DNA of 64,000 nucleotides. It comes from a virus. Lineage: Duplodnaviria > Caudoviricetes. Of the stretch, positions 1 to 64,000 are shown one piece after another (position 1 is the first letter of the stretch; the number at the start of each line of letters is the position of its first letter). The DNA is taken from the IMG/VR virus record IMGVR_UViG_3300020450_000008; one strand, given 5' to 3'. The notes beneath the pieces were generated by a model. The model searched no databases. It saw only the letters and a list, made by a program, of their open reading frames with translations, and was not told the DNA's origin. Both the position numbers and the translations under genes were made by a program.

Positions 1-52
1 TACTTGTCTCATGATTATAGCTGGCAACGGAAAATTATTAGGGTGGTGGTAA

Positions 53-451
53 ATGTTTAAGACTGGAGCAAACTTATTTACATCAGGTGACTTTATAAGT
101 CATGCTGGTTTACCTTTAAAATGGAAAATAGAATGTGATGCAATCAGACCAGAAGAATGGGATTGTTTAGCACAAATGATAATGGATTATGAAAAATTTC
201 CGTTTAGAGAAGTAAAAGGAATTCCTACTGGTGGACGGTCTTTAGCTTCTGCTTTGGATAAATATAAGAGTCCTGATGCTGATGATTTAGTAATGGTAGT
301 TGACGATGTATGGACTACTGGTACGAGCATGCGGGAATTTGTAAAAGATAACTATCCAGGCTATCTTAGTGCTCAAGTAAAAAAATGGGTTGTATTTGCT
401 AGAAGACCACCTGACGATGGGACAAGAGCTCTATTCACTATGCCTGGTTAA
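53..451 (+). CDS. Type I phosphoribosyltransferase (PyrE/orotate PRTase-like)
   Basis: PRPP-binding loop [13 protein letters not shown]; N-terminal FISHAG and GIPTGG as in PyrE-like enzymes. Confidence 0.75.
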
Positions 452-465
452 CAAAGGAGAATCCA

Positions 466-1521
466 GTGCGTATAGAAAATGAACAAAAATTAGACTATGG
501 TAATGTTCTTATAAGACCTAAACGATCAACTGCGGGTAGTAGAAAAGAAGTTGAACTTAAAAGAAAATTTTCATTTAAATATTCAAATGTTAATGAAGAG
601 TATGATTATACTGGTATTCCTATTATAGCAAGCAATATGGATGGAGTAGGCACTTTTAAAATGGCAGATGCTTTAGCTAAACTAGGCTTGATGACTTGTT
701 TAGTAAAAACATATTCAGTAACTGATTTAGTTAATTACTATGATAATAGATTAGATGATTTTGAATTAAGAACTAATAACGTTATATATTCTATGGGAAT
801 AAGTAATAATGATTATGAAAAGTTTGAAAAGGTTTATGAACAGACTGGTAATAATATTAAGTATGTTTGTATAGACGTTGCAAATGGATATAGTGAAAGA
901 TTTTTAAACTTTTGTAAGAAATTTAGAGACACATATCCAGACTTAGTACTTATGGCTGGTAATGTAGTAACAGGTGAAATGACAGAGGAGTTAATATTAA
1001 ATGGTACAGATATTGTCAAAGTTGGGATTGGTCCGGGTTCTGTTTGCACGACACGGATTAAAACTGGTGTTGGTTACCCTCAGCTTAGTGCTGTTATTGA
1101 ATGCGCTGATGCTGCACATGGTCTTGGAGGACACATCATTGCTGATGGAGGATGTAATTCGCCAGGAGATGTTGCTAAAGCTTTTGCAGGAGGAGCTGAC
1201 TTCGTAATGCTTGGAGGAATGTTAGCAGGACATGACGAAGGTGGCGGTGTTATCAGCACTATCGAAAAGACTGTTCAATTTTATGGAATGAGTTCTGAAA
1301 CAGCAAATGAAAAACATTTTGGTGGTCTTAATGACTATAGGGCAGCCGAAGGAAAAGTTGTTGAAATTCCGTACAAAGGAAAGGTTACTAATACCGTTCA
1401 AGAAATACTTGGAGGAATCAGATCAGCTTGCACTTACACTGGAGCAATAAAATTAAAACAATTAAGTAAATGTACAACTTTTATTAGATGTCATGATACA
1501 CACAATAGAGTTTACGAATAA
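466..1521 (+). CDS. guaC: GMP reductase
   Basis: [25 protein letters not shown] catalytic Cys loop, IIADGG, DVANGY, FYGMSS; no CBS domains; GTG start after AAGGAG. Confidence 0.92.
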
Positions 1522-1539
1522 CAAAAAATATGGTATAAT
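1511..1539 (+). promoter_or_regulatory. Sigma70-like early promoter
   Basis: TTTACG-N17-TATAAT, matching the recurring TTTAC[AT]-N17-TATAAT motif. Confidence 0.6.
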
Positions 1540-1544
1540 ATATT

Positions 1545-2138
1545 ATGAAACATGCAAGAAATATAATTTATGATTTTGAAACATTATCTCAAGAGCCTAA
1601 TGGTGTAGTTACATGCTGCGCTCTTTTAATTTTTGATGAAAAGAAGTTTGACGTCAATAATGATCCATACACGTTTAAAGAACTTGTCGATTCTGCTAAA
1701 GTAATTAAACTTGATGTAGAGGATCAAGTAAAAAATTATAAGAGAATAATAACACAAGAAACTTTGGATTGGTGGAAATCACAAGGATCTGAAGCTCAGA
1801 AATGGATAACACCTTCTGACGAAGATCAAAAGATCTCTAAATTGTACGATTGGTTTTGGGAAAATAATCCTACAGATATAAAAAGCTTTTACACCAGAGG
1901 AAATACGTTTGATCCTATATTTCTTCAATCACTAATGGAAGCTACAGACAGACCAATGCCATATAATTGGTGGCAAATAAGAGATACTCGATCTTACATA
2001 GAAGGTTTAGCTTGGGGATCAGAATTAATACATGATTATATACCTCCAGGTTGCGAAGGATTTACAAAACATGATCCAAAACATGATATAGCGTTAGACG
2101 TAATGAGAATGCAAACAATAGCAAGAGCAATAGTATGA
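1545..2138 (+). CDS. dexA: DexA-like 3'-5' exonuclease (DnaQ fold)
   Basis: IIYDFETL, RGNTFDPIFL, RDTRSYI, HDPKHDIALD motifs. Confidence 0.75.
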   Translation: MKHARNIIYDFETLSQEPNGVVTCCALLIFDEKKFDVNNDPYTFKELVDSAKVIKLDVEDQVKNYKRIITQETLDWWKSQGSEAQKWITPSDEDQKISKLYDWFWENNPTDIKSFYTRGNTFDPIFLQSLMEATDRPMPYNWWQIRDTRSYIEGLAWGSELIHDYIPPGCEGFTKHDPKHDIALDVMRMQTIARAIV

Positions 2139-2887
2139 AACTAACTTTGATAGGCTATGGCTTTGTTGGAAAAGCAATGCATCATGTTTTAAACAAGTGG
2201 CATGATATTAAAATTGTAGATCCAGAATATACAATTCAAGAAATAGAAAATGATTCAGATGGATATATTGTTTGTGTACCAACACCAAGTTCGCATGATG
2301 GTTCATGTGACTTTTCAATAGTTGAAGATGTAGTAAAACAATGTCCAAAAGATAAACCAATTTTAATAAAGAGCACTATTAGTTTGGAAGGATGGAGAAA
2401 CTTACATCAGTATGAAAAGAGTTTAAATTTTAGTCCAGAATTTTTAACAGCAGCAAATTCTATATTAGATGCCGAAAGTAAAGAGCATATGTTATTAGGT
2501 GGTCCAGATGCTGATTTTTGGAGCGACGTATTTTTAATGTATAAAAAAGTCTTAGCTCCAATTGAAGAGTTGATATTAACTAAGTATATAATAAATTGTT
2601 TTCTTGCGTCAAAGGTTTCTTTCTTTAACGATATATATAAATTATGCAAAAACACCAATATTGATTATGATAAAGTATGTGAACTTGTACAGACTGATGA
2701 TAGGATAGGATCAAGTCATATGCAAGTACCAGGACCAGACGGTCAAATGGGATTTGGTGGTATGTGCTTTCCTAAAGATACAAAAGCATTAATTCATACT
2801 GGAATGCATTTTAGAAGTCCATTGACTTTGTTAAATGAAGTGGTGGCTTTAAACAATTTAGTAAGAGAAGACGATGAATCACTTTGA
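2135..2887 (+). CDS. UDP-glucose/GDP-mannose dehydrogenase family, short form without C-terminal domain
   Basis: IGYGFVG Rossmann motif, VCVPTP, IKST, SPEFL, GFGGMCFPKD catalytic Cys motif. Confidence 0.85.
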   Translation: MKLTLIGYGFVGKAMHHVLNKWHDIKIVDPEYTIQEIENDSDGYIVCVPTPSSHDGSCDFSIVEDVVKQCPKDKPILIKSTISLEGWRNLHQYEKSLNFSPEFLTAANSILDAESKEHMLLGGPDADFWSDVFLMYKKVLAPIEELILTKYIINCFLASKVSFFNDIYKLCKNTNIDYDKVCELVQTDDRIGSSHMQVPGPDGQMGFGGMCFPKDTKALIHTGMHFRSPLTLLNEVVALNNLVREDDESL

Positions 2888-3254
2888 TTATTTAAAAAGT
2901 ATAACTGATTCCAAAGAAGACATCATGGTTGATGATCTTGCAGAAAAAGATTATAATGCATTTATGGTTAACAGAGGGCTATCATATTATAATGATACTG
3001 TCATATATGCAAATGAAATGAATAAGAATTCTCATATAGATTCCAGATTACAATTTGATTTCTTAAAACAAATAATAAGAAAAAGAAAAAGATTCTCTAA
3101 ATGGAATAAAGCAGATAAATTAGCTGATATAGAAGTTATTAAAGAATATTACGGTTATTCGAGAGATAAAGCTTATCAAGTTCTTCCTTTATTATCTAAA
3201 GATAAAATTGATCATCTTCGAAAGAAGATCAGTAAAGGTGGTAGAAATCCGTAG
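2874..3254 (+). CDS. gp62: Clamp loader small subunit
   Basis: YNAFMVNRGLSY, ANEMN, KRKRFSKW, IKEYYGYS; directly upstream of regA. Confidence 0.9.
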   Translation: MNHFDYLKSITDSKEDIMVDDLAEKDYNAFMVNRGLSYYNDTVIYANEMNKNSHIDSRLQFDFLKQIIRKRKRFSKWNKADKLADIEVIKEYYGYSRDKAYQVLPLLSKDKIDHLRKKISKGGRNP

Positions 3255-3257
3255 ATT

Positions 3258-3265
3258 TATAAATA
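3258..3265 (+). promoter_or_regulatory. T4-type late promoter TATAAATA
   Basis: Exact consensus in the intergenic gap before regA. Confidence 0.6.
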
Positions 3266-3293
3266 GATCTACGAACAATATAATAAAATAACC

Positions 3294-3719
3294 GTGAGTT
3301 TTAAAATGGAAGAACAACAGACTCTTATTGAGTGGAAGCCGGAAGAAATGTTAGAAGTTTCCCTCAATGAACCTGACGATTTTTTAAAGGTCAGAGAAAC
3401 ACTTACCAGAATCGGTGTAGCATCAAGAAAAGACAAAAAGCTTTATCAATCTTGCCATATACTACATAAGCAAGGTCGATATTTTATCGTGCATTTTAAA
3501 GAACTTTTTTTATTAGATGGAAAAAAATCTAATTTAGAAGAATCAGATATAGCTAGAAGAAATACAATAGCAACTCTTATGAGTGATTGGGGCTTAGTAA
3601 CAGTAGATAATTTAGATAATCTCGCACCACTAGCGCCCTTAAGACAAATTAAAATTATATCATTTAGAGATAAAAACGCATGGGAACTTTGTCCGAAGTA
3701 CAACATCGGGAAAAAGTAA
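3294..3719 (+). CDS. regA: Translational repressor RegA
   Basis: PDDFLKVRETLTRIG, LYQSCHILHKQGRYFIVHFKELF, WELCPKYNIG. Confidence 0.95.
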   Translation: MSFKMEEQQTLIEWKPEEMLEVSLNEPDDFLKVRETLTRIGVASRKDKKLYQSCHILHKQGRYFIVHFKELFLLDGKKSNLEESDIARRNTIATLMSDWGLVTVDNLDNLAPLAPLRQIKIISFRDKNAWELCPKYNIGKK

Positions 3720-4585
3720 GATTTTACATTTGGACAGATAATAGGTTAACGTATGACTATTATCTGTTCGATGAAAAATTTACTAATTGCTTTACATCAG
3801 TTGAAACAATATTCAGAGATGTTAACGTAGATTATTTTTCAAAATTCAATCCTTCTGAATATAACTTAATAGTACTTCCTGTGTGGGATATGGATTCATA
3901 TTATCATTTGATATACAATATGTCAGATAATTTAAGATCTTTCGCGGTATCAAAAAATATACCAATAGTACTAGCGGCAGGTGATTCAAATATTTTAGAG
4001 GGTAAAGAATTTGATAAACTAAAAACTTGCGGCATACCTTCAAAAAGTTTAAAAATACTAGTAAATGAATCTGAAATAAAAAATGATTACATAATATCAA
4101 TAAATGCTTTTCCTGCAAAGCTTTATAATTTTTTTGGATGGAAACTTCATTATGATTATTTTGAAGCGTTTAATGTACTACAGCCATTAGATAAAGACTA
4201 TTATGTTTCAAAAGATGATACGGTGTCTCAATGGTTTGAAACATGGCAGATTAGAAGTTCTGCAATATCAGTTTTAGATAAAAAAGTTGAGTATTGGAAA
4301 GCTTTAATGTTAGGTGCTCCTTTTATATGGAATTCAGATAAAAAATTAAAAACTTACTTTGAATCATTTGGTTTTAAAATGTATCCATGGATTGATTACT
4401 CGTTTGATGGAGATCCAAAGAAAGTAAAAAAAGAATTAAAAAGACTTTTAAATATCGATAATATTAGACTATTTGTTAAAAAAAATTCTTATTATATTAA
4501 TTTACATAATAAAAGATTATTTCATAAGATAGCATTAAAAGATGATAACTATTCATTTTTTGCAAAACAGGTATTTACTTTTTGA
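3680..4585 (+). CDS. Hypothetical protein, weakly glycosyltransferase-like C-terminus; start uncertain
   Basis: Long ORF; WKALMLGAPF...FGFKMYPWIDYSFD resembles a common phage accessory family. Confidence 0.4.
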   Translation: MGTLSEVQHREKVRFYIWTDNRLTYDYYLFDEKFTNCFTSVETIFRDVNVDYFSKFNPSEYNLIVLPVWDMDSYYHLIYNMSDNLRSFAVSKNIPIVLAAGDSNILEGKEFDKLKTCGIPSKSLKILVNESEIKNDYIISINAFPAKLYNFFGWKLHYDYFEAFNVLQPLDKDYYVSKDDTVSQWFETWQIRSSAISVLDKKVEYWKALMLGAPFIWNSDKKLKTYFESFGFKMYPWIDYSFDGDPKKVKKELKRLLNIDNIRLFVKKNSYYINLHNKRLFHKIALKDDNYSFFAKQVFTF

Positions 4586-4602
4586 ATAAATTATGGTATA
4601 AT
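4574..4602 (+). promoter_or_regulatory. Early promoter of hsp20
   Basis: TTTACT-N17-TATAAT. Confidence 0.75.
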
Positions 4603-4620
4603 AATATTATATATAGTTAT

Positions 4621-4677
4621 AGGCGCTGAATAATCAGGCCTTAAATTTTAACCTTGCTAAATTAGGAGGCAACAATG
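4621..4677 (+). promoter_or_regulatory. ROSE-like RNA thermometer in hsp20 5' UTR
   Basis: CCTTGCT (4652-4658) pairs with the SD AGGAGG (4664-4669) with a bulged G; upstream hairpin AGGC-G-CTGA-ATAA-TCAG-GCCT. Confidence 0.6.
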
Positions 4678-5133
4678 ACTGGTACTTTTATGTTCCCTAG
4701 GAACGCTTTTTTAGGTTTCGACCATCTTTTTGACGAACTCGAAAAAATCACAAATCACGCAAATGACTCATACCCACCTCACAATGTAATTAAACATGGT
4801 GATCACAAGTATGATATAGAATTAGCGATTGCTGGATTCTCTAAGGACGATATTAATATCGAACTAAAAGAACACGTATTAACGATTAAAGGTGATAGTG
4901 GTAAAGAGAAAGATAAAAAATATGTCCACAAAGGCATATCAGGTCGAAAGTTCTATAAATCGTTCAGGTTATCAGAGTACGCAGAAGTCAGTGGTGCAGA
5001 TCTAACGGATGGAATCTTAACTGTCAGTATCGAAGTTATTCTACCGAAAGAGAAGCGACCCCAACTTATTGAAATAGGAACGGGGAGAAAAACCAATGGC
5101 AGTAGTGCTCAATTACTTAATGAAGATCTTTAA
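4675..5133 (+). CDS. hsp20: Small heat shock protein (IbpA-like)
   Basis: YPPHNVIK, IELAIAGF, HKGISGRKF, ADLTDGILTV. Confidence 0.93.
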   Translation: MTGTFMFPRNAFLGFDHLFDELEKITNHANDSYPPHNVIKHGDHKYDIELAIAGFSKDDINIELKEHVLTIKGDSGKEKDKKYVHKGISGRKFYKSFRLSEYAEVSGADLTDGILTVSIEVILPKEKRPQLIEIGTGRKTNGSSAQLLNEDL

Positions 5134-5257
5134 TTCAACTAAACTAAATGCTCAGGAGAGATTTCTTTCACTATCGAAAGATACTGCTGATCTTGAAAGA
5201 AGAACTAAAGAACTTATACATTCAACTAAAATACCTACATACAGGTATTGGATTTAA
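5096..5257 (+). CDS. Small 53-aa protein, DUF3563-like (absent from ORF track)
   Basis: Translated by hand: MAVVLNYLMKIFNSTKLNAQERFLSLSKDTADLERRTKELIHSTKIPTYRYWI; the SKDxADLERR motif; overlaps hsp20 end and ends just before the terminator. Confidence 0.55.
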   Translation: MAVVLNYLMKIFNSTKLNAQERFLSLSKDTADLERRTKELIHSTKIPTYRYWI

Positions 5258-5262
5258 TCTAG

Positions 5263-5292
5263 GGAGCGGGCTTCGGCCCGCTCTAAACTTTT
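5263..5292 (+). terminator. Intrinsic terminator with CUUCGG tetraloop
   Basis: GAGCGGG-C-TTCG-G-CCCGCTC followed shortly by a T run. Confidence 0.8.
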
Positions 5293-5308
5293 AAAAGAGG
5301 ATAGAACA

Positions 5309-5584
5309 ATGTCAGCTATAGCAACAGCTTTTTTAGAAAGAACCTGTCATATATGCGATGCCGTAAATCTTTTTGTATATAAGTTATACATAAAAGCAAA
5401 GTGGAGTAAAGAACTTCGTAGAAACTATAATGCGTTTGAAAACCTACTTAGTAAATACGATAGTGAAGCAGGTTATCATTTAACAAGAATGAACGAAGCA
5501 ACTAACGAAAAATATCAAAACAAATTAAATGCAACTAAACTAAAACCTTTTAAGTGGGGTTGGGAAGATAATGGAGATGACTAA
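5309..5584 (+). CDS. Hypothetical protein
   Basis: ORF with GAGGA SD. Confidence 0.55.
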   Translation: MSAIATAFLERTCHICDAVNLFVYKLYIKAKWSKELRRNYNAFENLLSKYDSEAGYHLTRMNEATNEKYQNKLNATKLKPFKWGWEDNGDD

Positions 5585-6020
5585 TATGAAAAACTTTTAT
5601 TTAATTCTGATAACAATGTGTTTTATGGGTGGTATGTTTTTATCTGCGAATGCTGCAGATATGTCAATAGATATGCTGAACAAACAAGGTAAAGAAAAAA
5701 TGTTATACAGTGTTAACGTAGCTGAAGTTGACGTTGGAGACACTATTACCTGGCAGCCAAAAGATAAAGGACATAACGTACAGTTTATCGCTGGTCCTGA
5801 TGGATGGAAACTTCCAAAGAAGTCTAAGATGAATGCTGTAGTTGAAATTACTTTTGATACTCCAGGTATGTATCTTTATCAGTGTACACCACACGCAACA
5901 ATGGGCATGATCGGCGTTGTAATAGTTGGTGGTGACGTATCTAATAAAGATGCTATTGCTAAAGTTAAAATTAGAGGCAAAAGTAAAAAGAAACTGAAGA
6001 AAATACTGAAAGATATTTAA
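5571..6020 (+). CDS. Pseudoazurin-like type 1 blue copper protein with signal peptide (likely start 5586)
   Basis: GHNV first His ligand and YQCTPHATMGM (C-x2-H-x4-M); hydrophobic leader ending ANA-A. Confidence 0.88.
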   Translation: MEMTNMKNFYLILITMCFMGGMFLSANAADMSIDMLNKQGKEKMLYSVNVAEVDVGDTITWQPKDKGHNVQFIAGPDGWKLPKKSKMNAVVEITFDTPGMYLYQCTPHATMGMIGVVIVGGDVSNKDAIAKVKIRGKSKKKLKKILKDI

Positions 6021-6035
6021 ACTATAAATTATATT

Positions 6036-6458
6036 ATGAAAATGAAAATACCCGAATTTTGTTTATCACAGTGGCTATTAAGACTACCCTTAGCCATTGT
6101 GTTCATTCAACAAGGACTTGACAAGATTCCTGTTGATATTGAAACCGCAGAATCATTTGAACTATCCTACTTAGTATGGTGGTTTGTAGCTTATGGAGAA
6201 CTGTTAGCTGGAATCGGATTACTAGTAGGAGGTTTGATGACCAAACCCTACCTTCCAATATTAAATAGATGTTATATACCTGACATTGGCGATATGTTAA
6301 CACGATTTAGTGGTATCACGATGTGTTGTATAATGACTGGTGTCATATGGATTGGCGAGCCAGCAAGCTTTATGGACGTTCTTCTCTATGATAACCTACA
6401 TGTCTTTTTATGGGTAGGTGGAACATTTTTTGCTCTACGTGGTAACAGAGCAAAGTAA
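6036..6458 (+). CDS. DoxX-family membrane protein
   Basis: LLRLPLAIVFIQQGLDK, VAYGELLAGIGLLVG; four hydrophobic segments. Confidence 0.75.
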   Translation: MKMKIPEFCLSQWLLRLPLAIVFIQQGLDKIPVDIETAESFELSYLVWWFVAYGELLAGIGLLVGGLMTKPYLPILNRCYIPDIGDMLTRFSGITMCCIMTGVIWIGEPASFMDVLLYDNLHVFLWVGGTFFALRGNRAK

Positions 6459-6476
6459 CACACACAGGAGGACAAT

Positions 6477-6710
6477 ATGTCTAAAAACCCGTACGAGATA
6501 CGTCTCGAAACACTTCGCATGGCGAAAGAAATGCTTGATAGATCATTTGAAATGAAATACGATTTCATGCGTGAAATGATTGAGCAAGCCAAAGAAACTA
6601 ATCAACCTATTAAAGATGCATACGACAAGTATGTACCTGATATGTTTAAACCAGAAGAGGTTGTCAAAAAAGCTGATGAACTCTATAACTATGTGTCAGC
6701 CAAAAAATAG
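6477..6710 (+). CDS. Conserved hypothetical phage protein
   Basis: NPYEIRLETLRMAKEML...EVVKKADELYNYV; AGGAGG SD. Confidence 0.65.
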   Translation: MSKNPYEIRLETLRMAKEMLDRSFEMKYDFMREMIEQAKETNQPIKDAYDKYVPDMFKPEEVVKKADELYNYVSAKK

Positions 6711-6711
6711 G

Positions 6712-6740
6712 TTTACAATTCAACTAAATTATGATATAAT
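6712..6740 (+). promoter_or_regulatory. Early promoter of DNA polymerase
   Basis: TTTACA-N17-TATAAT. Confidence 0.75.
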
Positions 6741-6746
6741 TACAGT

Positions 6747-9278
6747 ATGAAATCTTTTTATACTTCCGTAAATCGCTATGGCAATTCTATACTTTATCGT
6801 GGTTACAACGAAAATGGAGCTGCCATAGCTCAAAGATATAAATTTTCACCTACACTCTATACACCATCAAAGAAACCTACCAAGTTTAAAGGCTTTGATA
6901 GTGGATATGTTGCACCATTAAGTTTTCCAACTATGAGGGATGCTAAAGAATGGCTGGAACAATATCAAGAGATGGAAGGTGTAAATATATTTGGCACAAA
7001 AAATTATATACATCAGTTTATTACAGAAAAATTTCCTGATAAAATAGACTTTGAGCCAAATGCTATCAATGTTGTTAACTTCGATATAGAAGTTGCATCT
7101 GATTCTGGATTTCCAGTTCCGGAACAAGCGGCATATCCAATCACAGCAATCACAGTTAAATCAAGTCAATCTTCAGTATATCAAGTCTGGGGTTGTGGCG
7201 AATACAGCTCAGAAAAATGTGAAATAGAACTATATGGAAATCTGATTCAATATCACAAGTGTAAGAATGAAACAGAATTACTTGCTAAGTTTCTTGGTTA
7301 TTGGATAAAAAATTATCCTGATGTTATAACAGGTTGGAATACTCGATTCTTTGATATTCCATACATTGTAAATCGTATAAAAAATGTTGGTGGTGAAGCA
7401 GCTGCTAATAGATTATCTCCTTGGAAATTAGTAAGTGAAAGAAACCTAATGATTGGCGGCCGTATGAATTATGGCTATGACATAACTGGCATTCAACAAG
7501 CAGACTATTTAGAATTATTTAGAAAGTTTGGATATTCATATGGTCCACAAGAATCATATCGTCTTGATCATATCGGTCATGTTGTACTTGGTGAACGCAA
7601 ACTTTCTTTTGAAGAACATGGTAGCTTATTAAATCTGTATAAAAATGATCATCAAAAATTTATTGATTATAATATTAAAGATGTTCAATTAGTAGATCGA
7701 ATCGATCAGAAGATGGGACTTATTAATCTAGTATTTACTATGGCTTATAGAGCTGGTGTTAATGTTACAGATACATTTGGCACTACAGCAATATGGGAAT
7801 CAATCATTTATCGTAGATTACAGAAAAATAATATCATAAGCCCTATTGATCAAATTAAAAAAGTCATTTATCAAAATAAATCAAATGCAAATGTTATTGA
7901 AGGTGGCTATGTTAAGGAACCTCAAGTTGGTGCACATGACTGGGTGGTATCATTTGATCTAAACTCTCTATATCCAAACATAATAGTTCAGTCTAATATA
8001 TCACCCGAAACTTTAATTAAAGATAAATCATTCGGTCATTACGAACAAGATGTCCAACACTATCTTAACAGTAAAGATAAAACGTCAAAAGAATATTCTA
8101 TATGTGCAAGTGGTGTTCCTTTCTCTCATGAAAAACAAGGTATCATACCAGAGTTAATTGTTGAATATTATGCAGAACGTACACAAATTAAAAAGAAAAT
8201 GTTAGAAGCTAAATCTGCATATGAAAAAGAAAAGTCTCGCCAACTTGAAGCAGAAATTAATCAACTTGAAAATAATCAAATGGCCATCAAGATCTTATTG
8301 AACTCTCTTTATGGCGCATTGGCCAATAAGTACTTTAAGTATTTTGATAATGCTCTTGCCGAAAGTGTTACACTTACTGGTCAGCTTTCGATTAAATGGG
8401 CAGAAAAAGCTATCAATCAAGAGATGAATAAAGTTCTTAAGACTGGTAATAAAGACTATGTTATAGCAATCGATACCGATTCTTTATACATTAACTTTGG
8501 TCCACTTGTGCAAAAGCTAAATCCAAAAGATCCAGTTGCGGCTATTGATAAACTATGCCAAACACATTTTGAAAAGAAACTTGCTGAGGCTTATGATAAA
8601 CTATTTAATAACTTAAATGGTTATACACCTAGAATGGAAATGGGTAGGGAGGTTATTGCTGATCGTGGAATCTGGACAGCTAAGAAAAGATATATTCTTA
8701 ACGTACATAACTCAGAAGGCGTACAATATGCTGAACCTAAACTTAAGATTATGGGTATTGAAGCTATCAAATCTTCTACACCAGAAGTTGTTCGTAATAA
8801 ATTTAAAGAGGCATTCAAGATTATAGTGTCAGGTGATGAGTTAAAAACTCGTCAGTTTATTAATGATTTTAAAGAAGAGTTTAAACTACTTTCTCCAGAG
8901 ATGGTATCATTTCCAAGAAGTGTACAAAATGTCGGTAAGTGGAAAGATAGAATACACATTTATTCTAAAGGTACTCCAATTCATGTTCGTGGCGCGCTTT
9001 TATATAATCATCATGTATCAGATCTTTTCCTCGATAAAAAATATTCTCAAATCAGCTCAGGCGATAAGATAAAATTTTCTTATCTCAGATTACCAAATCC
9101 TATCAAAGAAAATGTTATATCGTTTCCTGACTTCTTACCACAAGAATTCAAGCTTCATAAATATATCGATTATGATACTCAATTTGATAAAACATTTATC
9201 GAGCCACTCAATCCAATACTTGAAGCGGTTGGGTGGTCAGTAAAAGAACAAGCAACCTTAGAGGAGTTTTTTGGATGA
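6747..9278 (+). CDS. gp43: Family B DNA polymerase, uninterrupted
   Basis: Exo I FDIEV, SFDLNSLYP, KILLNSLYGA, IDTDS; C-terminal clamp-binding-like TLEEFFG. Confidence 0.97.
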   Translation: MKSFYTSVNRYGNSILYRGYNENGAAIAQRYKFSPTLYTPSKKPTKFKGFDSGYVAPLSFPTMRDAKEWLEQYQEMEGVNIFGTKNYIHQFITEKFPDKIDFEPNAINVVNFDIEVASDSGFPVPEQAAYPITAITVKSSQSSVYQVWGCGEYSSEKCEIELYGNLIQYHKCKNETELLAKFLGYWIKNYPDVITGWNTRFFDIPYIVNRIKNVGGEAAANRLSPWKLVSERNLMIGGRMNYGYDITGIQQADYLELFRKFGYSYGPQESYRLDHIGHVVLGERKLSFEEHGSLLNLYKNDHQKFIDYNIKDVQLVDRIDQKMGLINLVFTMAYRAGVNVTDTFGTTAIWESIIYRRLQKNNIISPIDQIKKVIYQNKSNANVIEGGYVKEPQVGAHDWVVSFDLNSLYPNIIVQSNISPETLIKDKSFGHYEQDVQHYLNSKDKTSKEYSICASGVPFSHEKQGIIPELIVEYYAERTQIKKKMLEAKSAYEKEKSRQLEAEINQLENNQMAIKILLNSLYGALANKYFKYFDNALAESVTLTGQLSIKWAEKAINQEMNKVLKTGNKDYVIAIDTDSLYINFGPLVQKLNPKDPVAAIDKLCQTHFEKKLAEAYDKLFNNLNGYTPRMEMGREVIADRGIWTAKKRYILNVHNSEGVQYAEPKLKIMGIEAIKSSTPEVVRNKFKEAFKIIVSGDELKTRQFINDFKEEFKLLSPEMVSFPRSVQNVGKWKDRIHIYSKGTPIHVRGALLYNHHVSDLFLDKKYSQISSGDKIKFSYLRLPNPIKENVISFPDFLPQEFKLHKYIDYDTQFDKTFIEPLNPILEAVGWSVKEQATLEEFFG

Positions 9279-10006
9279 CAAATTATGTTTTCGATGTGGA
9301 TGGAACACTTACACGTAGTAGGGGAAGAATAAATGAAGGATTTAGAAGATTCTTCTTAAAATTTATTCAAGATCATAAAGTATATCTTGTTACTGGAAGT
9401 GACTACTATAAGACAGTAGAACAAGTTAGTCGTGAGGTCACTGAATCAGTTGAAAAGGTATTTAATTGTTCTGGGAATAGTGTTTGGAGAAAAGGTTTAA
9501 ATATTCAAAAAACGGATTGGAGTATTCCTATGGAAGTAAAGGACTGGCTTAAAAAGAAACTTAATGAAAGTAAGTTTGATTTAAGAACTGGAAATCATAT
9601 AGAAGAGCGACCAGGACTTGTAAACTTTAGTACCATAGGTAGAGGCTGCAACTTAGAACAAAGACAATCGTATGTAAAGTTTGATAGCATACATGAAGAA
9701 AGAGAAAAGATTACAAAAGAATTTAATGATAAATTTAAAGATATTACTGCTCAGGTTGCTGGAGAAACTGGGATAGATATTATACCAGCTGGAAAAGATA
9801 AAAGACAAGTAGCATTTATGATTGATGGACCTATAACATTTTTTGGTGATAAAATGAAATATGGAGGAAATGATTATCCATTGAAATTTGCCATAGAAGG
9901 TCGTGCTGATTCAGGTGCTATAGAAGTTAAAGATTGGGAACAAACGCATAGATACTTACAACAAATACAAATTTTCAGTTTACAAGAAGCTGTCGGTATG
10001 GTATAA
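9275..10006 (+). CDS. HAD-family phosphomannomutase-like protein (start at ATG 9275)
   Basis: FDVDGTLT, LVTGSD, HIEERPGLVNFS, FFGDKMKYGGNDYPL; ATGA overlap with gp43. Confidence 0.8.
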   Translation: MTNYVFDVDGTLTRSRGRINEGFRRFFLKFIQDHKVYLVTGSDYYKTVEQVSREVTESVEKVFNCSGNSVWRKGLNIQKTDWSIPMEVKDWLKKKLNESKFDLRTGNHIEERPGLVNFSTIGRGCNLEQRQSYVKFDSIHEEREKITKEFNDKFKDITAQVAGETGIDIIPAGKDKRQVAFMIDGPITFFGDKMKYGGNDYPLKFAIEGRADSGAIEVKDWEQTHRYLQQIQIFSLQEAVGMV

Positions 10007-10007
10007 T
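9979..10007 (+). promoter_or_regulatory. Early promoter
   Basis: TTTACA-N17-TATAAT. Confidence 0.7.
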
Positions 10008-10027
10008 ATACTTGGAAGGATAAAATT

Positions 10028-10441
10028 ATGAGTACACATTGGTCAAAAGATATTAGTGATATGCATCAAAAGTTTGGTGTTAATAAATGGTTTACTAAAA
10101 ATAAATCAAACAAAGAGATTATGAAAAAATATCTTATGTTTCGAATGCTTATGTTAAATGAAGAACTACATGAAACGATGCAAGCTGTAAATAGTGAAAA
10201 CCCAGAAGAAATAGTAGATGGTTTGATAGACATATGTGTATTTGCAATAGGTACTCTCAATGTTTTAGAAGTTGATGCTGATAAAGCTTGGGATGCCATA
10301 CATAATGCAAACATGGCAAAAGAACCTGGCGTAAAAGCTGGTAGACCTAATCCTTTCGGTATGCCAGATCTATTAAAGCCAGAAGGTTGGAAAGGACCTG
10401 ATCATAGCGACAATCATGGAAGTATCAGCGACATTCTTTAA
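10028..10441 (+). CDS. MazG-like all-alpha NTP pyrophosphohydrolase (candidate dCTPase/dUTPase)
   Basis: EELHE...EEIVDGLID acidic helices; ANMAK, DLLKPEGWKGP. Confidence 0.75.
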   Translation: MSTHWSKDISDMHQKFGVNKWFTKNKSNKEIMKKYLMFRMLMLNEELHETMQAVNSENPEEIVDGLIDICVFAIGTLNVLEVDADKAWDAIHNANMAKEPGVKAGRPNPFGMPDLLKPEGWKGPDHSDNHGSISDIL

Positions 10442-11345
10442 ATCAATATACGATAATAAAACACATCGTAGAATGGATTTCCCAAACTTTCCTAAGTTTG
10501 AGGAGTTCCTATATAAATTATCTGAAAGAAAACTTGGAGGCAAAAATGATGCAGAACTTATGTGTCCAGCTACGTTCACTAAAGATACTACCCGAGCCAA
10601 TAGAAACGTATTGGATTGGGCAGGCTGGGCTGCTGTTGATGTTGACGATTATGAATTCAAAGGGGATATAAAAGATGCTTTACGCGATACAATTGGCTCT
10701 TTCCATTACATTTGTTATAGTACTGCTAGCAGCCGAGAAAGTCTTCCAAAGTTTCGTATTGTCTTTCCAACTCGAGAAAGAATTGGAGCAGGCAACATCA
10801 GAGCTTTCTGGTATGCTCTCAACTCAAAGCTCGAGTCAATTGGTGATAAACAAACTAAGGACCTCTCACGCATGTATTATACTCCTGCTACGTATAATGG
10901 CGCTTTCAACTTTATCTTTACTAATGCTGGCTCTATTTTAAATCCAGCTGATCTAATAGAAAAATATCCATACGTTGAGAAAAATACAGGTAAAACATTC
11001 TTGGATAGATTACCCGAAGCTTTACAAAAGCAAATAATACAACATCGTAAAGATAAAGCTGAAAATAGAGATATACGATGGAATCATTACAGTGATTGTC
11101 CGTTCTGGCCACAAAGACTCGCATCAGAATACAAAGTAATAAGTAACACAGGTTGGTATCATAAGATGTATCAAATTATGGTTGCCACTGCAAGTAAAGC
11201 AATTCAAAGAGAATATCCTATTACATCTACAGAGATATCAGAAATGTGTAAAGCATTTGATGCTGATAATGGTAATTGGTACCAGAATAGACCTATTGAT
11301 AAAGAAGCGGATAGAGCAATTGAATATGCATATAAAAATATGTAA
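10416..11345 (+). CDS. Primase/PrimPol-like (AEP-type) protein
   Basis: AVDVDD (DxD), YSTASS, KFRIVFP, KDLSRMYY; helical C-terminal domain. Confidence 0.55.
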   Translation: MEVSATFFKSIYDNKTHRRMDFPNFPKFEEFLYKLSERKLGGKNDAELMCPATFTKDTTRANRNVLDWAGWAAVDVDDYEFKGDIKDALRDTIGSFHYICYSTASSRESLPKFRIVFPTRERIGAGNIRAFWYALNSKLESIGDKQTKDLSRMYYTPATYNGAFNFIFTNAGSILNPADLIEKYPYVEKNTGKTFLDRLPEALQKQIIQHRKDKAENRDIRWNHYSDCPFWPQRLASEYKVISNTGWYHKMYQIMVATASKAIQREYPITSTEISEMCKAFDADNGNWYQNRPIDKEADRAIEYAYKNM

Positions 11346-11352
11346 AAAAGTA

Positions 11353-11381
11353 TTTACTTTTGTCAAAAAGTTTGTTATAAT
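11353..11381 (+). promoter_or_regulatory. Early promoter
   Basis: TTTACT-N17-TATAAT. Confidence 0.75.
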
Positions 11382-11403
11382 AGAATTAGAATGGAGGTAA
11401 AAA

Positions 11404-11772
11404 ATGAAAGAATCAGTTAAAGTTTTACAAGAATGCGCTCAAATGCAAACTAAAAAATCAGCTGACTATCAAAGCGATGAGTCAAGTGTATTACAAGCAA
11501 TGCACTATCGTCGTGGCGTTGATACAATACACGATATTATAGTTGGCAAACTTATGCGTGCTACATCATTACTTGAATCAGGCAACTCACCAAACTTTGA
11601 ATCACTTGAAGATAGTTATAAAGATATGATTAATTATGCATCATTTGCAGTATCTTATATGCGTGGTAAGATGGAAGGCCAAAGACAAGATCGTGATATG
11701 TTTAATAAACCAATTGACCCATCAGCGACAGTTGAAATTGTTGAAGAACCAATTGAGGCGCATGACGAATAA
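11404..11772 (+). CDS. Nucleotide-modification-associated domain (Nmad1/DUF1599-like)
   Basis: KKSADY...K..R...ESLEDSYKDMINY pattern. Confidence 0.6.
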   Translation: MKESVKVLQECAQMQTKKSADYQSDESSVLQAMHYRRGVDTIHDIIVGKLMRATSLLESGNSPNFESLEDSYKDMINYASFAVSYMRGKMEGQRQDRDMFNKPIDPSATVEIVEEPIEAHDE

Positions 11773-12005
11773 TGGCCGGAGCAATCAATACACCTTTAAG
11801 ACAACTTATTATGGATTGGAGTGCATGCCAATTGTTAGAGAAAGATCCTGATAATATTGTTCTTAAAAAACTTAGATCTTGGGAGCATCCTGAAACAATA
11901 GAACTAAATAAACTATTAACACAATTTGAAAAAGATGGAAAATATCCAGAACACTATAATTTAGACTGGGGTTCAATTAATTATGAAGAGTTTATAAAAG
12001 AATGA
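11772..12005 (+). CDS. Hypothetical protein
   Basis: Coupled ORF in operon. Confidence 0.5.
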   Translation: MAGAINTPLRQLIMDWSACQLLEKDPDNIVLKKLRSWEHPETIELNKLLTQFEKDGKYPEHYNLDWGSINYEEFIKE

Positions 12006-12349
12006 AAGCTGGAAAGATATGGGGTCAAACAGAACTAATCCATGCAAATGGTGTTCTAGAGTTTCATCGCATTGAATATAAAAAAGGCTTTAAATGTTCA
12101 GAGCATGAACATCAATTTAAATGGAATGGATTCTATGTTGAGTCCGGACAAATGCTTGTAAGAGTCTGGCAAGACGATCAAGAAGGATTAGTTGATGAAA
12201 CTATATTAAATCCTGGAGACTTTACGCAAGTGAAACCTGGCAAGATTCATCAGTTCGAAGGACTTGAAGATGGAATTGCATTTGAACTTTATTGGGCTGA
12301 ATTCAATCACAACGATATAGTTCGAAGAACTGTAGGAACAAAAGTATGA
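12002..12349 (+). CDS. Cupin (sugar isomerase-like)
   Basis: KIWG, CSEHEHQFKWNGFYVESG, PGKIHQF. Confidence 0.8.
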   Translation: MKAGKIWGQTELIHANGVLEFHRIEYKKGFKCSEHEHQFKWNGFYVESGQMLVRVWQDDQEGLVDETILNPGDFTQVKPGKIHQFEGLEDGIAFELYWAEFNHNDIVRRTVGTKV

Positions 12350-12537
12350 TATATGGTTGGATATTGATAATGATAACTCTACATCCTGATGGATCATTAG
12401 ACGGTGGAGCAATAGATTATTTTAACACTTACCCAGAGTGTTTTGAAGTAATGAAAGAAATGTCGGTTACAGGTCAAGGAACAGGTTATACCTGTGTAGA
12501 TGACTATGTAGATATGAGTGGAGATATAGAACAGTGA
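12346..12537 (+). CDS. Small hypothetical protein
   Basis: Coupled ORF with two Cys. Confidence 0.45.
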   Translation: MIYGWILIMITLHPDGSLDGGAIDYFNTYPECFEVMKEMSVTGQGTGYTCVDDYVDMSGDIEQ

Positions 12538-12950
12538 GAATTGGATTTACCTGCAGTACCTTTGATTTACTTCATGCAGGCCATGTCATGATGTTAAGAG
12601 AAGCGAAAGCCCAATGTGATTATTTAATATGCGGACTGCAGGTAGATCCAAGTATAGACAGGCCAGAAAAGAATTCTCCTATACAATCTATTGTAGAAAG
12701 AGAAGCTCAATTATCAGCAATAAAATATGTTGATGAGGTGATTATTTATTGTACAGAAGATGATTTATGTGATATAATTAATATGTACCCAATTGATATT
12801 AGAATATTAGGCGAAGAGTATAGAGATAGAGACTTTACTGGTAAAGATGAATGTAAGAAAAGAGGTATTCAACTTTATTTCAATAAAAGAGAACATAGGT
12901 TTAGTACTTCAGATTTAAGGAAAAGAGTGTGCGAAAAGACGACATTATAG
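12534..12950 (+). CDS. Glycerol-3-phosphate cytidylyltransferase (TagD)-like nucleotidyltransferase
   Basis: GFTCSTFDLLHAGH (HxGH), YLICGL, LGEEY, STS motif. Confidence 0.88.
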   Translation: MRIGFTCSTFDLLHAGHVMMLREAKAQCDYLICGLQVDPSIDRPEKNSPIQSIVEREAQLSAIKYVDEVIIYCTEDDLCDIINMYPIDIRILGEEYRDRDFTGKDECKKRGIQLYFNKREHRFSTSDLRKRVCEKTTL

Positions 12951-13138
12951 ATCTAGGCATAGACTTAGGCGAACCAGACTTTACAACTAAAAATGATAGG
13001 CCAGGATTTATTAGTAGCAGTGGTTGGCCAGTTCGTAGAGAAATAACAAAGTTAAATGACAATATGAAAATTATGGTCAAGCAAATGAGTAAATTAAAAA
13101 AACAAATAAGTAAACTAGAGAAGAAACTAAATGGATAA
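12929..13138 (+). CDS. Hypothetical protein
   Basis: Coupled ORF with coiled-coil C-terminus. Confidence 0.45.
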   Translation: MRKDDIIDLGIDLGEPDFTTKNDRPGFISSSGWPVRREITKLNDNMKIMVKQMSKLKKQISKLEKKLNG

Positions 13139-13838
13139 TATTGTGGAAAATTTAACATGGGCAAAAGTAAAACATATTCGTCAGCATTTTAGAGATGAAT
13201 TAAACAAAGAAGTATTTACTATTGATAAAACTGGTCAAAAGACTATTGAAATGATTGGTGCATCTTTTGTTGCTGATGAATCAGCAATATTTGGTACTCC
13301 TAATCGAGAATATATTGATGCAGAAATAGATTGGTACAATAGTAGATCTACAAATATAAATGAAATATTTGGAATCACAAAAGCACCACCACAAGCTTGG
13401 CAATATTCAGCTAATAAGTTTGGTGAGATCAACTCTAATTATGGCCACTTAATCTTTAGTGAAAAATTTTATAATCAATATTTACATGTTGTAGAAGAAT
13501 TAATAAATAATCCTGATAGTCGTAGAGCCGCAATGATTTACAATCGTCCTTCAATATGGCTTGAATATAATGAAGACGGTAAGAATGATTTTATCTGTAC
13601 TAATGCTGTTACATACTATATACGTAATAGAAGATTAGATGCTGTAGTTCAAATGAGATCTAACGATGTGGTATATGGCTATAAAAATGATTATGCCTGG
13701 CAACAATACGTTATGAAACAACTTATTGAAGATATAAATGTTCAAAGACCCGATGATGATCAAGTCTTTAAAGGTTTTATGCATTGGCAGGTTCAAAACT
13801 TACATGTGTATGAAAGGCACTTTGATTTAGTACAATGA
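13131..13838 (+). CDS. gp42: dCMP hydroxymethylase (thymidylate synthase fold)
   Basis: Collinear with T4 gp42: DKTG.KTIE.IGASFVADE, GEINSNYG, NPDSRR, DF.CTN, MRSNDVV.G.KNDYAWQ, LHVYERHF. Confidence 0.9.
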   Translation: MDNIVENLTWAKVKHIRQHFRDELNKEVFTIDKTGQKTIEMIGASFVADESAIFGTPNREYIDAEIDWYNSRSTNINEIFGITKAPPQAWQYSANKFGEINSNYGHLIFSEKFYNQYLHVVEELINNPDSRRAAMIYNRPSIWLEYNEDGKNDFICTNAVTYYIRNRRLDAVVQMRSNDVVYGYKNDYAWQQYVMKQLIEDINVQRPDDDQVFKGFMHWQVQNLHVYERHFDLVQ

Positions 13839-14383
13839 GTCAATTATTTAAAGATCCAAAAAAACCAGCATTATTTGCAGATATGAATGATCCTGTTCTT
13901 AACGCGACATATAAAACAATGAATATTATTGGAGTCGATCCTGAAAAGAAATGGGATGTAAGATATATTGAACTAGCCTACAAAGTAAGTGAATGGTCAA
14001 AAGATCCATCAACAAAGATAGGATGTGTGGTTGTAGGAAATAAGGGACAGGTATTGACTCAAGGATACAACGGTTTTCCTCGTGGTATTGATGACTCAAA
14101 TGAAAGACTTACAGATAGAGAAACTAAATTGAAATACGTTGTTCATGGAGAAATGAACGCGATATATAATGCTTGTTATAATGGAATATCTCTTGAAGGA
14201 AGTACCATGTATGTTACTGGTCTTCCAACATGCTCTGATTGCGCCAAGGGTGTAATACAAGTAGGTGTTAAAAGAGTTGTCTGGCCTAAAGAACTTGAAA
14301 ATGTTGAAGACAGATGGAAAGAATCTGTTAAATTAACTATGTCTATGTTCGATGAAGCTGGAGTAGAGTATGAGTTCATCTAA
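13835..14383 (+). CDS. cd: dCMP deaminase
   Basis: SKDPSTKIG, GYNGFPRG, HGEMNAI, PTCSDC zinc ligands. Confidence 0.9.
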   Translation: MSQLFKDPKKPALFADMNDPVLNATYKTMNIIGVDPEKKWDVRYIELAYKVSEWSKDPSTKIGCVVVGNKGQVLTQGYNGFPRGIDDSNERLTDRETKLKYVVHGEMNAIYNACYNGISLEGSTMYVTGLPTCSDCAKGVIQVGVKRVVWPKELENVEDRWKESVKLTMSMFDEAGVEYEFI

Positions 14384-15287
14384 TGCTCAAACAAATTTAA
14401 GTCGACTTAAATTAGCAGCAGATAAACCTAAAACTGTTGTAGCTTCTGATTGGAAAAGGTATTATAGTCGGTATGTTGACAGGGCTTTCGCAAGAACAAT
14501 CAATATTGATACATCTACACGTTGCTTGATGCAATGTCCTTTTTGCTCTCGCCAAAATTTTGCAACTGGTAAACTGCACATCAAAACAAATAGAACGTTT
14601 TATGGAGATTTAACTCCAGAAAATGCTTTACAAATGGCTGATGCATTTGATCGTATAAGTTTTTGTGGTCAAATATCAGATCCAATATTTCATAAAAATT
14701 TATTCTCTATATTTGAAGCCTTAGATCAAGGTGCTGCTATTAGAACACTTGAGTTTCATACAGTTGCCTCTGGAAAAAAAATGGCTTGGTGGGAAAGAGT
14801 TTTCTCATATATGGAGAATGCAAAATATAAAACTGATTTTATCATAGGTATTGATGGAATTGATCAGAAAACAGCTTCTCATAGAATAGGACAAAACTTT
14901 GAAGAAGCATGGGAAGTCTTACGATATTTTGCTGATAATAAAAGAGATAATATAGATATCACCTGGCAGTTCATACCCTTTTTATATAATGAAGATGAAG
15001 TGTTAACTGCGGCAGAAACTGCTGTTTCATTAGGGATAAATTTATTACTTCTCAAATCATCTCGTCACGTTGGAGAGTATAAGACAAATACTGGAGATAA
15101 AAAATATGCTATAGGAGCTGATTTATACACTCAAGAAGAATTTGAAAAAAAATTTCAAGGTCATTTACCATTAGCTCCAACGAAATCATTTTTAAAATCA
15201 AATAATGGTATAACAAGTTTTAATGATGGATATATAAAAACAAAGGAAGATATAAAAGAATTAGAAAGAGTTTTAAATGAATCCTAA
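14370..15287 (+). CDS. Radical SAM protein
   Basis: CLMQCPFC (CxxxCxxC), FCGQISDP, IGIDG. Confidence 0.8.
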   Translation: MSSSNAQTNLSRLKLAADKPKTVVASDWKRYYSRYVDRAFARTINIDTSTRCLMQCPFCSRQNFATGKLHIKTNRTFYGDLTPENALQMADAFDRISFCGQISDPIFHKNLFSIFEALDQGAAIRTLEFHTVASGKKMAWWERVFSYMENAKYKTDFIIGIDGIDQKTASHRIGQNFEEAWEVLRYFADNKRDNIDITWQFIPFLYNEDEVLTAAETAVSLGINLLLLKSSRHVGEYKTNTGDKKYAIGADLYTQEEFEKKFQGHLPLAPTKSFLKSNNGITSFNDGYIKTKEDIKELERVLNES

Positions 15288-15858
15288 ACCTATTAGTTTT
15301 GAAATTGATCCAGTGTGTGTACCATTTGATAAAAATGGAGAAGAAAGAGAACAACAAAATTGCGTAGCCTTCGGTTCTCATGGTTGGTACATGCCATGCT
15401 GTTGGTGTGATCAGTTTCAAGATACTCGAAATAATTATATGGATATGTATTCTAAACATTTACATGCTTCAACTGGAATTACACCAAGAGAAGTCCTTGA
15501 ATCTCCAGAATGGCAAAATTTCTTTAAAGTTATTTTTGAAGACCCACAAAACTCTTCTCATGTTTGTCAAAAATATTGTGGTGTCATAAATTATGATGAT
15601 GGTACAAAAAGAAATGTCGTAGGATTTACTGATCAAGAAAGAAGAGATATGGGAAAAGATCTTGAATTTATCAAATTTTTTGAAGAAAATATGGAGAGCA
15701 ATAATAGTTACCAGTACTGGTGGGATTTTGTTCAAGATTATAGTGGTTGGTCAGCAAGAATGAAATCAAAAGCGTGGTTTAGATTTGGATATACAGGGAT
15801 AGGTAGGCTCGCAAAAATTAAAAGACTAGAGGATAATTTAAATGCAGCCAATGTCTGA
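15277..15858 (+). CDS. Stand-alone SPASM/Twitch-like Fe-S domain protein
   Basis: C...G..MPCCWCD...CQKYCG pattern, immediately after the radical SAM gene. Confidence 0.55.
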   Translation: MNPKPISFEIDPVCVPFDKNGEEREQQNCVAFGSHGWYMPCCWCDQFQDTRNNYMDMYSKHLHASTGITPREVLESPEWQNFFKVIFEDPQNSSHVCQKYCGVINYDDGTKRNVVGFTDQERRDMGKDLEFIKFFEENMESNNSYQYWWDFVQDYSGWSARMKSKAWFRFGYTGIGRLAKIKRLEDNLNAANV

Positions 15859-16180
15859 TAGTGCAGAACTCTTGATGCTCTCAAGTATATTTGCTGATCT
15901 TGAAGATGGAGAAACAAGAACAGAAAACATCAAAAGAAGAATAGATCTAATGCAAAAATTTGTTAGACCAACACCTACTCCAGCTAAAGTTGTGTCAACT
16001 CCATCTGAAAAGATGCAAGAAGAACTTGAACCTATTGCAGAACCAGAAGAAGAACAACAATTTAGTTTTTATAAAAAGGCAGATGCTGGTTCTGATTTAG
16101 TAGAACAACTCAGACAGAAAGAAATCATGAGAGCTGAACTTGCAGCTACTGTATCAAAAACCATGAAAAAATACAAATAA
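15842..16180 (+). CDS. Hypothetical protein
   Basis: ORF in operon. Confidence 0.5.
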   Translation: MQPMSDSAELLMLSSIFADLEDGETRTENIKRRIDLMQKFVRPTPTPAKVVSTPSEKMQEELEPIAEPEEEQQFSFYKKADAGSDLVEQLRQKEIMRAELAATVSKTMKKYK

Positions 16181-16184
16181 ACTG

Positions 16185-16213
16185 TTTACAAACTCTAAAA
16201 AATTTGTTATAAT
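16185..16213 (+). promoter_or_regulatory. Early promoter heading the UDG-like to epimerase unit
   Basis: TTTACA-N17-TATAAT. Confidence 0.75.
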
Positions 16214-16219
16214 ATTATT

Positions 16220-16594
16220 ATGAAAAAAATATTGATAGTTGGTCAAAATCCATCAGCTCAAAAGCCTAGAAAAAATTCTACATTTGATAGGTTAGATCAA
16301 TGGTGTAAAGAAATGAAAGTTGATGATTTTGATTTTATTAACTGTATTGATTCAGTTGGTGATTATAAAAAGCTAAATATCAATAAGACTAATATAGTAA
16401 ACTCAACTCAGAATCGTAAAAAGATTATAGCTCTTGGAAACTTTTCTTCAGAAACTCTGACTAAACTTGGGATAGATCATTTTAAGATGCCACATCCCTC
16501 TCCAAGAAATAGAAAACTTAATGATAAAGAGTTTGAGAAAAAAATGATTAATGAGTGTAAAAGTTATTTGAACGAAACCTGTGAGCTACTCTGA
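16220..16594 (+). CDS. Minimal uracil-DNA glycosylase superfamily protein
   Basis: ILIVGQNPS motif A, IIALG, MPHPSPRN motif B. Confidence 0.7.
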   Translation: MKKILIVGQNPSAQKPRKNSTFDRLDQWCKEMKVDDFDFINCIDSVGDYKKLNINKTNIVNSTQNRKKIIALGNFSSETLTKLGIDHFKMPHPSPRNRKLNDKEFEKKMINECKSYLNETCELL

Positions 16595-16640
16595 TCCAGT
16601 CAAATATCTCACGTTAATAAACTGATATAAAGGAGAAAAT

Positions 16641-17936
16641 ATGTCAAAAATTAAAGTCGGCATTGTCGGTGTCGGAAACTGTGCTAAGTCTCTCGTCGAG
16701 GGAATTCAATACTACAACTCAAATCCAGAAGATAAAGTAGGACTTATGTATGATGATATTGGTGGTTATACAACTACTGATATAGAATTCGTAGTCGGTT
16801 TTGATGTAGATCGTCGTAAAGTAAATCGTCCATTAACAGAAGCTTTAAGAGCCGCTCCAAACTGCGCTATGGATCATGTTGGAGAAATATTAGAAGTCGG
16901 TGCAAACACTCCAGGCTGTGTAGCTTCAGGAGCTATGGTATATTCTGGACCAGAACTAGATGGTATCGCACCATGGATGCTTGAATATCCTAAAGAAGTT
17001 TCATTTAGAACTGGAGCTGAAGCGGCAAAATCTTATGATGATATTGTAGACATAATTAAAAAGACTAAAGTTGATGTTCTGATTAATTATTTACCAGTTG
17101 GTACAGAAAAAGGGTCTAGATTTTATATGGATGCTGCATTAGACGCTGGTGTTCATTTTGTTAATTGTATTCCAACTCTTATATCAACTAAAGAAACTAT
17201 GGAGATAGAACAAAAGTTTATCAACAAAGGATTGACTATTGTTGGATCTGATATGAGATCCGCTTGGGGAGCTTCAAGAATGTCAGAAGTACTTCAAGGT
17301 GCTATGATAGATTCAGGACTAATGGTTACACAACATATACAGATGAATATGGCCGCTGGTTCTACTCAAGGTCAAGAAAATATACGAACAGGTAGAACAG
17401 CTAATACTGATTTTCTTAACATGGCAGAAAAATCTCGATTGCATAATAAACATGTATCAAAAGAAAATGTTTTGAAAGGTCAAAATATAGTACGTAATGA
17501 ACCTACAGCAGGTGCAACACTTTATGCTGGTCCATCTCTTACAGTATTTCAAAAGCCAGGTGGACAATATGTAGGTAGTGATAATAAAATAGCTAACTTC
17601 GATATTGTTGCTTATGGTTTTGGTGGGGCTAGATATGAAATGTCAGCTAGATTATCAGTACAAGACTCTCCAAACTCTGGTGGTGTTGTAGTATCTGCAA
17701 TCAGGTTCTGCAAAGTTGCATCTGAAATGAGCATTGTTGGTTATCTTAGAGGTCCATCAGCATGGACTCAAAAAACTCCTCCACTTCAGTTATCTACATC
17801 TGATTCAAAATTTGAATGTGATGCTTTGGCAAGACGTACTCTTACAAAATTAACTGAAGCTCAATTAAAAGTAAATAAACCAAAAGCAAAAAGTCTACCA
17901 TATACATTCCAAGCTGGAGAAACAGATTATGAGTAG
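16641..17936 (+). CDS. ino1: Myo-inositol-1-phosphate synthase
   Basis: VGIVGVGNCAKSLVEG, VLINYLPVG, FVNCIP, TANTDFLNM, DSPNSGGVV. Confidence 0.9.
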   Translation: MSKIKVGIVGVGNCAKSLVEGIQYYNSNPEDKVGLMYDDIGGYTTTDIEFVVGFDVDRRKVNRPLTEALRAAPNCAMDHVGEILEVGANTPGCVASGAMVYSGPELDGIAPWMLEYPKEVSFRTGAEAAKSYDDIVDIIKKTKVDVLINYLPVGTEKGSRFYMDAALDAGVHFVNCIPTLISTKETMEIEQKFINKGLTIVGSDMRSAWGASRMSEVLQGAMIDSGLMVTQHIQMNMAAGSTQGQENIRTGRTANTDFLNMAEKSRLHNKHVSKENVLKGQNIVRNEPTAGATLYAGPSLTVFQKPGGQYVGSDNKIANFDIVAYGFGGARYEMSARLSVQDSPNSGGVVVSAIRFCKVASEMSIVGYLRGPSAWTQKTPPLQLSTSDSKFECDALARRTLTKLTEAQLKVNKPKAKSLPYTFQAGETDYE

Positions 17937-18333
17937 AGAACCTTTTGAGCCTTGGAAAAACATTCCTCAAAAGACTATAAATTCATATGATATCGATGGC
18001 GTTATATACATGGGTGACTATGATGGATTAAGGCCAGGACCTGATGATATCGTAATTACTGGTAGATCTATTTGTACCGAAGAAGAAACTAAAAAAATGC
18101 TTCTTAAAAAAGGTATAACTAATCCTTTATACATGAATTTTAAAGACAAAGACTATAATAATAGAGAACAATCTGGATTTCATAAAGGTTGGACTTTATT
18201 TCATCTTGAGCAGCTGGGGTATCATATTGGAATCCATTATGATGATGATATGATTCAAATCGAAAAGATAAATGAAATGATGCCGCATATTCATTGCGTT
18301 CATGTAAAACACGAACTTGTACCAAAGGAGTAA
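17929..18333 (+). CDS. Small HAD-family phosphatase
   Basis: YDIDGVI motif I, ITGRS motif II, K, YDDD motif IV. Confidence 0.75.
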   Translation: MSREPFEPWKNIPQKTINSYDIDGVIYMGDYDGLRPGPDDIVITGRSICTEEETKKMLLKKGITNPLYMNFKDKDYNNREQSGFHKGWTLFHLEQLGYHIGIHYDDDMIQIEKINEMMPHIHCVHVKHELVPKE

Positions 18334-18335
18334 AC

Positions 18336-19406
18336 ATGTACAACTATGATTGGTGGTCTTACGATAAAGACATAATGAAAGATTTTAATCATTTCTTAAA
18401 AAAGATTAATACTCGAGCATGTATCAATTATGGTTTTATTGATGAGGAATATGAAAACTTAAATAGGCATGGAGACTTAGATCATGGTCTTGGTCGTAAT
18501 GTAGAATATTTCCACCCTACAATTACTTTAGATGATAGAATGAGATATATTGGTACAGTCATTGCGCAGCATGATATGTCTGATTTTAGTATTTTAGGCA
18601 ATGGTATAATATCTCACTTTTATGGAGCACGTGGCGTTCATATGGCAGTTACAGGATCTAACGATCCTAATGACTGTTTTGTTGATTTTGACAAATTAGC
18701 TGATAATGATAAAGATTACCTACAGCATCTTAGAAATAATATAGATAATTCTAGAAAGTTAAAAAAACCAATATGGGGTACAACAGAACTTCATACATCA
18801 ATACAAGCAGCTTCTAGAAATTATTGTAGACAAAAATATGATGACGCTGAAAGAGCATTCCATCCTGTTGACGTAGTTGATTGGGTTGCATCATTTAGAA
18901 ATAATGGAACATATGAAGAACTCTTTGCCGCAGATCATATTGGAGAAGCTTATAAAATATTAAGAAAGTTACCAGGTATTGGAGAATATTACGGATTTCA
19001 TGGTGCTGCATCAACTAGTGTTTTACCTCAAATGAAATATTATCATGATGATAAATTTGTAGCTCCAGGACCTGGTGCAGTATATACAATAGGACTTATG
19101 TGGCCAAAGGCTCCAAAAAAATATTATGCAGAAGCAATTTACTTCTTAAGAGAAAACAGCGATGAGATTGGTCTTACAGAAGATGTTAGTTTTCATCCAG
19201 GCGCTTATAACATCGATATGCCAGGTGGAAAAAAGCTTTTTAGAGAAGATCAAAAAACTCTTAAATATTATGGTACTGAAGTTTTATCTTGTCAGTTTGG
19301 TATATACTTACAGATTAGAGAAGATGCTAAGCTATGTGCAAAACGTCAGGTATCAAGAGCTACAGTACTTGAAGATCAAAATACGTTAGAAAGTTTTATG
19401 CAATGA
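18336..19406 (+). CDS. aGPT-Pplase / amino acid:DNA transferase-like (HhH-fold) DNA hypermodification protein
   Basis: LRKLPGIG HhH-like motif followed by YYGFH...DDKFVAPGPGA; AAGGAG SD before ATG 18336. Confidence 0.55.
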   Translation: MYNYDWWSYDKDIMKDFNHFLKKINTRACINYGFIDEEYENLNRHGDLDHGLGRNVEYFHPTITLDDRMRYIGTVIAQHDMSDFSILGNGIISHFYGARGVHMAVTGSNDPNDCFVDFDKLADNDKDYLQHLRNNIDNSRKLKKPIWGTTELHTSIQAASRNYCRQKYDDAERAFHPVDVVDWVASFRNNGTYEELFAADHIGEAYKILRKLPGIGEYYGFHGAASTSVLPQMKYYHDDKFVAPGPGAVYTIGLMWPKAPKKYYAEAIYFLRENSDEIGLTEDVSFHPGAYNIDMPGGKKLFREDQKTLKYYGTEVLSCQFGIYLQIREDAKLCAKRQVSRATVLEDQNTLESFMQ

Positions 19407-20389
19407 AAGCAATATTAAACTGTCCATTTATTCCAGTAGCAAAAAGAATAGCTTCTCACAGAGGAGCTCAAGGCGTTATGTATGGCGATATGATAAAACA
19501 AAAGTATGGTCATTGTGATGTCAACTTTGGTGGCGAGATTATAGATCATAATCAGTATGATACGATGTGGGTATATCATGGAAATGATTTTAGTGGTGGA
19601 TTAAATATGTTTGGTGGCGTTTATGGTTTTCCTTATGTAGAAAATACAGTAAACTTTTCTAAGTTTAAAGGTAAAATAAAATCAATAGCCATTGACTTTC
19701 CGCCATATCATGAATGGATAAAAGATAAATTAGATAAAGCTAAGAAAGACGTACAGCCTGAATGGGCCAGTGTAGATTTAAATAATCTTGAAAGAATGTA
19801 TAATGAAGCTGAAACGGTTGATTATCCAAATATGACCGACAAATTAGTCATAGGTGATTCACATTCGATATGCATGTATAGACCGGGTTGGACCGTCAAT
19901 AGCATACCATTTAAAACTTTAAATGGAGCTTTAAAAGAAGGTATTAAAACATTCATACCAAAAGGAAGTTTCAATCAAATAGAATTGTACTTTGGCAATA
20001 TTGATATAAGACATCATGTGTGTAGGCTAAATGCTGATATAGAAGAATTGGCTGATAGATATATTGAACAAGCAAAAGAATTGAATGCTAAAATATATGA
20101 ACTATTGCCAATAGAAAATGAATCACGCAAGTTACCACAATCTGGATATTATAAAGGCGAACCTTTCTGGGGTACATGGCAAGAAAGAACAGATGCAAGA
20201 AATAAATTTAATGATTACATTGAAAGCAAATATGGAATCATACGTTGGACGGATAAATTACTAAATAAAACTGGTGAACTTGATTTTGCATGTATGGAAA
20301 AACCAAAGTCAATACATTTAAGTAGAGAGTTCTATCCTCACTGGAACGGAGAGGAAGAGGTAAATACATTAGAGGAGTTTTTCGGATGA
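19403..20389 (+). CDS. Hypothetical protein with SGNH-like GDSH motif
   Basis: VIGDSHS, YFGNIDIRHH, SIHL; ends TLEEFFG. Confidence 0.5.
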   Translation: MKAILNCPFIPVAKRIASHRGAQGVMYGDMIKQKYGHCDVNFGGEIIDHNQYDTMWVYHGNDFSGGLNMFGGVYGFPYVENTVNFSKFKGKIKSIAIDFPPYHEWIKDKLDKAKKDVQPEWASVDLNNLERMYNEAETVDYPNMTDKLVIGDSHSICMYRPGWTVNSIPFKTLNGALKEGIKTFIPKGSFNQIELYFGNIDIRHHVCRLNADIEELADRYIEQAKELNAKIYELLPIENESRKLPQSGYYKGEPFWGTWQERTDARNKFNDYIESKYGIIRWTDKLLNKTGELDFACMEKPKSIHLSREFYPHWNGEEEVNTLEEFFG

Positions 20390-21582
20390 GCTTTGCAAGT
20401 ATAGTGCCACTCATAGGTGGTGAAACAATAGCAATGCAAAATGTATCAGGTAAAAAACCAGAATACATATTAAGCTATTCAGCGTTTGAAGCAAATGATA
20501 ACCAATTAGTTGAATACTATGATAACAAAGTACCATACTATCATTTAGATGGTAATATGCCAAAAAGTTTACCAACTGTAGAGTCTGTCAATACTGTTTG
20601 TCCTTGTGCTGGATTAAGCAGTCTTTCTCCAGTTGCTGGTACAAATAATAGTAATAATGATTGGATGAGTAAAACAGCTAAACATGTTTTAGAACATATC
20701 AATCCTAAAGTGTTTTGGGGAGAAAACGCTCCAAGACTTGCAAGTAAAATGGGTGAGCCTATAGTTAAAAATCTTAGAAAAATTGGAAGTGACAATGGAT
20801 ACACATTTTCAATATATAAAACAAAATCAATATTACATGGATTAAGTCAGGTAAGAGATAGAACCTTCTATTTCTTTTGGAAAGGAGATAAGATTCCACG
20901 CTTACCTTATATTCACAGAAATTACGAGCGTATTGAAGATACCATTAGAAATACAAAGCTTAAAAAAGATGATCCAATGAATATTCCAGTAAATAGTAAG
21001 GCTCCTACAGATAATCCTTTTTATAAGTATGTACTAGAGGAGATAGAAGGTGGTATAACACATTCAGAATTTCAAGAAAAAATAGAGCGTAGTACCAATC
21101 CTTTAGAAGAAATAGAGAGAGCCGGTATAAAATATCGTACTGTAGGCGAGTGGATGACTAAAAAAGGCTATGATAGAGAAGCAGAAAAGTGTAAAAGAAT
21201 GCATGATAAATTAGCATCAGGTGGTAACATAATGCGTAAAACTACTGAAATACCAAAAGATTATATTGGAGCTTTTGTTGGTCATATGCCAACATCACTA
21301 ACACATCCTGATGAAGATAGGTATCTTACAGTAAGAGAATGTTTATCAATCATGAAATTACCTGATGATTTTATGTTACAAGGTGGTCTTAAAAATCTTA
21401 ATCATATTTGCCAAAACGTTCCTGTGACTACGGCAGAAGATATGGCCACTAGTGTTCATGCTTTTGTAGAGGGAAGGCTTGATAACCAGATGATTGATAC
21501 AAAATTTTTAGTACAAGATAACAAAAATAAGTCATTGGATTATCAAAGAGAAAGCATGCAACTAGATGAGTTTATGGTATAG
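20386..21582 (+). CDS. Atypical C5-cytosine DNA methyltransferase-fold protein
   Basis: Motif IV CPCAGLS, VI ENAP, VIII QVRDRTF, IX RYLTVRECLSIM; motif I degenerate (VPLIGG) and motif X degenerate (CQNVP). Confidence 0.7.
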   Translation: MSFASIVPLIGGETIAMQNVSGKKPEYILSYSAFEANDNQLVEYYDNKVPYYHLDGNMPKSLPTVESVNTVCPCAGLSSLSPVAGTNNSNNDWMSKTAKHVLEHINPKVFWGENAPRLASKMGEPIVKNLRKIGSDNGYTFSIYKTKSILHGLSQVRDRTFYFFWKGDKIPRLPYIHRNYERIEDTIRNTKLKKDDPMNIPVNSKAPTDNPFYKYVLEEIEGGITHSEFQEKIERSTNPLEEIERAGIKYRTVGEWMTKKGYDREAEKCKRMHDKLASGGNIMRKTTEIPKDYIGAFVGHMPTSLTHPDEDRYLTVRECLSIMKLPDDFMLQGGLKNLNHICQNVPVTTAEDMATSVHAFVEGRLDNQMIDTKFLVQDNKNKSLDYQRESMQLDEFMV

Positions 21583-21590
21583 GAGATAAA

Positions 21591-22529
21591 ATGAAAATAT
21601 TAATAACAGGACAAGCTGGATTTATAGGTTTCCATGCCGCTATTGGATTTAAAAATGATGGTTGGGAAGTACATGGTATTGATAACTTCAATGATTATTA
21701 TGATGTAAAACTGAAAAGAGATAGAGCTACTATTCTTCAAGATTTAGGAATTTCTACTATTGATGATACCATTGAAAATTTTAATAAAATAGATTTTCCA
21801 GAATATGATTTAATACTACATTTAGCCGCTTATACAAATCCCAGACACGCTTTAAAAACTCAACAACCTTATATTGATACTAATATTACAGCAACTCAAA
21901 GAATAATTGATGTAGCACAAGATAAAGGAACACCAGTTGTATACGCTTCAAGCAGTTGCGTCATGCTAGGACAACCACTTCCTTGGAATGAAACCGATAG
22001 ACCACAACATCAAAACAATCCTTATGGTTGGTCAAAGCATGTCAATGAATGCCAATTTAAACACTCAACTGTTGTAAGATCTGCTGGATTGAGATTCTTT
22101 ACGGTTTATGGTCCTTATGGAAGACCTGATATGGCACTGTTTTCTTTTACAAGATCGATAGTAAAAGATGAAGGAATAGTTTTATATAACTACGGCGATA
22201 TGAAAAGAGACTTTACTTACGTAGATGATATTATCCAAGGTATAAAAATAGTTGCAAACAAACTTATGAAAGATGAAGAAAACTATCATGAGATATATAA
22301 TATTGGGTATGGTGATCAAGTAGAGTTAATTGACTTCGTTGATCATATTGAAAAGAATCTTGGTAGAAAGACCGAAAGAAAATTAGAACCAATGCATCCT
22401 GCAGATGCAAAAGAAACTTGGTCAGATACTACAAAGCTTCAAGCACTTGGATATAAACCAACAACTCCTGTACAAATAGGAGTTGCTAAATTCGTTGAAT
22501 GGTATAAACAATATTATAATGTAAATTAA
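21591..22529 (+). CDS. NAD-dependent sugar epimerase (UDP-glucuronate 4-epimerase/WcaG-like)
   Basis: ITGQAGFIG, ASSS, YGWSK (YxxxK), RFFTVYGPYGRPDMA, RDFTYVDD. Confidence 0.9.
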   Translation: MKILITGQAGFIGFHAAIGFKNDGWEVHGIDNFNDYYDVKLKRDRATILQDLGISTIDDTIENFNKIDFPEYDLILHLAAYTNPRHALKTQQPYIDTNITATQRIIDVAQDKGTPVVYASSSCVMLGQPLPWNETDRPQHQNNPYGWSKHVNECQFKHSTVVRSAGLRFFTVYGPYGRPDMALFSFTRSIVKDEGIVLYNYGDMKRDFTYVDDIIQGIKIVANKLMKDEENYHEIYNIGYGDQVELIDFVDHIEKNLGRKTERKLEPMHPADAKETWSDTTKLQALGYKPTTPVQIGVAKFVEWYKQYYNVN

Positions 22530-22699
22530 TGGCGTTATTATATCTCATATTCATGGGATTCGTTATATTAACTTTGCTATGGGTAGGACTACTTATAATA
22601 ATATGGGTATTATCTATTTCATTCGCTATAGCTTATTATATCGTTTTACCAGTGATAGCAATATTACTAATACTAATTATGATTGGATCAATTTTTTGA
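22529..22699 (+). CDS. 56-aa very hydrophobic membrane peptide (absent from ORF track)
   Basis: Hand translation MALLYLIFMGFVILTLLWVGLLIIIWVLSISFAIAYYIVLPVIAILLILIMIGSIF; TAATG coupling to epimerase. Confidence 0.55.
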   Translation: MALLYLIFMGFVILTLLWVGLLIIIWVLSISFAIAYYIVLPVIAILLILIMIGSIF

Positions 22700-22728
22700 T
22701 TTACATTTTGATGAAAATATTATATAAT
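22700..22728 (+). promoter_or_regulatory. Early promoter of uvsX
   Basis: TTTACA-N17-TATATA. Confidence 0.55.
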
Positions 22729-22756
22729 ATAATATATGACAAAATAGGAGAACTGC

Positions 22757-23794
22757 ATGTCGATAATGGATAAACTCAAAAAGAACTCAAAGCTAAGTCA
22801 TACCGAAGTTCTTTCAGAGTCTAAATTTTTTACAGAAAAAGATATGGTAACAACTGACGTACCTATGTTAAACGTTGCTCTATCTGGTTCTGTTGAAGGT
22901 GGCTTAGCACCAGGACTTACTGTATTAGCGGGTCCATCAAAACATTTTAAAACTTCCTTTGCATTAATGATTGCTTCATCGTATCTTAAAAAATATCCTG
23001 AAGCCGTAATGCTATTTTACGATTCAGAGTTTGGTTCACCACAATCTTACTTTCAGCAATTTGAAATTGATACGTCAAGAGTTTTGCATACACCTATTAC
23101 AAATGTAGAAGAACTTAAATTTGATCTTATAGGTCAACTTGAAAATCTTGATCGTAATGATAAAGTTATTGTTGTTATAGATTCGATAGGTAACCTAGCA
23201 TCTAAAAAAGAAATGGAAGATGCACTTAATGAAAAGTCTGTTGCGGATATGTCTAGGGCAAAAGCGCTTAAAGGTTTATTTAGAATGACCACTCCATATC
23301 TTGCAATGAAGAATATTCCTTTACTAGCTGTTAACCATACCTATATGGAAATAGGTTTATTTCCTAAAGCTGTTGTTGGTGGTGGTACTGGTATTTACTA
23401 TTCTGCAGACAATATCTGGATCATTGGTCGTCAACAGGATAAGAAAGGTACTGAAATTAGAGGTTACCATTTCGTAATTAATGTAGAAAAATCAAGATAT
23501 GTAAAAGAAAAATCTAAAATTCCAATATCAGTTACTTGGGAAGGTGGCGTATCTAAATTTTCTGGATTACTTGATGTAGCTCTTGCTGGTGGACATGTTG
23601 TAAAACCATCAATGGGTTGGTATCAGCGAAAAGGTGACGAAGGTAAAGTGCGTGAGGCTGGAACTTTGGAAGAAAGTTTTTGGGAGCCAATCTTTAAGGA
23701 TACTGACTTTAAAGAGTTTATAAAGAAGCAATATTCTATTGGATATACCGCACCTGTTGATATGGAAGAGATTGCTGAAGATGCAGTTGCTTGA
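22757..23794 (+). CDS. uvsX: RecA-like recombinase UvsX
   Basis: LAGPSKHFKTSF, FYDSEFG, IDSIGNLASKKE, DMSRAK, GGTGIYYSAD. Confidence 0.95.
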   Translation: MSIMDKLKKNSKLSHTEVLSESKFFTEKDMVTTDVPMLNVALSGSVEGGLAPGLTVLAGPSKHFKTSFALMIASSYLKKYPEAVMLFYDSEFGSPQSYFQQFEIDTSRVLHTPITNVEELKFDLIGQLENLDRNDKVIVVIDSIGNLASKKEMEDALNEKSVADMSRAKALKGLFRMTTPYLAMKNIPLLAVNHTYMEIGLFPKAVVGGGTGIYYSADNIWIIGRQQDKKGTEIRGYHFVINVEKSRYVKEKSKIPISVTWEGGVSKFSGLLDVALAGGHVVKPSMGWYQRKGDEGKVREAGTLEESFWEPIFKDTDFKEFIKKQYSIGYTAPVDMEEIAEDAVA

Positions 23795-24092
23795 AGAAAA
23801 TGTTGATTATGAGTTCATAGCAACTGATGAAGATGTTAGTAAGTGGCGTGTAAGAATGCTTACTGGACCATATCCTGAAACAATAATATCTTTTGGTAAA
23901 GTTACGGCATTTGAAAATGAAACAAATGAAGATGCAACTCTTAAATTTGATTTCATTATACACTATAGTCCAGATGAAATGCTTACAGATAAAGATGCCG
24001 GTCTTCAACAAGCCGCTGGAAATATTTTAGTAGCTATACTTGAAAGTTCAATGGTGGGAAAAGAAATATTTACTACAAGCGAGGATAAATGA
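23781..24092 (+). CDS. Hypothetical protein between uvsX and gp41
   Basis: ORF, likely start ATG 23781. Confidence 0.55.
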   Translation: MQLLEENVDYEFIATDEDVSKWRVRMLTGPYPETIISFGKVTAFENETNEDATLKFDFIIHYSPDEMLTDKDAGLQQAAGNILVAILESSMVGKEIFTTSEDK

Positions 24093-25474
24093 ATACAAAT
24101 ATAGAACAAGTAGTTCTAAAGAACATTCTCACTAATGAGAAATATATGCGAAAGGTTCTACCTTTTGTAAAACCAGATTACTTTGAAGGAACATATAAGA
24201 TTCTCTTCAAAGAAGCAGGTAAGTTTGTTGGAAAGTATAATAAACTTCCGACAGCTGAAGCCTTCAAGATTGAGATTGATAATGCTGATTCTTTTAACGA
24301 AGAGCAATATAGACATGCAGTCGAGATTATTCCTAACCTTTTCGAAGAAGAAAAAGCCGATGAACAATGGCTCTATGAAAGTACTGAAAAGTGGTGCCAA
24401 GATAGAGCGCTATATAATGCAGTCATGGAATCAATCTCAATCATTGATGGTAAACATACTAAATTAACAAAGAACGCTCTGCCAGAAATATTAACAAAAG
24501 CTTTAGGAGTTTCTTTTGATACTAATGTAGGTCATGATTATATTGAAAATGCAGATTCACGATATGATTTTTATCATAGAGATGAAGAACGTATTCCTTT
24601 TGATTTAGAATATTTTAATCTTATAACAAAAGGTGGTCTTCCTAATAAAACACTTAATATATGTCTTGCAGGTACTGGTGTTGGTAAATCTTTATTCATG
24701 TGTCATTGCGCCGCATCTGCAATGAGTCAAGGACGTAACGTTCTTTATATCACGATGGAAATGGCTGAAGAACGCATTGCTGAAAGAATTGATGCTAATT
24801 TGCTTGATTGTCCTATTGATCAATTACCAAACCTATCAAAAGAAATGTTTGCAGATAGAGTCTATAAATTATCTACAAGAACAAATGGTAAATTAATTAT
24901 TAAAGAATATCCTACTGGCCAAGCAAGTACTTCACATTTTAGAGCATTACTAAATGAATTAAAACTTAAGAAGTCTTTTGAACCAGAAATGATCTTTATA
25001 GATTATCTAAATATATGTGCTTCATCTAGAATGAAAGGAATGGGCGGTGCAATCAATTCATACAACTACATTAAAGCAATTGCTGAAGAGATACGTGGCC
25101 TTGCGGTCGAATTTGACGTACCGATCGTCTCTGCAACGCAAACGACTCGTTCGGGTTATAGTAACTCGGATATTGGGTTGGAAGATACGTCCGAATCTTT
25201 TGGATTACCCGCAACTGCTGATCTAATGTTTGCTATTATATCTACTGAAGAATTAGAAAGCATGGGACAACTTGCAGTAAAACAATTAAAGAATAGATAT
25301 AATGACCCCACTTATAAGAAAAGGTTTGTTATAGGTGTGGATAGATCAAAGATGAGATTATTTGATGTAAATGATTCTGAACAAACTCTAATCGATGACA
25401 CTCCTGTATTTGATAAGACCCCAACTGGAAAAGCAATAATGGACGAAAAGGCATTCGAAGGATTTAAACTTTGA
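24089..25474 (+). CDS. gp41: Replicative DnaB-like helicase
   Basis: LAGTGVGKSLFMC Walker A, ITMEMAEE, IDYLNIC, SATQTTR, SESFGLPATAD, QLKNRY. Confidence 0.96.
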   Translation: MNTNIEQVVLKNILTNEKYMRKVLPFVKPDYFEGTYKILFKEAGKFVGKYNKLPTAEAFKIEIDNADSFNEEQYRHAVEIIPNLFEEEKADEQWLYESTEKWCQDRALYNAVMESISIIDGKHTKLTKNALPEILTKALGVSFDTNVGHDYIENADSRYDFYHRDEERIPFDLEYFNLITKGGLPNKTLNICLAGTGVGKSLFMCHCAASAMSQGRNVLYITMEMAEERIAERIDANLLDCPIDQLPNLSKEMFADRVYKLSTRTNGKLIIKEYPTGQASTSHFRALLNELKLKKSFEPEMIFIDYLNICASSRMKGMGGAINSYNYIKAIAEEIRGLAVEFDVPIVSATQTTRSGYSNSDIGLEDTSESFGLPATADLMFAIISTEELESMGQLAVKQLKNRYNDPTYKKRFVIGVDRSKMRLFDVNDSEQTLIDDTPVFDKTPTGKAIMDEKAFEGFKL

Positions 25475-26538
25475 GAGATTTGATTGTAGCTAGCGGCTGT
25501 TCTTTTACTGATGAAAAATTCAGGGCAGCTTCTGTTCCGAAAGATTTTCCTGAGCATCTTAGAGGTGGATGGAAAATGTGGCCAGAAGTATTTAAAGATA
25601 GCCTATCAAAAGCTGATAATTACAAATATGAGCTCATAAACACTGCAGTCTCCGGAGTGGGTTTAGAATACGCCTTTGATAGTCTTATAGAATTATTTCA
25701 TACAAATAAAGATAGATTAAAAGTTATGTTATGGGGTGGAACGGATTGGCTTAGAGTTCCTCACTTTACTCGCCATAAACATGGTTGGGGAAACATCAGA
25801 TATTTTCAAGATGATGCAAACGTGCATATTCCAAAAGAATGGGAAGAAAAAGATAACGTACAAAAAGGAGCACAGCTTACAATTCACGTTAATAATACTT
25901 CGCCATGGCAAAAGTTGGCTGATGGAAAAGTCAAAGTAAAGCTTGCTAAAGAATTAAAAAAATATAGTGATGATTTTGTAGAGAAAATAAAGAGTCAAGA
26001 AAACTTTGGTCCATACTTATTGGAAGTGGCCAGAGATCTTAAAGATATTAACAAATTTCATCATATAGTAAAAAGATGTATGAATCGAATATTGACTCTA
26101 AAAGAATTATGCGAAAAGGAAGGAATCACTTTCATATATATGACTTTATTACCTCCTTTATACACTGGAGCTCCTATGACAACTGTTGGCGGACTTGAAT
26201 ATGCAATAAACCAAGAAAAAGAAATTAAAATAATTTCTGATGCATCTATTGAATCTTTTAAAAAAATGTGTGACTCAAAAAATATTTGGGGATTTGATAA
26301 TAAAAGTTTAAGAGTGGCAATAAGAACGTGGAGTCAGTTTAATATGCATGATTTAATTTCTTCCAATACAGAACATTTTAATTGGGACGGGCATCCAAAC
26401 GAACAAGGACAAAGGAAATTAGGAAATCAAGTTTTTGATCTTTATAATGAAATAGTAAAAGGTGACGAAAGTTATTCTATTAATCATGCAAGTTTAAAAA
26501 GAAGATGGAAAATGAGTAAGGGGTTTGGTAAAAAATGA
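25471..26538 (+). CDS. SGNH-like hypothetical protein
   Basis: ASGCSFTD near N-terminus, DGHPN near C-terminus. Confidence 0.5.
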   Translation: MRDLIVASGCSFTDEKFRAASVPKDFPEHLRGGWKMWPEVFKDSLSKADNYKYELINTAVSGVGLEYAFDSLIELFHTNKDRLKVMLWGGTDWLRVPHFTRHKHGWGNIRYFQDDANVHIPKEWEEKDNVQKGAQLTIHVNNTSPWQKLADGKVKVKLAKELKKYSDDFVEKIKSQENFGPYLLEVARDLKDINKFHHIVKRCMNRILTLKELCEKEGITFIYMTLLPPLYTGAPMTTVGGLEYAINQEKEIKIISDASIESFKKMCDSKNIWGFDNKSLRVAIRTWSQFNMHDLISSNTEHFNWDGHPNEQGQRKLGNQVFDLYNEIVKGDESYSINHASLKRRWKMSKGFGKK

Positions 26539-26634
26539 GTATGTTTATTTTTAGATTAAAATTACTACTAAGTAGATTATTTAGACGTAAAGAATATAAA
26601 TCAGATATTTTTATATACGAACAGGAGGATAAAG

Positions 26635-26820
26635 ATGATAAATGATTTAACAAGGTTTCAAGTGTTGATGGAAGAAATAGCTTATTTAAAAACAAAAATC
26701 CAGCCACATGATACTGGTCACATTTATACTACTATAAGTACATTAGAGAATAGAGTTGAAGAAATTAAAGAAAGAATAGAACCTCAACTAGATAATAGAC
26801 AAGGGACTTTGTTTGGATAA
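26635..26820 (+). CDS. Small hypothetical protein
   Basis: AGGAGG SD; KIQPHDTGHIYTTI. Confidence 0.55.
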   Translation: MINDLTRFQVLMEEIAYLKTKIQPHDTGHIYTTISTLENRVEEIKERIEPQLDNRQGTLFG

Positions 26821-27020
26821 TGGCTAATAACTACGGAATGCTTACAGTCTTAGGACTAAAAAGACCACCTCAAGGTGATGAAGAATTAGATACAAGAGTT
26901 AATATACACACTCTATATAAACATCGATGGGTGTGGTATCACTTGATTCTTTGTATTCAAATGATTTTAACAAATATACTTTTAGTTGGAATACTAATTG
27001 TATTAGCAATAAAACTATAA
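26820..27020 (+). CDS. Small membrane protein
   Basis: C-terminal hydrophobic helix; coupled ORF. Confidence 0.5.
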   Translation: MANNYGMLTVLGLKRPPQGDEELDTRVNIHTLYKHRWVWYHLILCIQMILTNILLVGILIVLAIKL

Positions 27021-27030
27021 AGGAAATAAT

Positions 27031-27237
27031 ATGCCTGGACAAAATTTTATAAACGGTCCACCCAATCCACGTGGAGTAGAAAGAACCACACTAGATGGCA
27101 AAATTCGTATAGAAGATCAGACTGAATCTCTAATACTAAAAGTCACTGGATTAAAGTTTTTAGTAGAAAATCCTAAAGCACCGTTTGTATGGTTTGCAAT
27201 TGCCATATCCATTATCTTTTATATAGAGGGATTTTAA
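27031..27237 (+). CDS. Small membrane protein
   Basis: C-terminal TM segment. Confidence 0.5.
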   Translation: MPGQNFINGPPNPRGVERTTLDGKIRIEDQTESLILKVTGLKFLVENPKAPFVWFAIAISIIFYIEGF

Positions 27238-27504
27238 ATGTTAAGTGACGATAAATTTAAAGATGTTTATAACAGATTAATGACTACTGCAAATTCATTA
27301 ATAGAAGAATATGAAGATGAAGACGAAAACATGCATCTTGTTGTGGCTGGTGTCTTAACAACTATGGGATTAAGTATGTACAAATCAATTATGTCAGAAA
27401 GAGACTTTGAGAAAATGATGACTCTTATGGTCAGCATGAAAGAAGAAATAAAAACTTACCAAGAAATGGAAGAAGAACAAGCCGATTCGGAGACATATCA
27501 TTGA
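27238..27504 (+). CDS. Acidic hypothetical protein
   Basis: ORF with GAGGG SD. Confidence 0.5.
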   Translation: MLSDDKFKDVYNRLMTTANSLIEEYEDEDENMHLVVAGVLTTMGLSMYKSIMSERDFEKMMTLMVSMKEEIKTYQEMEEEQADSETYH

Positions 27505-28370
27505 AAGTAAATTTAGTAGGATATACACAACCAAACGAGGAGTTTGAATATGATTTCACCGATACCCAAGACTTTATCGCCTTCTGCGCGCGCGTCTCAA
27601 ATCCGGCCAACCAGAACAACAAAGAAACTAGCAAAAAGCTCATCAAATACCTCATCAAGCATAAACATTGGAGTCCCTTCGAAATGGCATCAGCAACGCT
27701 CGAAGTTGAAACAACAAGAGACATCGCGAGACAACTCCTCCGTCATAGAAGCTTTAGCTTTCAAGAGTTTAGTCAGCGCTACGCTGATCCTAATAGTCTT
27801 GGTGATATTTTCGTATTGAGAGAAGCTAGATTACAAGATGAAAAAAATAGACAAAATAGTATCAAAACAGCCGACGCACAACTTAAAGTTTGGTGGGATG
27901 CTAAACAAAAGTTTATTATAGACCAAGTAAAAGAAATATATAGTGAAGCACTAGAAAAAGGGATTGCAAAAGAACAAGCAAGGTGTATTCTTCCAGAAGG
28001 TAATACAACATCTAGATTATATGTTAATGGAACCATACGTTCTTGGATACATTACATTGAATTAAGATCTGCTCATGGCACTCAGCTTGAGCACATAGAA
28101 TTAGCAAAAGCTTGCGTACTAGCAATATCTAAAATTTTTCCAATGATAAGAGAGAATGACATGTCTGAATTTGTAAAAGAAATTTCAACGTATTATAAAG
28201 AAGATAATAAAGGAAAAGCAGTTGTTTGTGTAAACACAAAAGAAGAATTAGCATTTGTTAACTACTATGATGAAAAAGATGAATTCATAAAAACTACATC
28301 ATTTCCTGATAAATCGGTAAGGTACGCCGAAGACGCGGCAGAAAACTGGGCTCTTGGATACATGGAATAG
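27501..28370 (+). CDS. thyX: Flavin-dependent thymidylate synthase with C-terminal extension
   Basis: ARVSNP, HWSPFE, RHRSFSFQEFSQRY, ILP, Q.EH. Confidence 0.92.
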   Translation: MKVNLVGYTQPNEEFEYDFTDTQDFIAFCARVSNPANQNNKETSKKLIKYLIKHKHWSPFEMASATLEVETTRDIARQLLRHRSFSFQEFSQRYADPNSLGDIFVLREARLQDEKNRQNSIKTADAQLKVWWDAKQKFIIDQVKEIYSEALEKGIAKEQARCILPEGNTTSRLYVNGTIRSWIHYIELRSAHGTQLEHIELAKACVLAISKIFPMIRENDMSEFVKEISTYYKEDNKGKAVVCVNTKEELAFVNYYDEKDEFIKTTSFPDKSVRYAEDAAENWALGYME

Positions 28371-28413
28371 TGTAACATTTTTATCACAGTATTAAAAATA
28401 ATTAAATTAACTG

Positions 28414-28442
28414 TTTACAATTCTAGAAATTTATGTTATATT
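28414..28442 (+). promoter_or_regulatory. Early promoter
   Basis: TTTACA-N17-TATATT. Confidence 0.65.
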
Positions 28443-28471
28443 AAATATAGAATAAAAGGAATGAGGGCAGT

Positions 28472-28984
28472 ATGATAAAAAAAATAATAGCAGCAGTATT
28501 AATTAATGTGTTAGCATTTGGTGGAATAATACACCATGCTCACGCAGAATTTCATGAGATACAAAAAAGAAATAGTTTAGAATGTTTAGCTATGAATATA
28601 TACTTTGAAACTAGAGCGTCATCTCTTGCAGATGCTATGGCAGTTTCAGACGTAGTTATGAATAGAGTTTATAGCAGACATTTTCCAAATAACATCTGTG
28701 ACGTTATATACCAAGCAGTAAAATACCAAGATGGTAGTCCAAAAAGAAACCAGTGCCAGTTTAGTTGGTATTGCGATGGAAAAAAAGATATTCCAACAGA
28801 TGATACTGCCTGGGAAAAGTCACGAAAGTACGCAAGTGACTTCTACGTATACAGTAAATACATAGGTATAACTGAAGGTGCAACTCACTATCATGCAACT
28901 TATGTAAGACCATATTGGGCTCCAACTCTAGATAGAATAACTAGAATAGGATCTCATATTTTTTATAGACAAAAGGGTGGCTAG
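28472..28984 (+). CDS. SleB-like cell wall hydrolase (Hydrolase_2)
   Basis: CLAMNIYFE, VVMNRV, CQFSWYCDG, GATHYHA, IGSHIFY. Confidence 0.9.
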   Translation: MIKKIIAAVLINVLAFGGIIHHAHAEFHEIQKRNSLECLAMNIYFETRASSLADAMAVSDVVMNRVYSRHFPNNICDVIYQAVKYQDGSPKRNQCQFSWYCDGKKDIPTDDTAWEKSRKYASDFYVYSKYIGITEGATHYHATYVRPYWAPTLDRITRIGSHIFYRQKGG

Positions 28985-29153
28985 TAAACTAACTCCTTGT
29001 AAAAATGTTTGTACATTGGAAGATGATATATGTATAGGCTGTGGAAGAACAAAAGAAGAAATAAGTGACTGGACTAAATATAATAGAGAAAAAAGATTAA
29101 TGATTATGAGGAGAATAAAGAATGATGACAGACTACGAACTAAAGCTCGATAA
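28977..29153 (+). CDS. DUF1289-like Cys-rich small protein (absent from ORF track)
   Basis: Hand translation from GTG: ASKLTPCKNVCTLEDDICIGCGRTKEEISDW. Confidence 0.7.
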   Translation: MASKLTPCKNVCTLEDDICIGCGRTKEEISDWTKYNREKRLMIMRRIKNDDRLRTKAR

Positions 29154-29490
29154 AAGAGTCCGCAATCTTTCTGATAGAGAAAGAGATATTTTAGTAACTG
29201 ACTTACAAAAAACTATCGATATTGATTATAAATTTAATGAAAAAAATTCTATAGAAGAACTACAAAAACATATAGATAAAACGTATGACAGTCATTATTC
29301 AAAGGAAAAATTTCAAGCAGCAGAGTTCATTATAGACGGCGGTCATGGAACTGGTTTCTGTATCGGCAATATACTTAAGTATGCTCAAAGATATGGAAAG
29401 AAAGGTTCTAGAGAAGATGCTCGAAAAGATCTTTTGAAAGTGCTACATTATGCAATAATACAATTACACGTTCATGATCAAGAATTATAG
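29122..29490 (+). CDS. DUF3310-like protein
   Basis: SHY...GFCIGNILKYAQRYGKK...DLLKVLHY. Confidence 0.7.
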   Translation: MMTDYELKLDKRVRNLSDRERDILVTDLQKTIDIDYKFNEKNSIEELQKHIDKTYDSHYSKEKFQAAEFIIDGGHGTGFCIGNILKYAQRYGKKGSREDARKDLLKVLHYAIIQLHVHDQEL

Positions 29491-29498
29491 GAGATAAC

Positions 29499-29855
29499 AT
29501 GACAGAATTTAAGAACGGTGCAAGAAAATACGTATCACCAATGTATACACCAGTTATTGGTCCAATAAAAACTGGTTATGACGCTTACACAACACTACTT
29601 TCAGTAGAAAAGTCGCCACTTCGAAAAATGCCACCGATGGTTGGACATCTTGTATTCACAGTTTTAGCGTGGATGTGGAGTGGAATATTTGGACTTTACA
29701 TGGGAAGTTACATGATATGGGGAGTAAGTGCGGTAGGTCACATGCTTTTAATATCAGGAGCTTTTATAACCTGGCTTATATGGCAACAAGCCGATAGAGG
29801 AAATAGTGAAAAAGGATTCTACAACGGCAGAGGTGCTGGTGGAGAACATGAATAA
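29499..29855 (+). CDS. Hypothetical membrane protein
   Basis: Two hydrophobic helices; GGAG SD. Confidence 0.6.
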   Translation: MTEFKNGARKYVSPMYTPVIGPIKTGYDAYTTLLSVEKSPLRKMPPMVGHLVFTVLAWMWSGIFGLYMGSYMIWGVSAVGHMLLISGAFITWLIWQQADRGNSEKGFYNGRGAGGEHE

Positions 29856-29863
29856 AAAAAACG

Positions 29864-29892
29864 TTTACATTGTTTAAAAAATATGGTATAAT
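29864..29892 (+). promoter_or_regulatory. Early promoter of the ncRNA island
   Basis: TTTACA-N17-TATAAT. Confidence 0.75.
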
Positions 29893-29904
29893 AAATATAT
29901 TATT

Positions 29905-30266
29905 CGAACGGTGAAGCTGAGTTAAAGTAGACTGGACTCGGGGGCGGTACCCGACGGCTCCACCAAGAATACTGGCCCATAAGTAGCCTTCGTAGCGTCA
30001 TCCGGATGCCACCATTAAGTAGGTGGTTAGCAGTCAGACGACAAAGACAGTAAGATGTCTTAGGGTTTTAGAACGTGGCTTGGTTCTCCAGTATTCTTGA
30101 TGGGGCCGAAATAGGATCGACAGATATGGAGATAACGTGGAGTTCGACGGTTAATCGCGTCAAAGATTAAATAAACTAAACGCAAACGATGATTTTGCAC
30201 CTGTGGATTACGCCCTAGCGGCCTAATCGCACCGAGCCAGGAGGAGCTTGGGAACAGAATCCTCCA
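29905..30266 (+). ncRNA. ssrA: Circularly permuted (two-piece, alphaproteobacterial-type) tmRNA; outer ends approximate
   Basis: Acceptor piece ends TCGGG-GGCGGTA-CCCGA-CGGCTCC-A-CCA (CCA 29963-29965); coding piece starts GGGGCCGAAATAGGATCGAC at 30102; 7-bp acceptor stem with G3:U70; tag 30182-30226 = ANDDFAPVDYALAA*. Confidence 0.93.
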
Positions 30267-30270
30267 CGGA

Positions 30271-30476
30271 ATTTGGTCGACGGACCGAATAGTGTAGTGC
30301 AAGGAAACGCGTCTTACCAAGAGGCGTAACTTGATTGCTCAGGCGTGGTAGCCAGGTTCAAGGCCTAGCGGCTAAGAATCACATCACCATACCAGGTGGG
30401 AGTAAGTTCTGGGAGTTATGAGAGATGGTATCTTGAGCGACCCAGTTGGAGGTATACCCACAGTCCTCCCTACACA
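30271..30476 (+). ncRNA. Putative structured ncRNA (possibly manA-motif-like)
   Basis: GC-rich, no + strand ORF; helices ATTTGGTC/GACCGAAT, GTGTAG(30292)/CTACAC(30470), ACGC/GCGT, CTGGG/CCCAG, GGAGG/CCTCC. Confidence 0.5.
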
Positions 30477-30652
30477 GTAAGAACGATGCCTATGCTAATC
30501 TTTTAAAGTTTAAAGATTGGAGTTAATAGGTTCGGTTGAAAAAAATCGGTAAGATCGTTGGGGTGATGCCCTAATACATCCGCGGGAAGCCTATGGTTAG
30601 CTTCCCATCTTTATTTGAGTGATATATATTATTAATTTACTGGGAGATTATA

Positions 30653-30865
30653 ATGGCAAAGATTGGTGACGATATTAAAGAAGCAATGATAGCACACGCA
30701 AAAGGTCATATCGAAAAGCACAAAATGAATGTAAAGATTTATTTTCGAAATGCTGCAGGTATTGGTGGAGAAAAACATCCAGATGTTTTAGAAGCCATAG
30801 AACAAGAATTAGATATAGTTGCAAAGTACGATGATCAGATTGAGATGCTTAAAAAATATTTTTAA
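30653..30865 (+). CDS. Conserved small hypothetical phage protein
   Basis: AHAKGHIEKHKMNV...HPDVLEAIEQEL; GGGAG SD. Confidence 0.65.
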   Translation: MAKIGDDIKEAMIAHAKGHIEKHKMNVKIYFRNAAGIGGEKHPDVLEAIEQELDIVAKYDDQIEMLKKYF

Positions 30866-30868
30866 CTG

Positions 30869-31684
30869 ATGCGTGTACATAGAGCAGGATTGAAAGATAA
30901 GGAATGGGAAATTGATAGAATTACAAAAAAGATAGGAGCCTTCTATACTGAATCTAATTGGAGAAAACAAGAAGAGATAACCTTTACCAAACCTCGTGCA
31001 TTTAAAGAAACATTTAAAAATTTTTTATTCTATGATGTAATAATTTTAGCAGATCAACAACATGTTAATCATTGGAAGGCATGTAAGTATGCTTTTGACT
31101 ATTATTGTTCAATAGATAGAGATGTTGAGATAGTAACTTATGAAGAATACGGTTTAAATTTTCATCAGTTTTGCAAATTTGTAAATTATACTATCAAAGA
31201 TATTATGAGAGAAGATGCTAATGTATTTAGATATATGGGAGCCAAATACAAACATTATTTTGTACGGCCTTTAAAAAATAAAGAAGTACAAAAAACTGAT
31301 ACTGTTGTTTATTCTCTCATGGATTCTGCCTTTCTTTCTAGAGAAATCAATTCCGTAGAAAAACAAGTGCAGTTAGCTTTTAGAGGAATGGAGCCTGAAC
31401 ATCATCAAATATTTAGAGAAGCACTTAAAAATACTAATTGGGTTGATCTTGGAGATAGTAGAAGATTAGATGATGGTCCAAGTTTATTAGATAAATTAGA
31501 ACTTATAAGAAGATCTAATTTTTATATTGGAACAGCATGCAGTTGGTCGCAATGGGCTCGAAATGTTGACACAAAAGTTTACATAATTTATAATAGACGC
31601 CCGAGAGATCATAATCACGATATGCGTAATTTAGATACTAAAGATAAGTATCTTATTCTAGGTGAGTTAATGACGACATCATAA
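30869..31684 (+). CDS. Hypothetical protein, weakly glycosyltransferase-like
   Basis: Long ORF; C-terminal LELIRRSNFYIGTACSW recalls the GT9 region. Confidence 0.4.
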   Translation: MRVHRAGLKDKEWEIDRITKKIGAFYTESNWRKQEEITFTKPRAFKETFKNFLFYDVIILADQQHVNHWKACKYAFDYYCSIDRDVEIVTYEEYGLNFHQFCKFVNYTIKDIMREDANVFRYMGAKYKHYFVRPLKNKEVQKTDTVVYSLMDSAFLSREINSVEKQVQLAFRGMEPEHHQIFREALKNTNWVDLGDSRRLDDGPSLLDKLELIRRSNFYIGTACSWSQWARNVDTKVYIIYNRRPRDHNHDMRNLDTKDKYLILGELMTTS

Positions 31685-31692
31685 TATAAATA
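31685..31692 (+). promoter_or_regulatory. T4-type late promoter TATAAATA
   Basis: Exact consensus just upstream of iscA. Confidence 0.55.
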
Positions 31693-31697
31693 TTAAT

Positions 31698-31991
31698 ATG
31701 TTTAAGTTACCAATACAGCTTACTGAAGCTGCAGAAGAATATTTAAAAGATATTGGAGACCCAAACGTTTCTCTAACAGTAAAGGGCGGGGGATGCGCTG
31801 GATTTCAATATGTCTGGGGTACAACAGACAAAGAACCCAAAGTAGCAAACTTGTGGGTTGATCCAATGGCAGAAATGTTTGTCTTTGGTTGTACAGTTGA
31901 TTATGTAAAAGAAATAGGAGGATCTTACTTGAAAATTATTAATCCAAATGCAAAAGCATCATGTGGTTGTGGGGAGAGTTTCGGTGTTTGA
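31698..31991 (+). CDS. iscA: A-type Fe-S cluster carrier (IscA/HesB)
   Basis: VKGGGCAGFQY and NPNAKASCGCGESF. Confidence 0.9.
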   Translation: MFKLPIQLTEAAEEYLKDIGDPNVSLTVKGGGCAGFQYVWGTTDKEPKVANLWVDPMAEMFVFGCTVDYVKEIGGSYLKIINPNAKASCGCGESFGV

Positions 31992-32181
31992 TTTTAAATT
32001 TAAAGCTGAAATGTTCTACAAGACTAAAGGACACTTAAACGCGTCAAAAGAAACTATTGAAGGAATGTTTGATAGTTATTTTAAAAGAGCTTGGGGTAAT
32101 CATGAATGGGGTGCTGAATATAGAACTGAAGGGTTTGAAGAAGCTTGGAAAAAATACAATGAATATGTGGCAATAAAATAA
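31948..32181 (+). CDS. Hypothetical protein (start probably near 31978)
   Basis: ORF; FDSYFKRAWGNHE. Confidence 0.45.
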   Translation: MQKHHVVVGRVSVFDFKFKAEMFYKTKGHLNASKETIEGMFDSYFKRAWGNHEWGAEYRTEGFEEAWKKYNEYVAIK

Positions 32182-32243
32182 AGACCTATACAAAAAATAT
32201 TTTTTACGGGGATATTGATGAATGTATTCGGGTAAAACAATCT

Positions 32244-32645
32244 ATGGCAGAAAATATACTTACTATTCGATCCATAGAACATCCGCTTATTCCTAAGATA
32301 TATGCCGCCGATAACACTTGGTATGAAATGGAATACGTTGATGGAGAATCGGTTGGTAATATAATTAATAGTGTCGGCTATAAAGAAAGAATAGAATTAA
32401 CATTTAAACTTATTAGTGAAATATCTAGTTTGATAAGTGTGATGTTTAAACTTAAAAATGAATCTCTTCCATATCATATGTTTATTGGTAAAGATATGAG
32501 AAACTATCATAATTATATGATAGATAAAGATGGAAGAATTTTGTGTATTGATTTTGATACTTGGAGGTGGTATCCCGATAAAGAAGCTATATGGAATGCT
32601 CGCAATGCTCATTCATTTATAATTGAGAAGCTTCTTATTTCATAG
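32244..32645 (+). CDS. Small protein-kinase-like fold protein (APH/RIO/Kdo-like)
   Basis: PKIY, EMEYVDG hinge, D..NY.NYM catalytic loop, CIDFD. Confidence 0.55.
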   Translation: MAENILTIRSIEHPLIPKIYAADNTWYEMEYVDGESVGNIINSVGYKERIELTFKLISEISSLISVMFKLKNESLPYHMFIGKDMRNYHNYMIDKDGRILCIDFDTWRWYPDKEAIWNARNAHSFIIEKLLIS

Positions 32646-33003
32646 CGTCATTTAAAGAATCTAAAACACTATCAATATTTGGTTCTTGTCCATCAGGATC
32701 ATATTTACATTGATATGTTACAGGACATTGTCCTTCAACTACTAATTGATACGTATCATTAGCACCTTTATATAAACAAACTTGTTGTCCATTTTTAGCA
32801 GTTTTTCTTTTGTATCTTCGGCAAGTAATGTACTTTGGATCTTCTCTCTTACCTAAACGTTTTTCCTGCTCCCAAGTCCAATCACTAAACTTCTTGAGAA
32901 AACAAGTAAAACATTGTTTGATATTATCTGGTTGTTTTCTTTCCTCTGATGATGTGGGCGTTGCTATTAATACTAGAAAGAAAACTAATAAGACTCTAAA
33001 CAT
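32635..33003 (-). CDS. Secreted Cys-containing hypothetical protein
   Basis: Signal-like N-terminus, paired Cys; coupled to the upstream minus ORF. Confidence 0.6.
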   Translation of the reverse strand: MFRVLLVFFLVLIATPTSSEERKQPDNIKQCFTCFLKKFSDWTWEQEKRLGKREDPKYITCRRYKRKTAKNGQQVCLYKGANDTYQLVVEGQCPVTYQCKYDPDGQEPNIDSVLDSLNDAMK

Positions 33004-33478
33004 AACCTCTCGTCACAAGGTAAAGATAAAACATCCACCCGACGAATCCCACAATAATCGTTACTAAAAAAACAATTGCAATCCACTCAAAAACTTTTCT
33101 TCTTCTTTCTTCTTGGTCATATATTGCTTTTTGTCTTTTCTTTCTAATCTCACCTTCAGTTCTTAGTAGTTCTTCCCATGCACCCATGCCTCTTGTAAAC
33201 ATAATCATCTTTTTAAGTTCTTCACGCATGTCTTCAGCTTTCTTTTTAGCCATAAGCGTTTGCAAAGCCTCCTCTTCTACAGATCCTGCAGCAAAAAGTT
33301 TTTTAAATAATGGTGGTTTCTGACTTAGCTCTTCTGCTTTTTTAATGTCACTCACTGCTCCCATCCATCTACCAAGGTCACCAGCCATGCCTTCAATATC
33401 ACGACCTAACTGGAATCCTTTTTTGATAGTTGTAAATGCAGCTGAAGCAGTAGCTAATGCTGTTACTGGATCTATCAT
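32996..33478 (-). CDS. Conserved hypothetical membrane protein
   Basis: MIDPVTALATASAAF..IKKG, coiled coil, C-terminal TM; AGGAG SD. Confidence 0.65.
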   Translation of the reverse strand: MIDPVTALATASAAFTTIKKGFQLGRDIEGMAGDLGRWMGAVSDIKKAEELSQKPPLFKKLFAAGSVEEEALQTLMAKKKAEDMREELKKMIMFTRGMGAWEELLRTEGEIRKKRQKAIYDQEERRRKVFEWIAIVFLVTIIVGFVGWMFYLYLVTRGYV

Positions 33479-33542
33479 GTTTACTCCTACTTTATCTTCC
33501 CATAATGCAACTCAAAGGAGTAATAATAAATATCAACAGAAC

Positions 33543-33550
33543 TATTTATA
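33543..33550 (-). promoter_or_regulatory. Late promoter for the two minus-strand genes
   Basis: TATTTATA on + equals TATAAATA on -. Confidence 0.65.
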
Positions 33551-33554
33551 AAAG

Positions 33555-33583
33555 TTTACAAATCAACTCAAATGGTTTATAAT
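33555..33583 (+). promoter_or_regulatory. Early promoter of the 33.6-42.6 kb operon
   Basis: TTTACA-N17-TATAAT. Confidence 0.75.
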
Positions 33584-33588
33584 ATAAT

Positions 33589-34143
33589 ATGAAAACTATT
33601 TTAATAGACTGTGATGGTGTCATACTGGATTGGGAAGGTGCTTTCCATGAATACATGAAATCTATGGGATATGAAAGATCTGGAACTGAAGGATACGTAG
33701 AAGAACAATATAATAAAGAGAGATCTGAAGTAATACAATACATACATGATGTAAATCATTCAGATAAAATTAAAAATTTAAATCCAATAAAAGATTCGAT
33801 TCACTATATGAAACTACTAAAAAGCATTGGATATAATTTTATTTGTATAACAAGTATAAGTAGAAATGAATCAGTTAAAAAAAATAGAATGGAAAATTTT
33901 GATAGATTGCTCGGAAAAGATTTTTTTGATGAAGTAATATTTTTAAATACGGCAGAGAAAAAAGATGACGTATTAAAAAAATACAAAGATAGTAATTATT
34001 GGTGGATAGAAAATAATTGGAAAAATGCGCAAACAGGAGCAAGATTAGGATTACGATCTATTTTAATTACACAAGAGAAAAGAAGAGACGTAATATGTCT
34101 TAAAGATTGGACTAACATATATTTGGAGATACTCTTATCATGA
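33589..34143 (+). CDS. 5'(3')-deoxyribonucleotidase-like HAD protein
   Basis: LIDCDGVILDW, CITS, K, WIEN (degenerate motif IV). Confidence 0.7.
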   Translation: MKTILIDCDGVILDWEGAFHEYMKSMGYERSGTEGYVEEQYNKERSEVIQYIHDVNHSDKIKNLNPIKDSIHYMKLLKSIGYNFICITSISRNESVKKNRMENFDRLLGKDFFDEVIFLNTAEKKDDVLKKYKDSNYWWIENNWKNAQTGARLGLRSILITQEKRRDVICLKDWTNIYLEILLS

Positions 34144-35144
34144 GTAATTTTATAGAACTAGATTTTTTAGAAAAATATGATTTAGTGGCTGAAATGAAGA
34201 GAATGGAAGACATTCTTGACTGGGGAAACACTGAGCAAATATGCATCAACACAATAAAAGAGAAACCAGATGACCATCAGTTTGGAACAGGAAGTCTTTA
34301 CATTGATTGGAAAAAAACAGAATCTGGAAATATGGAATGGGTTTTAAAAGATAATCCACCATCAGAAAGTGATTTCACTGAAACAGTTACTATGTTTAAA
34401 GAAACTCTTTTCGATAAGATACTTCAAGATTTAAAAAAATATTATGACATTGGTAGAGTTAGACTTATGAGATCATCTCCAAAGACTACTCTTACTTGGC
34501 ACACAGATGATACAATAAGACTTCACTATCCTTTAGATACCTATGAAGGTTGTTTCATGGTAATTGGAAAAGAAATACAGCATCTTAAAGCTGGAAAGTG
34601 GTATGAAACTAATACGCTTGTTCAACATACGGCATTTAACGCTAGTCAAAATAAAAGAACACACTTAGTTGTAAATGTTGTAAAAAAGAAAATACCAAAC
34701 AAAATAGTTATGAATGGACATGAAGGTATGTTAGGAAAAGTAATTTACAAAAATTTTCCATGTGATCAAATACGCTCTTCAACAGATAAAATAGTTGAGC
34801 AAGTAAAAGATTACGATATTTTCATAAATAATGTTTACTCAAAAGAAATGCAATACGAATTGATGAAAAAAGTATGGGAAGTTTGGAAGTATAATTCTAA
34901 AAAAAGAATAATAAACATTGGAAGTCGTGCCAAAGATTTTATAAAAGATGAGTATGGATTTCATAAAAATGTTTTAAGTAATTTTACAAAGCACGCTAAT
35001 TTCAATGGATCATGTAGAGTGAGTTGTATAAATTTTGGTTATCTTGATGAACTTACTGAAGATGAAATTATAGATACATTAACATACGTTTTAAGTAGTA
35101 AAATAAACATAGAAGAAGTGACGGCGTTTTCAACAAATGAATAA
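34140..35144 (+). CDS. 2OG-Fe(II)/Asp-hydroxylase-like oxygenase fused to an SDR-like Rossmann domain
   Basis: RVRLM...WHTD (HxD)...HTAFN...RTHLV, then GHEGMLG, DIFINN, IINIGS, YxxxK (YGFHK). Confidence 0.65.
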   Translation: MSNFIELDFLEKYDLVAEMKRMEDILDWGNTEQICINTIKEKPDDHQFGTGSLYIDWKKTESGNMEWVLKDNPPSESDFTETVTMFKETLFDKILQDLKKYYDIGRVRLMRSSPKTTLTWHTDDTIRLHYPLDTYEGCFMVIGKEIQHLKAGKWYETNTLVQHTAFNASQNKRTHLVVNVVKKKIPNKIVMNGHEGMLGKVIYKNFPCDQIRSSTDKIVEQVKDYDIFINNVYSKEMQYELMKKVWEVWKYNSKKRIINIGSRAKDFIKDEYGFHKNVLSNFTKHANFNGSCRVSCINFGYLDELTEDEIIDTLTYVLSSKINIEEVTAFSTNE

Positions 35145-35826
35145 TATAATAACTATCAAATGGGGCACTAAATATGGCCCTGAATATCCAAATAGACTTT
35201 ATGAAGAATGCAAACAAAAATGTTCTTTTCACTTTAATTTTTATTGTGTAACAGATAATCCTGAAGGATTAAATGAAGATATAATATCTTTAGAAATGCC
35301 TAAACACAGTAATTTAAATTATAATGATTATATAGAAGATCATCTAAATTATAAAACGCAAATGTGGGATAGACCTAAACTTTATCTCTTTTCTGACTTT
35401 GATTTTAGAGGAACAAATATATTTTTAGATCTAGACTCAGTAATAAATGAAGATATATCATATTTGACAACTTTACCAAATGACAAACCGTGGTGTATAG
35501 ACATGTGGTGGAAAGTAGGTTACAAAGAAAATTGGGATAAATTATGGGGAACTAGAGCAAACACAAGTGTGATGGTATGGAAAAATGATCAATGTAAAGA
35601 GATAACAGAAAGAATACTATCAAATCCAGAGCTTTTTGATAAGTATGCTACGATAGATTGCTTTATAGGTTATGAAATGCTTGATTACGAAAACTATCAA
35701 AAATCATTTTTTAATTTTATACCACCATTTGTTTATATACTTGGAAAGGAATATCAAGCCGGATATAAAATATCGTTATTTAGTAACAGTAAAATGGGAA
35801 GGCACACTGACGAACCTGGAATATGA
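35137..35826 (+). CDS. GT-A glycosyltransferase-like protein
   Basis: IKWGTKYGPEYPNRL, CVTD, FLDLD (DxD), NTSVMVW. Confidence 0.7.
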   Translation: MNNIITIKWGTKYGPEYPNRLYEECKQKCSFHFNFYCVTDNPEGLNEDIISLEMPKHSNLNYNDYIEDHLNYKTQMWDRPKLYLFSDFDFRGTNIFLDLDSVINEDISYLTTLPNDKPWCIDMWWKVGYKENWDKLWGTRANTSVMVWKNDQCKEITERILSNPELFDKYATIDCFIGYEMLDYENYQKSFFNFIPPFVYILGKEYQAGYKISLFSNSKMGRHTDEPGI

Positions 35827-36359
35827 TTATAGAAGTTATTGAAGATAGACATTTTAAGATGTTAGAATATTTTTGTCAAAGGTGTAAAATACTAGGATTT
35901 GAAAATAATTCTAGTTTTGAAGCCATGAAACTTTTATGGTGCAAAAGTTGGGGAGAATACTGGTGTGCTATTGATGATAATGAAATAGTTGCAGTTGGTG
36001 GGTGCCATCCTTTACCTGAAGTATCTCCAACAGCTTGGAGAATATTATTTAGAGGTTGTGAACTTCCAAATAAATACACGTTTAAAGGTCTAGGTAAAGG
36101 AGATTGGAATAGTATAACTCAAAGAGAATTCATTCCGCTTATGATAAAATACTGCCCATCTTCTGAAATCTTTTTAACAACACACAGAGGTGGTGTACAT
36201 GAAAAGAACCATAAACTCATGACATTACTTTCTAAACAAAAGAATCCTTATTTAGTATATCATACGACAATGGAATTATATAATACTGAACAGACAATAT
36301 GGAGAGTAAAAGTTCCTACATATTTTGAAAGAAGAGGAAAACTAAAAAATGTTAGATAA
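35823..36359 (+). CDS. GNAT-like hypothetical protein
   Basis: WCAIDDNEIVAVGGC beta pattern followed by RILFRG. Confidence 0.4.
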   Translation: MIIEVIEDRHFKMLEYFCQRCKILGFENNSSFEAMKLLWCKSWGEYWCAIDDNEIVAVGGCHPLPEVSPTAWRILFRGCELPNKYTFKGLGKGDWNSITQREFIPLMIKYCPSSEIFLTTHRGGVHEKNHKLMTLLSKQKNPYLVYHTTMELYNTEQTIWRVKVPTYFERRGKLKNVR

Positions 36360-37233
36360 ATTAACAGCTTGGCATAATGGTGAGTATAAACCACTTGGAA
36401 ATGTAAAGATTAGTCCACTTGATTTTGGGTTTATACATTCGGATGCAACATATGATGTTATAAGAGTTAATGAAAGAAAAATATTATTTTGGCAGTATCA
36501 TGTAGAAAGATATCACAAAGCTTGTCATTATTATGGATTCGATCAAATAGATTACGAAGATATTTTAGAAATATCATCTAATTTAATTATTAAAAATAAT
36601 TTAAAAAATGCATTTATATGGATATGTAATTGGAGAGGAACACCAGAAAGTGGTAGTCCTAGAGATATTTGTAATGCGCCCCAGCATCAATTGATTTATG
36701 TAAAGCCGTATTATCCCATTAACGACAACAAACCTATTAGCTTGATATCTTGGTACGAGAATAAAAGATCCGATGCTGCATATCCACAAATATATAAAAA
36801 CTTTTCATGGATAGAATTTACGCGTGCACAATTAGACGTGCAACAAAAAGCACAAGTTGATTCAGCTGTATTACTAAGTCCGGAAGGTTACATAACTGAA
36901 GGTCCTGGTTTTGGAGTTTGTTTTGTAAAAGATAATAAAGTAATAACACCTAAGAGAAATGTTTTAAAAAGTGTTACTATTGATATAGTTGGAAACTTAT
37001 GTAAAGATTTAAATGGTGAGTTTGAAAGAAAAGATATAACATTAGAAGAAGCTCATTCAGCTGATGAATGTTTTATATGTAGTACAAGTGGAGGTATAAC
37101 ACCAGTAAATAAATTTGATCATGTTTGGTTAAAACATAAATTAACTATTATTCTCATGAGAGAATTTGCTGAGTTTATAAAAGGTGGATATAAGCAAGCC
37201 CACGGTTATTATCATCTTATTAAAGAAAGGTAA
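36349..37233 (+). CDS. PLP fold-type IV aminotransferase
   Basis: GFIHSDATYDV, catalytic Lys in YKNFSW, ITEGPGFG, L..VT, ADECFICSTSGGITPV. Confidence 0.88.
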   Translation: MLDKLTAWHNGEYKPLGNVKISPLDFGFIHSDATYDVIRVNERKILFWQYHVERYHKACHYYGFDQIDYEDILEISSNLIIKNNLKNAFIWICNWRGTPESGSPRDICNAPQHQLIYVKPYYPINDNKPISLISWYENKRSDAAYPQIYKNFSWIEFTRAQLDVQQKAQVDSAVLLSPEGYITEGPGFGVCFVKDNKVITPKRNVLKSVTIDIVGNLCKDLNGEFERKDITLEEAHSADECFICSTSGGITPVNKFDHVWLKHKLTIILMREFAEFIKGGYKQAHGYYHLIKER

Positions 37234-37237
37234 GTAA

Positions 37238-38245
37238 ATGAAAAAATTTTTAGATTATAACGATGTTTTAATAATTCCAAAGGTTAGTGATGAACCACTT
37301 GCAAGAAAAGATATTAATATAAACATAGATACTGGATATGTTCCTATTGTTATATCTAATATGTTAAGCACTGGAACTTATAAGATTGCAGATCTTATGT
37401 CAAAAGAACAAGTATTAACTTTCATACACAAAGAATATTCCGCAGAAGAGCATATACAAAATTTAAAGAAAATAAGATTTCCTGAATTTGTTGGGATAAC
37501 AAGTGGAATACAATCATGGGATATAGAAAAAACAATAGATGTTTACAGTCAAATTCCTGTTGGATTTATTAATGTTGACATAGCAAATGTATATGCAAAT
37601 ATGGAAGGTATGGTGAAAACAATAAAGACATATCGTGATGCCTTTCCTGATGCAAAAATTGTGGCGGGAAACATTTGTAGTCCTGAACCAGTAAGAGATC
37701 TAATAGGCGCTGGCGCAAATATAATAAAAATAGGTGTGGGTCCAGGAGCCGCGTGTAAAACTCGATCAGAGGTTGGTGTAGGAGTTCCACAATTCTCTGC
37801 CGTTCAAAGTGTAGTTGATTGTGCAAAATTATTTGGTGCAATGACTATTGCTGATGGTGGATGTGTTAACAGTGGAGACGTGTGTAAAGCCATTGGTGCT
37901 GGAGCTGATATTGTAATGATTGCTGGAATGGTTTCACATTCTGAAGAATGCGATAACGTTATTGAAGTTGATGGAAAAAAATATATTAACTTTTATGGAC
38001 TTGGAAGTAATGCGCAATATAAAAAGTTTACACCTCAAGAAGTTGAATACAGACCTAATGAAGGCCGTGATCTTTTGATTCCAGTAAAGGGAAGTATATT
38101 TGAAGTAATAAATCAAATCAAAGGAGCTTTAAGAAGTGTCTGTACTTATGTTGGTACAGATGATATATCAAAGCTTAAAAAACATGTCGAATTTGTAGAA
38201 GTAAATAATACAATTAATAAGAGCTTAGAAAAATATGAGAGATGA
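37238..38245 (+). CDS. Second, divergent GMP reductase/IMPDH-family protein
   Basis: LDYNDVLIIP, IVISNM, VDIAN, KIGVGPGAACKTR, IADGGC, SVCTYVG. Confidence 0.85.
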   Translation: MKKFLDYNDVLIIPKVSDEPLARKDININIDTGYVPIVISNMLSTGTYKIADLMSKEQVLTFIHKEYSAEEHIQNLKKIRFPEFVGITSGIQSWDIEKTIDVYSQIPVGFINVDIANVYANMEGMVKTIKTYRDAFPDAKIVAGNICSPEPVRDLIGAGANIIKIGVGPGAACKTRSEVGVGVPQFSAVQSVVDCAKLFGAMTIADGGCVNSGDVCKAIGAGADIVMIAGMVSHSEECDNVIEVDGKKYINFYGLGSNAQYKKFTPQEVEYRPNEGRDLLIPVKGSIFEVINQIKGALRSVCTYVGTDDISKLKKHVEFVEVNNTINKSLEKYER

Positions 38246-39053
38246 TCTCATCATTGCTACTGTTGTTGCCATTGACAGCGAAAGAAGGCAACGAAATTAT
38301 GATTTTCTAAAAAGATATTACGTTGACAATAATCTACCACATGTATTTTTAGAATATTCTGATAGTAGTTACTTACACTTACAAAAAATTTATAATGATT
38401 TTTATAAAAGCAACAAAGAAAAAATACTATTTAAACATGATGTTGACTGTATATTAAATGTTGAATCTATTAAGAAAGGTTATGATCTTTGCCGTGCTGA
38501 TAAAAATAATTTTGTATATCCATATGATCATGTTTCCTTCATTGATCCTACAGAATATAAATCAAACTTTGATGAATACCAACAAGTAGAATCTTTTAAT
38601 AGAAAGAATGATGGATTAGAAGTAGAGTCAAGTTACTGGCCAGATTGGTTAACTTTAGAAATGATGGCAAACTCTATCATGGGTGAACAAAGACATTTGC
38701 CAGCCCTTTCACATACTAATTTTAAAGATATGAATTATCAGAGTCCTTTAGGATATTGTTATATGTTTAATTTTGAAGGATACAACAGAGGTGGTTTGGA
38801 TAATGAATATCTACTTGATTTTAATTTTGATGATTTAGAAAGGTATCATAGACTAAGAACCTTAGGATATAATATAATTCAATTACCTGGAAAAATATAT
38901 CACATGGATCACAGTTTTAATAAAAATGGTACAAGAGTTAGAACTAAAGATTATATGATTCAAAACATATTTGAATATTTAAAAATAGCAAATTTAAATA
39001 AAAAAGAATTACAACTTTACATAGAGACATGGCCATGGACATTAAAGAATTAA
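38235..39053 (+). CDS. Glycosyltransferase (GT7/GT2-like)
   Basis: HDVD, GG.DN.Y....FDD.E...R..LG, IYHMDH. Confidence 0.65.
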   Translation: MRDDLIIATVVAIDSERRQRNYDFLKRYYVDNNLPHVFLEYSDSSYLHLQKIYNDFYKSNKEKILFKHDVDCILNVESIKKGYDLCRADKNNFVYPYDHVSFIDPTEYKSNFDEYQQVESFNRKNDGLEVESSYWPDWLTLEMMANSIMGEQRHLPALSHTNFKDMNYQSPLGYCYMFNFEGYNRGGLDNEYLLDFNFDDLERYHRLRTLGYNIIQLPGKIYHMDHSFNKNGTRVRTKDYMIQNIFEYLKIANLNKKELQLYIETWPWTLKN

Positions 39054-39631
39054 ATATAGGAGTCTCAGATTACAATTCGACCGAGGGTTTTACTAATATA
39101 GGATTAGATATATCGCATTCTCCACCAACAAAATTAAATCATGACGTAACAAATAAGATTCCAATTGATGATTCTTCTATTGAGTTCATATACACGAGCC
39201 ATTTAGTAGAGCATTTAAAAATAGAAGACTTTTATTTTTTTATTAAGGATTGTTATAGACTACTTAAAGAAGGAGGTATCTTACGTATTGTAACTCCTGA
39301 CCTGAAAGAATGGGTGAAGTCCTATTTAAACAATGATCAAGAGCTCTTTAAACTACATCAGCAAATTATGATAGAAAATAAAGGAAGACCTTGGAGTTTA
39401 ATTGATCATGAATATGTACAATTACCAGCAGATTATTTCATGACGATTTGTCATAACTGGAATCATAAATGGCTGTTTGATTATGAAAGTATTAGTTATC
39501 ACTTAAAAAAATGTGGCTTTAAAAATATAATAAATACTGGTTACAGGAATAGTGGTTATAAAGATATTGAAAGAGTAGAATTTAATCCAGAATTTTATAA
39601 ACCATCTTTGTACATAGAGGTTAAAAAGTAA
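39029..39631 (+). CDS. Class I SAM-dependent methyltransferase
   Basis: LNIG, HDVT..IP..D.S...IYTSHLVEHL, RLLKEGGILRIVTPD. Confidence 0.8.
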   Translation: MAMDIKELNIGVSDYNSTEGFTNIGLDISHSPPTKLNHDVTNKIPIDDSSIEFIYTSHLVEHLKIEDFYFFIKDCYRLLKEGGILRIVTPDLKEWVKSYLNNDQELFKLHQQIMIENKGRPWSLIDHEYVQLPADYFMTICHNWNHKWLFDYESISYHLKKCGFKNIINTGYRNSGYKDIERVEFNPEFYKPSLYIEVKK

Positions 39632-41182
39632 ATGAAAAAAATAGCTTTGTGCCAAATACCAGGAATGGATGTTAGGGCACCGAGTCAAGGTATAGCAGTC
39701 TTAAAAGCAATAGCTTTATCAAAAAGTTTTGACGCTAAATGTTTTGACTTAAACATATCAGTGTGGAATGATTTAGTGGATGAAGGACTAGGTTACCTTT
39801 GGGCCGATTGGAGCATTGAATTTGCTTATGCATTAATGAATGATAAAGAGTTTCATGAGTTGCAAAGTACATCATATGATGAGGAAACAGCAAATAGAGT
39901 TTTAAGCTGCATGCATTTTCATATTGACAGTATGATATATGAATATGACCCAGATGTTATTGGATTCAGCTTATTTAGTATAGTGCAAGAAAATACAGCT
40001 AGGATCGTTATAGACTACATAAAAGAAAATTATAAAGATATTGAAATTATAATAGGTGGACCAGCTTTACGGCACTATCATGAAGAAAGTTTACCTAAAG
40101 ATATTTTAGATAAAGTCGATGATTATTTTATTGGTGATGCTGAAGAAAGTTTTGTTAATTACTTAGATGGAAAAAAAGACTTTGGTGGATTAAATAATAT
40201 CAATGTAAATATGCATTTTGATAGAGATATATGGCCATCACCTGATTATAGAGATTTTGATTTTAGCCTATATCCTTCTAAATGGAGAGAACCACATGTA
40301 AGATCATCTGATGAAGGAACAGTTTATGTTACTGGATCAAAAGGTTGCGTAAGGGCATGTGAGTTCTGTGATGTACATAAAATATGGCCAAAGTTTTATC
40401 AAAAACAAGTTAACACAGTATTAAGAGATATTAAAAGCATAAGAGAGTATTTTAAATTTAGAAATGTATTCTTTACAGACAGTCTTATAAATGGAAGTAA
40501 TAAATTTATTAAAGATTTATCTCAAGGTATAATAGACGAATTTGGAGAAAAACCGTTTAGTTGGAGTGGACAGTGGATATGTAAAAGTAAAAAAAGTTTT
40601 ACTGAAGAGTATTTTGAAATAGCATCAAGAGCTGGATTGAATCAAATAATAGTTGGAATTGAAAGTGGCAGTGAAAAAGTTAGATGGGAAATGAATAAAA
40701 AGTTTTATAATGAAGATATTTACTTTACATTAGAAATGTGTAGAAAGTACAATATTCTTTTTATCCCTTTAATGATTGCTGGTTATCCTACAGAAACTGA
40801 TGATGACTTTAAACAGACATTGGATTTAGCAAAGAAATGGATAGAATATAGAGATGTTGTAAGACCTACATGTATTAATATGATGATGCTACTTCCAGGA
40901 ACAGATGTTACCATAGATCATGATAAATATCAATTGGCAAATATAACTTATGCAGAAGTCGAAGCTGGATATACTCCCTTAGATCAAAATTGGTCTTGTG
41001 GAGATAATGACTATGAAAAAAGAATTGAAAGATTTTACGAGTATCAATATCAGATTAAAAAAGCAGAAATGGGATTAGGTCATGTAAAAAGAAAGACTTT
41101 AAAAAGAGATTATCTTAATATTGCGAAGATACCAAATCCAGAATTAATACACAAGATTGATTATGTAAATGGCATCTATTAG
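39632..41182 (+). CDS. B12-binding radical SAM protein
   Basis: N-terminal B12 domain (DVIGFS, IIIGGP), GSKGCVRACEFC, GIESGS, GYPTET. Confidence 0.85.
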   Translation: MKKIALCQIPGMDVRAPSQGIAVLKAIALSKSFDAKCFDLNISVWNDLVDEGLGYLWADWSIEFAYALMNDKEFHELQSTSYDEETANRVLSCMHFHIDSMIYEYDPDVIGFSLFSIVQENTARIVIDYIKENYKDIEIIIGGPALRHYHEESLPKDILDKVDDYFIGDAEESFVNYLDGKKDFGGLNNINVNMHFDRDIWPSPDYRDFDFSLYPSKWREPHVRSSDEGTVYVTGSKGCVRACEFCDVHKIWPKFYQKQVNTVLRDIKSIREYFKFRNVFFTDSLINGSNKFIKDLSQGIIDEFGEKPFSWSGQWICKSKKSFTEEYFEIASRAGLNQIIVGIESGSEKVRWEMNKKFYNEDIYFTLEMCRKYNILFIPLMIAGYPTETDDDFKQTLDLAKKWIEYRDVVRPTCINMMMLLPGTDVTIDHDKYQLANITYAEVEAGYTPLDQNWSCGDNDYEKRIERFYEYQYQIKKAEMGLGHVKRKTLKRDYLNIAKIPNPELIHKIDYVNGIY

Positions 41183-41705
41183 TTGGAATAAAGAAGTTGA
41201 TATTATAGATGATAATCTATATTACATGAATGAACTCATGCAGGATCCGGTAGCTGAGGAGACACTTAATAAATGGAAAGATTGGGTAGAACACAATTTA
41301 AATAAAATTTTGTCTCAATACATGATTCCAGAAGGAATGATTATCCAAGCCGGAGTATGGAATGGAGATTTTTATTCGGTATTAAAAGATATTTTTGGTT
41401 GGGAAAGATGTATAGGATTTGATATAGTTAAATATACTGAAGACGACTCAGTAATATATAGTGATTTTAGAGATTTAAAAGATGAGCATCAGCTTCCTTG
41501 TGCTTTATTTTATAATGGAATGGGAAACTGGCTTTATAATAAAAAAAGTAAAACGTCAGGTTTAGAGTACGCGAAAAGAAATTTGGTAAAAGGTGGGTTA
41601 TATTTAGACTCTATTCATATGGATACAACAATACTTAAAGATGTTGAAGGATTAAATTACATGGCTACTTACGACGACAGGTTAATAATTTTAAGGAAAG
41701 AATAA
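41169..41705 (+). CDS. Methyltransferase-like hypothetical protein
   Basis: IQAGVWNG, IGFD, L..GG.Y Rossmann-like pattern. Confidence 0.45.
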   Translation: MASISWNKEVDIIDDNLYYMNELMQDPVAEETLNKWKDWVEHNLNKILSQYMIPEGMIIQAGVWNGDFYSVLKDIFGWERCIGFDIVKYTEDDSVIYSDFRDLKDEHQLPCALFYNGMGNWLYNKKSKTSGLEYAKRNLVKGGLYLDSIHMDTTILKDVEGLNYMATYDDRLIILRKE

Positions 41706-42412
41706 TGAATTTATGGAAAGATTCAATAATTAATGGAGTTACGGTTACTTCTAGTGGAACTACTGGAACTCCTAAAAAGATTTTTAGAAGTCCACAAAAT
41801 ATTGCTGAAGTTTCTAAAGCGGCCAACGAGGCTCAGAAAATAACAAAGGACAGTAGAATACTTACTGTAACAAGTCTAGATCATGCTGGTGGGTTATTAG
41901 CTCAGACAATACCTGCATATATAATGGGTGCAGTGGTTCACGCTACAACATTTAAACCTTTCAGTTTTTTAAAAGAATTTAGAAATTTTACTCATACGTT
42001 TTTGACCCCAACACAGATGGGCGCATTAATAAAAACAAAAACATTTAAAGACTATGATTTAAGTGGTAAAAGAATATTAGGAGGTAGTGATCCTATCCCT
42101 TGGGATTATATCGAAGCTTTTGTGAATCAAGGTGCTCTTGTTCAGCCTAACTGGGGAATGAGTGAAATAGGACCTATTACAATAAATTGTGAAATTGACT
42201 CAATAGAAAAATTTAACTATTATAAGGAACGTGCGCCGCAAACTCCACACGATCCAACCATTTTAGGAGACACCTTTTACTGCCAGAAAAAAATAATTGA
42301 TGGCGAATTAGTCGTGCGGGGGCCTTTGTGTTATAAATTAGGTTGGCTTGAAACCGGAGACATAGTAGAAGAAGTAGATAACATTTTATATTTTCATCGT
42401 AGAAAGGAATAA
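41705..42412 (+). CDS. Short AMP-binding (ANL/acyl-CoA ligase) protein
   Basis: TSSGTTGTPK P-loop, H.GG, WGMSEIGP, GELVVRG, W..TGD. Confidence 0.8.
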   Translation: MNLWKDSIINGVTVTSSGTTGTPKKIFRSPQNIAEVSKAANEAQKITKDSRILTVTSLDHAGGLLAQTIPAYIMGAVVHATTFKPFSFLKEFRNFTHTFLTPTQMGALIKTKTFKDYDLSGKRILGGSDPIPWDYIEAFVNQGALVQPNWGMSEIGPITINCEIDSIEKFNYYKERAPQTPHDPTILGDTFYCQKKIIDGELVVRGPLCYKLGWLETGDIVEEVDNILYFHRRKE

Positions 42413-42413
42413 C

Positions 42414-42635
42414 ATGAATACTGGACCATTAACTAGTGCATTTGATGACGACATCGAAGGTGTAGTGCTAAAAGAGTTTATAGTTTACAGAGTTGTAGAT
42501 GGCAATCTTACAAGAGAAAAATTTGTTAGAAAATATCATGGTGATGGTGACTATACCGATCACAGTGAATCCACACCGCTATCTCCAATAGGCTTTACGC
42601 TTGAAGGAAAGATTCCTGGTGCCACAGGAAAATAA
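42414..42635 (+). CDS. Hypothetical protein
   Basis: ORF closing the operon. Confidence 0.5.
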   Translation: MNTGPLTSAFDDDIEGVVLKEFIVYRVVDGNLTREKFVRKYHGDGDYTDHSESTPLSPIGFTLEGKIPGATGK

Positions 42636-42658
42636 TTCACTTTTTTTAAAAATAATCG

Positions 42659-42687
42659 TTTACATTTGAAAAGAATTATGGTATTAT
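42659..42687 (+). promoter_or_regulatory. Early promoter
   Basis: TTTACA-N17-TATTAT. Confidence 0.7.
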
Positions 42688-42717
42688 ATACTATAATATG
42701 AAAAGGAAGGAGCCAGA

Positions 42718-43683
42718 ATGGCACATCAAGTAGAAACAATGGCATACGCAGGGGATCTCCCTTGGCATGGTCTAGGTGTAAAAGTTAGTAACGAGTTAAC
42801 TCCAGCAATGATGATGGAGAAAGCAGGCCTTGATTGGTCTGTAGAAAAGAAGGATATGAAAGTTATAGATGGCATGAAGTCTATAACAATTCCAGGAAGA
42901 AAAGCTTTAATCAGATCTTCCGATAATAAATTTCTTGACGTTGTAGGAGATGATTGGCATCCAATACAAAACGCAGAAGTTTTCGATTTCTTTACAGAAT
43001 TCGTAATGGCAGGTGATATGGAAATGCATACTGCTGGATCACTTAAAGGTGGTTCAATTATATGGGCTCTTGCAAAAGTAAAAGAGTCTTTTGATGTATT
43101 TGGTGATGATAGAGTTGATGCTTACATGCTTCTTTCATCTCCTCATCAATATGGTAAATCTATGGATGTTAGATTTACTCCAATCAGAGTTGTTTGCAAC
43201 AACACTTTAACAATGTCTCTTCAACAAGAGTCTAAAAGATCAGTAAAAGTTCGTCACAGAACTGCATTTGATCCTGATAGTGTTAAAGAAACATTAGGTA
43301 TCGCTCATGAAAAATTTGCGAAGTACAAGGACATGGCTCAGTTTCTTGGAAGCAAAAAGTTTTCAGTTGATAATCTTATTAATTATTACAACGAGCTTTT
43401 CCCAACAACTTCAAGAAGAGAAGAGCAAAAGGTCAAACCAGTGAGTGGTTACAAAGATCTTTCAAGAGCAGCTCAAATGTGTTATGACGCGCTTGAAGTT
43501 CAGCCAGGAGCAGAATACGCTCCAGGATCTTGGTGGCAGGCCTTAAACTCAGTAACATATTTTACTGATCATCAACAAGGTCGTAACGCTGAAAACAGAC
43601 TACATAGTCAGTGGTTCGGTTACAATCAAGGTCGAAAAGTAAAAGCTGCTGAAAAAGCAGTTGAATTCGCTAGAGCCTCTTAA
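42718..43683 (+). CDS. DUF932-family phage protein
   Basis: MAH.VETMAY...PWHGLG, PIQN...F.FF, TAGSL..G..IW.LA, TPIRVVCNNTL, W.ALN.VT. Confidence 0.85.
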   Translation: MAHQVETMAYAGDLPWHGLGVKVSNELTPAMMMEKAGLDWSVEKKDMKVIDGMKSITIPGRKALIRSSDNKFLDVVGDDWHPIQNAEVFDFFTEFVMAGDMEMHTAGSLKGGSIIWALAKVKESFDVFGDDRVDAYMLLSSPHQYGKSMDVRFTPIRVVCNNTLTMSLQQESKRSVKVRHRTAFDPDSVKETLGIAHEKFAKYKDMAQFLGSKKFSVDNLINYYNELFPTTSRREEQKVKPVSGYKDLSRAAQMCYDALEVQPGAEYAPGSWWQALNSVTYFTDHQQGRNAENRLHSQWFGYNQGRKVKAAEKAVEFARAS

Positions 43684-44079
43684 GGCTCTAGTTAACCCTA
43701 GAATAAGGAAATAAAATTGATAAATGAACTTATATGCATAGTCGGAATTGCTGCAACTAGCTTTTTAACAGGTTATTTGATAGCTGATTTACAAAGTTTT
43801 AGAAGGTACATTAAAGAAAATTGCTTGAAGTAGCAGTCAAAGCATCCTTTTTAATAAATAATTCTTATGACAAGAACAATACTAAAAGGAGTAACATGCA
43901 TGAATCAGACAAGGATGATCCATGTGATGATGTTTCTGGAAAAAACGCATTAGAAGGCTGGATTAAAGCCTCAGAAAACACCACTAAAAAGAAGAAAAAA
44001 ATTGAAAGGGATTATCCGCCTTATCCAGGTATTGAACCCGAAGACAATGAATAGTTTAATACAAATTTGATATATAGAA

Positions 44080-44108
44080 GCAGAGGCCTTAAAATCTCTG
44101 CTTTTATT
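44080..44108 (+). terminator. Intrinsic terminator
   Basis: GCAGAG...CTCTGC stem then TTTTATTT. Confidence 0.5.
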
Positions 44109-44269
44109 TAATTAAAAAGTAAAGCTTATAAAAAGAAATCTAAAAAATTAATTAAGAAGGTAAATGTTATGAATAAAGAAGCACTGATAACACATTTCGT
44201 AATGTTTATACTTGGTTGTATCACTATGTACATGATGGTAAACTATCTATGATAATATTTAAATATGAA

Positions 44270-44295
44270 AAAGGGGAGACAAGCTCCCCTCTTCC
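44270..44295. terminator. Terminator between convergent units
   Basis: AGGGGAG-ACAAG-CTCCCCT stem with a flanking A run, which reads as a U-tract on the minus strand. Confidence 0.65.
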
Positions 44296-44531
44296 TAACT
44301 TACGGCTACTCTTAAATCATTTCGCAACTTTGCTTCCATGTGAGAAATTAAAACTTTTCTCATTGCAGAAGCTCTGTTACGATCACTAAATGAATACTCT
44401 CTTACATCGTCGTTATCTACTCTAATACTAAAAACGAAAAATGCACCTTGCTTTTTAACGTTTGATGCACTGCCTAGAGCAACCCGTTTTGGGTCTATTC
44501 TAGCGCCAAAGTTTGTTTCTATTACTGACAT
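44295..44531 (-). CDS. Conserved hypothetical protein (likely start 44531)
   Basis: IETNFG.RIDPKRVA.GSAS.VKK.GAF..FS. Confidence 0.6.
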   Translation of the reverse strand: MSVIETNFGARIDPKRVALGSASNVKKQGAFFVFSIRVDNDDVREYSFSDRNRASAMRKVLISHMEAKLRNDLRVAVS

Positions 44532-44692
44532 TAGTCTGCCTTCCATATTGTCCATGCTCCATAGATTATTGCTAATCCGGCAGCAATTTTAGCGAGCGGT
44601 GTTAAGAAAAGAACTAGCAATCCAAGTGCTATTAGTGCAGCACCGTCCCATGTAGTTCTTTCTGAGATTCTATTCTTTACCCAATTAATCAT
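44531..44692 (-). CDS. 53-aa two-TM membrane protein (absent from ORF track)
   Basis: Hand translation MINWVKNRISERTTWDGAALIALGLLVLFLTPLAKIAAGLAIIYGAWTIWKAD. Confidence 0.6.
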   Translation of the reverse strand: MINWVKNRISERTTWDGAALIALGLLVLFLTPLAKIAAGLAIIYGAWTIWKAD

Positions 44693-44925
44693 TACTTCTT
44701 ATTCCATATATGCCATAAGACTGCAATTGCAACTAGACCTACTAGGCCTTGGTCACTGAAATTGCTGATCAGTCCTAGAATGTTTTCTGTTACGTTTACT
44801 TTTGGCCAGAATGGAATGTTCATACCGTTGAATAGTATCTCTAGCACGATTCCGAGACCGATTAAACTTACACCGGCTTCTGCTATTCCACCAGCCCAAG
44901 ATTTAATTGATTTTAATATATCCAT
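44692..44925 (-). CDS. Small membrane protein
   Basis: Two hydrophobic helices; GGAGGG SD. Confidence 0.65.
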   Translation of the reverse strand: MDILKSIKSWAGGIAEAGVSLIGLGIVLEILFNGMNIPFWPKVNVTENILGLISNFSDQGLVGLVAIAVLWHIWNKK

Positions 44926-45182
44926 GTATTCCCCTCCTATATTGTTTCGGGTGTAGTATTATTTATCATTCTTTTGATTTGAACTACCTAGATTTACCTT
45001 GTCCACGGTATTTTTTAGTCATACGTCTCTTATGTTTATTCATGGTAGACGTGATAGGTTTTCTTCCTATAGAAGTTCCTTTCTGAACTGGAGTGTGTAT
45101 TACAGTTCCAATTGTCTTCTGTTTTGCCATAATATCCTCTGTATCATTTATGTAACAGTATTATATATTATGAAAATAAACC

Positions 45183-45211
45183 TTTACTTTTCTAAAAAAA
45201 TATTGTATTAT
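45183..45211 (+). promoter_or_regulatory. Early promoter
   Basis: TTTACT-N17-TATTAT. Confidence 0.7.
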
Positions 45212-45321
45212 ACTATTATAAGGAAAGGAAATAAAATGTTTACACCAGATACAATAGCAATAACAATAATGTTAATAGCGCTTTTCATAACAGTAAAGGT
45301 GGTCTTCGGACCATACTTATA

Positions 45322-45564
45322 ATGCCAAAGTTTCGTAGAAAATTTTTAAAGCCAACAAGATTTAATCCTAAGGGACATATGTATGTTGGCGTTGTTTGGC
45401 CAGTCGAAGGTAGCACTGGAAAGAAATATGATGTAGAATTAACCGATGAAGGATTTGAATGTAATTGTTATGGATTTGGATTCCATGGATATTGCAAGCA
45501 TTCAAAGGCAGTTCTTAAAAAAGTGGAACAAACAACTTTTGATAACTTTGTGAGGGTCCTATGA
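45322..45564 (+). CDS. SWIM zinc-finger protein
   Basis: FECNC...YCKH (CxC-xn-CxH). Confidence 0.7.
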   Translation: MPKFRRKFLKPTRFNPKGHMYVGVVWPVEGSTGKKYDVELTDEGFECNCYGFGFHGYCKHSKAVLKKVEQTTFDNFVRVL

Positions 45565-45776
45565 GTAAAGGAATTAAAGGAAGAGGAAAAGTTTCTTCAA
45601 CCTCTAGGTCTTGGGAAAAAGCTATGAAAAAGAACGGTAATAAGAAGATAAGACAACAAGGAAAGAAAGAGGCGAAAAAGAGATGAGTGATATAGGCTGG
45701 TTAGTTGTGATGTATATTATAGGCGTACTATATATTTTGTCACCTTGGATAGCTGTTACATATATGTTACAGTCTG

Positions 45777-45846
45777 ATAAAAAAAGTGAAAAAAGTGAAA
45801 AAAAGTAAAAATAAACGTTTACATTCATGTGTTTTTATGGTAGATT
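45777..45846 (+). promoter_or_regulatory. Early promoter with tandem A-tract upstream element
   Basis: Near-tandem AAAAAAGTG units, then TTTACA (45818)-N17-TAGATT. Confidence 0.6.
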
Positions 45847-45878
45847 AATAGTATAAGGTAAATAAAAAAGGAAGATAA

Positions 45879-46190
45879 ATGTCAAACGAATCAATATTTT
45901 TAGAAGCAGATAATGGCGGAATCGCTATATACGAAGGCGCTGGTAACAGGGTCGATTGGGCGAAAGACGTTCTTGCTCTTTCAGTTGTCATCGAAAATTG
46001 GGATCTTCTAGATAGACCTAATGTTTTCTTCACTAGCTCAATGGATTTTGCTAGTGAGAATGGTTTCAAAAGAGACCAAGACGCTAGAATTCTTTTTGGC
46101 GAAGCTTCAACAATCGTTCTTCAAAGAGAAGCCGATGAAGAAAGACTAAGAAGAAAAATGAATAGAGCAATTATTGATGGAGTTATATAA
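45879..46190 (+). CDS. Hypothetical early protein
   Basis: First ORF after promoter. Confidence 0.6.
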   Translation: MSNESIFLEADNGGIAIYEGAGNRVDWAKDVLALSVVIENWDLLDRPNVFFTSSMDFASENGFKRDQDARILFGEASTIVLQREADEERLRRKMNRAIIDGVI

Positions 46191-46492
46191 TGAGAAAAGA
46201 TTTAGCAGATATGGTAGTAACTATCTCTCAAATGACAGATAGATCAGACTTAAAAGTTTTGAATGACGCGCTTTTTAGACAGTTCAAATACTTACAGCAG
46301 CTTGAAGCTAAAAAGGCTAAAATCAAATTTAGAGTTGGTATGCCTGTTTCTTTCCACTCAAAGGTAAGTGGTAAGTTCCCACATGTCGGTAAGATCAAAA
46401 AGATCAATCGAACAAAAGCTATTGTTGCTATTCCTGGCGAATTTGATTGGAATGTACCACTAGAAAAACTAAAGTTAGAAGGAGCTGCTTAA
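46190..46492 (+). CDS. Hypothetical protein with SH3/KOW-like C-terminus
   Basis: FRVGMPVSF...GKIKKINRTKAIV...WNVP. Confidence 0.55.
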   Translation: MRKDLADMVVTISQMTDRSDLKVLNDALFRQFKYLQQLEAKKAKIKFRVGMPVSFHSKVSGKFPHVGKIKKINRTKAIVAIPGEFDWNVPLEKLKLEGAA

Positions 46493-46647
46493 TGCAAGTA
46501 CTTTATGAAGTACATTATGAAGACATCTCTGGCTGGAAATACCAGTTTATAAAGCTTACTGTAAAGCAAGCTGCAGAGATCGCGACGAGATTAGAAAAAG
46601 ATGCAAGAACCGTAAACGTACGGGTTATTCAGGAGGAGTACGTATAA
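46492..46647 (+). CDS. Small hypothetical protein
   Basis: AGGAG SD; MQVLYEVHYED. Confidence 0.45.
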   Translation: MQVLYEVHYEDISGWKYQFIKLTVKQAAEIATRLEKDARTVNVRVIQEEYV

Positions 46648-46886
46648 TGAAATGTAGATATAAATTTAAATTTCCTGTAGACGAATTTGGTCGTCCAGGT
46701 GGAATGTACAGTTTAGCTGATTTACCAGTTGTTGGTTATAAAATACTTGAAAGAGTTGGTACACTTAAGAAGCGTGATACTGCAAAAGAACTTTATGAGC
46801 TTCAAGATATTGAGAAAAACTGGACTCTTGTAGTACCATTTGAAGATGTAGAGATTATAACGTCTCCACTAACGGAGGTTATATAA
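46647..46886 (+). CDS. Hypothetical protein
   Basis: Coupled ORF with GGAGGAG SD. Confidence 0.55.
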   Translation: MKCRYKFKFPVDEFGRPGGMYSLADLPVVGYKILERVGTLKKRDTAKELYELQDIEKNWTLVVPFEDVEIITSPLTEVI

Positions 46887-47227
46887 TGGGATTTGCTTTT
46901 GATGATGAAAGACACTCAAACTACTTAGGTAGGTTTGATAGAACTAATCAATCCGATATGATGGAGCTAAACATCGCTAAAAAGATGGTTAGACATTTTA
47001 ATAAAGATCAAAGAAATAATAAATCTTTTGATAGAAGTGGTAGTCCTATCAAGACAACTCCATACAAATGGAGAATCGAATACAGAGGTCGTGAAGTCTT
47101 CAAGAAGATGGTTGTTCCAGGATTTAGCAAAGGACCTGTTAAATTTGGTCCTTGGGGCAACATTGCTGGTGGTATGAAGAATGCCAAAGTTGTAGATGCC
47201 TACATTTACAGAAGATACGAATACTAG
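46886..47227 (+). CDS. Hypothetical protein
   Basis: Coupled ORF with GGAGG SD. Confidence 0.55.
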   Translation: MGFAFDDERHSNYLGRFDRTNQSDMMELNIAKKMVRHFNKDQRNNKSFDRSGSPIKTTPYKWRIEYRGREVFKKMVVPGFSKGPVKFGPWGNIAGGMKNAKVVDAYIYRRYEY

Positions 47228-47271
47228 AATTTCTCGGTATCTTCCTTTTATTTCCTTATAACCGAGAAAGG

Positions 47272-47301
47272 AAAGGGCCCCACGTGGGCCCTTTTTGTTT
47301 T
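47272..47301 (+). terminator. Intrinsic terminator closing the early region
   Basis: AAAGGGCCC-CACGT-GGGCCCTTT then TTGTTTT. Confidence 0.8.
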
Positions 47302-47307
47302 AAACTA

Positions 47308-47315
47308 TATAAATA
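47308..47315 (+). promoter_or_regulatory. Late promoter opening the late region
   Basis: TATAAATA directly after the terminator. Confidence 0.75.
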
Positions 47316-47346
47316 GAAAGAGTTACATTTACAGAAAGAAATAGAT

Positions 47347-48165
47347 ATGGCTATCATGGCTCCCAAAAATTTTAGAGGATCTGCACTTGATCCGGTTTTT
47401 ATTAAAAGAGCAAGAATTCAAACATCTTTCAATGTTGAAGATGCTGATTTAACAAGTCTTAAATTTAAAAAAGAGATGCAGTTTCTTTATGATTTTCAGT
47501 TTTTTCCAGGCTGGTTTGAAAAGAATACACTATTAACTGGAAACAACGTGAATATAAATGCTTTCAATAGATTAGCTACTAAATTAAAGACTGCTAATCC
47601 TAGTGGTTATAAAAATCTTGTTCAGTTTACAGGACAGTACTTAGGACCTGGTGAAGTCCTACTTTATGTTCTACATGATAATCTTAAACTAGCTGGAGGA
47701 GCAACAGGCGGCGATGCTAGAATTGACTTCGCTAAAAATAATGCTGTTGTGGGACAAAACGTATATGAAATCAAAGGAGCATTAATAAGAAAAATTAGCA
47801 ATGAGTATCAGGGGTTTTCTCTTGGAGGTACTGTCCCTATGGAAAAAATTATAGGAAGAGTTTTAAGTTTAAAAGAAGAACTTGGAATATCGCAATCAAC
47901 GGCAAAGAGTGATGTTACCTTTAATGAAATTGAAGAAATGACTAGGCAGAGACCCGATGAAATGCGCAACCTGCAAAAAGAGTTTGGTGAACTTGCTAGA
48001 AAGTATTACTTTTCAAAATATAAAATTATGTTTATGCGTGCTCAAAAGTCTGATAATAATAAGCCAGATTATGGTCACATATTAGATATAAAAGACGTAC
48101 AGGCAAATGAAGTAAGAATGCAAACATATACAAGAAAAAATATGAAGGTACTAGTAAAAGTATGA
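47347..48165 (+). CDS. Hypothetical late protein
   Basis: ORF; GPGE...DA...YEIK pattern weakly recalls PD-(D/E)xK. Confidence 0.5.
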   Translation: MAIMAPKNFRGSALDPVFIKRARIQTSFNVEDADLTSLKFKKEMQFLYDFQFFPGWFEKNTLLTGNNVNINAFNRLATKLKTANPSGYKNLVQFTGQYLGPGEVLLYVLHDNLKLAGGATGGDARIDFAKNNAVVGQNVYEIKGALIRKISNEYQGFSLGGTVPMEKIIGRVLSLKEELGISQSTAKSDVTFNEIEEMTRQRPDEMRNLQKEFGELARKYYFSKYKIMFMRAQKSDNNKPDYGHILDIKDVQANEVRMQTYTRKNMKVLVKV

Positions 48166-49391
48166 ACTTTGCAGATTACATAGATCTTAACGAAGCCAAA
48201 AATACTCATATGACTCATATTGAGGATAAAGTAATTTATGGTGGAGTAAATGGAACTAGAGAAGCAATATTTGCATTGAGAGATATGAGGGATATGCTTT
48301 CTGGTGTAAAGGAAGGTAGTGTTAGCGTAAAGTGGGACGGCGCACCTGCAATATTCTGTGGAATAGATCCTAGTGACAATAAATTTTTTGTAGCTAAAAA
48401 AGGTATATTTAATAAAAATCCTAAAGTATATAAATCAAATTCTGATATAGATGCAGATTCAGAAGGTGCATTAAATAAAAAGTTAAAGCTTGCTTTAAAG
48501 TATTTGCCTGATCTTGGAATAAAAGGTGTCATACAAGGAGACTTTTTATTTGGTCCTGGCGATGTATCGAAACAGAAAATAAAAGGAAACAGATATTTAA
48601 CATTCCATCCTAATACAATAGTATATGCTATACCTGATGGAACTCCTTCATCACTTGAAATCAAAAGAGCAAAGATAGGTATTGTATGGCATACGTCTTA
48701 TAGTGGATCATCTTTTGAATCAATGAGCGCGTCTTATGGAGTTGATGTAAAGGCTTTAAAGAAATCTCCAAATGTTTGGTCTCAAGATGCAATGTTAAAA
48801 AGTGTGATGGGTGCCACTATGACTGCCAAAGATACTGAATTTGTAAATAAAAACTTAAGTGAAATAGGAAGAATATTCAACAGAATAGCAGGAAGTACTT
48901 TAAGACAACTTGAAGGTAATAAAGATTTAGCCCAGCATATAGAACAACATTCAAATACTTTTGTAAGAGCTGGTCAGGTTCCTCCAGATCCTAAAAGAAG
49001 AGTTGCAGCTTTGATTAAATTTATAGACAATAAGTATAAGAAAGAAATGGATTCAAGAAAAACAGAAAGAGGTAAAGCGTTACAAAGAAAAAAATTAGAT
49101 GCTTTACTCGATTTCTTTTCACCACGCAACAGAGCAAGTTTAGAACAGCTTTTTGACCTTCAAAGATTAATTGTACTTGTAAAATTAAAACTTATAAATA
49201 TACTAAATCGACTTAATAAATTAGATACGTTTGTTAAGACGAGGAATGGTTACAAAACAACAGGGCAAGAAGGCTACGTAGCAATAGACAGACTTGGTGG
49301 TGATGCGGTAAAGATTGTTGATAGATTAGAATTTTCATACAACAACTTTTCGCCAAATGTATTAAAGGGATGGGACAAAGCCGGGAGATAA
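48162..49391 (+). CDS. ATP-dependent ligase-like (KxDG nucleotidyltransferase fold) conserved phage protein
   Basis: SVKWDGAP motif I, IQGDFLF motif III-like, EGYVA motif IV, AVKIV motif V. Confidence 0.55.
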   Translation: MNFADYIDLNEAKNTHMTHIEDKVIYGGVNGTREAIFALRDMRDMLSGVKEGSVSVKWDGAPAIFCGIDPSDNKFFVAKKGIFNKNPKVYKSNSDIDADSEGALNKKLKLALKYLPDLGIKGVIQGDFLFGPGDVSKQKIKGNRYLTFHPNTIVYAIPDGTPSSLEIKRAKIGIVWHTSYSGSSFESMSASYGVDVKALKKSPNVWSQDAMLKSVMGATMTAKDTEFVNKNLSEIGRIFNRIAGSTLRQLEGNKDLAQHIEQHSNTFVRAGQVPPDPKRRVAALIKFIDNKYKKEMDSRKTERGKALQRKKLDALLDFFSPRNRASLEQLFDLQRLIVLVKLKLINILNRLNKLDTFVKTRNGYKTTGQEGYVAIDRLGGDAVKIVDRLEFSYNNFSPNVLKGWDKAGR

Positions 49392-49393
49392 AA

Positions 49394-49936
49394 ATGAGTT
49401 TACCTAGAAACTTAAGTTTTAAAGATTTAATGCTAAAAGAACCAGTCGACTTTAAAGCGGCTGGAGAAGATGAGTACATAAAGTACAGAAGACATCGCAG
49501 AAGAGCTCTTGATATGGAAGAAGCAACTCAAGAACTCGATGAAATCCTCTCAATCATGAATAGAAAAAGATCAGAAATGACTCAACCAGAGTTAGAAGAA
49601 GCTTTGTCTATGATACAAAGACTCAAAAAAGCAAGAGCACTTAGAAGATTTAAAGCAAAAATAAAAAGAGGAGCGGCTTTAGCAAAAAGAAGATTTGCTA
49701 ATATTGCAACTCTTACAAAGAGAGCTCAAAGAGCGGCTCGTAATCTTATAGTTACACGAATAACTAAAGGCGTAAGGAAGGGTGAGCTACCATTTGCCAG
49801 AAGAGCAGAAATAGAAAAAAGAATGAGTTCCCCTGCGCTAAAAAATAGAATTGCAACTATCGCTAAAAGACTTATTCCTATAATGAGAAAAAAAGAAATG
49901 GCGAGAAAGAAAAGTCAGGCGGCAAATAGAGCATGA
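49394..49936 (+). CDS. Basic hypothetical late protein
   Basis: Arg/Lys-rich helical C-terminus; likely start 49394. Confidence 0.55.
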   Translation: MSLPRNLSFKDLMLKEPVDFKAAGEDEYIKYRRHRRRALDMEEATQELDEILSIMNRKRSEMTQPELEEALSMIQRLKKARALRRFKAKIKRGAALAKRRFANIATLTKRAQRAARNLIVTRITKGVRKGELPFARRAEIEKRMSSPALKNRIATIAKRLIPIMRKKEMARKKSQAANRA

Positions 49937-51240
49937 TAAATTCATTTAAACAATATTTAGTTGAAGAAGAGAAGTCAGTTTATTTTACCTTTGGTAGAAT
50001 GAACCCTCCCACTATTGGTCATGGAAAACTTATTGGCAAGTTAGCGGCCAAAGCTGGTAGAAATCCATATAGAATATATGTATCACAAAGTCAAGATTCT
50101 AAAAAGAATCCTTTATCGTATGTTGATAAAGTAAAATTTGCAAGAAAAATGTTTAAAAGACATTCAAGATTTATTATAATGGATAAAAAGATAAAATCAG
50201 TAATGGATGTTGGAACCAAATTATATGATGAAGGATTTAGGTCTATCAACATGGTAGTAGGAGATGATAGAATAAATGAATTTAAGGCTTTACTAAAAAC
50301 CTATAATGGTAAAAAAAGTCGACATGGTTTTTATAATTTTAAAGAAATCAATGTTATTTCTGCTGGAGAAAGAGATCCAGATTCAGAAGGAGCTGAAGGA
50401 GCTTCAGCTACAAAACAGAGAACAGCAGCACAAAATAAAGATTTTGTATCATTTGCTCAGGGTCTTCCAAAAGATATGTCAAATAAAGATGCCAAAGGAT
50501 TATTTAATGCGGTGAGGTTAGGTATGGGATTGAAAGAAGAAACTGAATTTAAAACTAAAATAAAACTTAATACAGTATCTGAAGTACGAGAAAACTTTGT
50601 TGCCGGTGATATATTTCATATTGGTGATAGAGTTGTAATTAAAGAGACTGATGAAGTAGCTATCATATCACATAGAGGATCTAACTATGTAATATTAGAA
50701 AAAAGTGATAATACTATAGTTCGTAAATGGATTGATACGATAGAGCCACTTGAAGAGTATTACGAAGTTGGAACAGCAGATATGGTTAATCATTATGCAA
50801 AAGGAACACCAGGTCAATATCCTCCATCTTTTAAAGTCGAAACAACAAGATCAAGTGGACCGCAGGATCCGGATATAAAAGATAGACCAGGATCACAACC
50901 AAAGGGTTATCACAAGGGAATGTCTAAGACAACAAAAATTGCAAGAGACAGACAATTTAAGAAACAAACAGACATGCCATCAAATATGGCTAAAGATGCT
51001 CCAGGTGATAAAGAAGCTCGTAAAAAACCTATGCCTAAATCTAAGCATACAAAAGAATATGAAAGAAGATTTGGTAAGAGTAATGAAGATGCTGTAGTAA
51101 AAGCTAAAGAAGTAATAGCAAAGAAAAAAGAAAGATTAGATACACAATCTGATAGATTGTTAGCTCGAGCAAGAATTGTAAGGGCTAATAGAAAAATGGC
51201 AAAAGCCAGAATGAAAAATATGCAAATGAAAGGGAACTAG
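49933..51240 (+). CDS. Cytidyltransferase-like (HxGH) nucleotidyltransferase with C-terminal extensions
   Basis: FTFGRMNPPTIGH, KNPL, VVGDDR, SAGERDPD, SATKQR. Confidence 0.8.
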   Translation: MINSFKQYLVEEEKSVYFTFGRMNPPTIGHGKLIGKLAAKAGRNPYRIYVSQSQDSKKNPLSYVDKVKFARKMFKRHSRFIIMDKKIKSVMDVGTKLYDEGFRSINMVVGDDRINEFKALLKTYNGKKSRHGFYNFKEINVISAGERDPDSEGAEGASATKQRTAAQNKDFVSFAQGLPKDMSNKDAKGLFNAVRLGMGLKEETEFKTKIKLNTVSEVRENFVAGDIFHIGDRVVIKETDEVAIISHRGSNYVILEKSDNTIVRKWIDTIEPLEEYYEVGTADMVNHYAKGTPGQYPPSFKVETTRSSGPQDPDIKDRPGSQPKGYHKGMSKTTKIARDRQFKKQTDMPSNMAKDAPGDKEARKKPMPKSKHTKEYERRFGKSNEDAVVKAKEVIAKKKERLDTQSDRLLARARIVRANRKMAKARMKNMQMKGN

Positions 51241-51241
51241 T

Positions 51242-51520
51242 ATGCTTAAATTTAAAGAACACGTTAGGCAAATCGAAGAGAAAGCTGATTCTGGTATAGC
51301 CGCAAAAGCAAAAAAGTCAGGTATGCCAGCAGGAATATTAAGACAGGTTTATAACAGAGGAATGGCAGCATGGAAAACAGGTCACAGACCTGGAACGACT
51401 CCACAACAATGGGCCATGGCAAGAGTCAACTCTTTTGTAACAAAATCTTCTGGAACATGGGGCAAAGCAGATAAAGACCTGGCCGCAAAAGTCAGAGCTT
51501 CTAAAAAGAAGAAAGGGTAA
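51242..51520 (+). CDS. Conserved small basic phage protein
   Basis: KSG....L..VYNRG.AAW..GHRPG.T.QQWA.ARVNSF. Confidence 0.7.
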   Translation: MLKFKEHVRQIEEKADSGIAAKAKKSGMPAGILRQVYNRGMAAWKTGHRPGTTPQQWAMARVNSFVTKSSGTWGKADKDLAAKVRASKKKKG

Positions 51521-51524
51521 ACCA

Positions 51525-52349
51525 ATGGCACTTATCGATGAGTTAAGAGAAAATTACAATGCTCTCTTCGAGGATAAAGATGATGAGAAAATGAAATTTG
51601 ATCCTAAAGAGTATGATAATGAAGGAGAAATGGCTAAAGACCAATTACTAATAATGTCAGATGCTGCAGGCGAATTGCACGACATGATTGATGATGAAGA
51701 GAATCTTCCTGAATGGTGTCAAAATAAAATAACTAAAGCCATGGACTACGTCGATACTGTTAGAGATTACATGATTGCTAAAAAATCAAAAGTAGGCGAT
51801 ATGGATGACGATGACAAAGATGTTAAAGAACAAATGAAAGCTCCAAAAGGAGTTAGTAAAATGGTAAACAAAGCAGTCAAAGATTATAAAAAAGGCGTTA
51901 GTGAAATATCAGTTGGAATGAGAAACAAGTATTATGATGCTGCTAAAAAGGACATAGATCGTGCAAAAAGTTCAGCAGTTGGTAAGATTCTTAGAGGAAA
52001 AGAAGCTGATGGAACTCGTCATGATCATTCTATTGAACTTAGAAGAATTGCAAGACGTGAGAAAGGTATAAAAACAGCTAAGAATCAAGCAATTAAAAAT
52101 ATCAGAAGAGAGTTGTATCCAAAGAAAAAGAAAAATGAAAACATCGATCCAACATTGGAACAATGGAAACAAAAATTATCTGAATCGGTTGTCATAGAAA
52201 AATTAAAAGTATCAGATGGTATGGGTGCATGGGTTAAAGACTTTCAAAAGAGTGATGCACCACAATTTAAAGGTAAAGATGATAAGGAGAGAAGAGATAT
52301 GGCTATAGCCGCTTACTTATCAGCTAAAGATGGAGGTCAAGATGATTGA
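51525..52349 (+). CDS. Putative internal head protein
   Basis: EGEMAK.QL....D....L.D module, LPEW.Q.KI, charged low-complexity sequence. Confidence 0.55.
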   Translation: MALIDELRENYNALFEDKDDEKMKFDPKEYDNEGEMAKDQLLIMSDAAGELHDMIDDEENLPEWCQNKITKAMDYVDTVRDYMIAKKSKVGDMDDDDKDVKEQMKAPKGVSKMVNKAVKDYKKGVSEISVGMRNKYYDAAKKDIDRAKSSAVGKILRGKEADGTRHDHSIELRRIARREKGIKTAKNQAIKNIRRELYPKKKKNENIDPTLEQWKQKLSESVVIEKLKVSDGMGAWVKDFQKSDAPQFKGKDDKERRDMAIAAYLSAKDGGQDD

Positions 52350-52512
52350 TGACGAAGAAAGAAAAAAGGCAAATGAAATTAATACAAAGATTTACAATGC
52401 CTATAAAAGTGTGGCCGATAAAACTGTGTGGAAAGAAGAAGAACCACAAAACATTTCTCCAGTAGGAGAGGCATATATTAAAATGCAAGAAAAAAAGAAA
52501 GAAGATAAATGA
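52342..52512 (+). CDS. Small hypothetical protein
   Basis: GGAGG SD before ATG 52342. Confidence 0.45.
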   Translation: MIDDEERKKANEINTKIYNAYKSVADKTVWKEEEPQNISPVGEAYIKMQEKKKEDK

Positions 52513-52862
52513 AAACATTCAACGCGTTTAACGAAGATATAATTGATGCTTATTGCGAAGAATGTGATCTTTATGAAGATTTAGAAATCACAGAGGCTGA
52601 GTATCAAGGTAAAAAAGTAAAACTCAACGATCCTATTCGAGCTAACGATGGAAAGAAAAAGTTCCATGTTTATGTAAAAAATGAAAAAGGTAACGTAATA
52701 AAATTAGGATTTGGTGATCCAAATATGGAAATCAAAAGAGATGATCCTGCAAGAAGAAAATCTTTTCGTGCAAGACACAACTGCGATAACCCAGGACCAA
52801 AATACAAAGCTCGATACTGGTCATGTTATCAATGGAGAGCGAGTGCAAAGGTAGATAATTAA
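52509..52862 (+). CDS. Conserved phage protein
   Basis: AEYQGKKVKLN.P, KKF.VYV, FGDPNM.IKRD.P.RRKSFRARH.CD, ARYWSC..W. Confidence 0.7.
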   Translation: MKTFNAFNEDIIDAYCEECDLYEDLEITEAEYQGKKVKLNDPIRANDGKKKFHVYVKNEKGNVIKLGFGDPNMEIKRDDPARRKSFRARHNCDNPGPKYKARYWSCYQWRASAKVDN

Positions 52863-55800
52863 TGTCAAAGGCAAAAGCTTTAGCGAATTTAGTATTAGCG
52901 GGTGACTCCACGGATATTATTCTTGGAGACTCTAATTCTATACATCTTAAAATTCCAGGATTAGGATTAGATACTCGTGATGCTCAAGACGGTAATGCTA
53001 TATCATGGGATTCAGCAAATCAAAAATTAGAGTTTAGCGCAGCTGGTGGTGGAGCAACAAGATTTAGAAATTTAATTGATACACCTATAAATTATGTAAA
53101 TGCGGCAAGAATGTATGTAAAGGTAAATGATTCTGCAGATGGACTTATATTTGATTCGCTTTCAACATCTGATGTACCTGAAGGAATAAACCTATACTAC
53201 ACTGACGCAAGAGTTGATACTAGGTTTGATACTAGATTAGCAACAAAAACAACTGGAAATCTTACTGAAGGATCTAATCTATATTTTACGAATTCTAGAG
53301 CTCTGGCTGCAACTGATGGACAAATAGTTAAATTTGCTAATCTTTATGATTCTCTTGGTGCATTACCAAGTGCGACAACATATCATGGCATGTTTGCACA
53401 TGTACATAATGAAGGCAAAGCATATTACGCTCATGCAGGAAACTGGGTAAAACTTGCAGACTTTTCTGATGTTCCAACAACTACTAATGATTTAACAGAA
53501 GGTTCAACAAATCTTTACTATACTTTATCAAGAGATGATTCAGCTTTTGACGTAAGATTTTTAACAAAAAATACAGATAGTCTGGCTGAAGGATCTAACC
53601 TTTATTATACTCAAAGTCGAGTTGATTCAGCAATTGATTTAAGAGTTGATTCAGCGTATATAAAATTAGTAGTTGATAGTGATTATATTTTAGAAGCCGC
53701 TGATAGTACTCATATTAAATCTTTTATTACGCAATCATATATTCAAGAAAGACAGGTTTCAGTTAGAGATTCTGCATTCGTAACATCAACAGCAAGTGGT
53801 GATTACGTGAGAAGTTTCATTGATTCAAATTATGTTATTGCTCGTGCACCAGGCGGTGGTAGTGGAATAAACATACAACAAGCAAGAAATGCTATAACTC
53901 TTGTCGAATCAGATGCAACTTTAGGTGGATCATTAACTTATAATCCAGCAAATGGATTACTGACATTTAAACCATCTGAATTTTCTAATATAGTTTCGGA
54001 TGCTAGCCCACAGCTCGGTGGCAACTTAGATGTAAATGGCAATGCAATTGTTTCTGTATCCAATGCGGATATCAATATAAGTCCTTCTGGTACAGGTAAA
54101 GTTAATCTAGATGGAAATGGATCAACTTCGGGTGTATCTATTTTAGATGGCCAGATAGACATAAGAAGCAGTGTTGGAAGGCCAAAAATTCATTTACATG
54201 ATAGTGCTAACAACTTTAAAACAATACTTAAAGCCGCTCATGCAGAAAATTTAACTGCTGATGTTTTATTTCAGTTTCCTTCTGGACCAGGCGAAGCTCA
54301 ACAAGTTTTAAAGAGTGATGGAACAGGTAGAACATTTTGGCAAGCCAATCTTGCTGCTATTTTACTTGATTCTAGTCCACAACTTGGTGGCGATTTAGAT
54401 TTAAATAATTTTAGTATTATTGGCAATAATTTACAATCACAGACTATTAGCAATATACAAGAGATAGGTGCAAAATATTTTAGACAAACTGATGTAAGTG
54501 CAGGAGACAGCGCTGGCATTGTTATGATTAATAATCAACCTGGAAGTCAACCTGGTCCAAGACTTCACATGATTAGAAACTCTGGAAGTCCAAGTAACGC
54601 TGATTATATTGGTCAAATACAATTTAAAGGAACTAATAACGCAGCAAGAGTTATTAATTATTCGCAAATAAGATCAAAGATTATAAGAATCAATGACAGT
54701 GATGAAGGATCTTCGATAGAATTCTTAAATAAAAATCGTGGAATAGATCATGTAGCAATGACTCTTCAAGAATCTGATCTTACAGTTATAGGTGACGTTA
54801 ATATTGGTAGAAGAATTAGAATGAATTCTACTGAAGCTGATGTATTCATATATCAAGGAACCGCTAATAGTCATGAAACAAAATTAAGATTTACAGATCC
54901 AACTGGAGAAAGAATTATAACTGTTCCAGATGCATCGATGGAAGTAGGTAACGTTTATATTCATGAAGCAGTTATTTCTGACAATGCAGATTACAATATT
55001 GCATTTAAGAAAACTGGTGGTGCTGGTAATAACTATGATAATTTATCAGTTGATAATAATGACTTTATGTATAATCCAGCAAGTAAATTAGTAACACTTG
55101 CAGGAAACATTGTATTAAATCCTTCAAATGCTAATGCATCTATTACATTCGAAGGTGCAACAGCTGATGCTTATGAAACCACCTTTACAGTTGAAGATCC
55201 TACAGCTGATCGATCACTTTATTTACCAGATAAATCTGGAACTATGGCTGTCGTTTCTGACATACCATATTGGAAACTTAATACGATTGAGTCTGATCAA
55301 CAACCAAGACTGGGTGGTAATCTTGATATGGCAGCAAAATCTTTGCGCCAAACTTTTTATATAACAGCTTCAGGTAATAATCATTATGTATTTAATGATT
55401 CAGCAGTTCCTGATACTAATGGACCTTTCTTTCAAACAATGAATGTTCAAGATCCTGCACTTCAACTTGAAAGAGGCGTTGAATATTATTTTAACAACGT
55501 TTCTGGTGGGCACGCTCTTCAAATTCAATCTGATTCTGGACAAGGTGGAACGGCTTATAACCAAGGTGTCACTAATAATGGTGGTACTGGCTTAGTTAAG
55601 TTTTTAGTTCCTATGGATGCACCTGATAGACTATACTATCAGTGTACTAATCATGCAAATATGCAAGGTCAAATTAATGTAGGACCTCCAATTTATAATA
55701 ACTTTCAAGGAGACTTTTTACCTAAAGTAGATGTATATAAAACTCATAATGTGGTAGATGCTACTGGTGGAAATGGTTCTGGAGCAAAATTTAATATTGC

Positions 55801-57475
55801 ACGCACTTATAATCAATATACTAATGTTATATTGAATGCCTCTCACGTTGGAACTGGATATCAAAATGGAGACGTATTAACCATAGTAGGAACTGATCTT
55901 GGTGGTCAATCGCCGGCTAATGATATTACAATCACTATTACTGCAGTTAACTCAGGAGCAATAGTATCATTTACTTTTACAGGTGAAGCCACATCTGGTG
56001 CATTGTACAATTTAGGAAGTCCAGATCAAAAATGGAAAGATTTGTTTTTGTCAGGAAGTACTATTCGCTTAGGTAACATTGATCTAAAGGATAGTGGAGG
56101 AACATTCTTTGTAAAGCAAGCAGCTACTGGTCAAAACGTTACAATTAATAATTTTAATGCTCTTGACTCAGCAAAAGTTGAACAACTTATAGATTCAGAC
56201 TATGTTGAATTACACCTTGATCCTGATGTAATAACTACATTGATAGATTCAAATTACATATCTGCTAGAGCACCTGTCGGTGGTGGTGGAATTAATTTAG
56301 CTCAGGCGAGAGCTGGATTATCGACAACAACGGCATCAGCATCTGGCGGTGGAGCACTTGCATATAATAATACAAATGGTGTGTTTACTTTTACACCAGC
56401 AGATGCTCAAGCGCCTCTAGTATCTGGAACAAATATTAAAACAATAAACAATCAGTCGCTTCTTGGATCAGGCAATATTACTATCTCAGGTGGAGGCGGC
56501 GGAGAAAGTGGCGGTGGAAGTTCTATCACTGCTGTTAATACAGGTATTGGATTATCAGGTGGTGGAAATAGTGGTTCATTAACTCTTAGAATAGCCAACA
56601 CGACAGTTTCTGCTGGTTCTTATACAAATGCTGATATTACAGTCGATGCTCAAGGTCGAATCACAGCAGCGGCAAATGGAGCAGGTGGTGGTGATATTAC
56701 AAGAGTTAATATTACAGCTGGAACAGGATTGACTGGAACTCTAGATACAGTATCAGGTGCGCATACTCAAACACTTGCGGTAGATGTTGGTCAATTGGCT
56801 GGAACTACAGCAAATAAATTGGTTCAACTTGATGGAAACGCAAAATTACCAGCAGTTGATGGATCAGCTTTAACAAATCTTTCAAGCGCGCCTAACTCAT
56901 TCGCAATAGTTGCAGTATCAGCAAATGGTGGAACCATAAGTGGTGCAGGTAATAATTTAGTAGCTGATCAATTACAAGATACACTCACAGTTAGAGCAGG
57001 ATCAGGAATTACCATAAGTACATTTGACGGTGGAGATGCTCTTACAATATCAGCTGATGGAGCTGATAGTGGTGGAATATCTAATATCGTTGAAGATACA
57101 AGTCCACAACTTGGTGGTGATCTAACAATGGCATCATACACAACTAAGTACACGCTTAATGTTGCAGTAAGTGGATCAAGTCATTATGTATTTACCGATC
57201 CAGGATCAAATTTCTTTCCAAGTGCAGAAAACGATCCAACATTATATTTAAGAAGAGGCGATACATATCAATTCTCTATGAATGCAAGTGGGCATCCTTT
57301 TTGGATCAAAACATCTCCTGGAACAGGAACAAGTAATGCCTATAATGTAGGAGTTACGTCAAATGGAGCGCAACTAGGAGTCATATTATTTACGGTTCCA
57401 ATGTCAGCTCCAAGCACTTTATATTATAATTGTCAATATCATTCAGCCATGGCTGGAACAATAAACATAGTATAG
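52862..57475 (+). CDS. Large tail/virion fibre protein (1537 aa)
   Basis: Gly/Thr/Ser-rich; repeats T.DL.EG.NLY.T and PQLGG.L; C-terminal beta-sandwich domains. Confidence 0.75.
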   Translation: MSKAKALANLVLAGDSTDIILGDSNSIHLKIPGLGLDTRDAQDGNAISWDSANQKLEFSAAGGGATRFRNLIDTPINYVNAARMYVKVNDSADGLIFDSLSTSDVPEGINLYYTDARVDTRFDTRLATKTTGNLTEGSNLYFTNSRALAATDGQIVKFANLYDSLGALPSATTYHGMFAHVHNEGKAYYAHAGNWVKLADFSDVPTTTNDLTEGSTNLYYTLSRDDSAFDVRFLTKNTDSLAEGSNLYYTQSRVDSAIDLRVDSAYIKLVVDSDYILEAADSTHIKSFITQSYIQERQVSVRDSAFVTSTASGDYVRSFIDSNYVIARAPGGGSGINIQQARNAITLVESDATLGGSLTYNPANGLLTFKPSEFSNIVSDASPQLGGNLDVNGNAIVSVSNADINISPSGTGKVNLDGNGSTSGVSILDGQIDIRSSVGRPKIHLHDSANNFKTILKAAHAENLTADVLFQFPSGPGEAQQVLKSDGTGRTFWQANLAAILLDSSPQLGGDLDLNNFSIIGNNLQSQTISNIQEIGAKYFRQTDVSAGDSAGIVMINNQPGSQPGPRLHMIRNSGSPSNADYIGQIQFKGTNNAARVINYSQIRSKIIRINDSDEGSSIEFLNKNRGIDHVAMTLQESDLTVIGDVNIGRRIRMNSTEADVFIYQGTANSHETKLRFTDPTGERIITVPDASMEVGNVYIHEAVISDNADYNIAFKKTGGAGNNYDNLSVDNNDFMYNPASKLVTLAGNIVLNPSNANASITFEGATADAYETTFTVEDPTADRSLYLPDKSGTMAVVSDIPYWKLNTIESDQQPRLGGNLDMAAKSLRQTFYITASGNNHYVFNDSAVPDTNGPFFQTMNVQDPALQLERGVEYYFNNVSGGHALQIQSDSGQGGTAYNQGVTNNGGTGLVKFLVPMDAPDRLYYQCTNHANMQGQINVGPPIYNNFQGDFLPKVDVYKTHNVVDATGGNGSGAKFNIARTYNQYTNVILNASHVGTGYQNGDVLTIVGTDLGGQSPANDITITITAVNSGAIVSFTFTGEATSGALYNLGSPDQKWKDLFLSGSTIRLGNIDLKDSGGTFFVKQAATGQNVTINNFNALDSAKVEQLIDSDYVELHLDPDVITTLIDSNYISARAPVGGGGINLAQARAGLSTTTASASGGGALAYNNTNGVFTFTPADAQAPLVSGTNIKTINNQSLLGSGNITISGGGGGESGGGSSITAVNTGIGLSGGGNSGSLTLRIANTTVSAGSYTNADITVDAQGRITAAANGAGGGDITRVNITAGTGLTGTLDTVSGAHTQTLAVDVGQLAGTTANKLVQLDGNAKLPAVDGSALTNLSSAPNSFAIVAVSANGGTISGAGNNLVADQLQDTLTVRAGSGITISTFDGGDALTISADGADSGGISNIVEDTSPQLGGDLTMASYTTKYTLNVAVSGSSHYVFTDPGSNFFPSAENDPTLYLRRGDTYQFSMNASGHPFWIKTSPGTGTSNAYNVGVTSNGAQLGVILFTVPMSAPSTLYYNCQYHSAMAGTINIV
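53161..53612 (+). repeat. Four degenerate T-x-[DN]-[LV]-x-EG-x-NLY[YF]T protein repeats in the fibre
   Basis: STSDVPEGINLYYT, TTGNLTEGSNLYFT, TTNDLTEGSTNLYYT, NTDSLAEGSNLYYT. Confidence 0.8.
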
Positions 57476-57484
57476 GATAATAAA

Positions 57485-59197
57485 ATGGATAAGAAAAAGA
57501 AAATCGTAGACGAAGCAACATATCAAGTTGATATAGAAGGATTGCCTAAAATGTTTATGGATACTGACAATCCTGGATCACTTAAAAGAGAATTAAGAAA
57601 AATAGTAAGAAAAGTTGATATGGTAAAAAATGTTGAAAGAGTACAAAAATCAGACGTTAGAAAACATTTACAATTAAAACTGAAAGGTCAGGACGACGAA
57701 GATATGGAAGAAAGTAAAAAGAGACCAGGATTATGGGCTAACATGCATGCAAAGAAAAAACGTGGAGAAACTCCAGCTAAAAAAGGTGATAAAGACTATC
57801 CAAGTGATGATGCTATAAGAAGAGCTCGTGGAGAGAGTATAGAAGAACTTGCAATGGGTCAAGGAGTCGAAATTAAAAAGACAGCGGTTGGAGACAGACC
57901 AAAAGGTTATGGTTGGAGTCTCAAAAAATCAGGTCAACAGACTGGAAAAGATCATGATGTTTGGCACCGTCAAACAAAAGGAGTAGCACAACCAAGAATA
58001 ACAACGAGGTCACCAATGTTTAATAGTAAGAACGAGTCATTCTTTTTTGTAAAGGAAGATCAAATTAAAAGAGATGGTGCAAAGGTTAAGAAAGCTTATG
58101 CTGCAATAGCGACAGAAGATATGAATACAATAACCAAGCATCTTAAAAAACAAGGTATAGATCACGATCATGACAAAGGTGAACTATATGTAAGAAGACA
58201 AGATCATAGAGATGTTATGAATCATCTTAATGACTTGATGAAAAAGAAAATGATAAAGAATAAACCTCCTGTAACTGCAGAAAAGTTAGATAAAGATGAT
58301 GAACCATTTGTAAAGAAGCTAATAAAGAATCTTAGAAAGGGTGCAAAAACTCATGCTGGTCAGGCTGATGATTTAGAAAAATCAATGGAAGAGGCCGTAG
58401 GTGCTGGTAAGTATTCAGCGATGAATTTAAAGAAAGCAAAAGAACTCATGAGTCCTGCAAAACACAGAGCAGATGGTATTAAACGTATAATGAAAGGTAT
58501 GAAAGTAACATACAAGCAAGCTACTAGATTTCACGATGATGTTATGAAGTCTCACGGATTTCAAAAAGAAGATAAAGGTCGTGGTCCTACAGGAATAGCT
58601 TATTCACTTCCAAAAGGTCATCCAGATGCAGAAAATCCTGCAACAGGAAAGAAATACCCTGAAAGACAGACTGATAAGTATAAATCAGACTATGCAAAGA
58701 ATAGTCCTCTAAAGTTAAGTGGAAAGTTTAGTAAAAATGAAGCTATGGATCCGGTAACATTAGGAAAAATGCAGGCCGATGCTGCTGCCACTCAAAGAGC
58801 AAATCAAAAGAAAAGAGATGAAAAAGAAAAAAAAGATATGGGAGCAAAATTATCGCCTAAAGCACAAAGGGCAAAAGATGCTCAGGCAAGAATAGATAAG
58901 AAGTTTGCACCAGGCGGAAGTTACTCCAAAGGCGCTGATCAAATCAGAAAAGTTATTGCTAAACATGAGTCAGTAGATGAAATAGTAACTCGTAGAGGAA
59001 AGCCTATATTTCAGCCGAAACCAGATGATTCTCCTGAGAGAACTGCTATGATCAAGTCAACACAAGCTAGTTTACAAAAAAGAAAAGACAGATTGGCAAA
59101 AGCAAAAAAAGACAGAGCAGCCGCTTACAAGGCAGGTAAACCATTTGATATAGTAAGAGCATTAGGTTATGGAAAATCAGTGGAAGGAAAGAAATAA
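57485..59197 (+). CDS. Modular basic putative internal head protein
   Basis: Lys-rich modules separated by xxE-[AS] junctions. Confidence 0.55.
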   Translation: MDKKKKIVDEATYQVDIEGLPKMFMDTDNPGSLKRELRKIVRKVDMVKNVERVQKSDVRKHLQLKLKGQDDEDMEESKKRPGLWANMHAKKKRGETPAKKGDKDYPSDDAIRRARGESIEELAMGQGVEIKKTAVGDRPKGYGWSLKKSGQQTGKDHDVWHRQTKGVAQPRITTRSPMFNSKNESFFFVKEDQIKRDGAKVKKAYAAIATEDMNTITKHLKKQGIDHDHDKGELYVRRQDHRDVMNHLNDLMKKKMIKNKPPVTAEKLDKDDEPFVKKLIKNLRKGAKTHAGQADDLEKSMEEAVGAGKYSAMNLKKAKELMSPAKHRADGIKRIMKGMKVTYKQATRFHDDVMKSHGFQKEDKGRGPTGIAYSLPKGHPDAENPATGKKYPERQTDKYKSDYAKNSPLKLSGKFSKNEAMDPVTLGKMQADAAATQRANQKKRDEKEKKDMGAKLSPKAQRAKDAQARIDKKFAPGGSYSKGADQIRKVIAKHESVDEIVTRRGKPIFQPKPDDSPERTAMIKSTQASLQKRKDRLAKAKKDRAAAYKAGKPFDIVRALGYGKSVEGKK

Positions 59198-59198
59198 A

Positions 59199-59441
59199 AT
59201 GAAAACATTTAAATCTTTCTTAGAAGGTACTGGCAAGAAAAAGGGTGAAACATGGGAAGCTGGTTATAAGCGTCGGGTTGTAAAAACTACAAAACCTGAG
59301 CATAAAGAAAAAGGTTATAACTGGAGAATTAAAGGTAAAGAAAGGCCTGAGATCTCGATTAGATTATACAAAGAAAAGCCATCACAAGCTCAGTTCAACA
59401 AACAAATGAAAAGAGTTGCTGGACATGAATTTGGTGGATAA
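59199..59441 (+). CDS. Small putative internal head protein
   Basis: Starts MKTFKSFLE at 59199. Confidence 0.6.
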   Translation: MKTFKSFLEGTGKKKGETWEAGYKRRVVKTTKPEHKEKGYNWRIKGKERPEISIRLYKEKPSQAQFNKQMKRVAGHEFGG

Positions 59442-59446
59442 AATAT

Positions 59447-59454
59447 TATAAATA
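59447..59454 (+). promoter_or_regulatory. Late promoter TATAAATA
   Basis: Exact consensus in intergenic gap. Confidence 0.7.
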
Positions 59455-59476
59455 GTAACTAGTAAAAGGTATTGAC

Positions 59477-59752
59477 ATGGAAGTTTTAGGACAACGATTA
59501 GATCGTATAGAAGATAAATTAGATAGGTTGGCAGACGCTATGGTCGCAATGGCACGTGCAGAAGAAAAGCTAGAAGCTTTACAAAATGAGCATAACAAAA
59601 TGTATGAGCGTGTCAATCGTTTGTCTATAAAACTTGATGATATCGAAAGTGGAGTTCAAGAGAATTCTAATACCGTAAAGGTAATCAACAAACTATTCTG
59701 GGTCGCTATCATTGCGGCTTCTGGCGCTATAGCCGCAAATATATGGATGTAA
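59477..59752 (+). CDS. Coiled-coil protein with C-terminal TM
   Basis: RLDRIEDKLDRL coiled coil; LFWVAIIAASGAIA. Confidence 0.65.
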   Translation: MEVLGQRLDRIEDKLDRLADAMVAMARAEEKLEALQNEHNKMYERVNRLSIKLDDIESGVQENSNTVKVINKLFWVAIIAASGAIAANIWM

Positions 59753-59764
59753 AAGGAGAAAAAA

Positions 59765-61222
59765 ATGGATCATTCTGATATAGATCACGATAATTTTAAA
59801 AGCGCCTATTTGAAGGTTCTTGGAATTAACAATGATCAAGAAGAGAGTATTGATGAAGCAAGACTCGTAACAAAAGACGGTAAATTTATTGTCATGACTG
59901 ATAATGACACCGAAGCAGCAACTTTTGAAGACAGAGAGTCAGCTTTAGAATACATTAAAAACAACAAAGAGAAACTTTCTGTAAGAGATGAGAAAACTAA
60001 AGTTACTACTGACAAGGTAGAAGCTAAAGAAGAAAAAGAAGTATTCATCGTCCCAGAAGAAATTGTTGATACAAAAGAAAGAAATGCTTTCATGGGTGCT
60101 GCTGCCGCCGCTCATAAAGCAGGTAAGTCTCATTTTAACTTTGCTGGTAAAAAACATAAAGTTACAATGAGTAAGGATACGGCAAGAGCTGTTAATAGTA
60201 GCGTTAAAGAAGATGCTGAAGCAGACTTTAAACCACATATGATGTATGATCCAAAGACAGGTAAAGGTTATATGGCTAAAAAATATGCTGATCATGTCAA
60301 AATGGACAAGATGGGTTATGTACATGAAAAGCCAAAGATTGATGAAAACAATCCTGCTCATTTTGCTGCTATAGCAAAAAACAATGCTAAAAGAGATAAA
60401 GAAATGGGTCGATCACCTACACCTAATATGTATGATCCTAAGTTTAAGATGACAAAAAAGAATAAAGGAACCAAAGATCCTATGAATCCTACAGGGGCTA
60501 TGACTGGTTATCGATCAAAAATCGAAACTGCAAATCCAATGTCTAAGTTAACACCAACTCAAAGACAAGCTCTTTCAAGAATGAAAGTTAAGAAAAAGGG
60601 TGACGTAACTTTACCAGGTATGGATCTTTTAAAGAAAGCAGAAAAACCAAAAATGAAACCGGGTAGACAAAGTCAAATCGTCAAGTATGAAGGTTATGAA
60701 GCCGATGTATCAAAATTCATGAATAAGCATGGAATTGATCATCATTGGTCTGGTGGTAAATTACATGTGGATAAAAAAGATCATGCACATGCAGAAAAGA
60801 AATTAAAGAAAAAGTATGACGGTTATGGACCACGTGGTGCTAAGATGATGCCACAACTACACGTCAATAAGGAGTCGACTAATATGGTTACAAGATCAAA
60901 TTGGGTAGAAAAATTTTATGAGAAAAGAGATCAAGTAAATGAGGCATATAAAGAATCTCCTCATGCAGGTGGTGATGATACACGTGATACTTATGCGAAG
61001 CAACTATCAACTCGTAAAGGGGAAGAGGCATTTGTAAAGATGCATGAGCCTCATACTCCTGAGTATGCTGATGGTCCAGCTGTTGTCATGAAGACATTTA
61101 AAGACATGACCTCCAATATAAAAGGTCCTAAGTATAGATCAAATGATAACACTCAAGGCGACAAATCTCCAGTTCCTCCAGTCAATGTAGGAAAGGCTGG
61201 TGCAGTTGGAGCAAAGGATTAG
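59765..61222 (+). CDS. Modular putative internal head protein
   Basis: Modules such as FMGAAAAAHKAGK..F.F.GK and FKPHMMYDPKTGK separated by E-rich junctions. Confidence 0.55.
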   Translation: MDHSDIDHDNFKSAYLKVLGINNDQEESIDEARLVTKDGKFIVMTDNDTEAATFEDRESALEYIKNNKEKLSVRDEKTKVTTDKVEAKEEKEVFIVPEEIVDTKERNAFMGAAAAAHKAGKSHFNFAGKKHKVTMSKDTARAVNSSVKEDAEADFKPHMMYDPKTGKGYMAKKYADHVKMDKMGYVHEKPKIDENNPAHFAAIAKNNAKRDKEMGRSPTPNMYDPKFKMTKKNKGTKDPMNPTGAMTGYRSKIETANPMSKLTPTQRQALSRMKVKKKGDVTLPGMDLLKKAEKPKMKPGRQSQIVKYEGYEADVSKFMNKHGIDHHWSGGKLHVDKKDHAHAEKKLKKKYDGYGPRGAKMMPQLHVNKESTNMVTRSNWVEKFYEKRDQVNEAYKESPHAGGDDTRDTYAKQLSTRKGEEAFVKMHEPHTPEYADGPAVVMKTFKDMTSNIKGPKYRSNDNTQGDKSPVPPVNVGKAGAVGAKD

Positions 61223-61226
61223 TACC

Positions 61227-61667
61227 ATGAAAAAATTTAAAGCCTTTTTAGAGGAAGAACTTAATTCATATATGGCAACTACTAAAACCATGCAAGGTGT
61301 TGTTCATGCTAGAGATGAAGATCATGCAAGAGAGATCATGAAAAAGAAACACGGTGCTAAAGGAGATATAACTTTAAGGTTGAAAGGACCTGTAAGTAAA
61401 ACTCAAAGAACAGCCCATGGTGCAAAACCAAGACGTGAAGGTACTGATGTCAAAGAAATATCAAAGAAGACAGTAGGAAGTTATATCAAGAAAAGAACTT
61501 ATGATATTGGCTCTGCTGGAGGTAGAATGGGAGCAGATTTCGGAATAGGTCCTGAGGAAAAGAAAAAAAATAGAGCTAAAGCTGTTAGTCAATATGTAAA
61601 ATATCAAAAAGGTACTAATAGAGCTGTGGATAAATTAACAGGAAAGGCTAGAGTTCCTGCAACTTAA
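61227..61667 (+). CDS. Putative internal head protein
   Basis: Starts MKKFKAFLEEE at 61227; EISKKT..SY.KK module. Confidence 0.55.
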   Translation: MKKFKAFLEEELNSYMATTKTMQGVVHARDEDHAREIMKKKHGAKGDITLRLKGPVSKTQRTAHGAKPRREGTDVKEISKKTVGSYIKKRTYDIGSAGGRMGADFGIGPEEKKKNRAKAVSQYVKYQKGTNRAVDKLTGKARVPAT

Positions 61668-61683
61668 TTAGTAACATTTTATT

Positions 61684-62052
61684 ATGCAATTATTTGAAAA
61701 ATTAAATGATGACAATCTGATATTATATGCAGCAAAGCAGTATTATAATCCAACTTGCATTGATGCAGAAGAATTTTATGAAGACCTGAATAGATTCAAG
61801 TATATTAAAAGATTAGTAAACAAATATATTGAATCTGGTAAAATATCAGAAAGATTGATATTAAACCATTTGATAATAGTATTTAATGCATTTGACATCA
61901 AACCGACTTTAAAGATTATGGAATTTAAATTTGATGAGAGACAGTGGGAGGTTTTAAAACCTTTCTTAGTATTTTTGAAGCATATTAATAACAGTGAATA
62001 TACTGAAATAAAAATGGATCAACATGTAGTAGAACAACTGAGGAAGATTTAA
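61684..62052 (+). CDS. Conserved T4-like hypothetical protein
   Basis: LYAAK.YYNP.C...EEF.EDL.RFKY.KRL...ERLILNH.I...N.F. Confidence 0.7.
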   Translation: MQLFEKLNDDNLILYAAKQYYNPTCIDAEEFYEDLNRFKYIKRLVNKYIESGKISERLILNHLIIVFNAFDIKPTLKIMEFKFDERQWEVLKPFLVFLKHINNSEYTEIKMDQHVVEQLRKI

Positions 62053-62053
62053 A

Positions 62054-62635
62054 ATGGGAATGATTAAAAGAGCCGCTGACTTAGTCTATACTTTTAGATT
62101 CTTAACTTTATTAGTTACTCCTTTTGAAAAAACAGAAGCTTTTAAATTAGGTTTACTTGACGCAAAAGGAAAGAAACTTAAAAAACCTCAAACATCTGAA
62201 GAAAAAAATGCCTATACGCCTTTTCATAGGTTAGTGTTTAATGTTAAGAGACTTATGGAAAAAGTTCCAGGTGGTTCATCATCAATTGCATCATATGCAG
62301 CTGCTTTATATCTTATAAAAGAACATAATAATCTCAAAGAAAAAGATATTGAACAGATCGTAGAAAAATCTGGCTTTGATACTTTTGAGTTCCTTACAGA
62401 AAAAAATGATTGGTTTGTTTTAGAAGATGGTATGATATCGCCAGGTACGTATAAAGTAAAATACGATAAAATAGTAAATAGTACTTATGAAGAATTAGTT
62501 AAAAAAGGCGATAAGATAAGAGTTTTAGATGATGCGTATCCAGTTGGTGAACTATTTGGATTAAAAATATATGAAGCTATCCATCATAATACAAATCAAA
62601 AGATCTACTTAACACCAGAGGAGTTGTTAGCATAA
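62054..62635 (+). CDS. Conserved T4-like hypothetical protein
   Basis: AADL.YT.RFL.LL.TPF, AYT.FHRLVFN.KRL, SYAAALYLIKE. Confidence 0.7.
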   Translation: MGMIKRAADLVYTFRFLTLLVTPFEKTEAFKLGLLDAKGKKLKKPQTSEEKNAYTPFHRLVFNVKRLMEKVPGGSSSIASYAAALYLIKEHNNLKEKDIEQIVEKSGFDTFEFLTEKNDWFVLEDGMISPGTYKVKYDKIVNSTYEELVKKGDKIRVLDDAYPVGELFGLKIYEAIHHNTNQKIYLTPEELLA

Positions 62636-63240
62636 TGGCAGATCCAAAAGTAGGAACCGGAAAGAAACCAAAAGGATCGGATAGAAGACTATACACCGAT
62701 GAAAATCCTGATGATACAGTAAAAATTAAATTTGCCACTAATGCTGATGCAAAAGCTACAGTGGCTAAAGTAAAAAAAGTCAAAAAGCCTTTTGCTCGAA
62801 AGATTCAAATACTAAACGTAGGTCAACAAAGAGCAAAGGTTATGGGTAAGAAATCAGTAGTAAATACTTTTGCCAAAGGTAAAAATCAGATACGAGCAAA
62901 AGAAATGGCTAAGAGAGAAAAGAAAAAGGAAACAAATGAAATGTCAAATAGAACCAGAGATGGACATAATCAAAGGGCCTATGATAGACAAATAGGCCAA
63001 CTTAAAAAGTTTCTTGATAGAAAGAAAAGATTATTTCCCGTAAAACAAGCTAAACCAAACGATGCGCCTACACAAAAAGAAGAAGTACCAGCAAACGCAA
63101 TTGCACGTGGAGGAGTTGATATGGCTCCAAACATGGGGCCAAGATTTAAAGCTCACGATGTTACTGATAAAAGACTTAAGAAAGATAAAATTCCAAGAAT
63201 ACTTAGAAGATTTAAGTCATATATAACGGAACCTCAGTGA
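62635..63240 (+). CDS. Basic modular hypothetical protein
   Basis: GTGKKPKGS.RRLYTDENP.DTV..KF module; C-terminal EE.PANA. Confidence 0.6.
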   Translation: MADPKVGTGKKPKGSDRRLYTDENPDDTVKIKFATNADAKATVAKVKKVKKPFARKIQILNVGQQRAKVMGKKSVVNTFAKGKNQIRAKEMAKREKKKETNEMSNRTRDGHNQRAYDRQIGQLKKFLDRKKRLFPVKQAKPNDAPTQKEEVPANAIARGGVDMAPNMGPRFKAHDVTDKRLKKDKIPRILRRFKSYITEPQ

Positions 63241-63241
63241 C

Positions 63242-63673
63242 ATGGCAAGACTTTACGGTATATTATTAATCCTTGGGATACTAGGTGTAGTTGGATATGC
63301 ATGTTATTCATACTATACATCAACACAAGAACGAATCGCTATTCTCACATCCAATAACGCTAAATTAGAAACGGCATTATCATCTACTAAGGCTGCTTTT
63401 GAAACATATCAAAATAATGTAAAAGAAGAGATTGAAAGATTCAAAGCAGAAATAAAGAGACAACAAGAATTAAATGATGAGTTAAATAATAACTTAGAAA
63501 AAGTAAAAGCTAACAATAAGGTAATAACGGATTTGTTAGCAGAAAACGATATAATTAAAAATAGTCTTGCAGACCCGCAAGCAACAGAGGATAAAATAAA
63601 TGAAGAAGTGGACTTATTTTTTGGCGCTATTAATTGTGCCTCTAATAGTAAATGCGTGCAGCAAAGCGAGTGA
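63242..63673 (+). CDS. Inner-membrane spanin-like protein
   Basis: N-terminal TM, long coiled coil, C-terminal Cys pair. Confidence 0.5.
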   Translation: MARLYGILLILGILGVVGYACYSYYTSTQERIAILTSNNAKLETALSSTKAAFETYQNNVKEEIERFKAEIKRQQELNDELNNNLEKVKANNKVITDLLAENDIIKNSLADPQATEDKINEEVDLFFGAINCASNSKCVQQSE

Positions 63674-63986
63674 AAAAGAAATTGTAACTGTTCCTCAGGT
63701 AGTGGAGACTCCTAAGATTGATGCTCCACAAATCAGAATAGTACAAAGGCCTGTACCGATTGAGATGAAAAATGCAGATATTATTGTTGTTACTGAAGAC
63801 AATATAGATGAAGTAATCGATAGAGTTGTTAATACACAAGGTGAGTTTGTTTTATATGCAATGACAGCTCAGAGCTTTGAATCATTAGCTTTAAACTTTG
63901 AACAGATTAAAAGATTCATAGAAGCTCAGAATCAAGTTATATTATATTATGAAAAGTCTGTTATTATTGAAGAGGATTTAGAATGA
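63600..63986 (+). CDS. Outer-membrane spanin-like lipoprotein
   Basis: MKK + hydrophobic leader + lipobox-like IVNAC; overlaps the previous gene. Confidence 0.5.
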   Translation: MKKWTYFLALLIVPLIVNACSKASEKEIVTVPQVVETPKIDAPQIRIVQRPVPIEMKNADIIVVTEDNIDEVIDRVVNTQGEFVLYAMTAQSFESLALNFEQIKRFIEAQNQVILYYEKSVIIEEDLE

Positions 63987-64000
63987 GAGATATTATAAGA

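Follow-up and report, generated by a model that had tools for sequence, protein, structure and literature searches.

Why do the products of three consecutive genes for candidate DNA-modifying enzymes terminate in a short peptide that is also found at the end of the DNA polymerase of the phage that carries them? The question is raised by the genome of a marine T4-like phage (Duplodnaviria; Caudoviricetes; IMG/VR record IMGVR_UViG_3300020450_000008), of which we analyzed a stretch of 64,000 nucleotides, referred to here as the window; all genes given with window coordinates lie on the plus strand. C-termini read from the translations follow the pattern x-[ST/Q]-L-[ED]-x-F-[FM]-x in gp43 and in three consecutive enzymes, exactly as the letters quoted in the initial annotation (QATLEEFFG, QNTLESFMQ, VNTLEEFFG, and SMQLDEFMV, each followed by a stop). 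The spans given with them, such as 9255 to 9278, cover the last seven codons plus the stop but not all nine quoted residues. When 322 open reading frames (ORFs) of at least 40 amino acids were scanned on both strands, the only real genes that matched were these four, and a relaxed pattern added a single spurious out-of-frame ORF. When each of the 98 non-overlapping proteins encoded on the plus strand was shuffled, 0.0052 matches were expected, compared with 4 observed among the 98 genes, and two or more matches were reached in none of 5,000 shuffles.

The first of the four genes encodes the family-B DNA polymerase gp43 (6747 to 9278; phrog_262, E = 0; PF00136 and PF03104). Its tail, ...QATLEEFFG, is the phage's reference clamp-binding epitope, and the form [ST]L[ED][DE]FF(x) is retained in 27 of 27 related genomes. 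The second gene (18336 to 19406) is a gene call whose product, a candidate HhH-fold DNA-base transferase, had been labeled ADDT-like. This label did not hold, nor did a reading of the ORF as a 5-hmdU DNA kinase: the match is confined to the helical domain of these kinases (PF18723, positions 142 to 238), and we found neither a kinase-domain match nor a P-loop among the invariant residues. A sequence search returned no PDB match, and the best Foldseek E value was only 0.4. With the AF2 model (pLDDT 86.9; residues 340 to 356 below 50), VIA-align gave Z scores of 8.5 for DUF2419, 8.2 for the PaMx11 gp46 5-PmdU glycinyltransferase (8z2m; rmsd 4.4 over 224 residues), and 5 to 7.6 for about 20 HhH DNA glycosylases. 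The top 23 matches all belong to the HhH superfamily, and Z scores under about 13 can be nonspecific for helical proteins. In the HhH protein, the tail (QNTLESFMQ) comes after a conserved basic segment, C-x-RRKV[AS]R, and a linker that varies; 76 of 79 related genomes keep the tail.

The third gene (19403 to 20389), previously described as an unknown GDSH protein, encodes a two-domain enzyme with an unassigned N-domain (residues ~1 to 140) and an SGNH/GDSL-hydrolase fold (~142 to 311). Foldseek searches of PDB and AFDB with its AF2 model (pLDDT 89.7, pTM 0.85) matched the latter region to SGNH esterases with a probability of 1.0 and E values of 1e-6 to 1e-7. The invariant G151-D152-S153-H154 corresponds to the block I GDS nucleophile motif, while blocks III and V and the catalytic His remain unmapped. 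Here, a conserved YPHW[NT]G and then a linker of variable sequence precede the tail (VNTLEEFFG), and a short helix was modeled at the tail itself. The last gene (20386 to 21582; PF00145, E = 9e-18) encodes a C5-cytosine-methyltransferase-fold enzyme that ends in ...SMQLDEFMV and keeps the catalytic motifs IV (PC), VI, and VIII (CPCAG, GENAP, and QVRDR). Its motif I, VPLIGGE, is conserved throughout the family but departs from the canonical AdoMet-binding FxGxGG. Because motif I is atypical, the cofactor and the transferred group are uncertain, and we refer to the protein as MTase-fold rather than as a methyltransferase.

Upstream of the three tailed modification enzymes lies a gene for a gp42-type dCMP hydroxymethylase (13131 to 13838), which is 53% identical to T4 gp42 (E = 3e-81), retains the MRSNDVV block, and supplies 5-hydroxymethylcytosine (5-hmC), the likely substrate base in DNA. 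No tail is present on gp42 or on the other soluble-precursor enzymes of the cluster, namely, the dCMP deaminase, a myo-inositol-1-phosphate-synthase-like (Ino1-like) enzyme (16641 to 17936; PF01658), an NAD-dependent sugar-nucleotide epimerase/dehydratase (21591 to 22529; PF01370, E = 1e-37), and a PMM-like protein. The Ino1-like enzyme acts on a small molecule. Linkage of its gene to the HhH gene persists in very divergent T4-like phages (L172, L174, L189, L197, L217, L234, and L263).

The window also encodes the clamp-loader small subunit gp62 (2874 to 3254; phrog_225), and the genes for gp55 (L004:3058-3648; phrog_234, E = 1e-51), the sliding clamp gp45 (L004:6502-7176; phrog_223, E = 4e-77), and gp44 (L004:7416-8354) lie just upstream of it on the same contig. 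The gp55 of this phage ends in DSDLTDFLK, the same core as in the enzyme tails, and its relatives end in DSDLxxF[LMFI]x; the core was not found at the C-termini of gp44 to gp47. In T4, the clamp epitopes of gp43, gp55, and gp33 are interchangeable and sit behind a divergent linker (PMC2988020, which also cites a crystal structure of an RB69 clamp-peptide complex). That paper and the T4 record, in which gp43 ends in ...KASLDFLFG and gp55 in ...SPSLDFLYEAND, confirmed the clamp-docking C-termini that the initial annotation had named. As in T4 and RB69, the hydrophobic and acidic motif [ST]-L-[DE]-x-Phi-Phi is located at the extreme C-terminus after a flexible linker of divergent sequence, its core is common to the polymerase and the late sigma factor of one genome, and gp45, gp44, and gp62 are present. 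Unlike in T4 and RB69, the clients are three base-hypermodification enzymes and not replication or transcription factors, and the consensus in the phage lineage is TLE[ED]FF or QLDxFM instead of SLDFL[FY].

We then considered how well the tail is conserved. Overall, some 95 to 100% of the closer homologues read per family retain it. An L..F core was present in 119 of the 120 MTase-fold homologues read (of 2469), nearly all of which end in QLDxFM[VIL], in 58 of 72 closer HhH homologues read, and, within the last 10 residues, in 112 of the 120 GDSH homologues read (of 1610). Entropy was about 3 bits in the linker compared with 0 to 0.5 at core positions, and pLDDT over linker and tail was 56 to 74 in the GDSH protein and below 50 in the HhH protein. 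The Leu is invariant while using five or six codons, and the likewise invariant Phe is written TTT or TTC in every family, whereas the residue that separates the acidic position from Phe is freely variable. In Aeromonas phage 44RR, a GDSH-HhH fusion carries a single tail, at its extreme C-terminus. It had been cautioned that the Glu-Glu codons double as the SD sequence of the next gene; this is correct for the polymerase and the GDSH ORF, in which GAGGAG lies 8 to 13 nt upstream of the next gene's overlapping ATG. SD-like sequence was not found in the tails of the HhH and MTase-fold ORFs of this phage, nor in 61 of 63 MTase-fold, 39 of 79 HhH, 17 of 74 GDSH, and 12 of 27 polymerase tails. Furthermore, the motif is retained ahead of promoter-bearing spacers of 62 to 142 nt and, in Aeromonas phages 25 and 44RR, ahead of intrinsic terminators. 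The tail is thus kept in three unrelated families whatever gene follows, a comparison that the initial annotation had proposed together with the prediction that its inference would fail if the motif persisted only where it supplies an SD, which was not the case. Therefore, the SD caveat does not explain the tail, which, judged from the aligned sequences, is a conserved add-on under protein-level selection.

Across lineages, we distinguished five tail types, scored as LxxF[FLM]x (...FFx), x[SAT]LF (...SLF), [LI][LI]xF (...IIEF/LIEF), LxxF[DA]I (...FDI, Aeromonas phages), and VNLL..KK (Salmonella phage ViI, in which the kinase-family PF18723 protein and the polymerase have this tail in common). 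In genomes with both polymerase and enzyme tails known, the enzyme tail class equaled that of the resident polymerase in 52 of 52 HhH, 46 of 46 GDSH, and 22 of 22 MTase-fold pairs. When polymerase tails were shuffled among de-replicated genomes, none of 20,000 trials reached the observed similarity between polymerase and enzyme tails in either the HhH or the GDSH family. About five independent lineages underlie this co-variation, and three of these are represented by one or two genomes each. A gp45-type clamp was not detected in the genomes with ...SLF or ...IIEF tails (G004 and G005 are only ~50% complete; G001 gave no match). The GDSH homologue of Tenacibaculum phage PTm5, in which a search for a gp45-type clamp detected none, lacks the tail, and so do a homologue in S-TIM5 and an MTase-fold homologue of 30% identity in Pseudoalteromonas phage XG4, although the XG4 polymerase ends in SLDDLFM. 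In one further lineage (L229-L258), neither enzyme has a recognizable tail.

The initial annotation had also suggested structure prediction with the phage's own clamp. A run with the gp45 trimer and the MTase-fold tail, the most divergent of the tails, gave ipSAE values of 0.46, 0.46, and 0.35 compared with 0.16 for the best control, a margin of 0.30 above every control, and the score fell to 0.00 when gp45 was replaced. At least 53% of contacts agreed between runs, and the pLDDT of the partner was about 40. For comparison, 58 of 80 solved complexes reached the mark, as did 2 of 110 mismatched pairs; both mismatches but only 7 of the 80 solved complexes reached it with scores of 0.60 or lower. 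The model could also remember a solved RB69 clamp-peptide complex. We regard this result as weak support only.

Based on these data, we consider it probable that the peptide shared by the polymerase, gp55, and the three hypermodification enzymes is this lineage's T4-type gp45-binding epitope, carried on a flexible linker, although no binding data exist. What is observed is the peptide itself, the extent to which it is conserved, and the way it varies together with the polymerase tail. The earlier proposal that the enzymes ride the clamp is supported computationally by this conservation, the match to polymerase and gp55, the co-variation, and the absence of the tail in PTm5; physical binding has not been shown. 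Because the enzymes carry the peptide by which polymerase and gp55 hold the clamp, DNA hypermodification is, most likely, tethered to freshly replicated DNA, with binding inferred. In such a scheme, the phage would replicate with 5-hydroxymethyl-dC provided by its gp42 orthologue, and clamps at the fork, or left behind on DNA, would present three identical docking pockets. Docking via its tail, each of the three enzymes (HhH-fold transferase, SGNH-fold enzyme, and MTase-fold enzyme) may be held on the new duplex and slide along it, so that later steps of base chemistry could be completed near replication, before host nucleases encounter unmodified DNA. The use of the Glu-Glu codons as the next gene's ribosome-binding site in two genes would be secondary.

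The tail could instead be a genuine docking peptide for another partner that the polymerase tail also touches, such as the clamp loader, gp32, or a scaffold of a modification complex. Co-variation indicates a partner common with the polymerase but not its identity, the clamp was not found in genomes with other tail classes, and the complex prediction is weak. We nevertheless consider this unlikely, given that experiments have established no partner other than gp45 for the C-terminal epitopes of gp43, gp55, and gp33 (PMC2988020), that the gp55 of this phage has the same core, and that the prediction exceeded all controls and fell to zero when gp45 was replaced. Still less plausible is an intrinsic or unrelated role (oligomerization, a signal for degradation or targeting, or participation in the active site), with the likeness to the polymerase coincidental or spread by recombination. 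The near-identity of the last ~21 nt of the polymerase and GDSH genes could reflect homogenization by recombination, and the short modeled helix would also be compatible with such a role. However, the tail occurs on three unrelated folds, after a variable low-confidence linker and not packed into the fold; homologues in PTm5, S-TIM5, and XG4 lack it, and therefore it is not needed for the fold. In addition, families keep their own flavor (QLDxFM versus TLExFF), which argues against recent copying, and the tail class switches along with the polymerase tail in distant lineages. We give almost no credence to a nucleotide-level by-product, in which GAGGAG is kept as the SD of the coupled next gene and the peptide is functionless: its position before two overlapping ATGs, the preference for GAG over GAA at the first acidic position of the polymerase and GDSH tails, and the similarity of these two 3' ends fit this idea, but the motif survives without an SD-like sequence and ahead of promoters and terminators, Leu and Phe are irrelevant to an SD, and the ...SLF and ...IIEF classes contain no purine run whatever.

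Recruitment by the clamp has counterparts elsewhere, in that short linear motifs recruit a DNA-modifying or repair enzyme in eukaryotic DNMT1-PCNA (PIP box) and through bacterial beta-clamp motifs (QL[SD]LF). As proposed here, a motif brings the enzyme to the replication clamp, which lets modification follow the fork; the clamp families and motifs are different, and in the phage one tail type extends across a whole multienzyme pathway. We did not find a published description of clamp tails on such enzymes. The nearest precedent is the T4 alpha-glucosyltransferase, which co-purifies with gp45 (PMC13216743; Sommer et al. 2004 is also cited), although in vivo the levels of modification were not determined by its affinity for the clamp (PMC13216743). 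It likewise performs a postreplicative hmC-modifying step, after gp42 and polymerase, in a T4-type phage, but it ends in ...EQFDIITK, has no canonical polymerase-type tail, and its contact site is undefined, whereas the canonical tail described here occurs on three folds and is conserved in hundreds of relatives. Among thymidine hypermodification enzymes, 5-HMUDK and aGPT-Pplase/PaMx11 gp46 act on bases in polymeric DNA after replication (PMC8989533, PMC5889632, PMC11472151), and clamp tails are not mentioned in these three papers. The HhH protein resembles them in its match to the PF18723 helical domain and, tentatively and on the basis of its model, in its similarity to the solved PaMx11 gp46; it differs in having no kinase domain and in that the upstream hydroxymethylase is of the cytosine type (gp42), not the uracil type.

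Clamp docking, if true, would explain quick and complete multistep modification of new DNA, with the clamp as a moving platform, and would parallel its use by polymerases and T4 late-transcription factors. The tail of the resident polymerase would then be a simple sequence marker for DNA-acting enzymes among unknown phage proteins, and in this case it would link an SGNH-fold protein whose function is unknown to DNA chemistry. We lean slightly toward a general rule in which tagging with the polymerase clamp peptide marks the on-DNA steps of phage base hypermodification, with unrelated folds (HhH transferase, SGNH, C5-MTase fold, and the ViI PF18723 protein) acquiring a tail that co-evolves with the clamp of the lineage. 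If this rule is true, the tail could separate prereplicative from postreplicative steps, and here it would mark an uncharacterized hmC-based, possibly inositol-linked modification by clamp-riding enzymes. Clamp-coupled hypermodification is directly testable in cultured phages, namely, Aeromonas phages 25 and 44RR and Salmonella phage ViI. The results also suggest that clamp-peptide interfaces could tether engineered DNA-modifying enzymes to replicating DNA.

The window encodes four proteins with closely similar C termini: the DNA polymerase gp43 (6747-9278; tail QATLEEFFG), an HhH protein (ORF called at 18336-19406; QNTLESFMQ), the GDSH ORF (19403-20389; VNTLEEFFG), and an MTase-fold ORF (20386-21582; SMQLDEFMV). 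Rereading the sequence returned all four exactly as the initial annotation had written them, its tail coordinates spanning the seven C-terminal codons and the stop codon. Only these four genes matched the tail pattern among 322 ORFs of at least 40 amino acids on both strands, and a relaxed pattern added no further real gene from the window ORFs. Shuffling of the 98 nonoverlapping plus-strand proteins gave 0.005 expected matches versus the 4 observed. Because the precursor enzymes of the cluster (gp42, dCMP deaminase, radical SAM, Ino1-like, epimerase, and PMM-like proteins) lack the tail, we infer that it separates likely on-DNA steps from soluble ones.

The window belongs to a T4-like marine myophage (33% G+C) and encodes gp62, regA, gp43, UvsX, and gp41. 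Genes for Hsp20 (4675-5133) and a plastocyanin-like protein (PetE; 5571-6020), both cyanophage hallmarks, lie between regA and gene 43; the polymerase shares only ~48% identity with its counterparts in known cyanomyoviruses. An exact-protein look-up yielded the 178.6-kb source contig (L004), which upstream of the window encodes gp55 (L004:3058-3648; phrog_234, E 1e-51) and gp45 (L004:6502-7176; phrog_223, E 4e-77), as well as gp47, gp46, and gp44. The established T4 clamp client gp55 ends in DSDLTDFLK in this phage and in DSDLxxF[LMFI]x in its relatives; the C termini of gp44 to gp47 are unrelated to this tail, and gp33 was not found within the window. In the T4 record, gp43 ends in KASLDFLFG and gp55 in SPSLDFLYEAND. 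The epitopes of gp43, gp55, and gp33 are interchangeable gp45-binding peptides of hydrophobic and acidic character that lie behind a divergent flexible linker (PMC2988020).

Judged from homologous proteins, each of three unrelated families has the tail as a conserved add-on. In the GDSH family (1610 homologues), an L..F core occupied the last 10 residues in 112 of the 120 read (53-86% identity), mostly as [ST]LExFF, which may be extended by one residue. A linker variable in length and sequence separates this core from a conserved YPHW[NT]G. The MTase-fold family (2469 homologues) retained the core in 119/120 read, nearly all as QLDxFM[VIL], and 58/72 closer relatives read from the PF18723 family had it in the form [ST]LxxF[FLM], C-terminal to a basic stretch, C-x-RRKV[AS]R. 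Linkers showed an entropy of ~3 bits versus 0 to 0.5 bits at core positions, with the residue preceding Phe varying. AlphaFold confidence collapsed across linker and tail in both the GDSH and HhH protein models.

The initial annotation had cautioned that the Glu-Glu codons of two tails double as the Shine-Dalgarno (SD) sequence of the next gene. This is accurate: in the polymerase and the GDSH ORF, GAGGAG lies 8 to 13 nt upstream of the overlapping ATG at which the following gene starts. Over their final 21 nt (9258-9278 and 20369-20389), these two genes differ at one position and both include an ATGA stop-start overlap, so that one stretch is at once clamp tail, SD of the next gene, and coupled start; the near-identity could reflect a shared constraint or gene conversion. 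The HhH and MTase-fold tails of the window contain no SD-like sequence. We located orthologues, tails, and downstream features in 80 related viral contigs, where SD-like sequence was absent from 61/63 MTase-fold, 39/79 HhH, 17/74 GDSH, and 12/27 polymerase tails; the docking reading was to fall if the motif persisted only where it supplies an SD, and these counts rule that out. The gene after the MTase-fold ORF usually begins 16 to 60 nt downstream with its own SD. With different downstream neighbors the motif was likewise retained, ahead of 62- to 142-nt spacers containing promoter-like TTTACA...TATAAT elements and, in Aeromonas phages 25 and 44RR, with intrinsic terminators directly 3' of it. 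In each family, five or six different codons specify the invariant Leu, and both Phe codons are in use. GAG is overused at the first acidic position of the polymerase and GDSH tails, which fits a secondary SD use where genes are coupled. As the motif persists without SD-like sequence and its Leu and Phe codons vary, we rejected an explanation by SD function alone.

Co-variation with the polymerase tail is the strongest evidence for clamp docking. The enzymes of one genome have a common tail type, and the polymerase, where found, has the same type; distant PF18723-family members, likewise in T4-like phages, have other hydrophobic tails. In one lineage, the polymerase ends in IYSTSLF or IYASALF, the HhH protein in QNSLF or QQTLF, and the GDSH protein in TSLF or NSLF. 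The corresponding ends are TIIEF, QLIVF, and PLIEF in a 359-kb phage (G001), and SLEDFFG, DLSSFFD, and VENFFS in genome G003, whose MTase-fold protein ends in MSSYFQ. The polymerase ends in NNLFDMFDI in Aeromonas phages 25 and 44RR; the GDSH protein of phage 25, in which no HhH protein was identified, ends in TLELFDI, and a GDSH-HhH fusion in 44RR ends in SLDGLFAI. For ENA/JGI loci, the IMG/VR copies of the records were searched. Enzyme and polymerase agreed in tail class in 52/52 (HhH), 46/46 (GDSH), and 22/22 (MTase-fold) genomes. With de-replicated genomes, the observed similarity was reached in 0 of 20,000 polymerase-tail shuffles for the HhH and GDSH families; this permutation test had no power for the MTase-fold family, all pairs falling within one tail class. 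Only about five independent lineages underlie the co-variation, and gp45 was undetected in genomes with other tail classes using the narrow profile A2 and PF09116.

In Aeromonas phages 44RR, UP87, and 25 (loci L176-L181), two ORFs make up gene 43: the N- and C-terminal polymerase parts fall at separate matches, and only the C-terminal part has the LFDMFDI tail. The 795-amino-acid fusion of 44RR has a single tail, at its very end. Such Aeromonas phage fusions (795 to 805 amino acids) lie at L001:1908-5888 (44RR2.8t) and L002:1877-5882, with a sodium:solute symporter (SSF family) gene directly upstream. No Ino1-like gene was found in the Aeromonas stretch read around the fusion, and the phage may take up the substituent instead of synthesizing it. 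Directly upstream of the GDSH homologue of Aeromonas phage 25 (L003:2381-3457) lies a gene for an uncharacterized 358-amino-acid phrog_14998 protein ending in KSCLDLIMA, followed by a terminator; this protein, whose fold is unknown, may be a further clamp-tailed enzyme.

Some homologues lack the tail. Tenacibaculum phage PTm5, in which no gp45-type clamp was detectable, has a tailless GDSH homologue, and cyanophage S-TIM5, which has no gp43-type polymerase, a tailless MTase-fold homologue. An uncultured lineage (L229-L258; contigs 4 to 19% complete) showed no recognizable tail on its HhH or GDSH homologues, which end in YYDLNC and VVFSF (e.g., L242 and L256; L279 and L280). Its polymerase is a very divergent family-B enzyme (29-31% identity) with an ILEEY element 5 to 10 residues from the end, and a gp45-type clamp was not found on these incomplete contigs. 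Counter to the rule is the MTase-fold homologue of Pseudoalteromonas phage XG4 (30% identity), which has no tail although the polymerase ends in SLDDLFM.

We also predicted complexes of a gp45 trimer, entered as an alignment of relatives (A2), and the C-terminal 40 residues of the MTase-fold protein. This was the only tail folded with gp45 and the one least like that of the polymerase. Three runs gave ipSAE values of 0.46, 0.46, and 0.35 versus 0.16 for the best control and shared at least 53% of contacts, with a partner pLDDT of ~40. In calibration, 58/80 solved complexes and 2/110 mismatched pairs reached the mark, but at scores of 0.60 or lower only 7 of the 80 did so, as did both mismatches. 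Since the RB69 clamp-peptide complex is already solved, the model may be recalling that complex. The prediction thus lends only weak support to binding of this tail to gp45.

At 13131-13838, the TS-like gene encodes an orthologue of the dCMP hydroxymethylase gp42 (53% identical to that of T4, E 3e-81), and on this homology the phage DNA very probably contains 5-hmC. The "ADDT-like" label of ORF 18336-19406 did not hold: only the helical domain PF18723 matched, and a 5-hmdU kinase identity was rejected for want of a kinase domain. Its model resembles, coherently and at a middling level, members of the HhH glycosylase superfamily, among them PaMx11 gp46, a DNA hypermodification enzyme of solved structure (VIA-align, Z 8.2); a sequence search against the PDB gave no match and Foldseek nothing significant. 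The previously unknown GDSH protein comprises an unassigned N-terminal domain of ~140 residues and an SGNH/GDSL-hydrolase fold in which the GDSH block is invariant. The MTase-fold enzyme has a C5-MTase fold retaining PC, ENA, and QxRxR and the catalytic Cys; its atypical motif I, in the N terminus (20386-20420), reads VPLIGGE, not FxGxGG, in 120/120 homologues read. The enzyme's cofactor may not be AdoMet, or it may perform nonmethyl C5 chemistry on hmC-containing DNA. The cluster (13131-22529) runs from gp42 through dCMP deaminase, radical SAM, a UDG-like ORF, an Ino1-like gene, and a small ORF to the tailed HhH, SGNH, and MTase-fold genes and an epimerase, and looks like an uncharacterized hmC-based hypermodification pathway. 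Because the Ino1-like gene adjoins the HhH gene in very divergent T4-like phages, one of 359 kb (L172, L174, L189, L197, L217, L234, and L263), an inositol-derived substituent is suggested.

The docking principle of these tails is the known T4 one, and T4 alpha-glucosyltransferase was reportedly found by Sommer in 2004 to associate with the clamp, as PMC13216743 confirms. That enzyme is a precedent for a modification enzyme on the clamp, but unlike the window enzymes it has no canonical tail. Its modification levels were not determined by how tightly it binds the clamp (PMC13216743). The main hypermodification papers make no mention of clamps, and we found nothing beyond this enzyme in the literature on clamp-binding motifs in phage modification enzymes. 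Without direct binding or functional data, the proposal that the three enzymes dock on the sliding clamp is supported by the conserved tails, the failure of the SD explanation, and the co-variation with the polymerase tail. Salmonella phage ViI, whose thymidine hypermodification is characterized, has a different tail type that is again common to the polymerase (RRVNLLSMMGKKG), the PF18723 protein (GSVNLLDRLKKPE), and gp33 (RLLKGELKSKKLI) (loci L283-L285; NC_015296, about 87.4-88.7 kb and about 145.1-148.1 kb), and there the sharing of tails is testable with existing reagents.

Follow-up and report, generated by a model that had tools for sequence, protein, structure and literature searches.

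A putative cyclitol-based hypermodification system for 5-hydroxymethylcytosine in an uncultured marine T4-like phage

A 64,000-nt window from an uncultured marine T4-like phage (IMGVR_UViG_3300020450_000008; the window is the whole stretch of DNA analyzed) most likely encodes a hypermodification system for 5-hydroxymethylcytosine (5hmC) in which a phage-made cyclitol is the source of the added group. From the gene content and its context, we consider it rather probable that the phage DNA carries a cyclitol, or a cyclitol phosphate, on its 5hmC. No paper on a DNA base bearing a cyclitol was found in the literature, and such a base would, if this reading is true, be of an undescribed kind.

All the features described here lie on the + strand. 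The genes named in a preliminary description of this DNA, from a cupin to an epimerase plus a PMM-like gene (9233-10006) and a UDP-glucose-dehydrogenase (UGDH)-like gene (2135-2887), were each found where it had placed them, while a radical-SAM gene (14370-15287, CxxxCxxC intact), the Cys-rich 193-aa ORF beside it (15277-15858) and a further ORF (15842-16180) had been overlooked. The locus was compared with 125 related INO1 loci, some counts being taken from the first 83; many of these loci belong to related phages, so that fewer independent observations underlie the counts than the figures suggest. The conserved core consists of the genes for an INO1-like (MIPS-like) synthase (16641-17936) and a small HAD-type phosphatase (17929-18333, assigned by motifs only), followed by those for an AADT/aGPT-Pplase-like (HMUDK_hel-like) helix-hairpin-helix protein (18336-19406; the longest ORF starts from a TTG at 18294, the probable ATG being at 18336), a GDSH/SGNH protein (19403-20389) and, usually, a C5-cytosine-methyltransferase-like protein (C5-MTase-like; 20386-21582; Pfam E 9e-18). 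From INO1 through the C5-MTase-like gene, each overlaps or abuts the next, and the order DUF1599-gp42-cd-(UDG-like)-INO1-HAD-AADT-like-SGNH-(C5MT)-uvsX is found in about 62 loci.

The remaining genes behave as extras. The cupin (12002-12349; Cupin_2, E 8e-8) was found in one other locus among the relatives, and the TagD/RfaE-II-type cytidylyl/adenylyltransferase (12534-12950; CTP_transf_like E 5e-13), which NCBIfam matches best to RfaE domain II (E 7e-22) and next best to TagD (E 5e-18), in 5 of the 83 loci, or 6 counting a 35%-identical second copy in L051; a 63-aa ORF completes this 12002-12950 block. The radical-SAM gene and the Cys-rich ORF form an insertion (14370-15858) that is unique to the window when set against the first 83 related loci. 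Relatives carry, in or near the module, a 249-aa SDR different from the 312-aa SDR epimerase/dehydratase found here (21591-22529; Pfam Epimerase E 1e-37; top NCBIfam match, ADP-heptose 6-epimerase), which by this comparison is a strain-specific accessory; the cupin, nucleotidyltransferase, radical-SAM, PMM and UGDH genes would likewise be strain-specific. The comparison gives no support to treating 12002-22529 as a single system, as had been proposed: relatives that keep the core rarely or never have the cupin, the TagD-like transferase, the 312-aa epimerase, PMM or the UGDH-like gene. Comparative support was therefore found neither for CDP-inositol formation by the TagD-like enzyme nor for a uronic or amino-sugar donor.

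The first step of the proposed pathway has strong sequence support. The 13131-13838 protein matches T4 dCMP hydroxymethylase structures with E 1e-70 (1b49), shares 53% identity with Tequatrovirus gp42, and retains the Cys of DFICTN, the Asp of KNDYAW (T4 D179) and the Asp of RSNDV (E. coli D169), a position at which 5-hydroxy-dCMP synthases have Asn. Because these residues are kept, the gp42-like hydroxymethylase described earlier can be specified as cytosine-specific and of the hydroxymethyl type, and is, by its sequence, a true T4 gp42 orthologue, a 5-hydroxymethyl-dCMP rather than a 5-hydroxy-dCMP synthase. In the relatives, the dCMP deaminase gene (T4 cd role; here 13835-14383, Pfam E 4e-21) always adjoins gp42, and DUF1599 ("nucleotide modification associated domain 1"; 11404-11772, Pfam E 1.6e-6) usually lies immediately 5' of it (synteny, 38 loci); loci with no adjacent gp42 have an orthologue at another place in the same contig or genome. 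A MazG/PRA-PH-type NTP pyrophosphohydrolase (10028-10441; Pfam PRA-PH E 1e-9, DR2231 MazG-like E 2e-4), retained alongside the module in 31 of the first 83 loci, is a candidate dCTPase (gp56 role). The gp42 orthologue would make 5-hydroxymethyl-dCMP, while the deaminase and the presumed dCTPase would adjust the nucleotide supply, letting replication build 5hmC into the DNA.

The AADT-like protein (Pfam HMUDK_hel E 4e-9) lacks a P-loop and has an invariant Glu-x3-Cys-Gln motif (E316, C320; alignment A2) corresponding to the Cys/Glu pair that is essential in clade-2 AADTs (PMC8989533). Its top structural match is the 5-PmdU glycinyltransferase gp46 of PaMx11 (8z2m; 219 residues aligned, with a Z of 8.8 that is no more than moderate for a helical protein), followed by HhH glycosylases, in agreement with the aGPT-Pplase/ADDT-like class proposed earlier. 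The Pfam-ADDT proteins encoded beside INO1 in other phages have the same E-x3-C-Q motif; Pfam ADDT itself did not match the AADT-like protein, and its profile-profile comparison with those proteins was not significant. The 19403-20389 protein is composed of an N-terminal alpha/beta domain and an SGNH-hydrolase fold (AF2 model, pLDDT 82; Z 12.7 to SGNH hydrolases), with invariant GDSH and GNID and with His305, and, in Aeromonas phages of the hmC type, forms a fusion with the AADT-like protein (ORF233c of Aeromonas phage 31). We know of no SGNH enzyme that acts on DNA bases. A P-loop DNA kinase is absent from the window, and the SGNH-fold protein occupies the place that a P-loop 5-hmdU DNA kinase has in thymidine pathways; by that position alone, its probable task would be to activate or process the hydroxymethyl group. 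The C5-MTase-like protein, frequent but not universal and missing from some lineages, keeps PLIGGE, CPCAG, ENA, QxRxR and QNV invariant, whereas the acidic residues of motifs II and III vary.

These three proteins share their C-terminal peptide with the gp43 family-B DNA polymerase of the window (6747-9278; Pfam DNA_pol_B E 2e-31), which ends in ...ATLEEFFG: the AADT-like protein ends in ...NTLESFMQ, the SGNH protein in ...NTLEEFFG and the C5-MTase-like protein in ...QLDEFMV. Among the approximately 90 + strand ORFs of the window, an L-x-x-F-[FM] terminus is found only in gp43 and these three adjacent modification genes, and the three tails are conserved across alignments A1, A2 and A3. In other phages, TET, ADDT and DpdA enzymes share the tail type of their own polymerase, and INO1 never does. 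Because of the shared peptide, and by analogy to the T4 and RB69 polymerases, the three enzymes are probably tethered to the gp45 sliding clamp, where they would probably work on newly replicated DNA. As INO1 and HAD of the window have no polymerase-type tail, they are taken as soluble, which suggests soluble supply enzymes working beside clamp-tethered DNA enzymes.

According to homology, the INO1-like enzyme would cyclise a hexose phosphate to a cyclitol phosphate, by default glucose-6-phosphate to inositol phosphate, and the HAD phosphatase would strip the phosphate before or after transfer. Fold, motifs and context then suggest that the Glu-x3-Cys pair of the AADT-like protein attacks C6 of the pyrimidine to give an exocyclic 5-methylene, probably with the SGNH protein acting on the hydroxymethyl group, and that a cyclitol hydroxyl captures this 5-methylene as an ether; the C5-MTase-like protein, a second C6-attacking scaffold, would be an optional tailoring enzyme or helper. 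Across the 125 loci, the INO1-HAD pair occurs in three contexts, namely with gp42, AADT-like and SGNH genes, with Tet_JBP, ADDT and kinase genes, and with 7-deazaguanine genes. Lipid or capsid-glycan neighbors, which the preliminary description had named as evidence against its proposal, were found in none of the 125, and the INO1 genes of the base-modification clusters fall into at least four deep lineages. Some of the phages concerned are in culture, namely Cr30 (Tet_JBP, ADDT E 1e-52, kinase), RP13 and Moby, which makes the idea open to testing. As the 7-deazaguanine clusters lack an ADDT, a role specific to hydroxymethyl-pyrimidines is not the whole story. The gp42, AADT-like and INO1-HAD context partly supports the earlier suggestion of an inositol-type group on 5-substituted cytosine, though not its CDP, uronic or amino-sugar routes.

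A different reading, which we regard as rather unlikely, is that the AADT-like, SGNH and C5-MTase-like proteins place a common nucleophile of the cell, for instance an amino acid or a polyamine, on 5hmC, INO1-HAD being unrelated auxiliary metabolism that makes inositol for some other purpose in the same variable slot of the replication module. Known AADTs indeed take glycine, serine or putrescine in free form and do without donor-synthesis genes (PMC8989533); moreover, the SGNH-AADT-like fusion of Aeromonas phages occurs without INO1, Moby-like phages have INO1-HAD without any ADDT, and the gp43-uvsX-gp41 region is an insertion hot spot. On the other hand, the modification operon encloses INO1-HAD, which usually overlaps or touches the adjacent genes; 43 loci have the pair between ADDT and kinase, about 62 have it between cd or the UDG-like gene and the AADT-like gene, and this placement holds over INO1 lineages of 38-100% identity and polymerases sharing just 26%. 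Bacterial contigs aside, the pair was never found in a non-DNA context, and the HAD of one subclade ends in a polymerase-type tail (...QLSLF), which fits dephosphorylation on DNA.

Within the cyclitol reading, the nature of the ring depends on the INO1-like protein, which belongs to the MIPS family as earlier described (E 3e-51 to M. tuberculosis Ino1, 1gr0; Pfam Inos-1-P_synth 34.6 bits) but is, by sequence, not a canonical member. It scores 202 bits against the cut-off of 638 for the NCBIfam equivalog TIGR03450, has a 15-aa insertion before the N-x-DF motif, and carries Arg in place of the Lys of DIKSQ, treated as catalytic in MIPS studies; it may therefore use a substrate other than glucose-6-phosphate and yield a product other than inositol phosphate. 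Most phage homologues share this Arg in the DD-x-K-S helix, and the lysine is also missing from 6k96, a five-membered cyclitol phosphate synthase and the second-best PDB sequence match (E 5e-27). A variant of the preferred explanation rather than an opponent of it, and one to which we give a low probability, is that another carbocycle is made and attached to DNA: a keto-cyclitol, another inositol isomer, or a five-membered cyclitol phosphate like the product of the aristeromycin enzyme Ari2. Against it, the similarity to M. tuberculosis Ino1 is far above that to 6k96, a minority of phage homologues keep the lysine in the same three contexts, and no extra tailoring enzyme is conserved. The HAD gene adjoins INO1 in nearly all phage loci, and its product has DxDGV, TGR, K and DD invariant in 24 homologues and language-model neighbors annotated Acid_phosphat_B or HAD_PNKP.

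T4-type glycosylation, by a BGT-like N-terminal domain of the 19403 protein using a nucleotide sugar made by window enzymes (PMM, UGDH-like, nucleotidyltransferase, epimerase), with the MIPS homologue in sugar metabolism, is quite improbable: the PMM-like, UGDH-like, RfaE-II/TagD-like and ADP-heptose-epimerase-like genes are there, SDR genes recur in the module and L008 has an epimerase and a UGDH-like gene immediately 5' of INO1, but conservation of the core does not extend to the sugar-nucleotide genes, the UGDH-like protein (250 aa) is truncated, missing its C-terminal domain, and the 19403 protein has in its C-terminal half an SGNH hydrolase, catalytic blocks included, rather than a nucleotide-sugar-binding Rossmann domain. 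As noted in the preliminary description, no alpha- or beta-glucosyltransferase was recognized in the ORFs scanned, bar weak BGT traces in 19403-20389 (residues 29-98, sub-threshold Pfam E 0.074; Foldseek match to 1j39, E 1.4e-3), and BGT was not among the PDB sequences retrieved by a profile search.

Promoter-like matches are not more numerous across the region than in shuffled sequence. The best of them to sigma-70 (16185-16213; TTTACA-17-TATAAT, by consensus only) agrees at 11 of 12 positions, has a TG before the second hexamer (extended -10) and sits in the 40-nt intergenic gap 5' of the UDG-like gene, consistent with the promoter-led unit that had been described as starting there. This gene encodes a mini UDG-superfamily protein (16220-16594; Pfam UDG E 2e-7, with GQNPS and HPSPRN in the translation) and is optional, occurring in 21 of the first 83 related loci.

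The genes analyzed here lie within a T4-like phage replication module, with the gp62 clamp-loader, RegA and gp43 family-B polymerase genes upstream and the UvsX and gp41 helicase genes downstream. The large ORFs of the region are all on the + strand and tightly packed, with a G+C content of about 33%. A preliminary description of this DNA had proposed, for positions 12002-22529, a system producing hydroxymethylcytosine (hmC) decorated with an inositol-derived substituent; ORF, Pfam and NCBIfam checks found every gene it listed where it had placed them, along with a radical-SAM gene (14370-15287) and two ORFs (15277-15858 and 15842-16180) that it had overlooked. The best match to a promoter in this region, TTTACA-17-TATAAT plus an upstream TG, occupies the gap of 40 nt that precedes the UDG-like gene. 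Coding sequences overlap or adjoin one another from INO1 (16641-17936), encoding a protein similar to myo-inositol-1-phosphate synthases (MIPS), through the genes for a small HAD phosphatase (17929-18333), an AADT-like protein (18336-19406; longest ORF from a TTG at 18294), an SGNH protein (19403-20389) and a C5-methyltransferase-like protein (C5MT-like, 20386-21582).

The base that is modified, and its first modification, can be deduced from the thymidylate-synthase (TS) homologue encoded at 13131-13838, a gp42 orthologue that matches the structures of T4 dCMP hydroxymethylase (1b49/1b5e; phmmer E-value 1e-70, residues 13-234 aligned) and shares about 53% identity with gp42 of Tequatrovirus. 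Its "DFICTN" segment aligns with "DFMCTN" of T4, with the catalytic Cys kept; "KNDYAW" aligns with "RNDYAW", keeping the Asp at the E. coli N177 position (T4 D179) that gives cytosine specificity (PMC13326640); and "MRSNDVVYG" aligns with "MRSNDVVFG", keeping Asp at the position of E. coli D169. Among T4 relatives, many "gp42-like" enzymes instead make 5-hydroxy-dCMP, the marker being an Asn at this last position (Lee et al. 2026, PMC13326640). A dUMP (thymine) pathway is ruled out by the Asp at the N177 position, and a 5-hydroxy-dCMP synthase by the retention of Asp169 and by an identity of only about 25% to the Mosigvirus-type 5-hydroxycytosine (5hoC) synthases. Together with the conserved catalytic Cys, these residues indicate that the phage most likely makes 5-hydroxymethyl-dCMP. 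The rest of a T4-style nucleotide set consists of a dCMP deaminase (13835-14383), a MazG-type pyrophosphohydrolase, DUF1599 and, at a greater distance, ThyX, and no gp1-like kinase was seen in the window.

The INO1 product aligns end to end (residues 3-387) with Ino1 of M. tuberculosis (1gr0; E-value 3e-51), bears the NAD-binding motif "GVGNCAKS" and scores 34.6 bits against Pfam Inos-1-P_synth (cut-off 27). By sequence, its second-best structural relative is a five-membered cyclitol phosphate synthase. The active-site helix has an Arg ("SDMRSA") where the lysine of "DDIKSQ" / "DD-x-K-S" stands, a residue that we take to correspond to yeast K369 and A. fulgidus K274. Most phage homologues have Arg at this position and those of the Moby type have Lys, with no link between this state and the type of gene cluster, as both are found in all three contexts presented below. 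The lysine network of the MIPS active-site helix, for which K391/K395/K432/K508 of T. thermophila and K278/K367 of A. fulgidus have been named, is treated as catalytic (PMC11348189). Given this non-canonical active site, the sequence suggests that the product may be other than myo-inositol phosphate. The family is very abundant in metagenomes, where clustering at 90% identity leaves more than 5,000 clusters, and a homology search of a large protein collection returned only close marine relatives, without cellular names.

With respect to the associated phosphatase, HAD motifs I-IV (D21, D23; T44-G45-R46; K86; D106-D107) are invariant in 24 homologues, and its language-model (Atlas) neighbours are small viral HAD/PNKP-type phosphatases with Acid_phosphat_B or HAD_PNKP domains (score 0.91). 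Searches with the HAD sequence and the HAD profile gave no Pfam match and no PDB sequence match, and nothing useful was found among PDB sequences for the UDG-like protein. The pair shares with the cellular inositol pathway (MIPS plus inositol monophosphatase, as for M. tuberculosis Ino1) the fold, the NAD-binding motif and a coupled phosphatase gene, but differs from it in the Arg replacing the first lysine of the catalytic helix, in a 15-residue insertion, in a score against the NCBIfam equivalog TIGR03450 (202 bits) below the cut-off of 638, in having a minimal HAD/PNKP-type phosphatase rather than an IMPase as partner, and in a gene context of DNA modification rather than of lipid or mycothiol synthesis.

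The best VIA-align match to the AF2 model of the AADT-like protein (pLDDT 83) was 8z2m, the 5-PmdU glycinyltransferase gp46 of PaMx11 (Z 8.8, rmsd 4.1, 219 residues), followed by HhH DNA glycosylases (Z 5-7), and the protein carries the HhH motif "LPGIGEYYGFH". Glu316-x3-Cys320 is invariant in 13 homologues, and an E-x3-C-Q spacing is common to the AADT-like and Pfam-ADDT proteins of related loci. In amino-acid:DNA transferases, a Cys with a nearby Glu is essential, and the attack on C6 generates an exocyclic 5-methylene that is then captured by a nucleophile, the hydroxyl of serine in the case of phage ViI (PMC8989533). The only Pfam match was to PF18723 (HMUDK_hel, the helical domain of 5-hmdU DNA kinases; E-value 4e-9); Pfam ADDT did not match even at an E-value of 10. 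As an hhalign comparison of the family with alignment A5, built from ADDT neighbours of INO1, was not significant (probability 0.9%), the link to ADDT rests on the fold, the HMUDK_hel match and the shared motif. The protein starting at 18294 was discarded as a 5-hmdU DNA kinase, since a P-loop is lacking and the match is confined to the helical domain. No Walker-A protein except the helicase, and no P-loop DNA kinase, was found in the window, and Ploopntkinase3 was not found on larger related contigs.

The model of the SGNH protein (pLDDT 82) shows an N-terminal alpha/beta domain followed by a clear SGNH-hydrolase domain that superimposes on 4rsh (Z 12.7, rmsd 3.0, 146 residues aligned), and residues 145-320 match dozens of SGNH esterases and acyltransferases at Z 9-12; Foldseek gave an E-value of 5e-6 for the SGNH fold. 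Catalytic blocks GDSH (151-154) and GNID (198-201) are invariant, block V is S303-x-H305 and not DxxH, and no Pfam GDSL match was obtained. Identification of this protein as a T4 beta-glucosyltransferase (BGT) is unsupported: the Pfam signal is limited to 70 residues (E-value 0.074), the Foldseek TM is 0.29, the C-terminal half is SGNH, and a profile search of the PDB did not find BGT. We know of no SGNH enzyme that works on DNA. Aeromonas T4-like phages, in which gp42 is also present, encode the SGNH protein fused to the AADT-like protein. A sodium:solute symporter family gene (4256-5779 of locus L084, from Aeromonas phage 31; Pfam SSF, E-value 7e-53) adjoins this fusion (ORF233c) there, which hints that hmC Aeromonas phages may import the donor instead of making one. 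In the window, a 355-aa ORF after the helicase gene (25471-26538), without a Pfam match, shows by eye SGNH-like motifs (N-terminal "SGCSFTD" and C-terminal "WDGHPN") and may encode a second SGNH-type protein.

The C5MT-like protein matches Pfam DNA_methylase with 65 bits and keeps motifs I, IV (PC), VI, VIII and X, with CPCAG, ENA, QxRxR and QNV invariant in 12 homologues. The acidic AdoMet-binding positions of motifs II/III, assigned by eye and without a structure, vary (E/K/Q and D/R/S).

For comparison, 80 IMG/VR loci with an INO1 75-100% identical to that of the window were collected, which together with three cultured phages made a set of 83. Homologues of the HAD phosphatase were found in 81/83 loci, of the AADT-like protein in 58, of the SGNH protein in 49, of the C5MT-like protein in 35, of gp42 in 49 and of the dCMP deaminase in 53, most absences of core genes being due to contig ends. 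The TagD-like transferase was present in 5 of the 83 loci (6 if a 35%-identical second copy in locus L051 is included), the UGDH-like and cupin genes in one each and the PMM gene in none, and a different SDR of 249 aa replaces the window's epimerase in other loci. The usual order is DUF1599-gp42-cd-(UDG-like)-INO1-HAD-AADT-like-SGNH-(C5MT)-uvsX, where cd is the dCMP deaminase gene; as the C5MT-like gene is missing from several lineages whose flanks are long, the minimal core consists of INO1, HAD, AADT-like and SGNH. When gp42 is not adjacent, an orthologue with the same diagnostic Asp residues is encoded elsewhere on the contig or genome. The UDP-glucose-dehydrogenase-like gene of the window (2135-2887) encodes 250 aa only, which cover the central domain and a portion of the NAD-binding domain, and lacks the C-terminal UDP-binding domain; a similar gene and an epimerase gene lie directly upstream of INO1 in locus L008.

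Neighbour clustering and Pfam scans revealed that the INO1-HAD loci without gp42 and the AADT-like gene do not carry INO1 alone, constituting a second architecture with Tet_JBP, Pfam ADDT (E-value 1e-52 in Cr30) and INO1-HAD, followed by the P-loop protein "nucleotide kinase 3", and sometimes with a TET-associated-glycosyltransferase-like protein before INO1-HAD. Whole-record searches confirmed ADDT and Tet_JBP beside INO1 in Cr30. In a third architecture INO1-HAD lies beside 7-deazaguanine genes, as in the Stenotrophomonas Menderavirus phages (FolE-INO1-HAD-QueC-DpdA-QueE) and in the marine locus L017, whose INO1 is 80% identical to that of the window and whose polymerase is only 26% identical.

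Scans seeded with proteins of Cr30 and Moby added 42 loci, all with a more divergent INO1, in which the same three architectures were found. Among the resulting 125 loci, many of them from related phages so that the counts are not independent observations, 62 belong to the first (gp42) architecture, 8 have gp42 upstream and too short a downstream flank, 43 belong to the second and 7 to the third, which was scored without Pfam TGT because this profile missed even the annotated DpdA of Moby. Five loci fit none of these classes, three of them being almost without flank. In the other two (L121 and L122), contigs labeled as viral, rpoC, the RNA polymerase beta-prime gene, has a single MIPS gene next to it, with no HAD; both contigs look bacterial. 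The INO1-HAD association recurs in at least four deep INO1 lineages (38-59% identical to each other), within which the flanking machinery switches while INO1-HAD stays. By the preliminary description, its proposal would be refuted if ino1 kept company with lipid or capsid genes rather than with gp42 or ADDT; the opposite holds across the census. Cultured carriers of INO1-HAD fall into three phage groups (Caulobacter phage Cr30, Ralstonia phage RP13, and Stenotrophomonas phages such as Moby and IME-SM1).

Evidence for the site of action came from the C-termini. The polymerases of T4 and RB69 bind the gp45 sliding clamp through their C-terminal peptide. The gp43 polymerase of the window ends in ATLEEFFG, and among about 90 + strand ORFs only three others have similar ends, those of the adjacent AADT-like (NTLESFMQ), SGNH (NTLEEFFG) and C5MT-like (QLDEFMV) genes, all conserved in the alignments of their homologues. 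INO1 has no such tail in any locus examined and neither has the HAD of the window, whereas in one subclade the phosphatase itself ends in QLSLF. Similarly, in other phages the tails are SLEGFF for TET and GLEVFY for ADDT enzymes, next to a polymerase whose tail is TLEDFFG. By analogy with the polymerases, the simplest reading is that the clamp recruits the AADT-like, SGNH and C5MT-like enzymes and that DNA is their substrate. In the 7-deazaguanine clusters, a large tailed ORF without a Pfam match was observed just upstream of INO1 (6565-7890 in L115 and 8201-9820 in L017). The 442-aa ORF of L115 and the neighbouring DpdA end alike (TLDSLFD and SLDDLFD), with a different end in the L115 polymerase (GPPQSFF), and the end of the 540-aa ORF of L017 (HNLFDF) resembles that of its own polymerase (NSMFSF). 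These ORFs are candidates for the DNA-acting partner of INO1-HAD in this context.

These data make it very probable that the genes constitute a 5hmC hypermodification module; for the more specific proposal of a cyclitol-derived adduct on 5hmC, the balance is only slightly favorable. In the pathway that we propose, 5hmC would be built into DNA during replication, a step that is strongly supported, and INO1 plus HAD would supply a cyclitol or cyclitol phosphate. The clamp-tethered AADT-like enzyme would then form an exocyclic methylene on 5hmC, to be captured by a cyclitol hydroxyl yielding an ether, by analogy with serine transfer in ViI. More speculatively, the SGNH protein, which takes the DNA kinase's place, may activate the hydroxymethyl group or process it; the C5MT-like protein could be an optional second C6-attacking scaffold, and the substrate of the phosphatase may be the free precursor or, where the enzyme is tailed, DNA. 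The presence of INO1-HAD in 7-deazaguanine clusters without ADDT makes this explanation incomplete.

A broader reading, which we put forward tentatively and hold to be somewhat doubtful, is that INO1-HAD is a portable donor-supply cassette plugged into three base-modification chassis; the result would be a family of DNA bases bearing cyclitols, and the system would be abundant in ocean viromes and occur in Cr30, RP13 and Moby. The chassis would be pre-replicative 5hmC (gp42 with AADT-like and SGNH), post-replicative 5hm-pyrimidine (TET/JBP with ADDT and kinase) and 7-deazaguanine (FolE, QueC, QueE, DpdA), the hmC version having clamp-recruited installing enzymes and an SGNH-fold enzyme replacing the DNA kinase.

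Among known systems, the thymidine hypermodification pathways of M6, ViI, PaMx11, SP10 and PhiW-14 (Lee et al. 2018; 2021, PMC8989533) share with the window a 5-hydroxymethylpyrimidine that is made first and then remodeled within polymeric DNA, an HhH glycosylase-like enzyme whose conserved Cys has a Glu close by, PaMx11 gp46 being the best fold match, and extra tailoring genes (radical SAM, SDR) that vary between phages. Their set comprises a dUMP hydroxymethylase, a 5-hmdU DNA kinase plus an aGPT-Pplase of clade 2, the amino-acid:DNA transferase (PMC8989533). The window differs in that the base is cytosine, through the gp42 orthologue, and not uracil; in having SGNH-fold and C5-methyltransferase-like proteins in the operon instead of a P-loop DNA kinase; in a presumed donor supply of its own (INO1, HAD) in place of free amino acids; in the polymerase-type C-terminal tails of its enzymes; and in an AADT-like protein that Pfam ADDT does not match. 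With the glucosyl-hmC pathway of T4 (gp42, gp56, gp1, alpha-/beta-glucosyltransferases) it has in common a close gp42 orthologue, the dCMP deaminase, a candidate dCTPase, T4-type replication genes and modification after replication, but no alpha-/beta-glucosyltransferase is recognizable in the window beyond a sub-threshold BGT-like N-terminal signal in the SGNH protein, and transfer is predicted through an exocyclic methylene and not from UDP-glucose.

Arabinosyl-5-hydroxycytosine of RB69 and DLP3 (Lee et al. 2026, PMC13326640) is likewise made by T4-like phages in which a TS homologue prepares cytosine and a phage-encoded donor pathway includes a small HAD-type phosphatase. On the other hand, their synthases carry D169N and make 5-hydroxy-dCMP, whereas the window keeps Asp169, and they use GT-B glycosyltransferases and an NDP-arabinose pathway, neither of which is found in the window. 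Finally, TET/JBP (5mYOX) clusters with ParB, kinases and AADTs (PMC13229309) are a gene set for T-hypermodification matched by Cr30 and 42 other loci, with INO1-HAD between the Pfam ADDT gene and the P-loop kinase and with Tet_JBP nearby; the window has the pre-replicative gp42 instead of a TET enzyme. A word search did not find "inositol" in the main text of that paper, and full-text searches found no literature linking inositol or cyclitols with phage DNA modification and none that reports a carbocyclic polyol attached to DNA.

The groups known to decorate pyrimidine C5 in hypermodified DNA are sugars, amino acids or polyamines. Cyclitol-bearing bases, if real, would be a so far undescribed class of DNA modification, chemically new among natural DNA bases. 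A cyclitol linked as an ether would be isobaric with a hexose and could easily be mistaken for one in routine mass spectrometry. Being an ether rather than an acetal, the adduct should also resist glycosidases and mild acid. If true, the proposal would widen the AADT mechanism from thymine to include cytosine and phage-made alcohol nucleophiles, add SGNH-fold and C5-methyltransferase-fold enzymes to those that tailor DNA bases, and imply that tethering to the replication clamp is possible for modification enzymes. It would also bear on phage resistance to restriction, CRISPR and type IV systems and on nanopore basecalling of marine viromes, and offer a source of new DNA-labeling enzymes. As three cultured phage groups carry INO1-HAD, the question is directly testable.

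Regarding the phage itself, the helicase is closest to those of T4-like cyanophages (61-68% identity), which together with Hsp20 and plastocyanin genes (4675-6020) and ThyX (27501-28370) places it near the cyanomyovirus group. No INO1 match was found in the T4-like cyanophages of the phage collection, and a nucleotide search of the whole region against this collection gave no match, hence no cultured close relative. Between the dCMP deaminase and UDG-like genes, the radical-SAM gene (CxxxCxxC intact) and a Cys-rich 193-aa ORF (14370-15858) form a pair absent from all 83 related loci, near-identical strains included, whose nearest cultured relatives are carried by Pelagibacter phage Mosig and by Campylobacter phages; it has the look of a strain-specific insertion. 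A second metabolic island (34140-41182) encodes an Asp/Asn-beta-hydroxylase-type 2OG oxygenase, a class IV aminotransferase, a B12-binding radical-SAM enzyme and the second of two IMPDH/GMP-reductase-like genes of the window, the first being located at 466-1521.

What the first reader, a model, noticed from the sequence alone, without database searches (positions are those of the whole stretch)
18336..19406. ADDT/aGPT-Pplase-like protein paired with a cytosine rather than uracil hydroxymethylase
Seen: an HhH-like LPGIG motif and FVAPGPGA. Known: characterised amino acid:DNA transferases act on 5-hmU after a 5-hmdU DNA kinase activates it. Seen: no such kinase is recognisable in the window, and the neighbour is gp42-like. 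Inference: different activation chemistry, with an NDP-activated donor in place of base pyrophosphorylation.
Basis: partly seen in the sequence, partly recalled or inferred. Interest (0 to 1): 0.65.

Follow-up and report, generated by a model that had tools for sequence, protein, structure and literature searches.

The report
Phage inositol-to-hydroxymethylcytosine DNA transferase candidate
A T4-like phage gene shaped like the enzymes that hang amino acids on modified thymine sits instead in a cytosine-modifying genome, almost always beside two genes that make free inositol and an unstudied esterase-fold partner, so it probably builds an inositol-bearing cytosine that has not been described chemically.

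Summary
Observation confirmed. 18336-19406 encodes a 356-aa HhH-fold aGPT-Pplase clade-1-like protein (PF18723, not the ADDT clade 2) with the catalytic ExxxC spacing invariant. The thymidylate-synthase homologue nearby is a dCMP hydroxymethylase (53% to T4 gp42; D143/D169/D177). No known 5-hmdU kinase or dUMP hydroxymethylase was found in the window or in three complete genomes carrying homologues. The conserved unit in about 140 redundant loci is inositol-phosphate synthase + HAD phosphatase + this gene + a partner (19403-20389) that joins a T4 beta-glucosyltransferase acceptor-like domain to an intact SGNH domain. Partner and target are fused in both orders. Sister phages keep the partner but swap in two other aGPT-like genes and a PLP enzyme. 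Best model: the partner activates hmC in DNA (acylation likeliest) in the kinase's place, and this protein swaps in free myo-inositol. Nothing is shown biochemically; no clade-1 protein has a demonstrated activity in the papers read. The scan reached similar readings on other genomes (e1-5353249, e1-5358831). No paper found.

The parts
18336..19406 (+). Target: aGPT-Pplase clade-1-like HhH-fold protein, 356 aa; candidate inositol:hmC-DNA transferase
18969..18983 (+). HhH hairpin LPGIG (residues 212-216)
   Evidence: G214/G216 invariant in A1
19056..19079 (+). FVAPGPGA motif (241-248), aligned with the clade-1 GPG motif
19278..19292 (+). E315-x-x-x-C319, same spacing as catalytic E243/C247 of PaMx11 gp46
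   Evidence: invariant in A1, >=95% of 80 sampled homologues; PMC11472151
16641..17936 (+). myo-inositol-phosphate synthase (MIPS)
   Evidence: PF01658, TIGR03450 E 1e-59; linked in 138/139 loci with enough flank
17929..18333 (+). Small HAD phosphatase with intact DxD, T, K and DD motifs; inferred inositol-phosphate phosphatase
19403..20389 (+). Partner: T4 beta-glucosyltransferase N-domain-like part (aa 1-98) plus SGNH domain (aa 140-315; S153, G175, N199, H305); candidate activator of hmC in DNA
   Evidence: hhalign prob 97.3, E 2e-11; VIA Z about 12 to SGNH esterases; fusions with the target
13131..13838 (+). dCMP hydroxymethylase (gp42-like; D143/D169/D177)
   Evidence: residue rules from PMC13326640
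13835..14383 (+). dCMP deaminase (nucleotide pool; conserved only in close relatives)
20386..21582 (+). C5-methyltransferase-like gene; accessory, lost in most distant loci
   Evidence: 27/28 close, 7/47 distant
12534..12950 (+). TagD-like cytidylyltransferase; not a conserved part of the unit
21591..22529 (+). NAD-dependent sugar epimerase; not a conserved part of the unit

Best explanation
A post-replicative cytosine hypermodification that reuses the thymidine-hypermodification chemistry. (1) gp42-like enzyme makes hm-dCMP, so the genome carries 5-hydroxymethylcytosine (inferred strongly from 53% identity to T4 gp42 and diagnostic residues). (2) MIPS and the HAD phosphatase make free myo-inositol from glucose-6-phosphate (family knowledge; the HAD substrate is inferred). 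(3) The partner grips and flips hmC with its glucosyltransferase-like N-domain and uses its SGNH serine to put a leaving group on the hydroxymethyl oxygen, most likely an acyl group, in place of the phosphate added by 5-hmdU kinases (inferred; donor unknown). (4) The target's C319 attacks C6, the leaving group departs to give an exocyclic methylene, and an inositol hydroxyl adds to give an inositol-methylcytosine ether (by analogy with clade-2 enzymes; not shown for clade 1 or for cytosine). My odds: about 0.65 that the target attaches inositol or a derivative to hmC in DNA; about 0.5 for the whole chain with the partner as activator.
For: HhH/aGPT fold and invariant ExxxC. MIPS upstream in 59/59 close and 79/80 distant loci, HAD in 59/59 and 75/80, partner in 28/28 and 45/47, across several gene orders and genome types. 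Every thymidylate-synthase homologue read in these loci is D143/D169/D177, apart from ordinary ThyA. No PF18748, PF18747 or PF18724 match in complete genomes G006, G010 and 44RR2.8t, while M6 and RP13 controls ring. Fusions in both orders: partner-target in Aeromonas 44RR/31 and FkbM-target-partner in P0243. Sister phages keep gp42 and partner but replace MIPS-HAD-target by two aGPT-like genes and a PLP enzyme, a ViI/M6-like set without the kinase. Ralstonia phage RP13 pairs MIPS+HAD with a clade-1 protein, an HMUD2 kinase and a dUMP-type hydroxymethylase, and lacks the partner. The 19 Aeromonas records with the fusion lack MIPS but carry a sodium/sugar symporter next to it.
Against: All evidence is genomic or predicted; no modified base has been seen. 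M6 gp55, a clade-1 protein, was dispensable for glycine transfer (PMC8989533). Partner homologues also occur with no aGPT gene detected: Aeromonas phage 25 (with UDP-galactopyranose mutase and a glycosyltransferase-like gene) and PTm1, whose synthase has the 5-hydroxycytosine signature, where no methylene leaving group can form. The residue matching BGT D100 is D/E/P in the family. The closest bacterial relatives of the Aeromonas symporter lie in galactoside/fucoside loci, not inositol operons. Loci are redundant and related, so counts overstate independence. Pfam misses divergent members (one search missed the swapped aGPT-like genes), so a divergent kinase is not excluded.
Confidence: 0.5

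Rival explanations
1. The target attaches inositol to hmC directly or after activation by an unrecognised kinase, and the partner is a tailoring acyltransferase/esterase acting on base or sugar/inositol hydroxyls.
For: Partner occurs with a glycosyltransferase-like gene and UDP-Galf mutase in Aeromonas phage 25 and in a 5-hydroxycytosine-signature phage, PTm1. Methyltransferases lie in or are fused into some cassettes, so tailoring does occur. Identity of the target to the window tracks HAD (rho 0.48) and MIPS (0.35) but not the partner (-0.22).
Against: No kinase family found in three complete genomes. The partner keeps the BGT-like hmC-acceptor domain and is retained through donor-cassette swaps. 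RP13 has a kinase and no partner.
Confidence: 0.2
2. One reading: an NDP-activated donor (CDP-inositol or UDP-sugar) is attacked by the hmC hydroxyl, glycosyltransferase-style.
For: The window has a cytidylyltransferase, epimerase, PMM-like and UDP-glucose dehydrogenase-like genes. A PF01467 gene occurs somewhere in 4 of 5 genomes and next to the target in L098-L101. Host NDP-sugars could serve.
Against: Cytidylyltransferase linked in only 0/28 and 3/47 loci, epimerase in 4/28 and 4/47; none in complete 44RR2.8t; no IPCT-family hit over cut-off; the HAD would remove the phosphate that CDP-inositol synthesis needs (pathway knowledge); the target has no glycosyltransferase fold and keeps the Cys of the C6-attack mechanism.
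Confidence: 0.1
3. The target is not the transferase: like M6 gp55 it is an accessory clade-1 protein (binder, repair or glycosylase-like enzyme for the modified base); the partner does the chemistry with inositol, or inositol serves another purpose such as an osmolyte or lipid.
For: Clade 1 has no shown activity in the papers read. The top structural match, queuine-salvage hydrolase QNG1, ties with PUGT. MIPS+HAD occur in Menderaviruses beside deazaguanine genes with no PF18723 hit. One bacterial homologue (L182) stands without the cassette.
Against: It is the only aGPT-family gene detected in complete genomes; ExxxC is invariant; it is swapped together with the donor genes, as a donor-specific enzyme would be.
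Confidence: 0.2

Closest known systems
Amino acid:DNA transferases, aGPT-Pplase clade 2 (PF18724): M6 gp51, ViI gp247, PhiW-14 gp109, PaMx11 gp46/PUGT (PDB 8Z2M); PMC8989533, PMC11472151
   Same: HhH-glycosylase-like fold (Z 8.8), ExxxC motif, place in a hydroxymethylpyrimidine cluster; ViI gp247 already forms an ether with a hydroxyl nucleophile (serine).
   Different: 9% identity and no PF18724 hit; base is hmC, not hmU; no 5-hmdU kinase; donor genes make inositol, not an amino acid.
aGPT-Pplase clade 1 / HMUDK_hel (PF18723): M6 gp55, SP10 gp186 helical domain, RP13 ORF120
   Same: Pfam above cut-off; profile match over 291 columns, prob 99.6; GPG and ExxxC motifs.
   Different: A separate subfamily (profile E-values jump from about 1e-27 to 1e-10 for full-length proteins) that is tied to dCMP hydroxymethylase, MIPS, HAD and the BGT-N/SGNH partner instead of a kinase and a clade-2 paralogue.
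T-even glucosyl-hmC (gp42 + alpha/beta-glucosyltransferase), and arabinosyl-5-hydroxycytosine phages (PMC13326640)
   Same: dCMP hydroxymethylase of T4 type; the partner's N-domain resembles the BGT acceptor domain.
   Different: No complete GT-B transferase in the unit; the UDP-glucose-binding half is replaced by an SGNH domain; D169 excludes the 5-hydroxycytosine synthase signature; predicted product is an ether to a cyclitol, not a glycoside.

Membership tests
aGPT-Pplase clade 1 (PF18723) | HMM score above gathering cut-off | tested here: met
   36.7 vs 25 bits
aGPT-Pplase clade 1 (PF18723) | Full-length homology and HhH-glycosylase-like fold | tested here: met
   hhalign prob 99.6 over 291 columns; BFVD and PDB matches
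aGPT-Pplase superfamily | Conserved Glu and Cys (ExxxC) | tested here: met
   E315/C319 invariant; spacing as PUGT E243/C247
ADDT / clade 2 (PF18724) | HMM match | tested here: not met
   No hit at E<=0.1; control M6 gp51 scores 159.6 bits
Thymidine hypermodification system (M6/ViI/PhiW-14) | dUMP hydroxymethylase (N177) | tested here: not met
   Window and related loci are D177; whole genome of this phage not held
Thymidine hypermodification system (M6/ViI/PhiW-14) | 5-hmdU DNA kinase (PF18748/PF18747) | tested here: not met
   None in window or in complete G006, G010, 44RR2.8t; controls M6 and RP13 positive; divergent kinases could be missed
Amino acid:DNA transferase activity | Group transfer to an activated hydroxymethylpyrimidine in DNA | not testable with these tools
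   needs biochemistry
dCMP hydroxymethylase (13131-13838) | D143, catalytic Cys, D169, D177 | tested here: met
   rules from PMC13326640
5-hydroxy-dCMP synthase | D169N | tested here: not met
   D169 in window and linked loci
SGNH hydrolase/acyltransferase (partner) | Fold and S, G, N, H catalytic residues | tested here: met
   Z about 12; S153, H305 in 35/35, G175 32/35, N199 34/35; canonical DxxH acid absent, E299 may serve
T4 beta-glucosyltransferase (partner) | Both GT-B domains including the UDP-glucose domain | tested here: not met
   Only residues 1-98 align; the C-domain is SGNH

The most novel reading that the evidence does not exclude
A kinase-free cytosine hypermodification platform: a BGT-acceptor/SGNH enzyme activates hmC in DNA by acylation, and interchangeable aGPT-family transferases then install free inositol, other polyols or amino-acid-derived groups, giving a whole series of non-glycosidic hypermodified cytosines in abundant aquatic T4-like phages and in cultured Aeromonas phages 44RR2.8t and 31.
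Probability: 0.4. Interest if true: 0.88.

Novelty: new variant of a known kind. Interest (0 to 1): 0.72.

Why it matters
The cytosine hypermodifications in the papers read are glycosides made by glycosyltransferases from NDP-sugars, while thiolate/methylene substitution is known only on thymidine after a kinase step. This unit would join the two: a new base (inositol-methylcytosine), a first activity for clade-1 aGPT-Pplases and an SGNH enzyme acting on DNA. It also offers an answer to an old gap: Aeromonas phages 44RR and 31 have gene 42 but no glucosyltransferase (PMC2993671). Both are cultured, so the claim is directly testable. The predicted nucleoside (419 Da) has the same nominal mass as hexosyl-hmdC, so it could have been misread as glucosylation.

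Tried and rejected
No whole genome is held for the window, so absence claims rest on the window and relatives. Iyer et al. 2013 could not be read, so I could not check whether it noted the inositol link. Foldseek PDB gave no match at E<=0.001; VIA supplied the fold. Complex prediction of target and partner gave no answer, which is not evidence either way. The role of BGT F72 (flipping) and D100 (base) is my own knowledge; a paper search did not find it. Symporter context did not show inositol specificity. hhalign of the swapped gene 'c' with the target or clade-1 profiles was not significant; its assignment rests on Atlas features (0.97) and an ExxxC-like motif, and gene 'a' on the motif alone. 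Rejected: ADDT membership; 5-hydroxycytosine pathway; the Dcm-like gene, cytidylyltransferase and epimerase as core parts. Five paper searches found no inositol-modified phage DNA; most subscription papers are not searched.

Full report
Setting. The window is part of a T4-like phage genome (DNA polymerase, UvsX, gp41 helicase, ThyX). No whole genome is held.

The gene. 18336-19406 is a 356-aa ORF with a ribosome-binding site and 322 database homologues. Pfam places it in PF18723, the aGPT-Pplase clade 1 family, above cut-off and gives no ADDT hit. A profile of the family aligns with canonical clade-1 proteins over 291 columns (prob 99.6). The confident model (pLDDT 92) matches clade-1 viral proteins and, among solved structures, the HhH-glycosylase fold, including the glycine:DNA transferase PUGT (Z 8.8, tied with QNG1 at 9.1). 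E315 and C319 are invariant and have the spacing of PUGT E243/C247, where the Cys attacks C6 of the base (PMC11472151). Caveat: the shown transferases are clade 2; M6 gp55 is clade 1 and was dispensable (PMC8989533).

The base. 13131-13838 is 53% identical to T4 gp42. By the residue rules of PMC13326640 it is a dCMP hydroxymethylase: D143, D177 and D169, not the D169N of 5-hydroxycytosine synthases. The same signature holds in all 62 non-ThyA matches of the close set, and in the distant lineages read. Kinase families PF18748 and PF18747 and clade-2 ADDT were not found in three complete genomes that carry the target (G006, G010, Aeromonas 44RR2.8t), while controls M6 and RP13 rang. The window has no recognisable kinase either.

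The conserved unit. Across about 170 fetched loci (redundant, but down to 35-45% identity and in several gene orders), MIPS lies upstream in 59/59 close and 79/80 distant loci, the HAD phosphatase in 59/59 and 75/80, and the partner (19403-20389) within 4 kb-flanked loci in 28/28 and 45/47. The cytidylyltransferase (0/28, 3/47), epimerase (4/28, 4/47) and Dcm-like gene (27/28, 7/47) are not core. The HAD has intact motifs. MIPS plus a phosphatase yields free myo-inositol, which fits a free nucleophile as used by clade-2 enzymes and not an NDP-donor. PF01467 genes do occur elsewhere in most of these genomes, so the NDP route is unlikely rather than excluded.

The partner. Residues 140-315 form an SGNH domain (Z about 12) with S153, G175, N199 and H305 conserved. 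Residues 1-98 align with the N-terminal acceptor domain of T4 beta-glucosyltransferase (prob 97.3, E 2e-11; shuffled controls at most 2.1), including NxFGG. From my own knowledge this BGT region flips hmC. Partner and target are fused partner-first in Aeromonas 44RR/31 and target-first behind an FkbM methyltransferase in P0243.

Natural swaps. (a) Sister phages (L238, L240, L243, L244) keep gp42 and the partner but replace MIPS-HAD-target with two genes bearing ExxxC-like motifs, one scored 0.97 to HMUDK_hel/ADDT clusters by Atlas features, and a PLP enzyme related to M6 gp52. This is an M6/ViI-like set with the partner where the kinase would be. (b) RP13 has MIPS+HAD, a clade-1 protein, an HMUD2 kinase and a dUMP-type hydroxymethylase, and no partner: the thymidine counterpart. 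Caulobacter phage Cr30 has MIPS+HAD beside an ADDT gene. (c) The 19 Aeromonas records with the fusion lack MIPS and carry a sodium/sugar symporter; the partner-only Aeromonas group has neither target nor symporter. This is one evolutionary event, and the symporter's substrate is unresolved. (d) Against a universal activator role: phage 25 has the partner with UDP-galactopyranose mutase and a glycosyltransferase-like gene, and PTm1 has it with a 5-hydroxycytosine-type synthase.

Mechanism. Shown here: fold, motifs, hydroxymethylase type, co-occurrence, fusions, swaps. Inferred: hmC in DNA; inositol supply; activation of the hydroxymethyl by the partner (acylation likeliest, donor unknown); Cys-mediated methylene formation and addition of inositol by the target. 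The product would be 257+180-18 = 419 Da, the same nominal mass as hexosyl-hmdC (419 in 10.1101/2023.12.21.572611). Likely purpose, by analogy: protection from restriction and CRISPR nucleases.

Novelty. It works like an amino acid:DNA transferase and is a clade-1 aGPT-Pplase member, but it is not an ADDT and not part of a thymidine system. No paper on inositol-modified phage DNA was found; Iyer 2013 was unavailable. Earlier notes of this scan on other genomes gave the same reading. I had the cassette and the partner's architecture from my own calls (71, 93) before seeing their text, and they are not independent evidence. Verdict: real and likely new variant; interest 0.72; best model 0.5.

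Noticed in passing
L240:4645-7785, L238:3674-7975, L243, L244: Swapped cassette in hmC phages: two aGPT-like genes and a PLP enzyme beside the BGT-N/SGNH partner, no kinase found; suggests an amino-acid-derived cytosine hypermodification.
   Followed up: partly
L082 (Ralstonia phage RP13) 5915-15535: Clade-1 aGPT gene, MIPS, HAD and HMUD2 kinase, with a dUMP-type hydroxymethylase elsewhere: candidate inositol-thymidine in a cultured phage.
   Followed up: partly
L084 (Caulobacter phage Cr30) 7732-12257: ADDT, TET-associated glycosyltransferase-like gene, MIPS and HAD in a row.
   Followed up: no
L085 (Aeromonas phage 25) 2776-6047: UDP-galactopyranose mutase, glycosyltransferase-like gene and partner occupy the slot where 44RR has symporter and fusion; suggests galactofuranosyl-hmC.
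   Followed up: partly
L283 / L086 (Tenacibaculum phage PTm1): Thymidylate-synthase homologue with the D169N 5-hydroxycytosine signature, and a divergent partner gene beside ribonucleotide reductase.
   Followed up: no
L083 (Stenotrophomonas phage Mendera) 9098-14624: MIPS and HAD embedded among FolE/QueC/QueE deazaguanine genes, with no PF18723 or thymidylate-synthase hit; inositol may serve another modification.
   Followed up: no
P0242, P0243, P0277; L094:8680-9444: FkbM or other SAM methyltransferases fused to the target or placed inside the cassette; possible O-methylated inositol. L186 uses TGA as Trp.
   Followed up: no
L182:9953-10984 (Crocinitomix algicola): Only clear homologue found without the cassette, in a bacterial contig.
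   Followed up: partly
window 20386-21582: C5-methyltransferase-like gene (PC and EN motifs, atypical motif I) in a phage predicted to carry hmC; substrate unclear.
   Followed up: no
window 14370-15858: Radical-SAM-like gene and a Cys-rich neighbour inserted between dCMP deaminase and the UDG-like gene; absent from the related loci mapped.
   Followed up: no
window 466-2887, 9233-10006, 12002-12950, 21591-22529: IMPDH/GMP reductase-like, UDP-glucose dehydrogenase-like, phosphomannomutase-like, cupin, cytidylyltransferase and epimerase genes: auxiliary sugar and nucleotide genes not tied to the cassette.
   Followed up: partly
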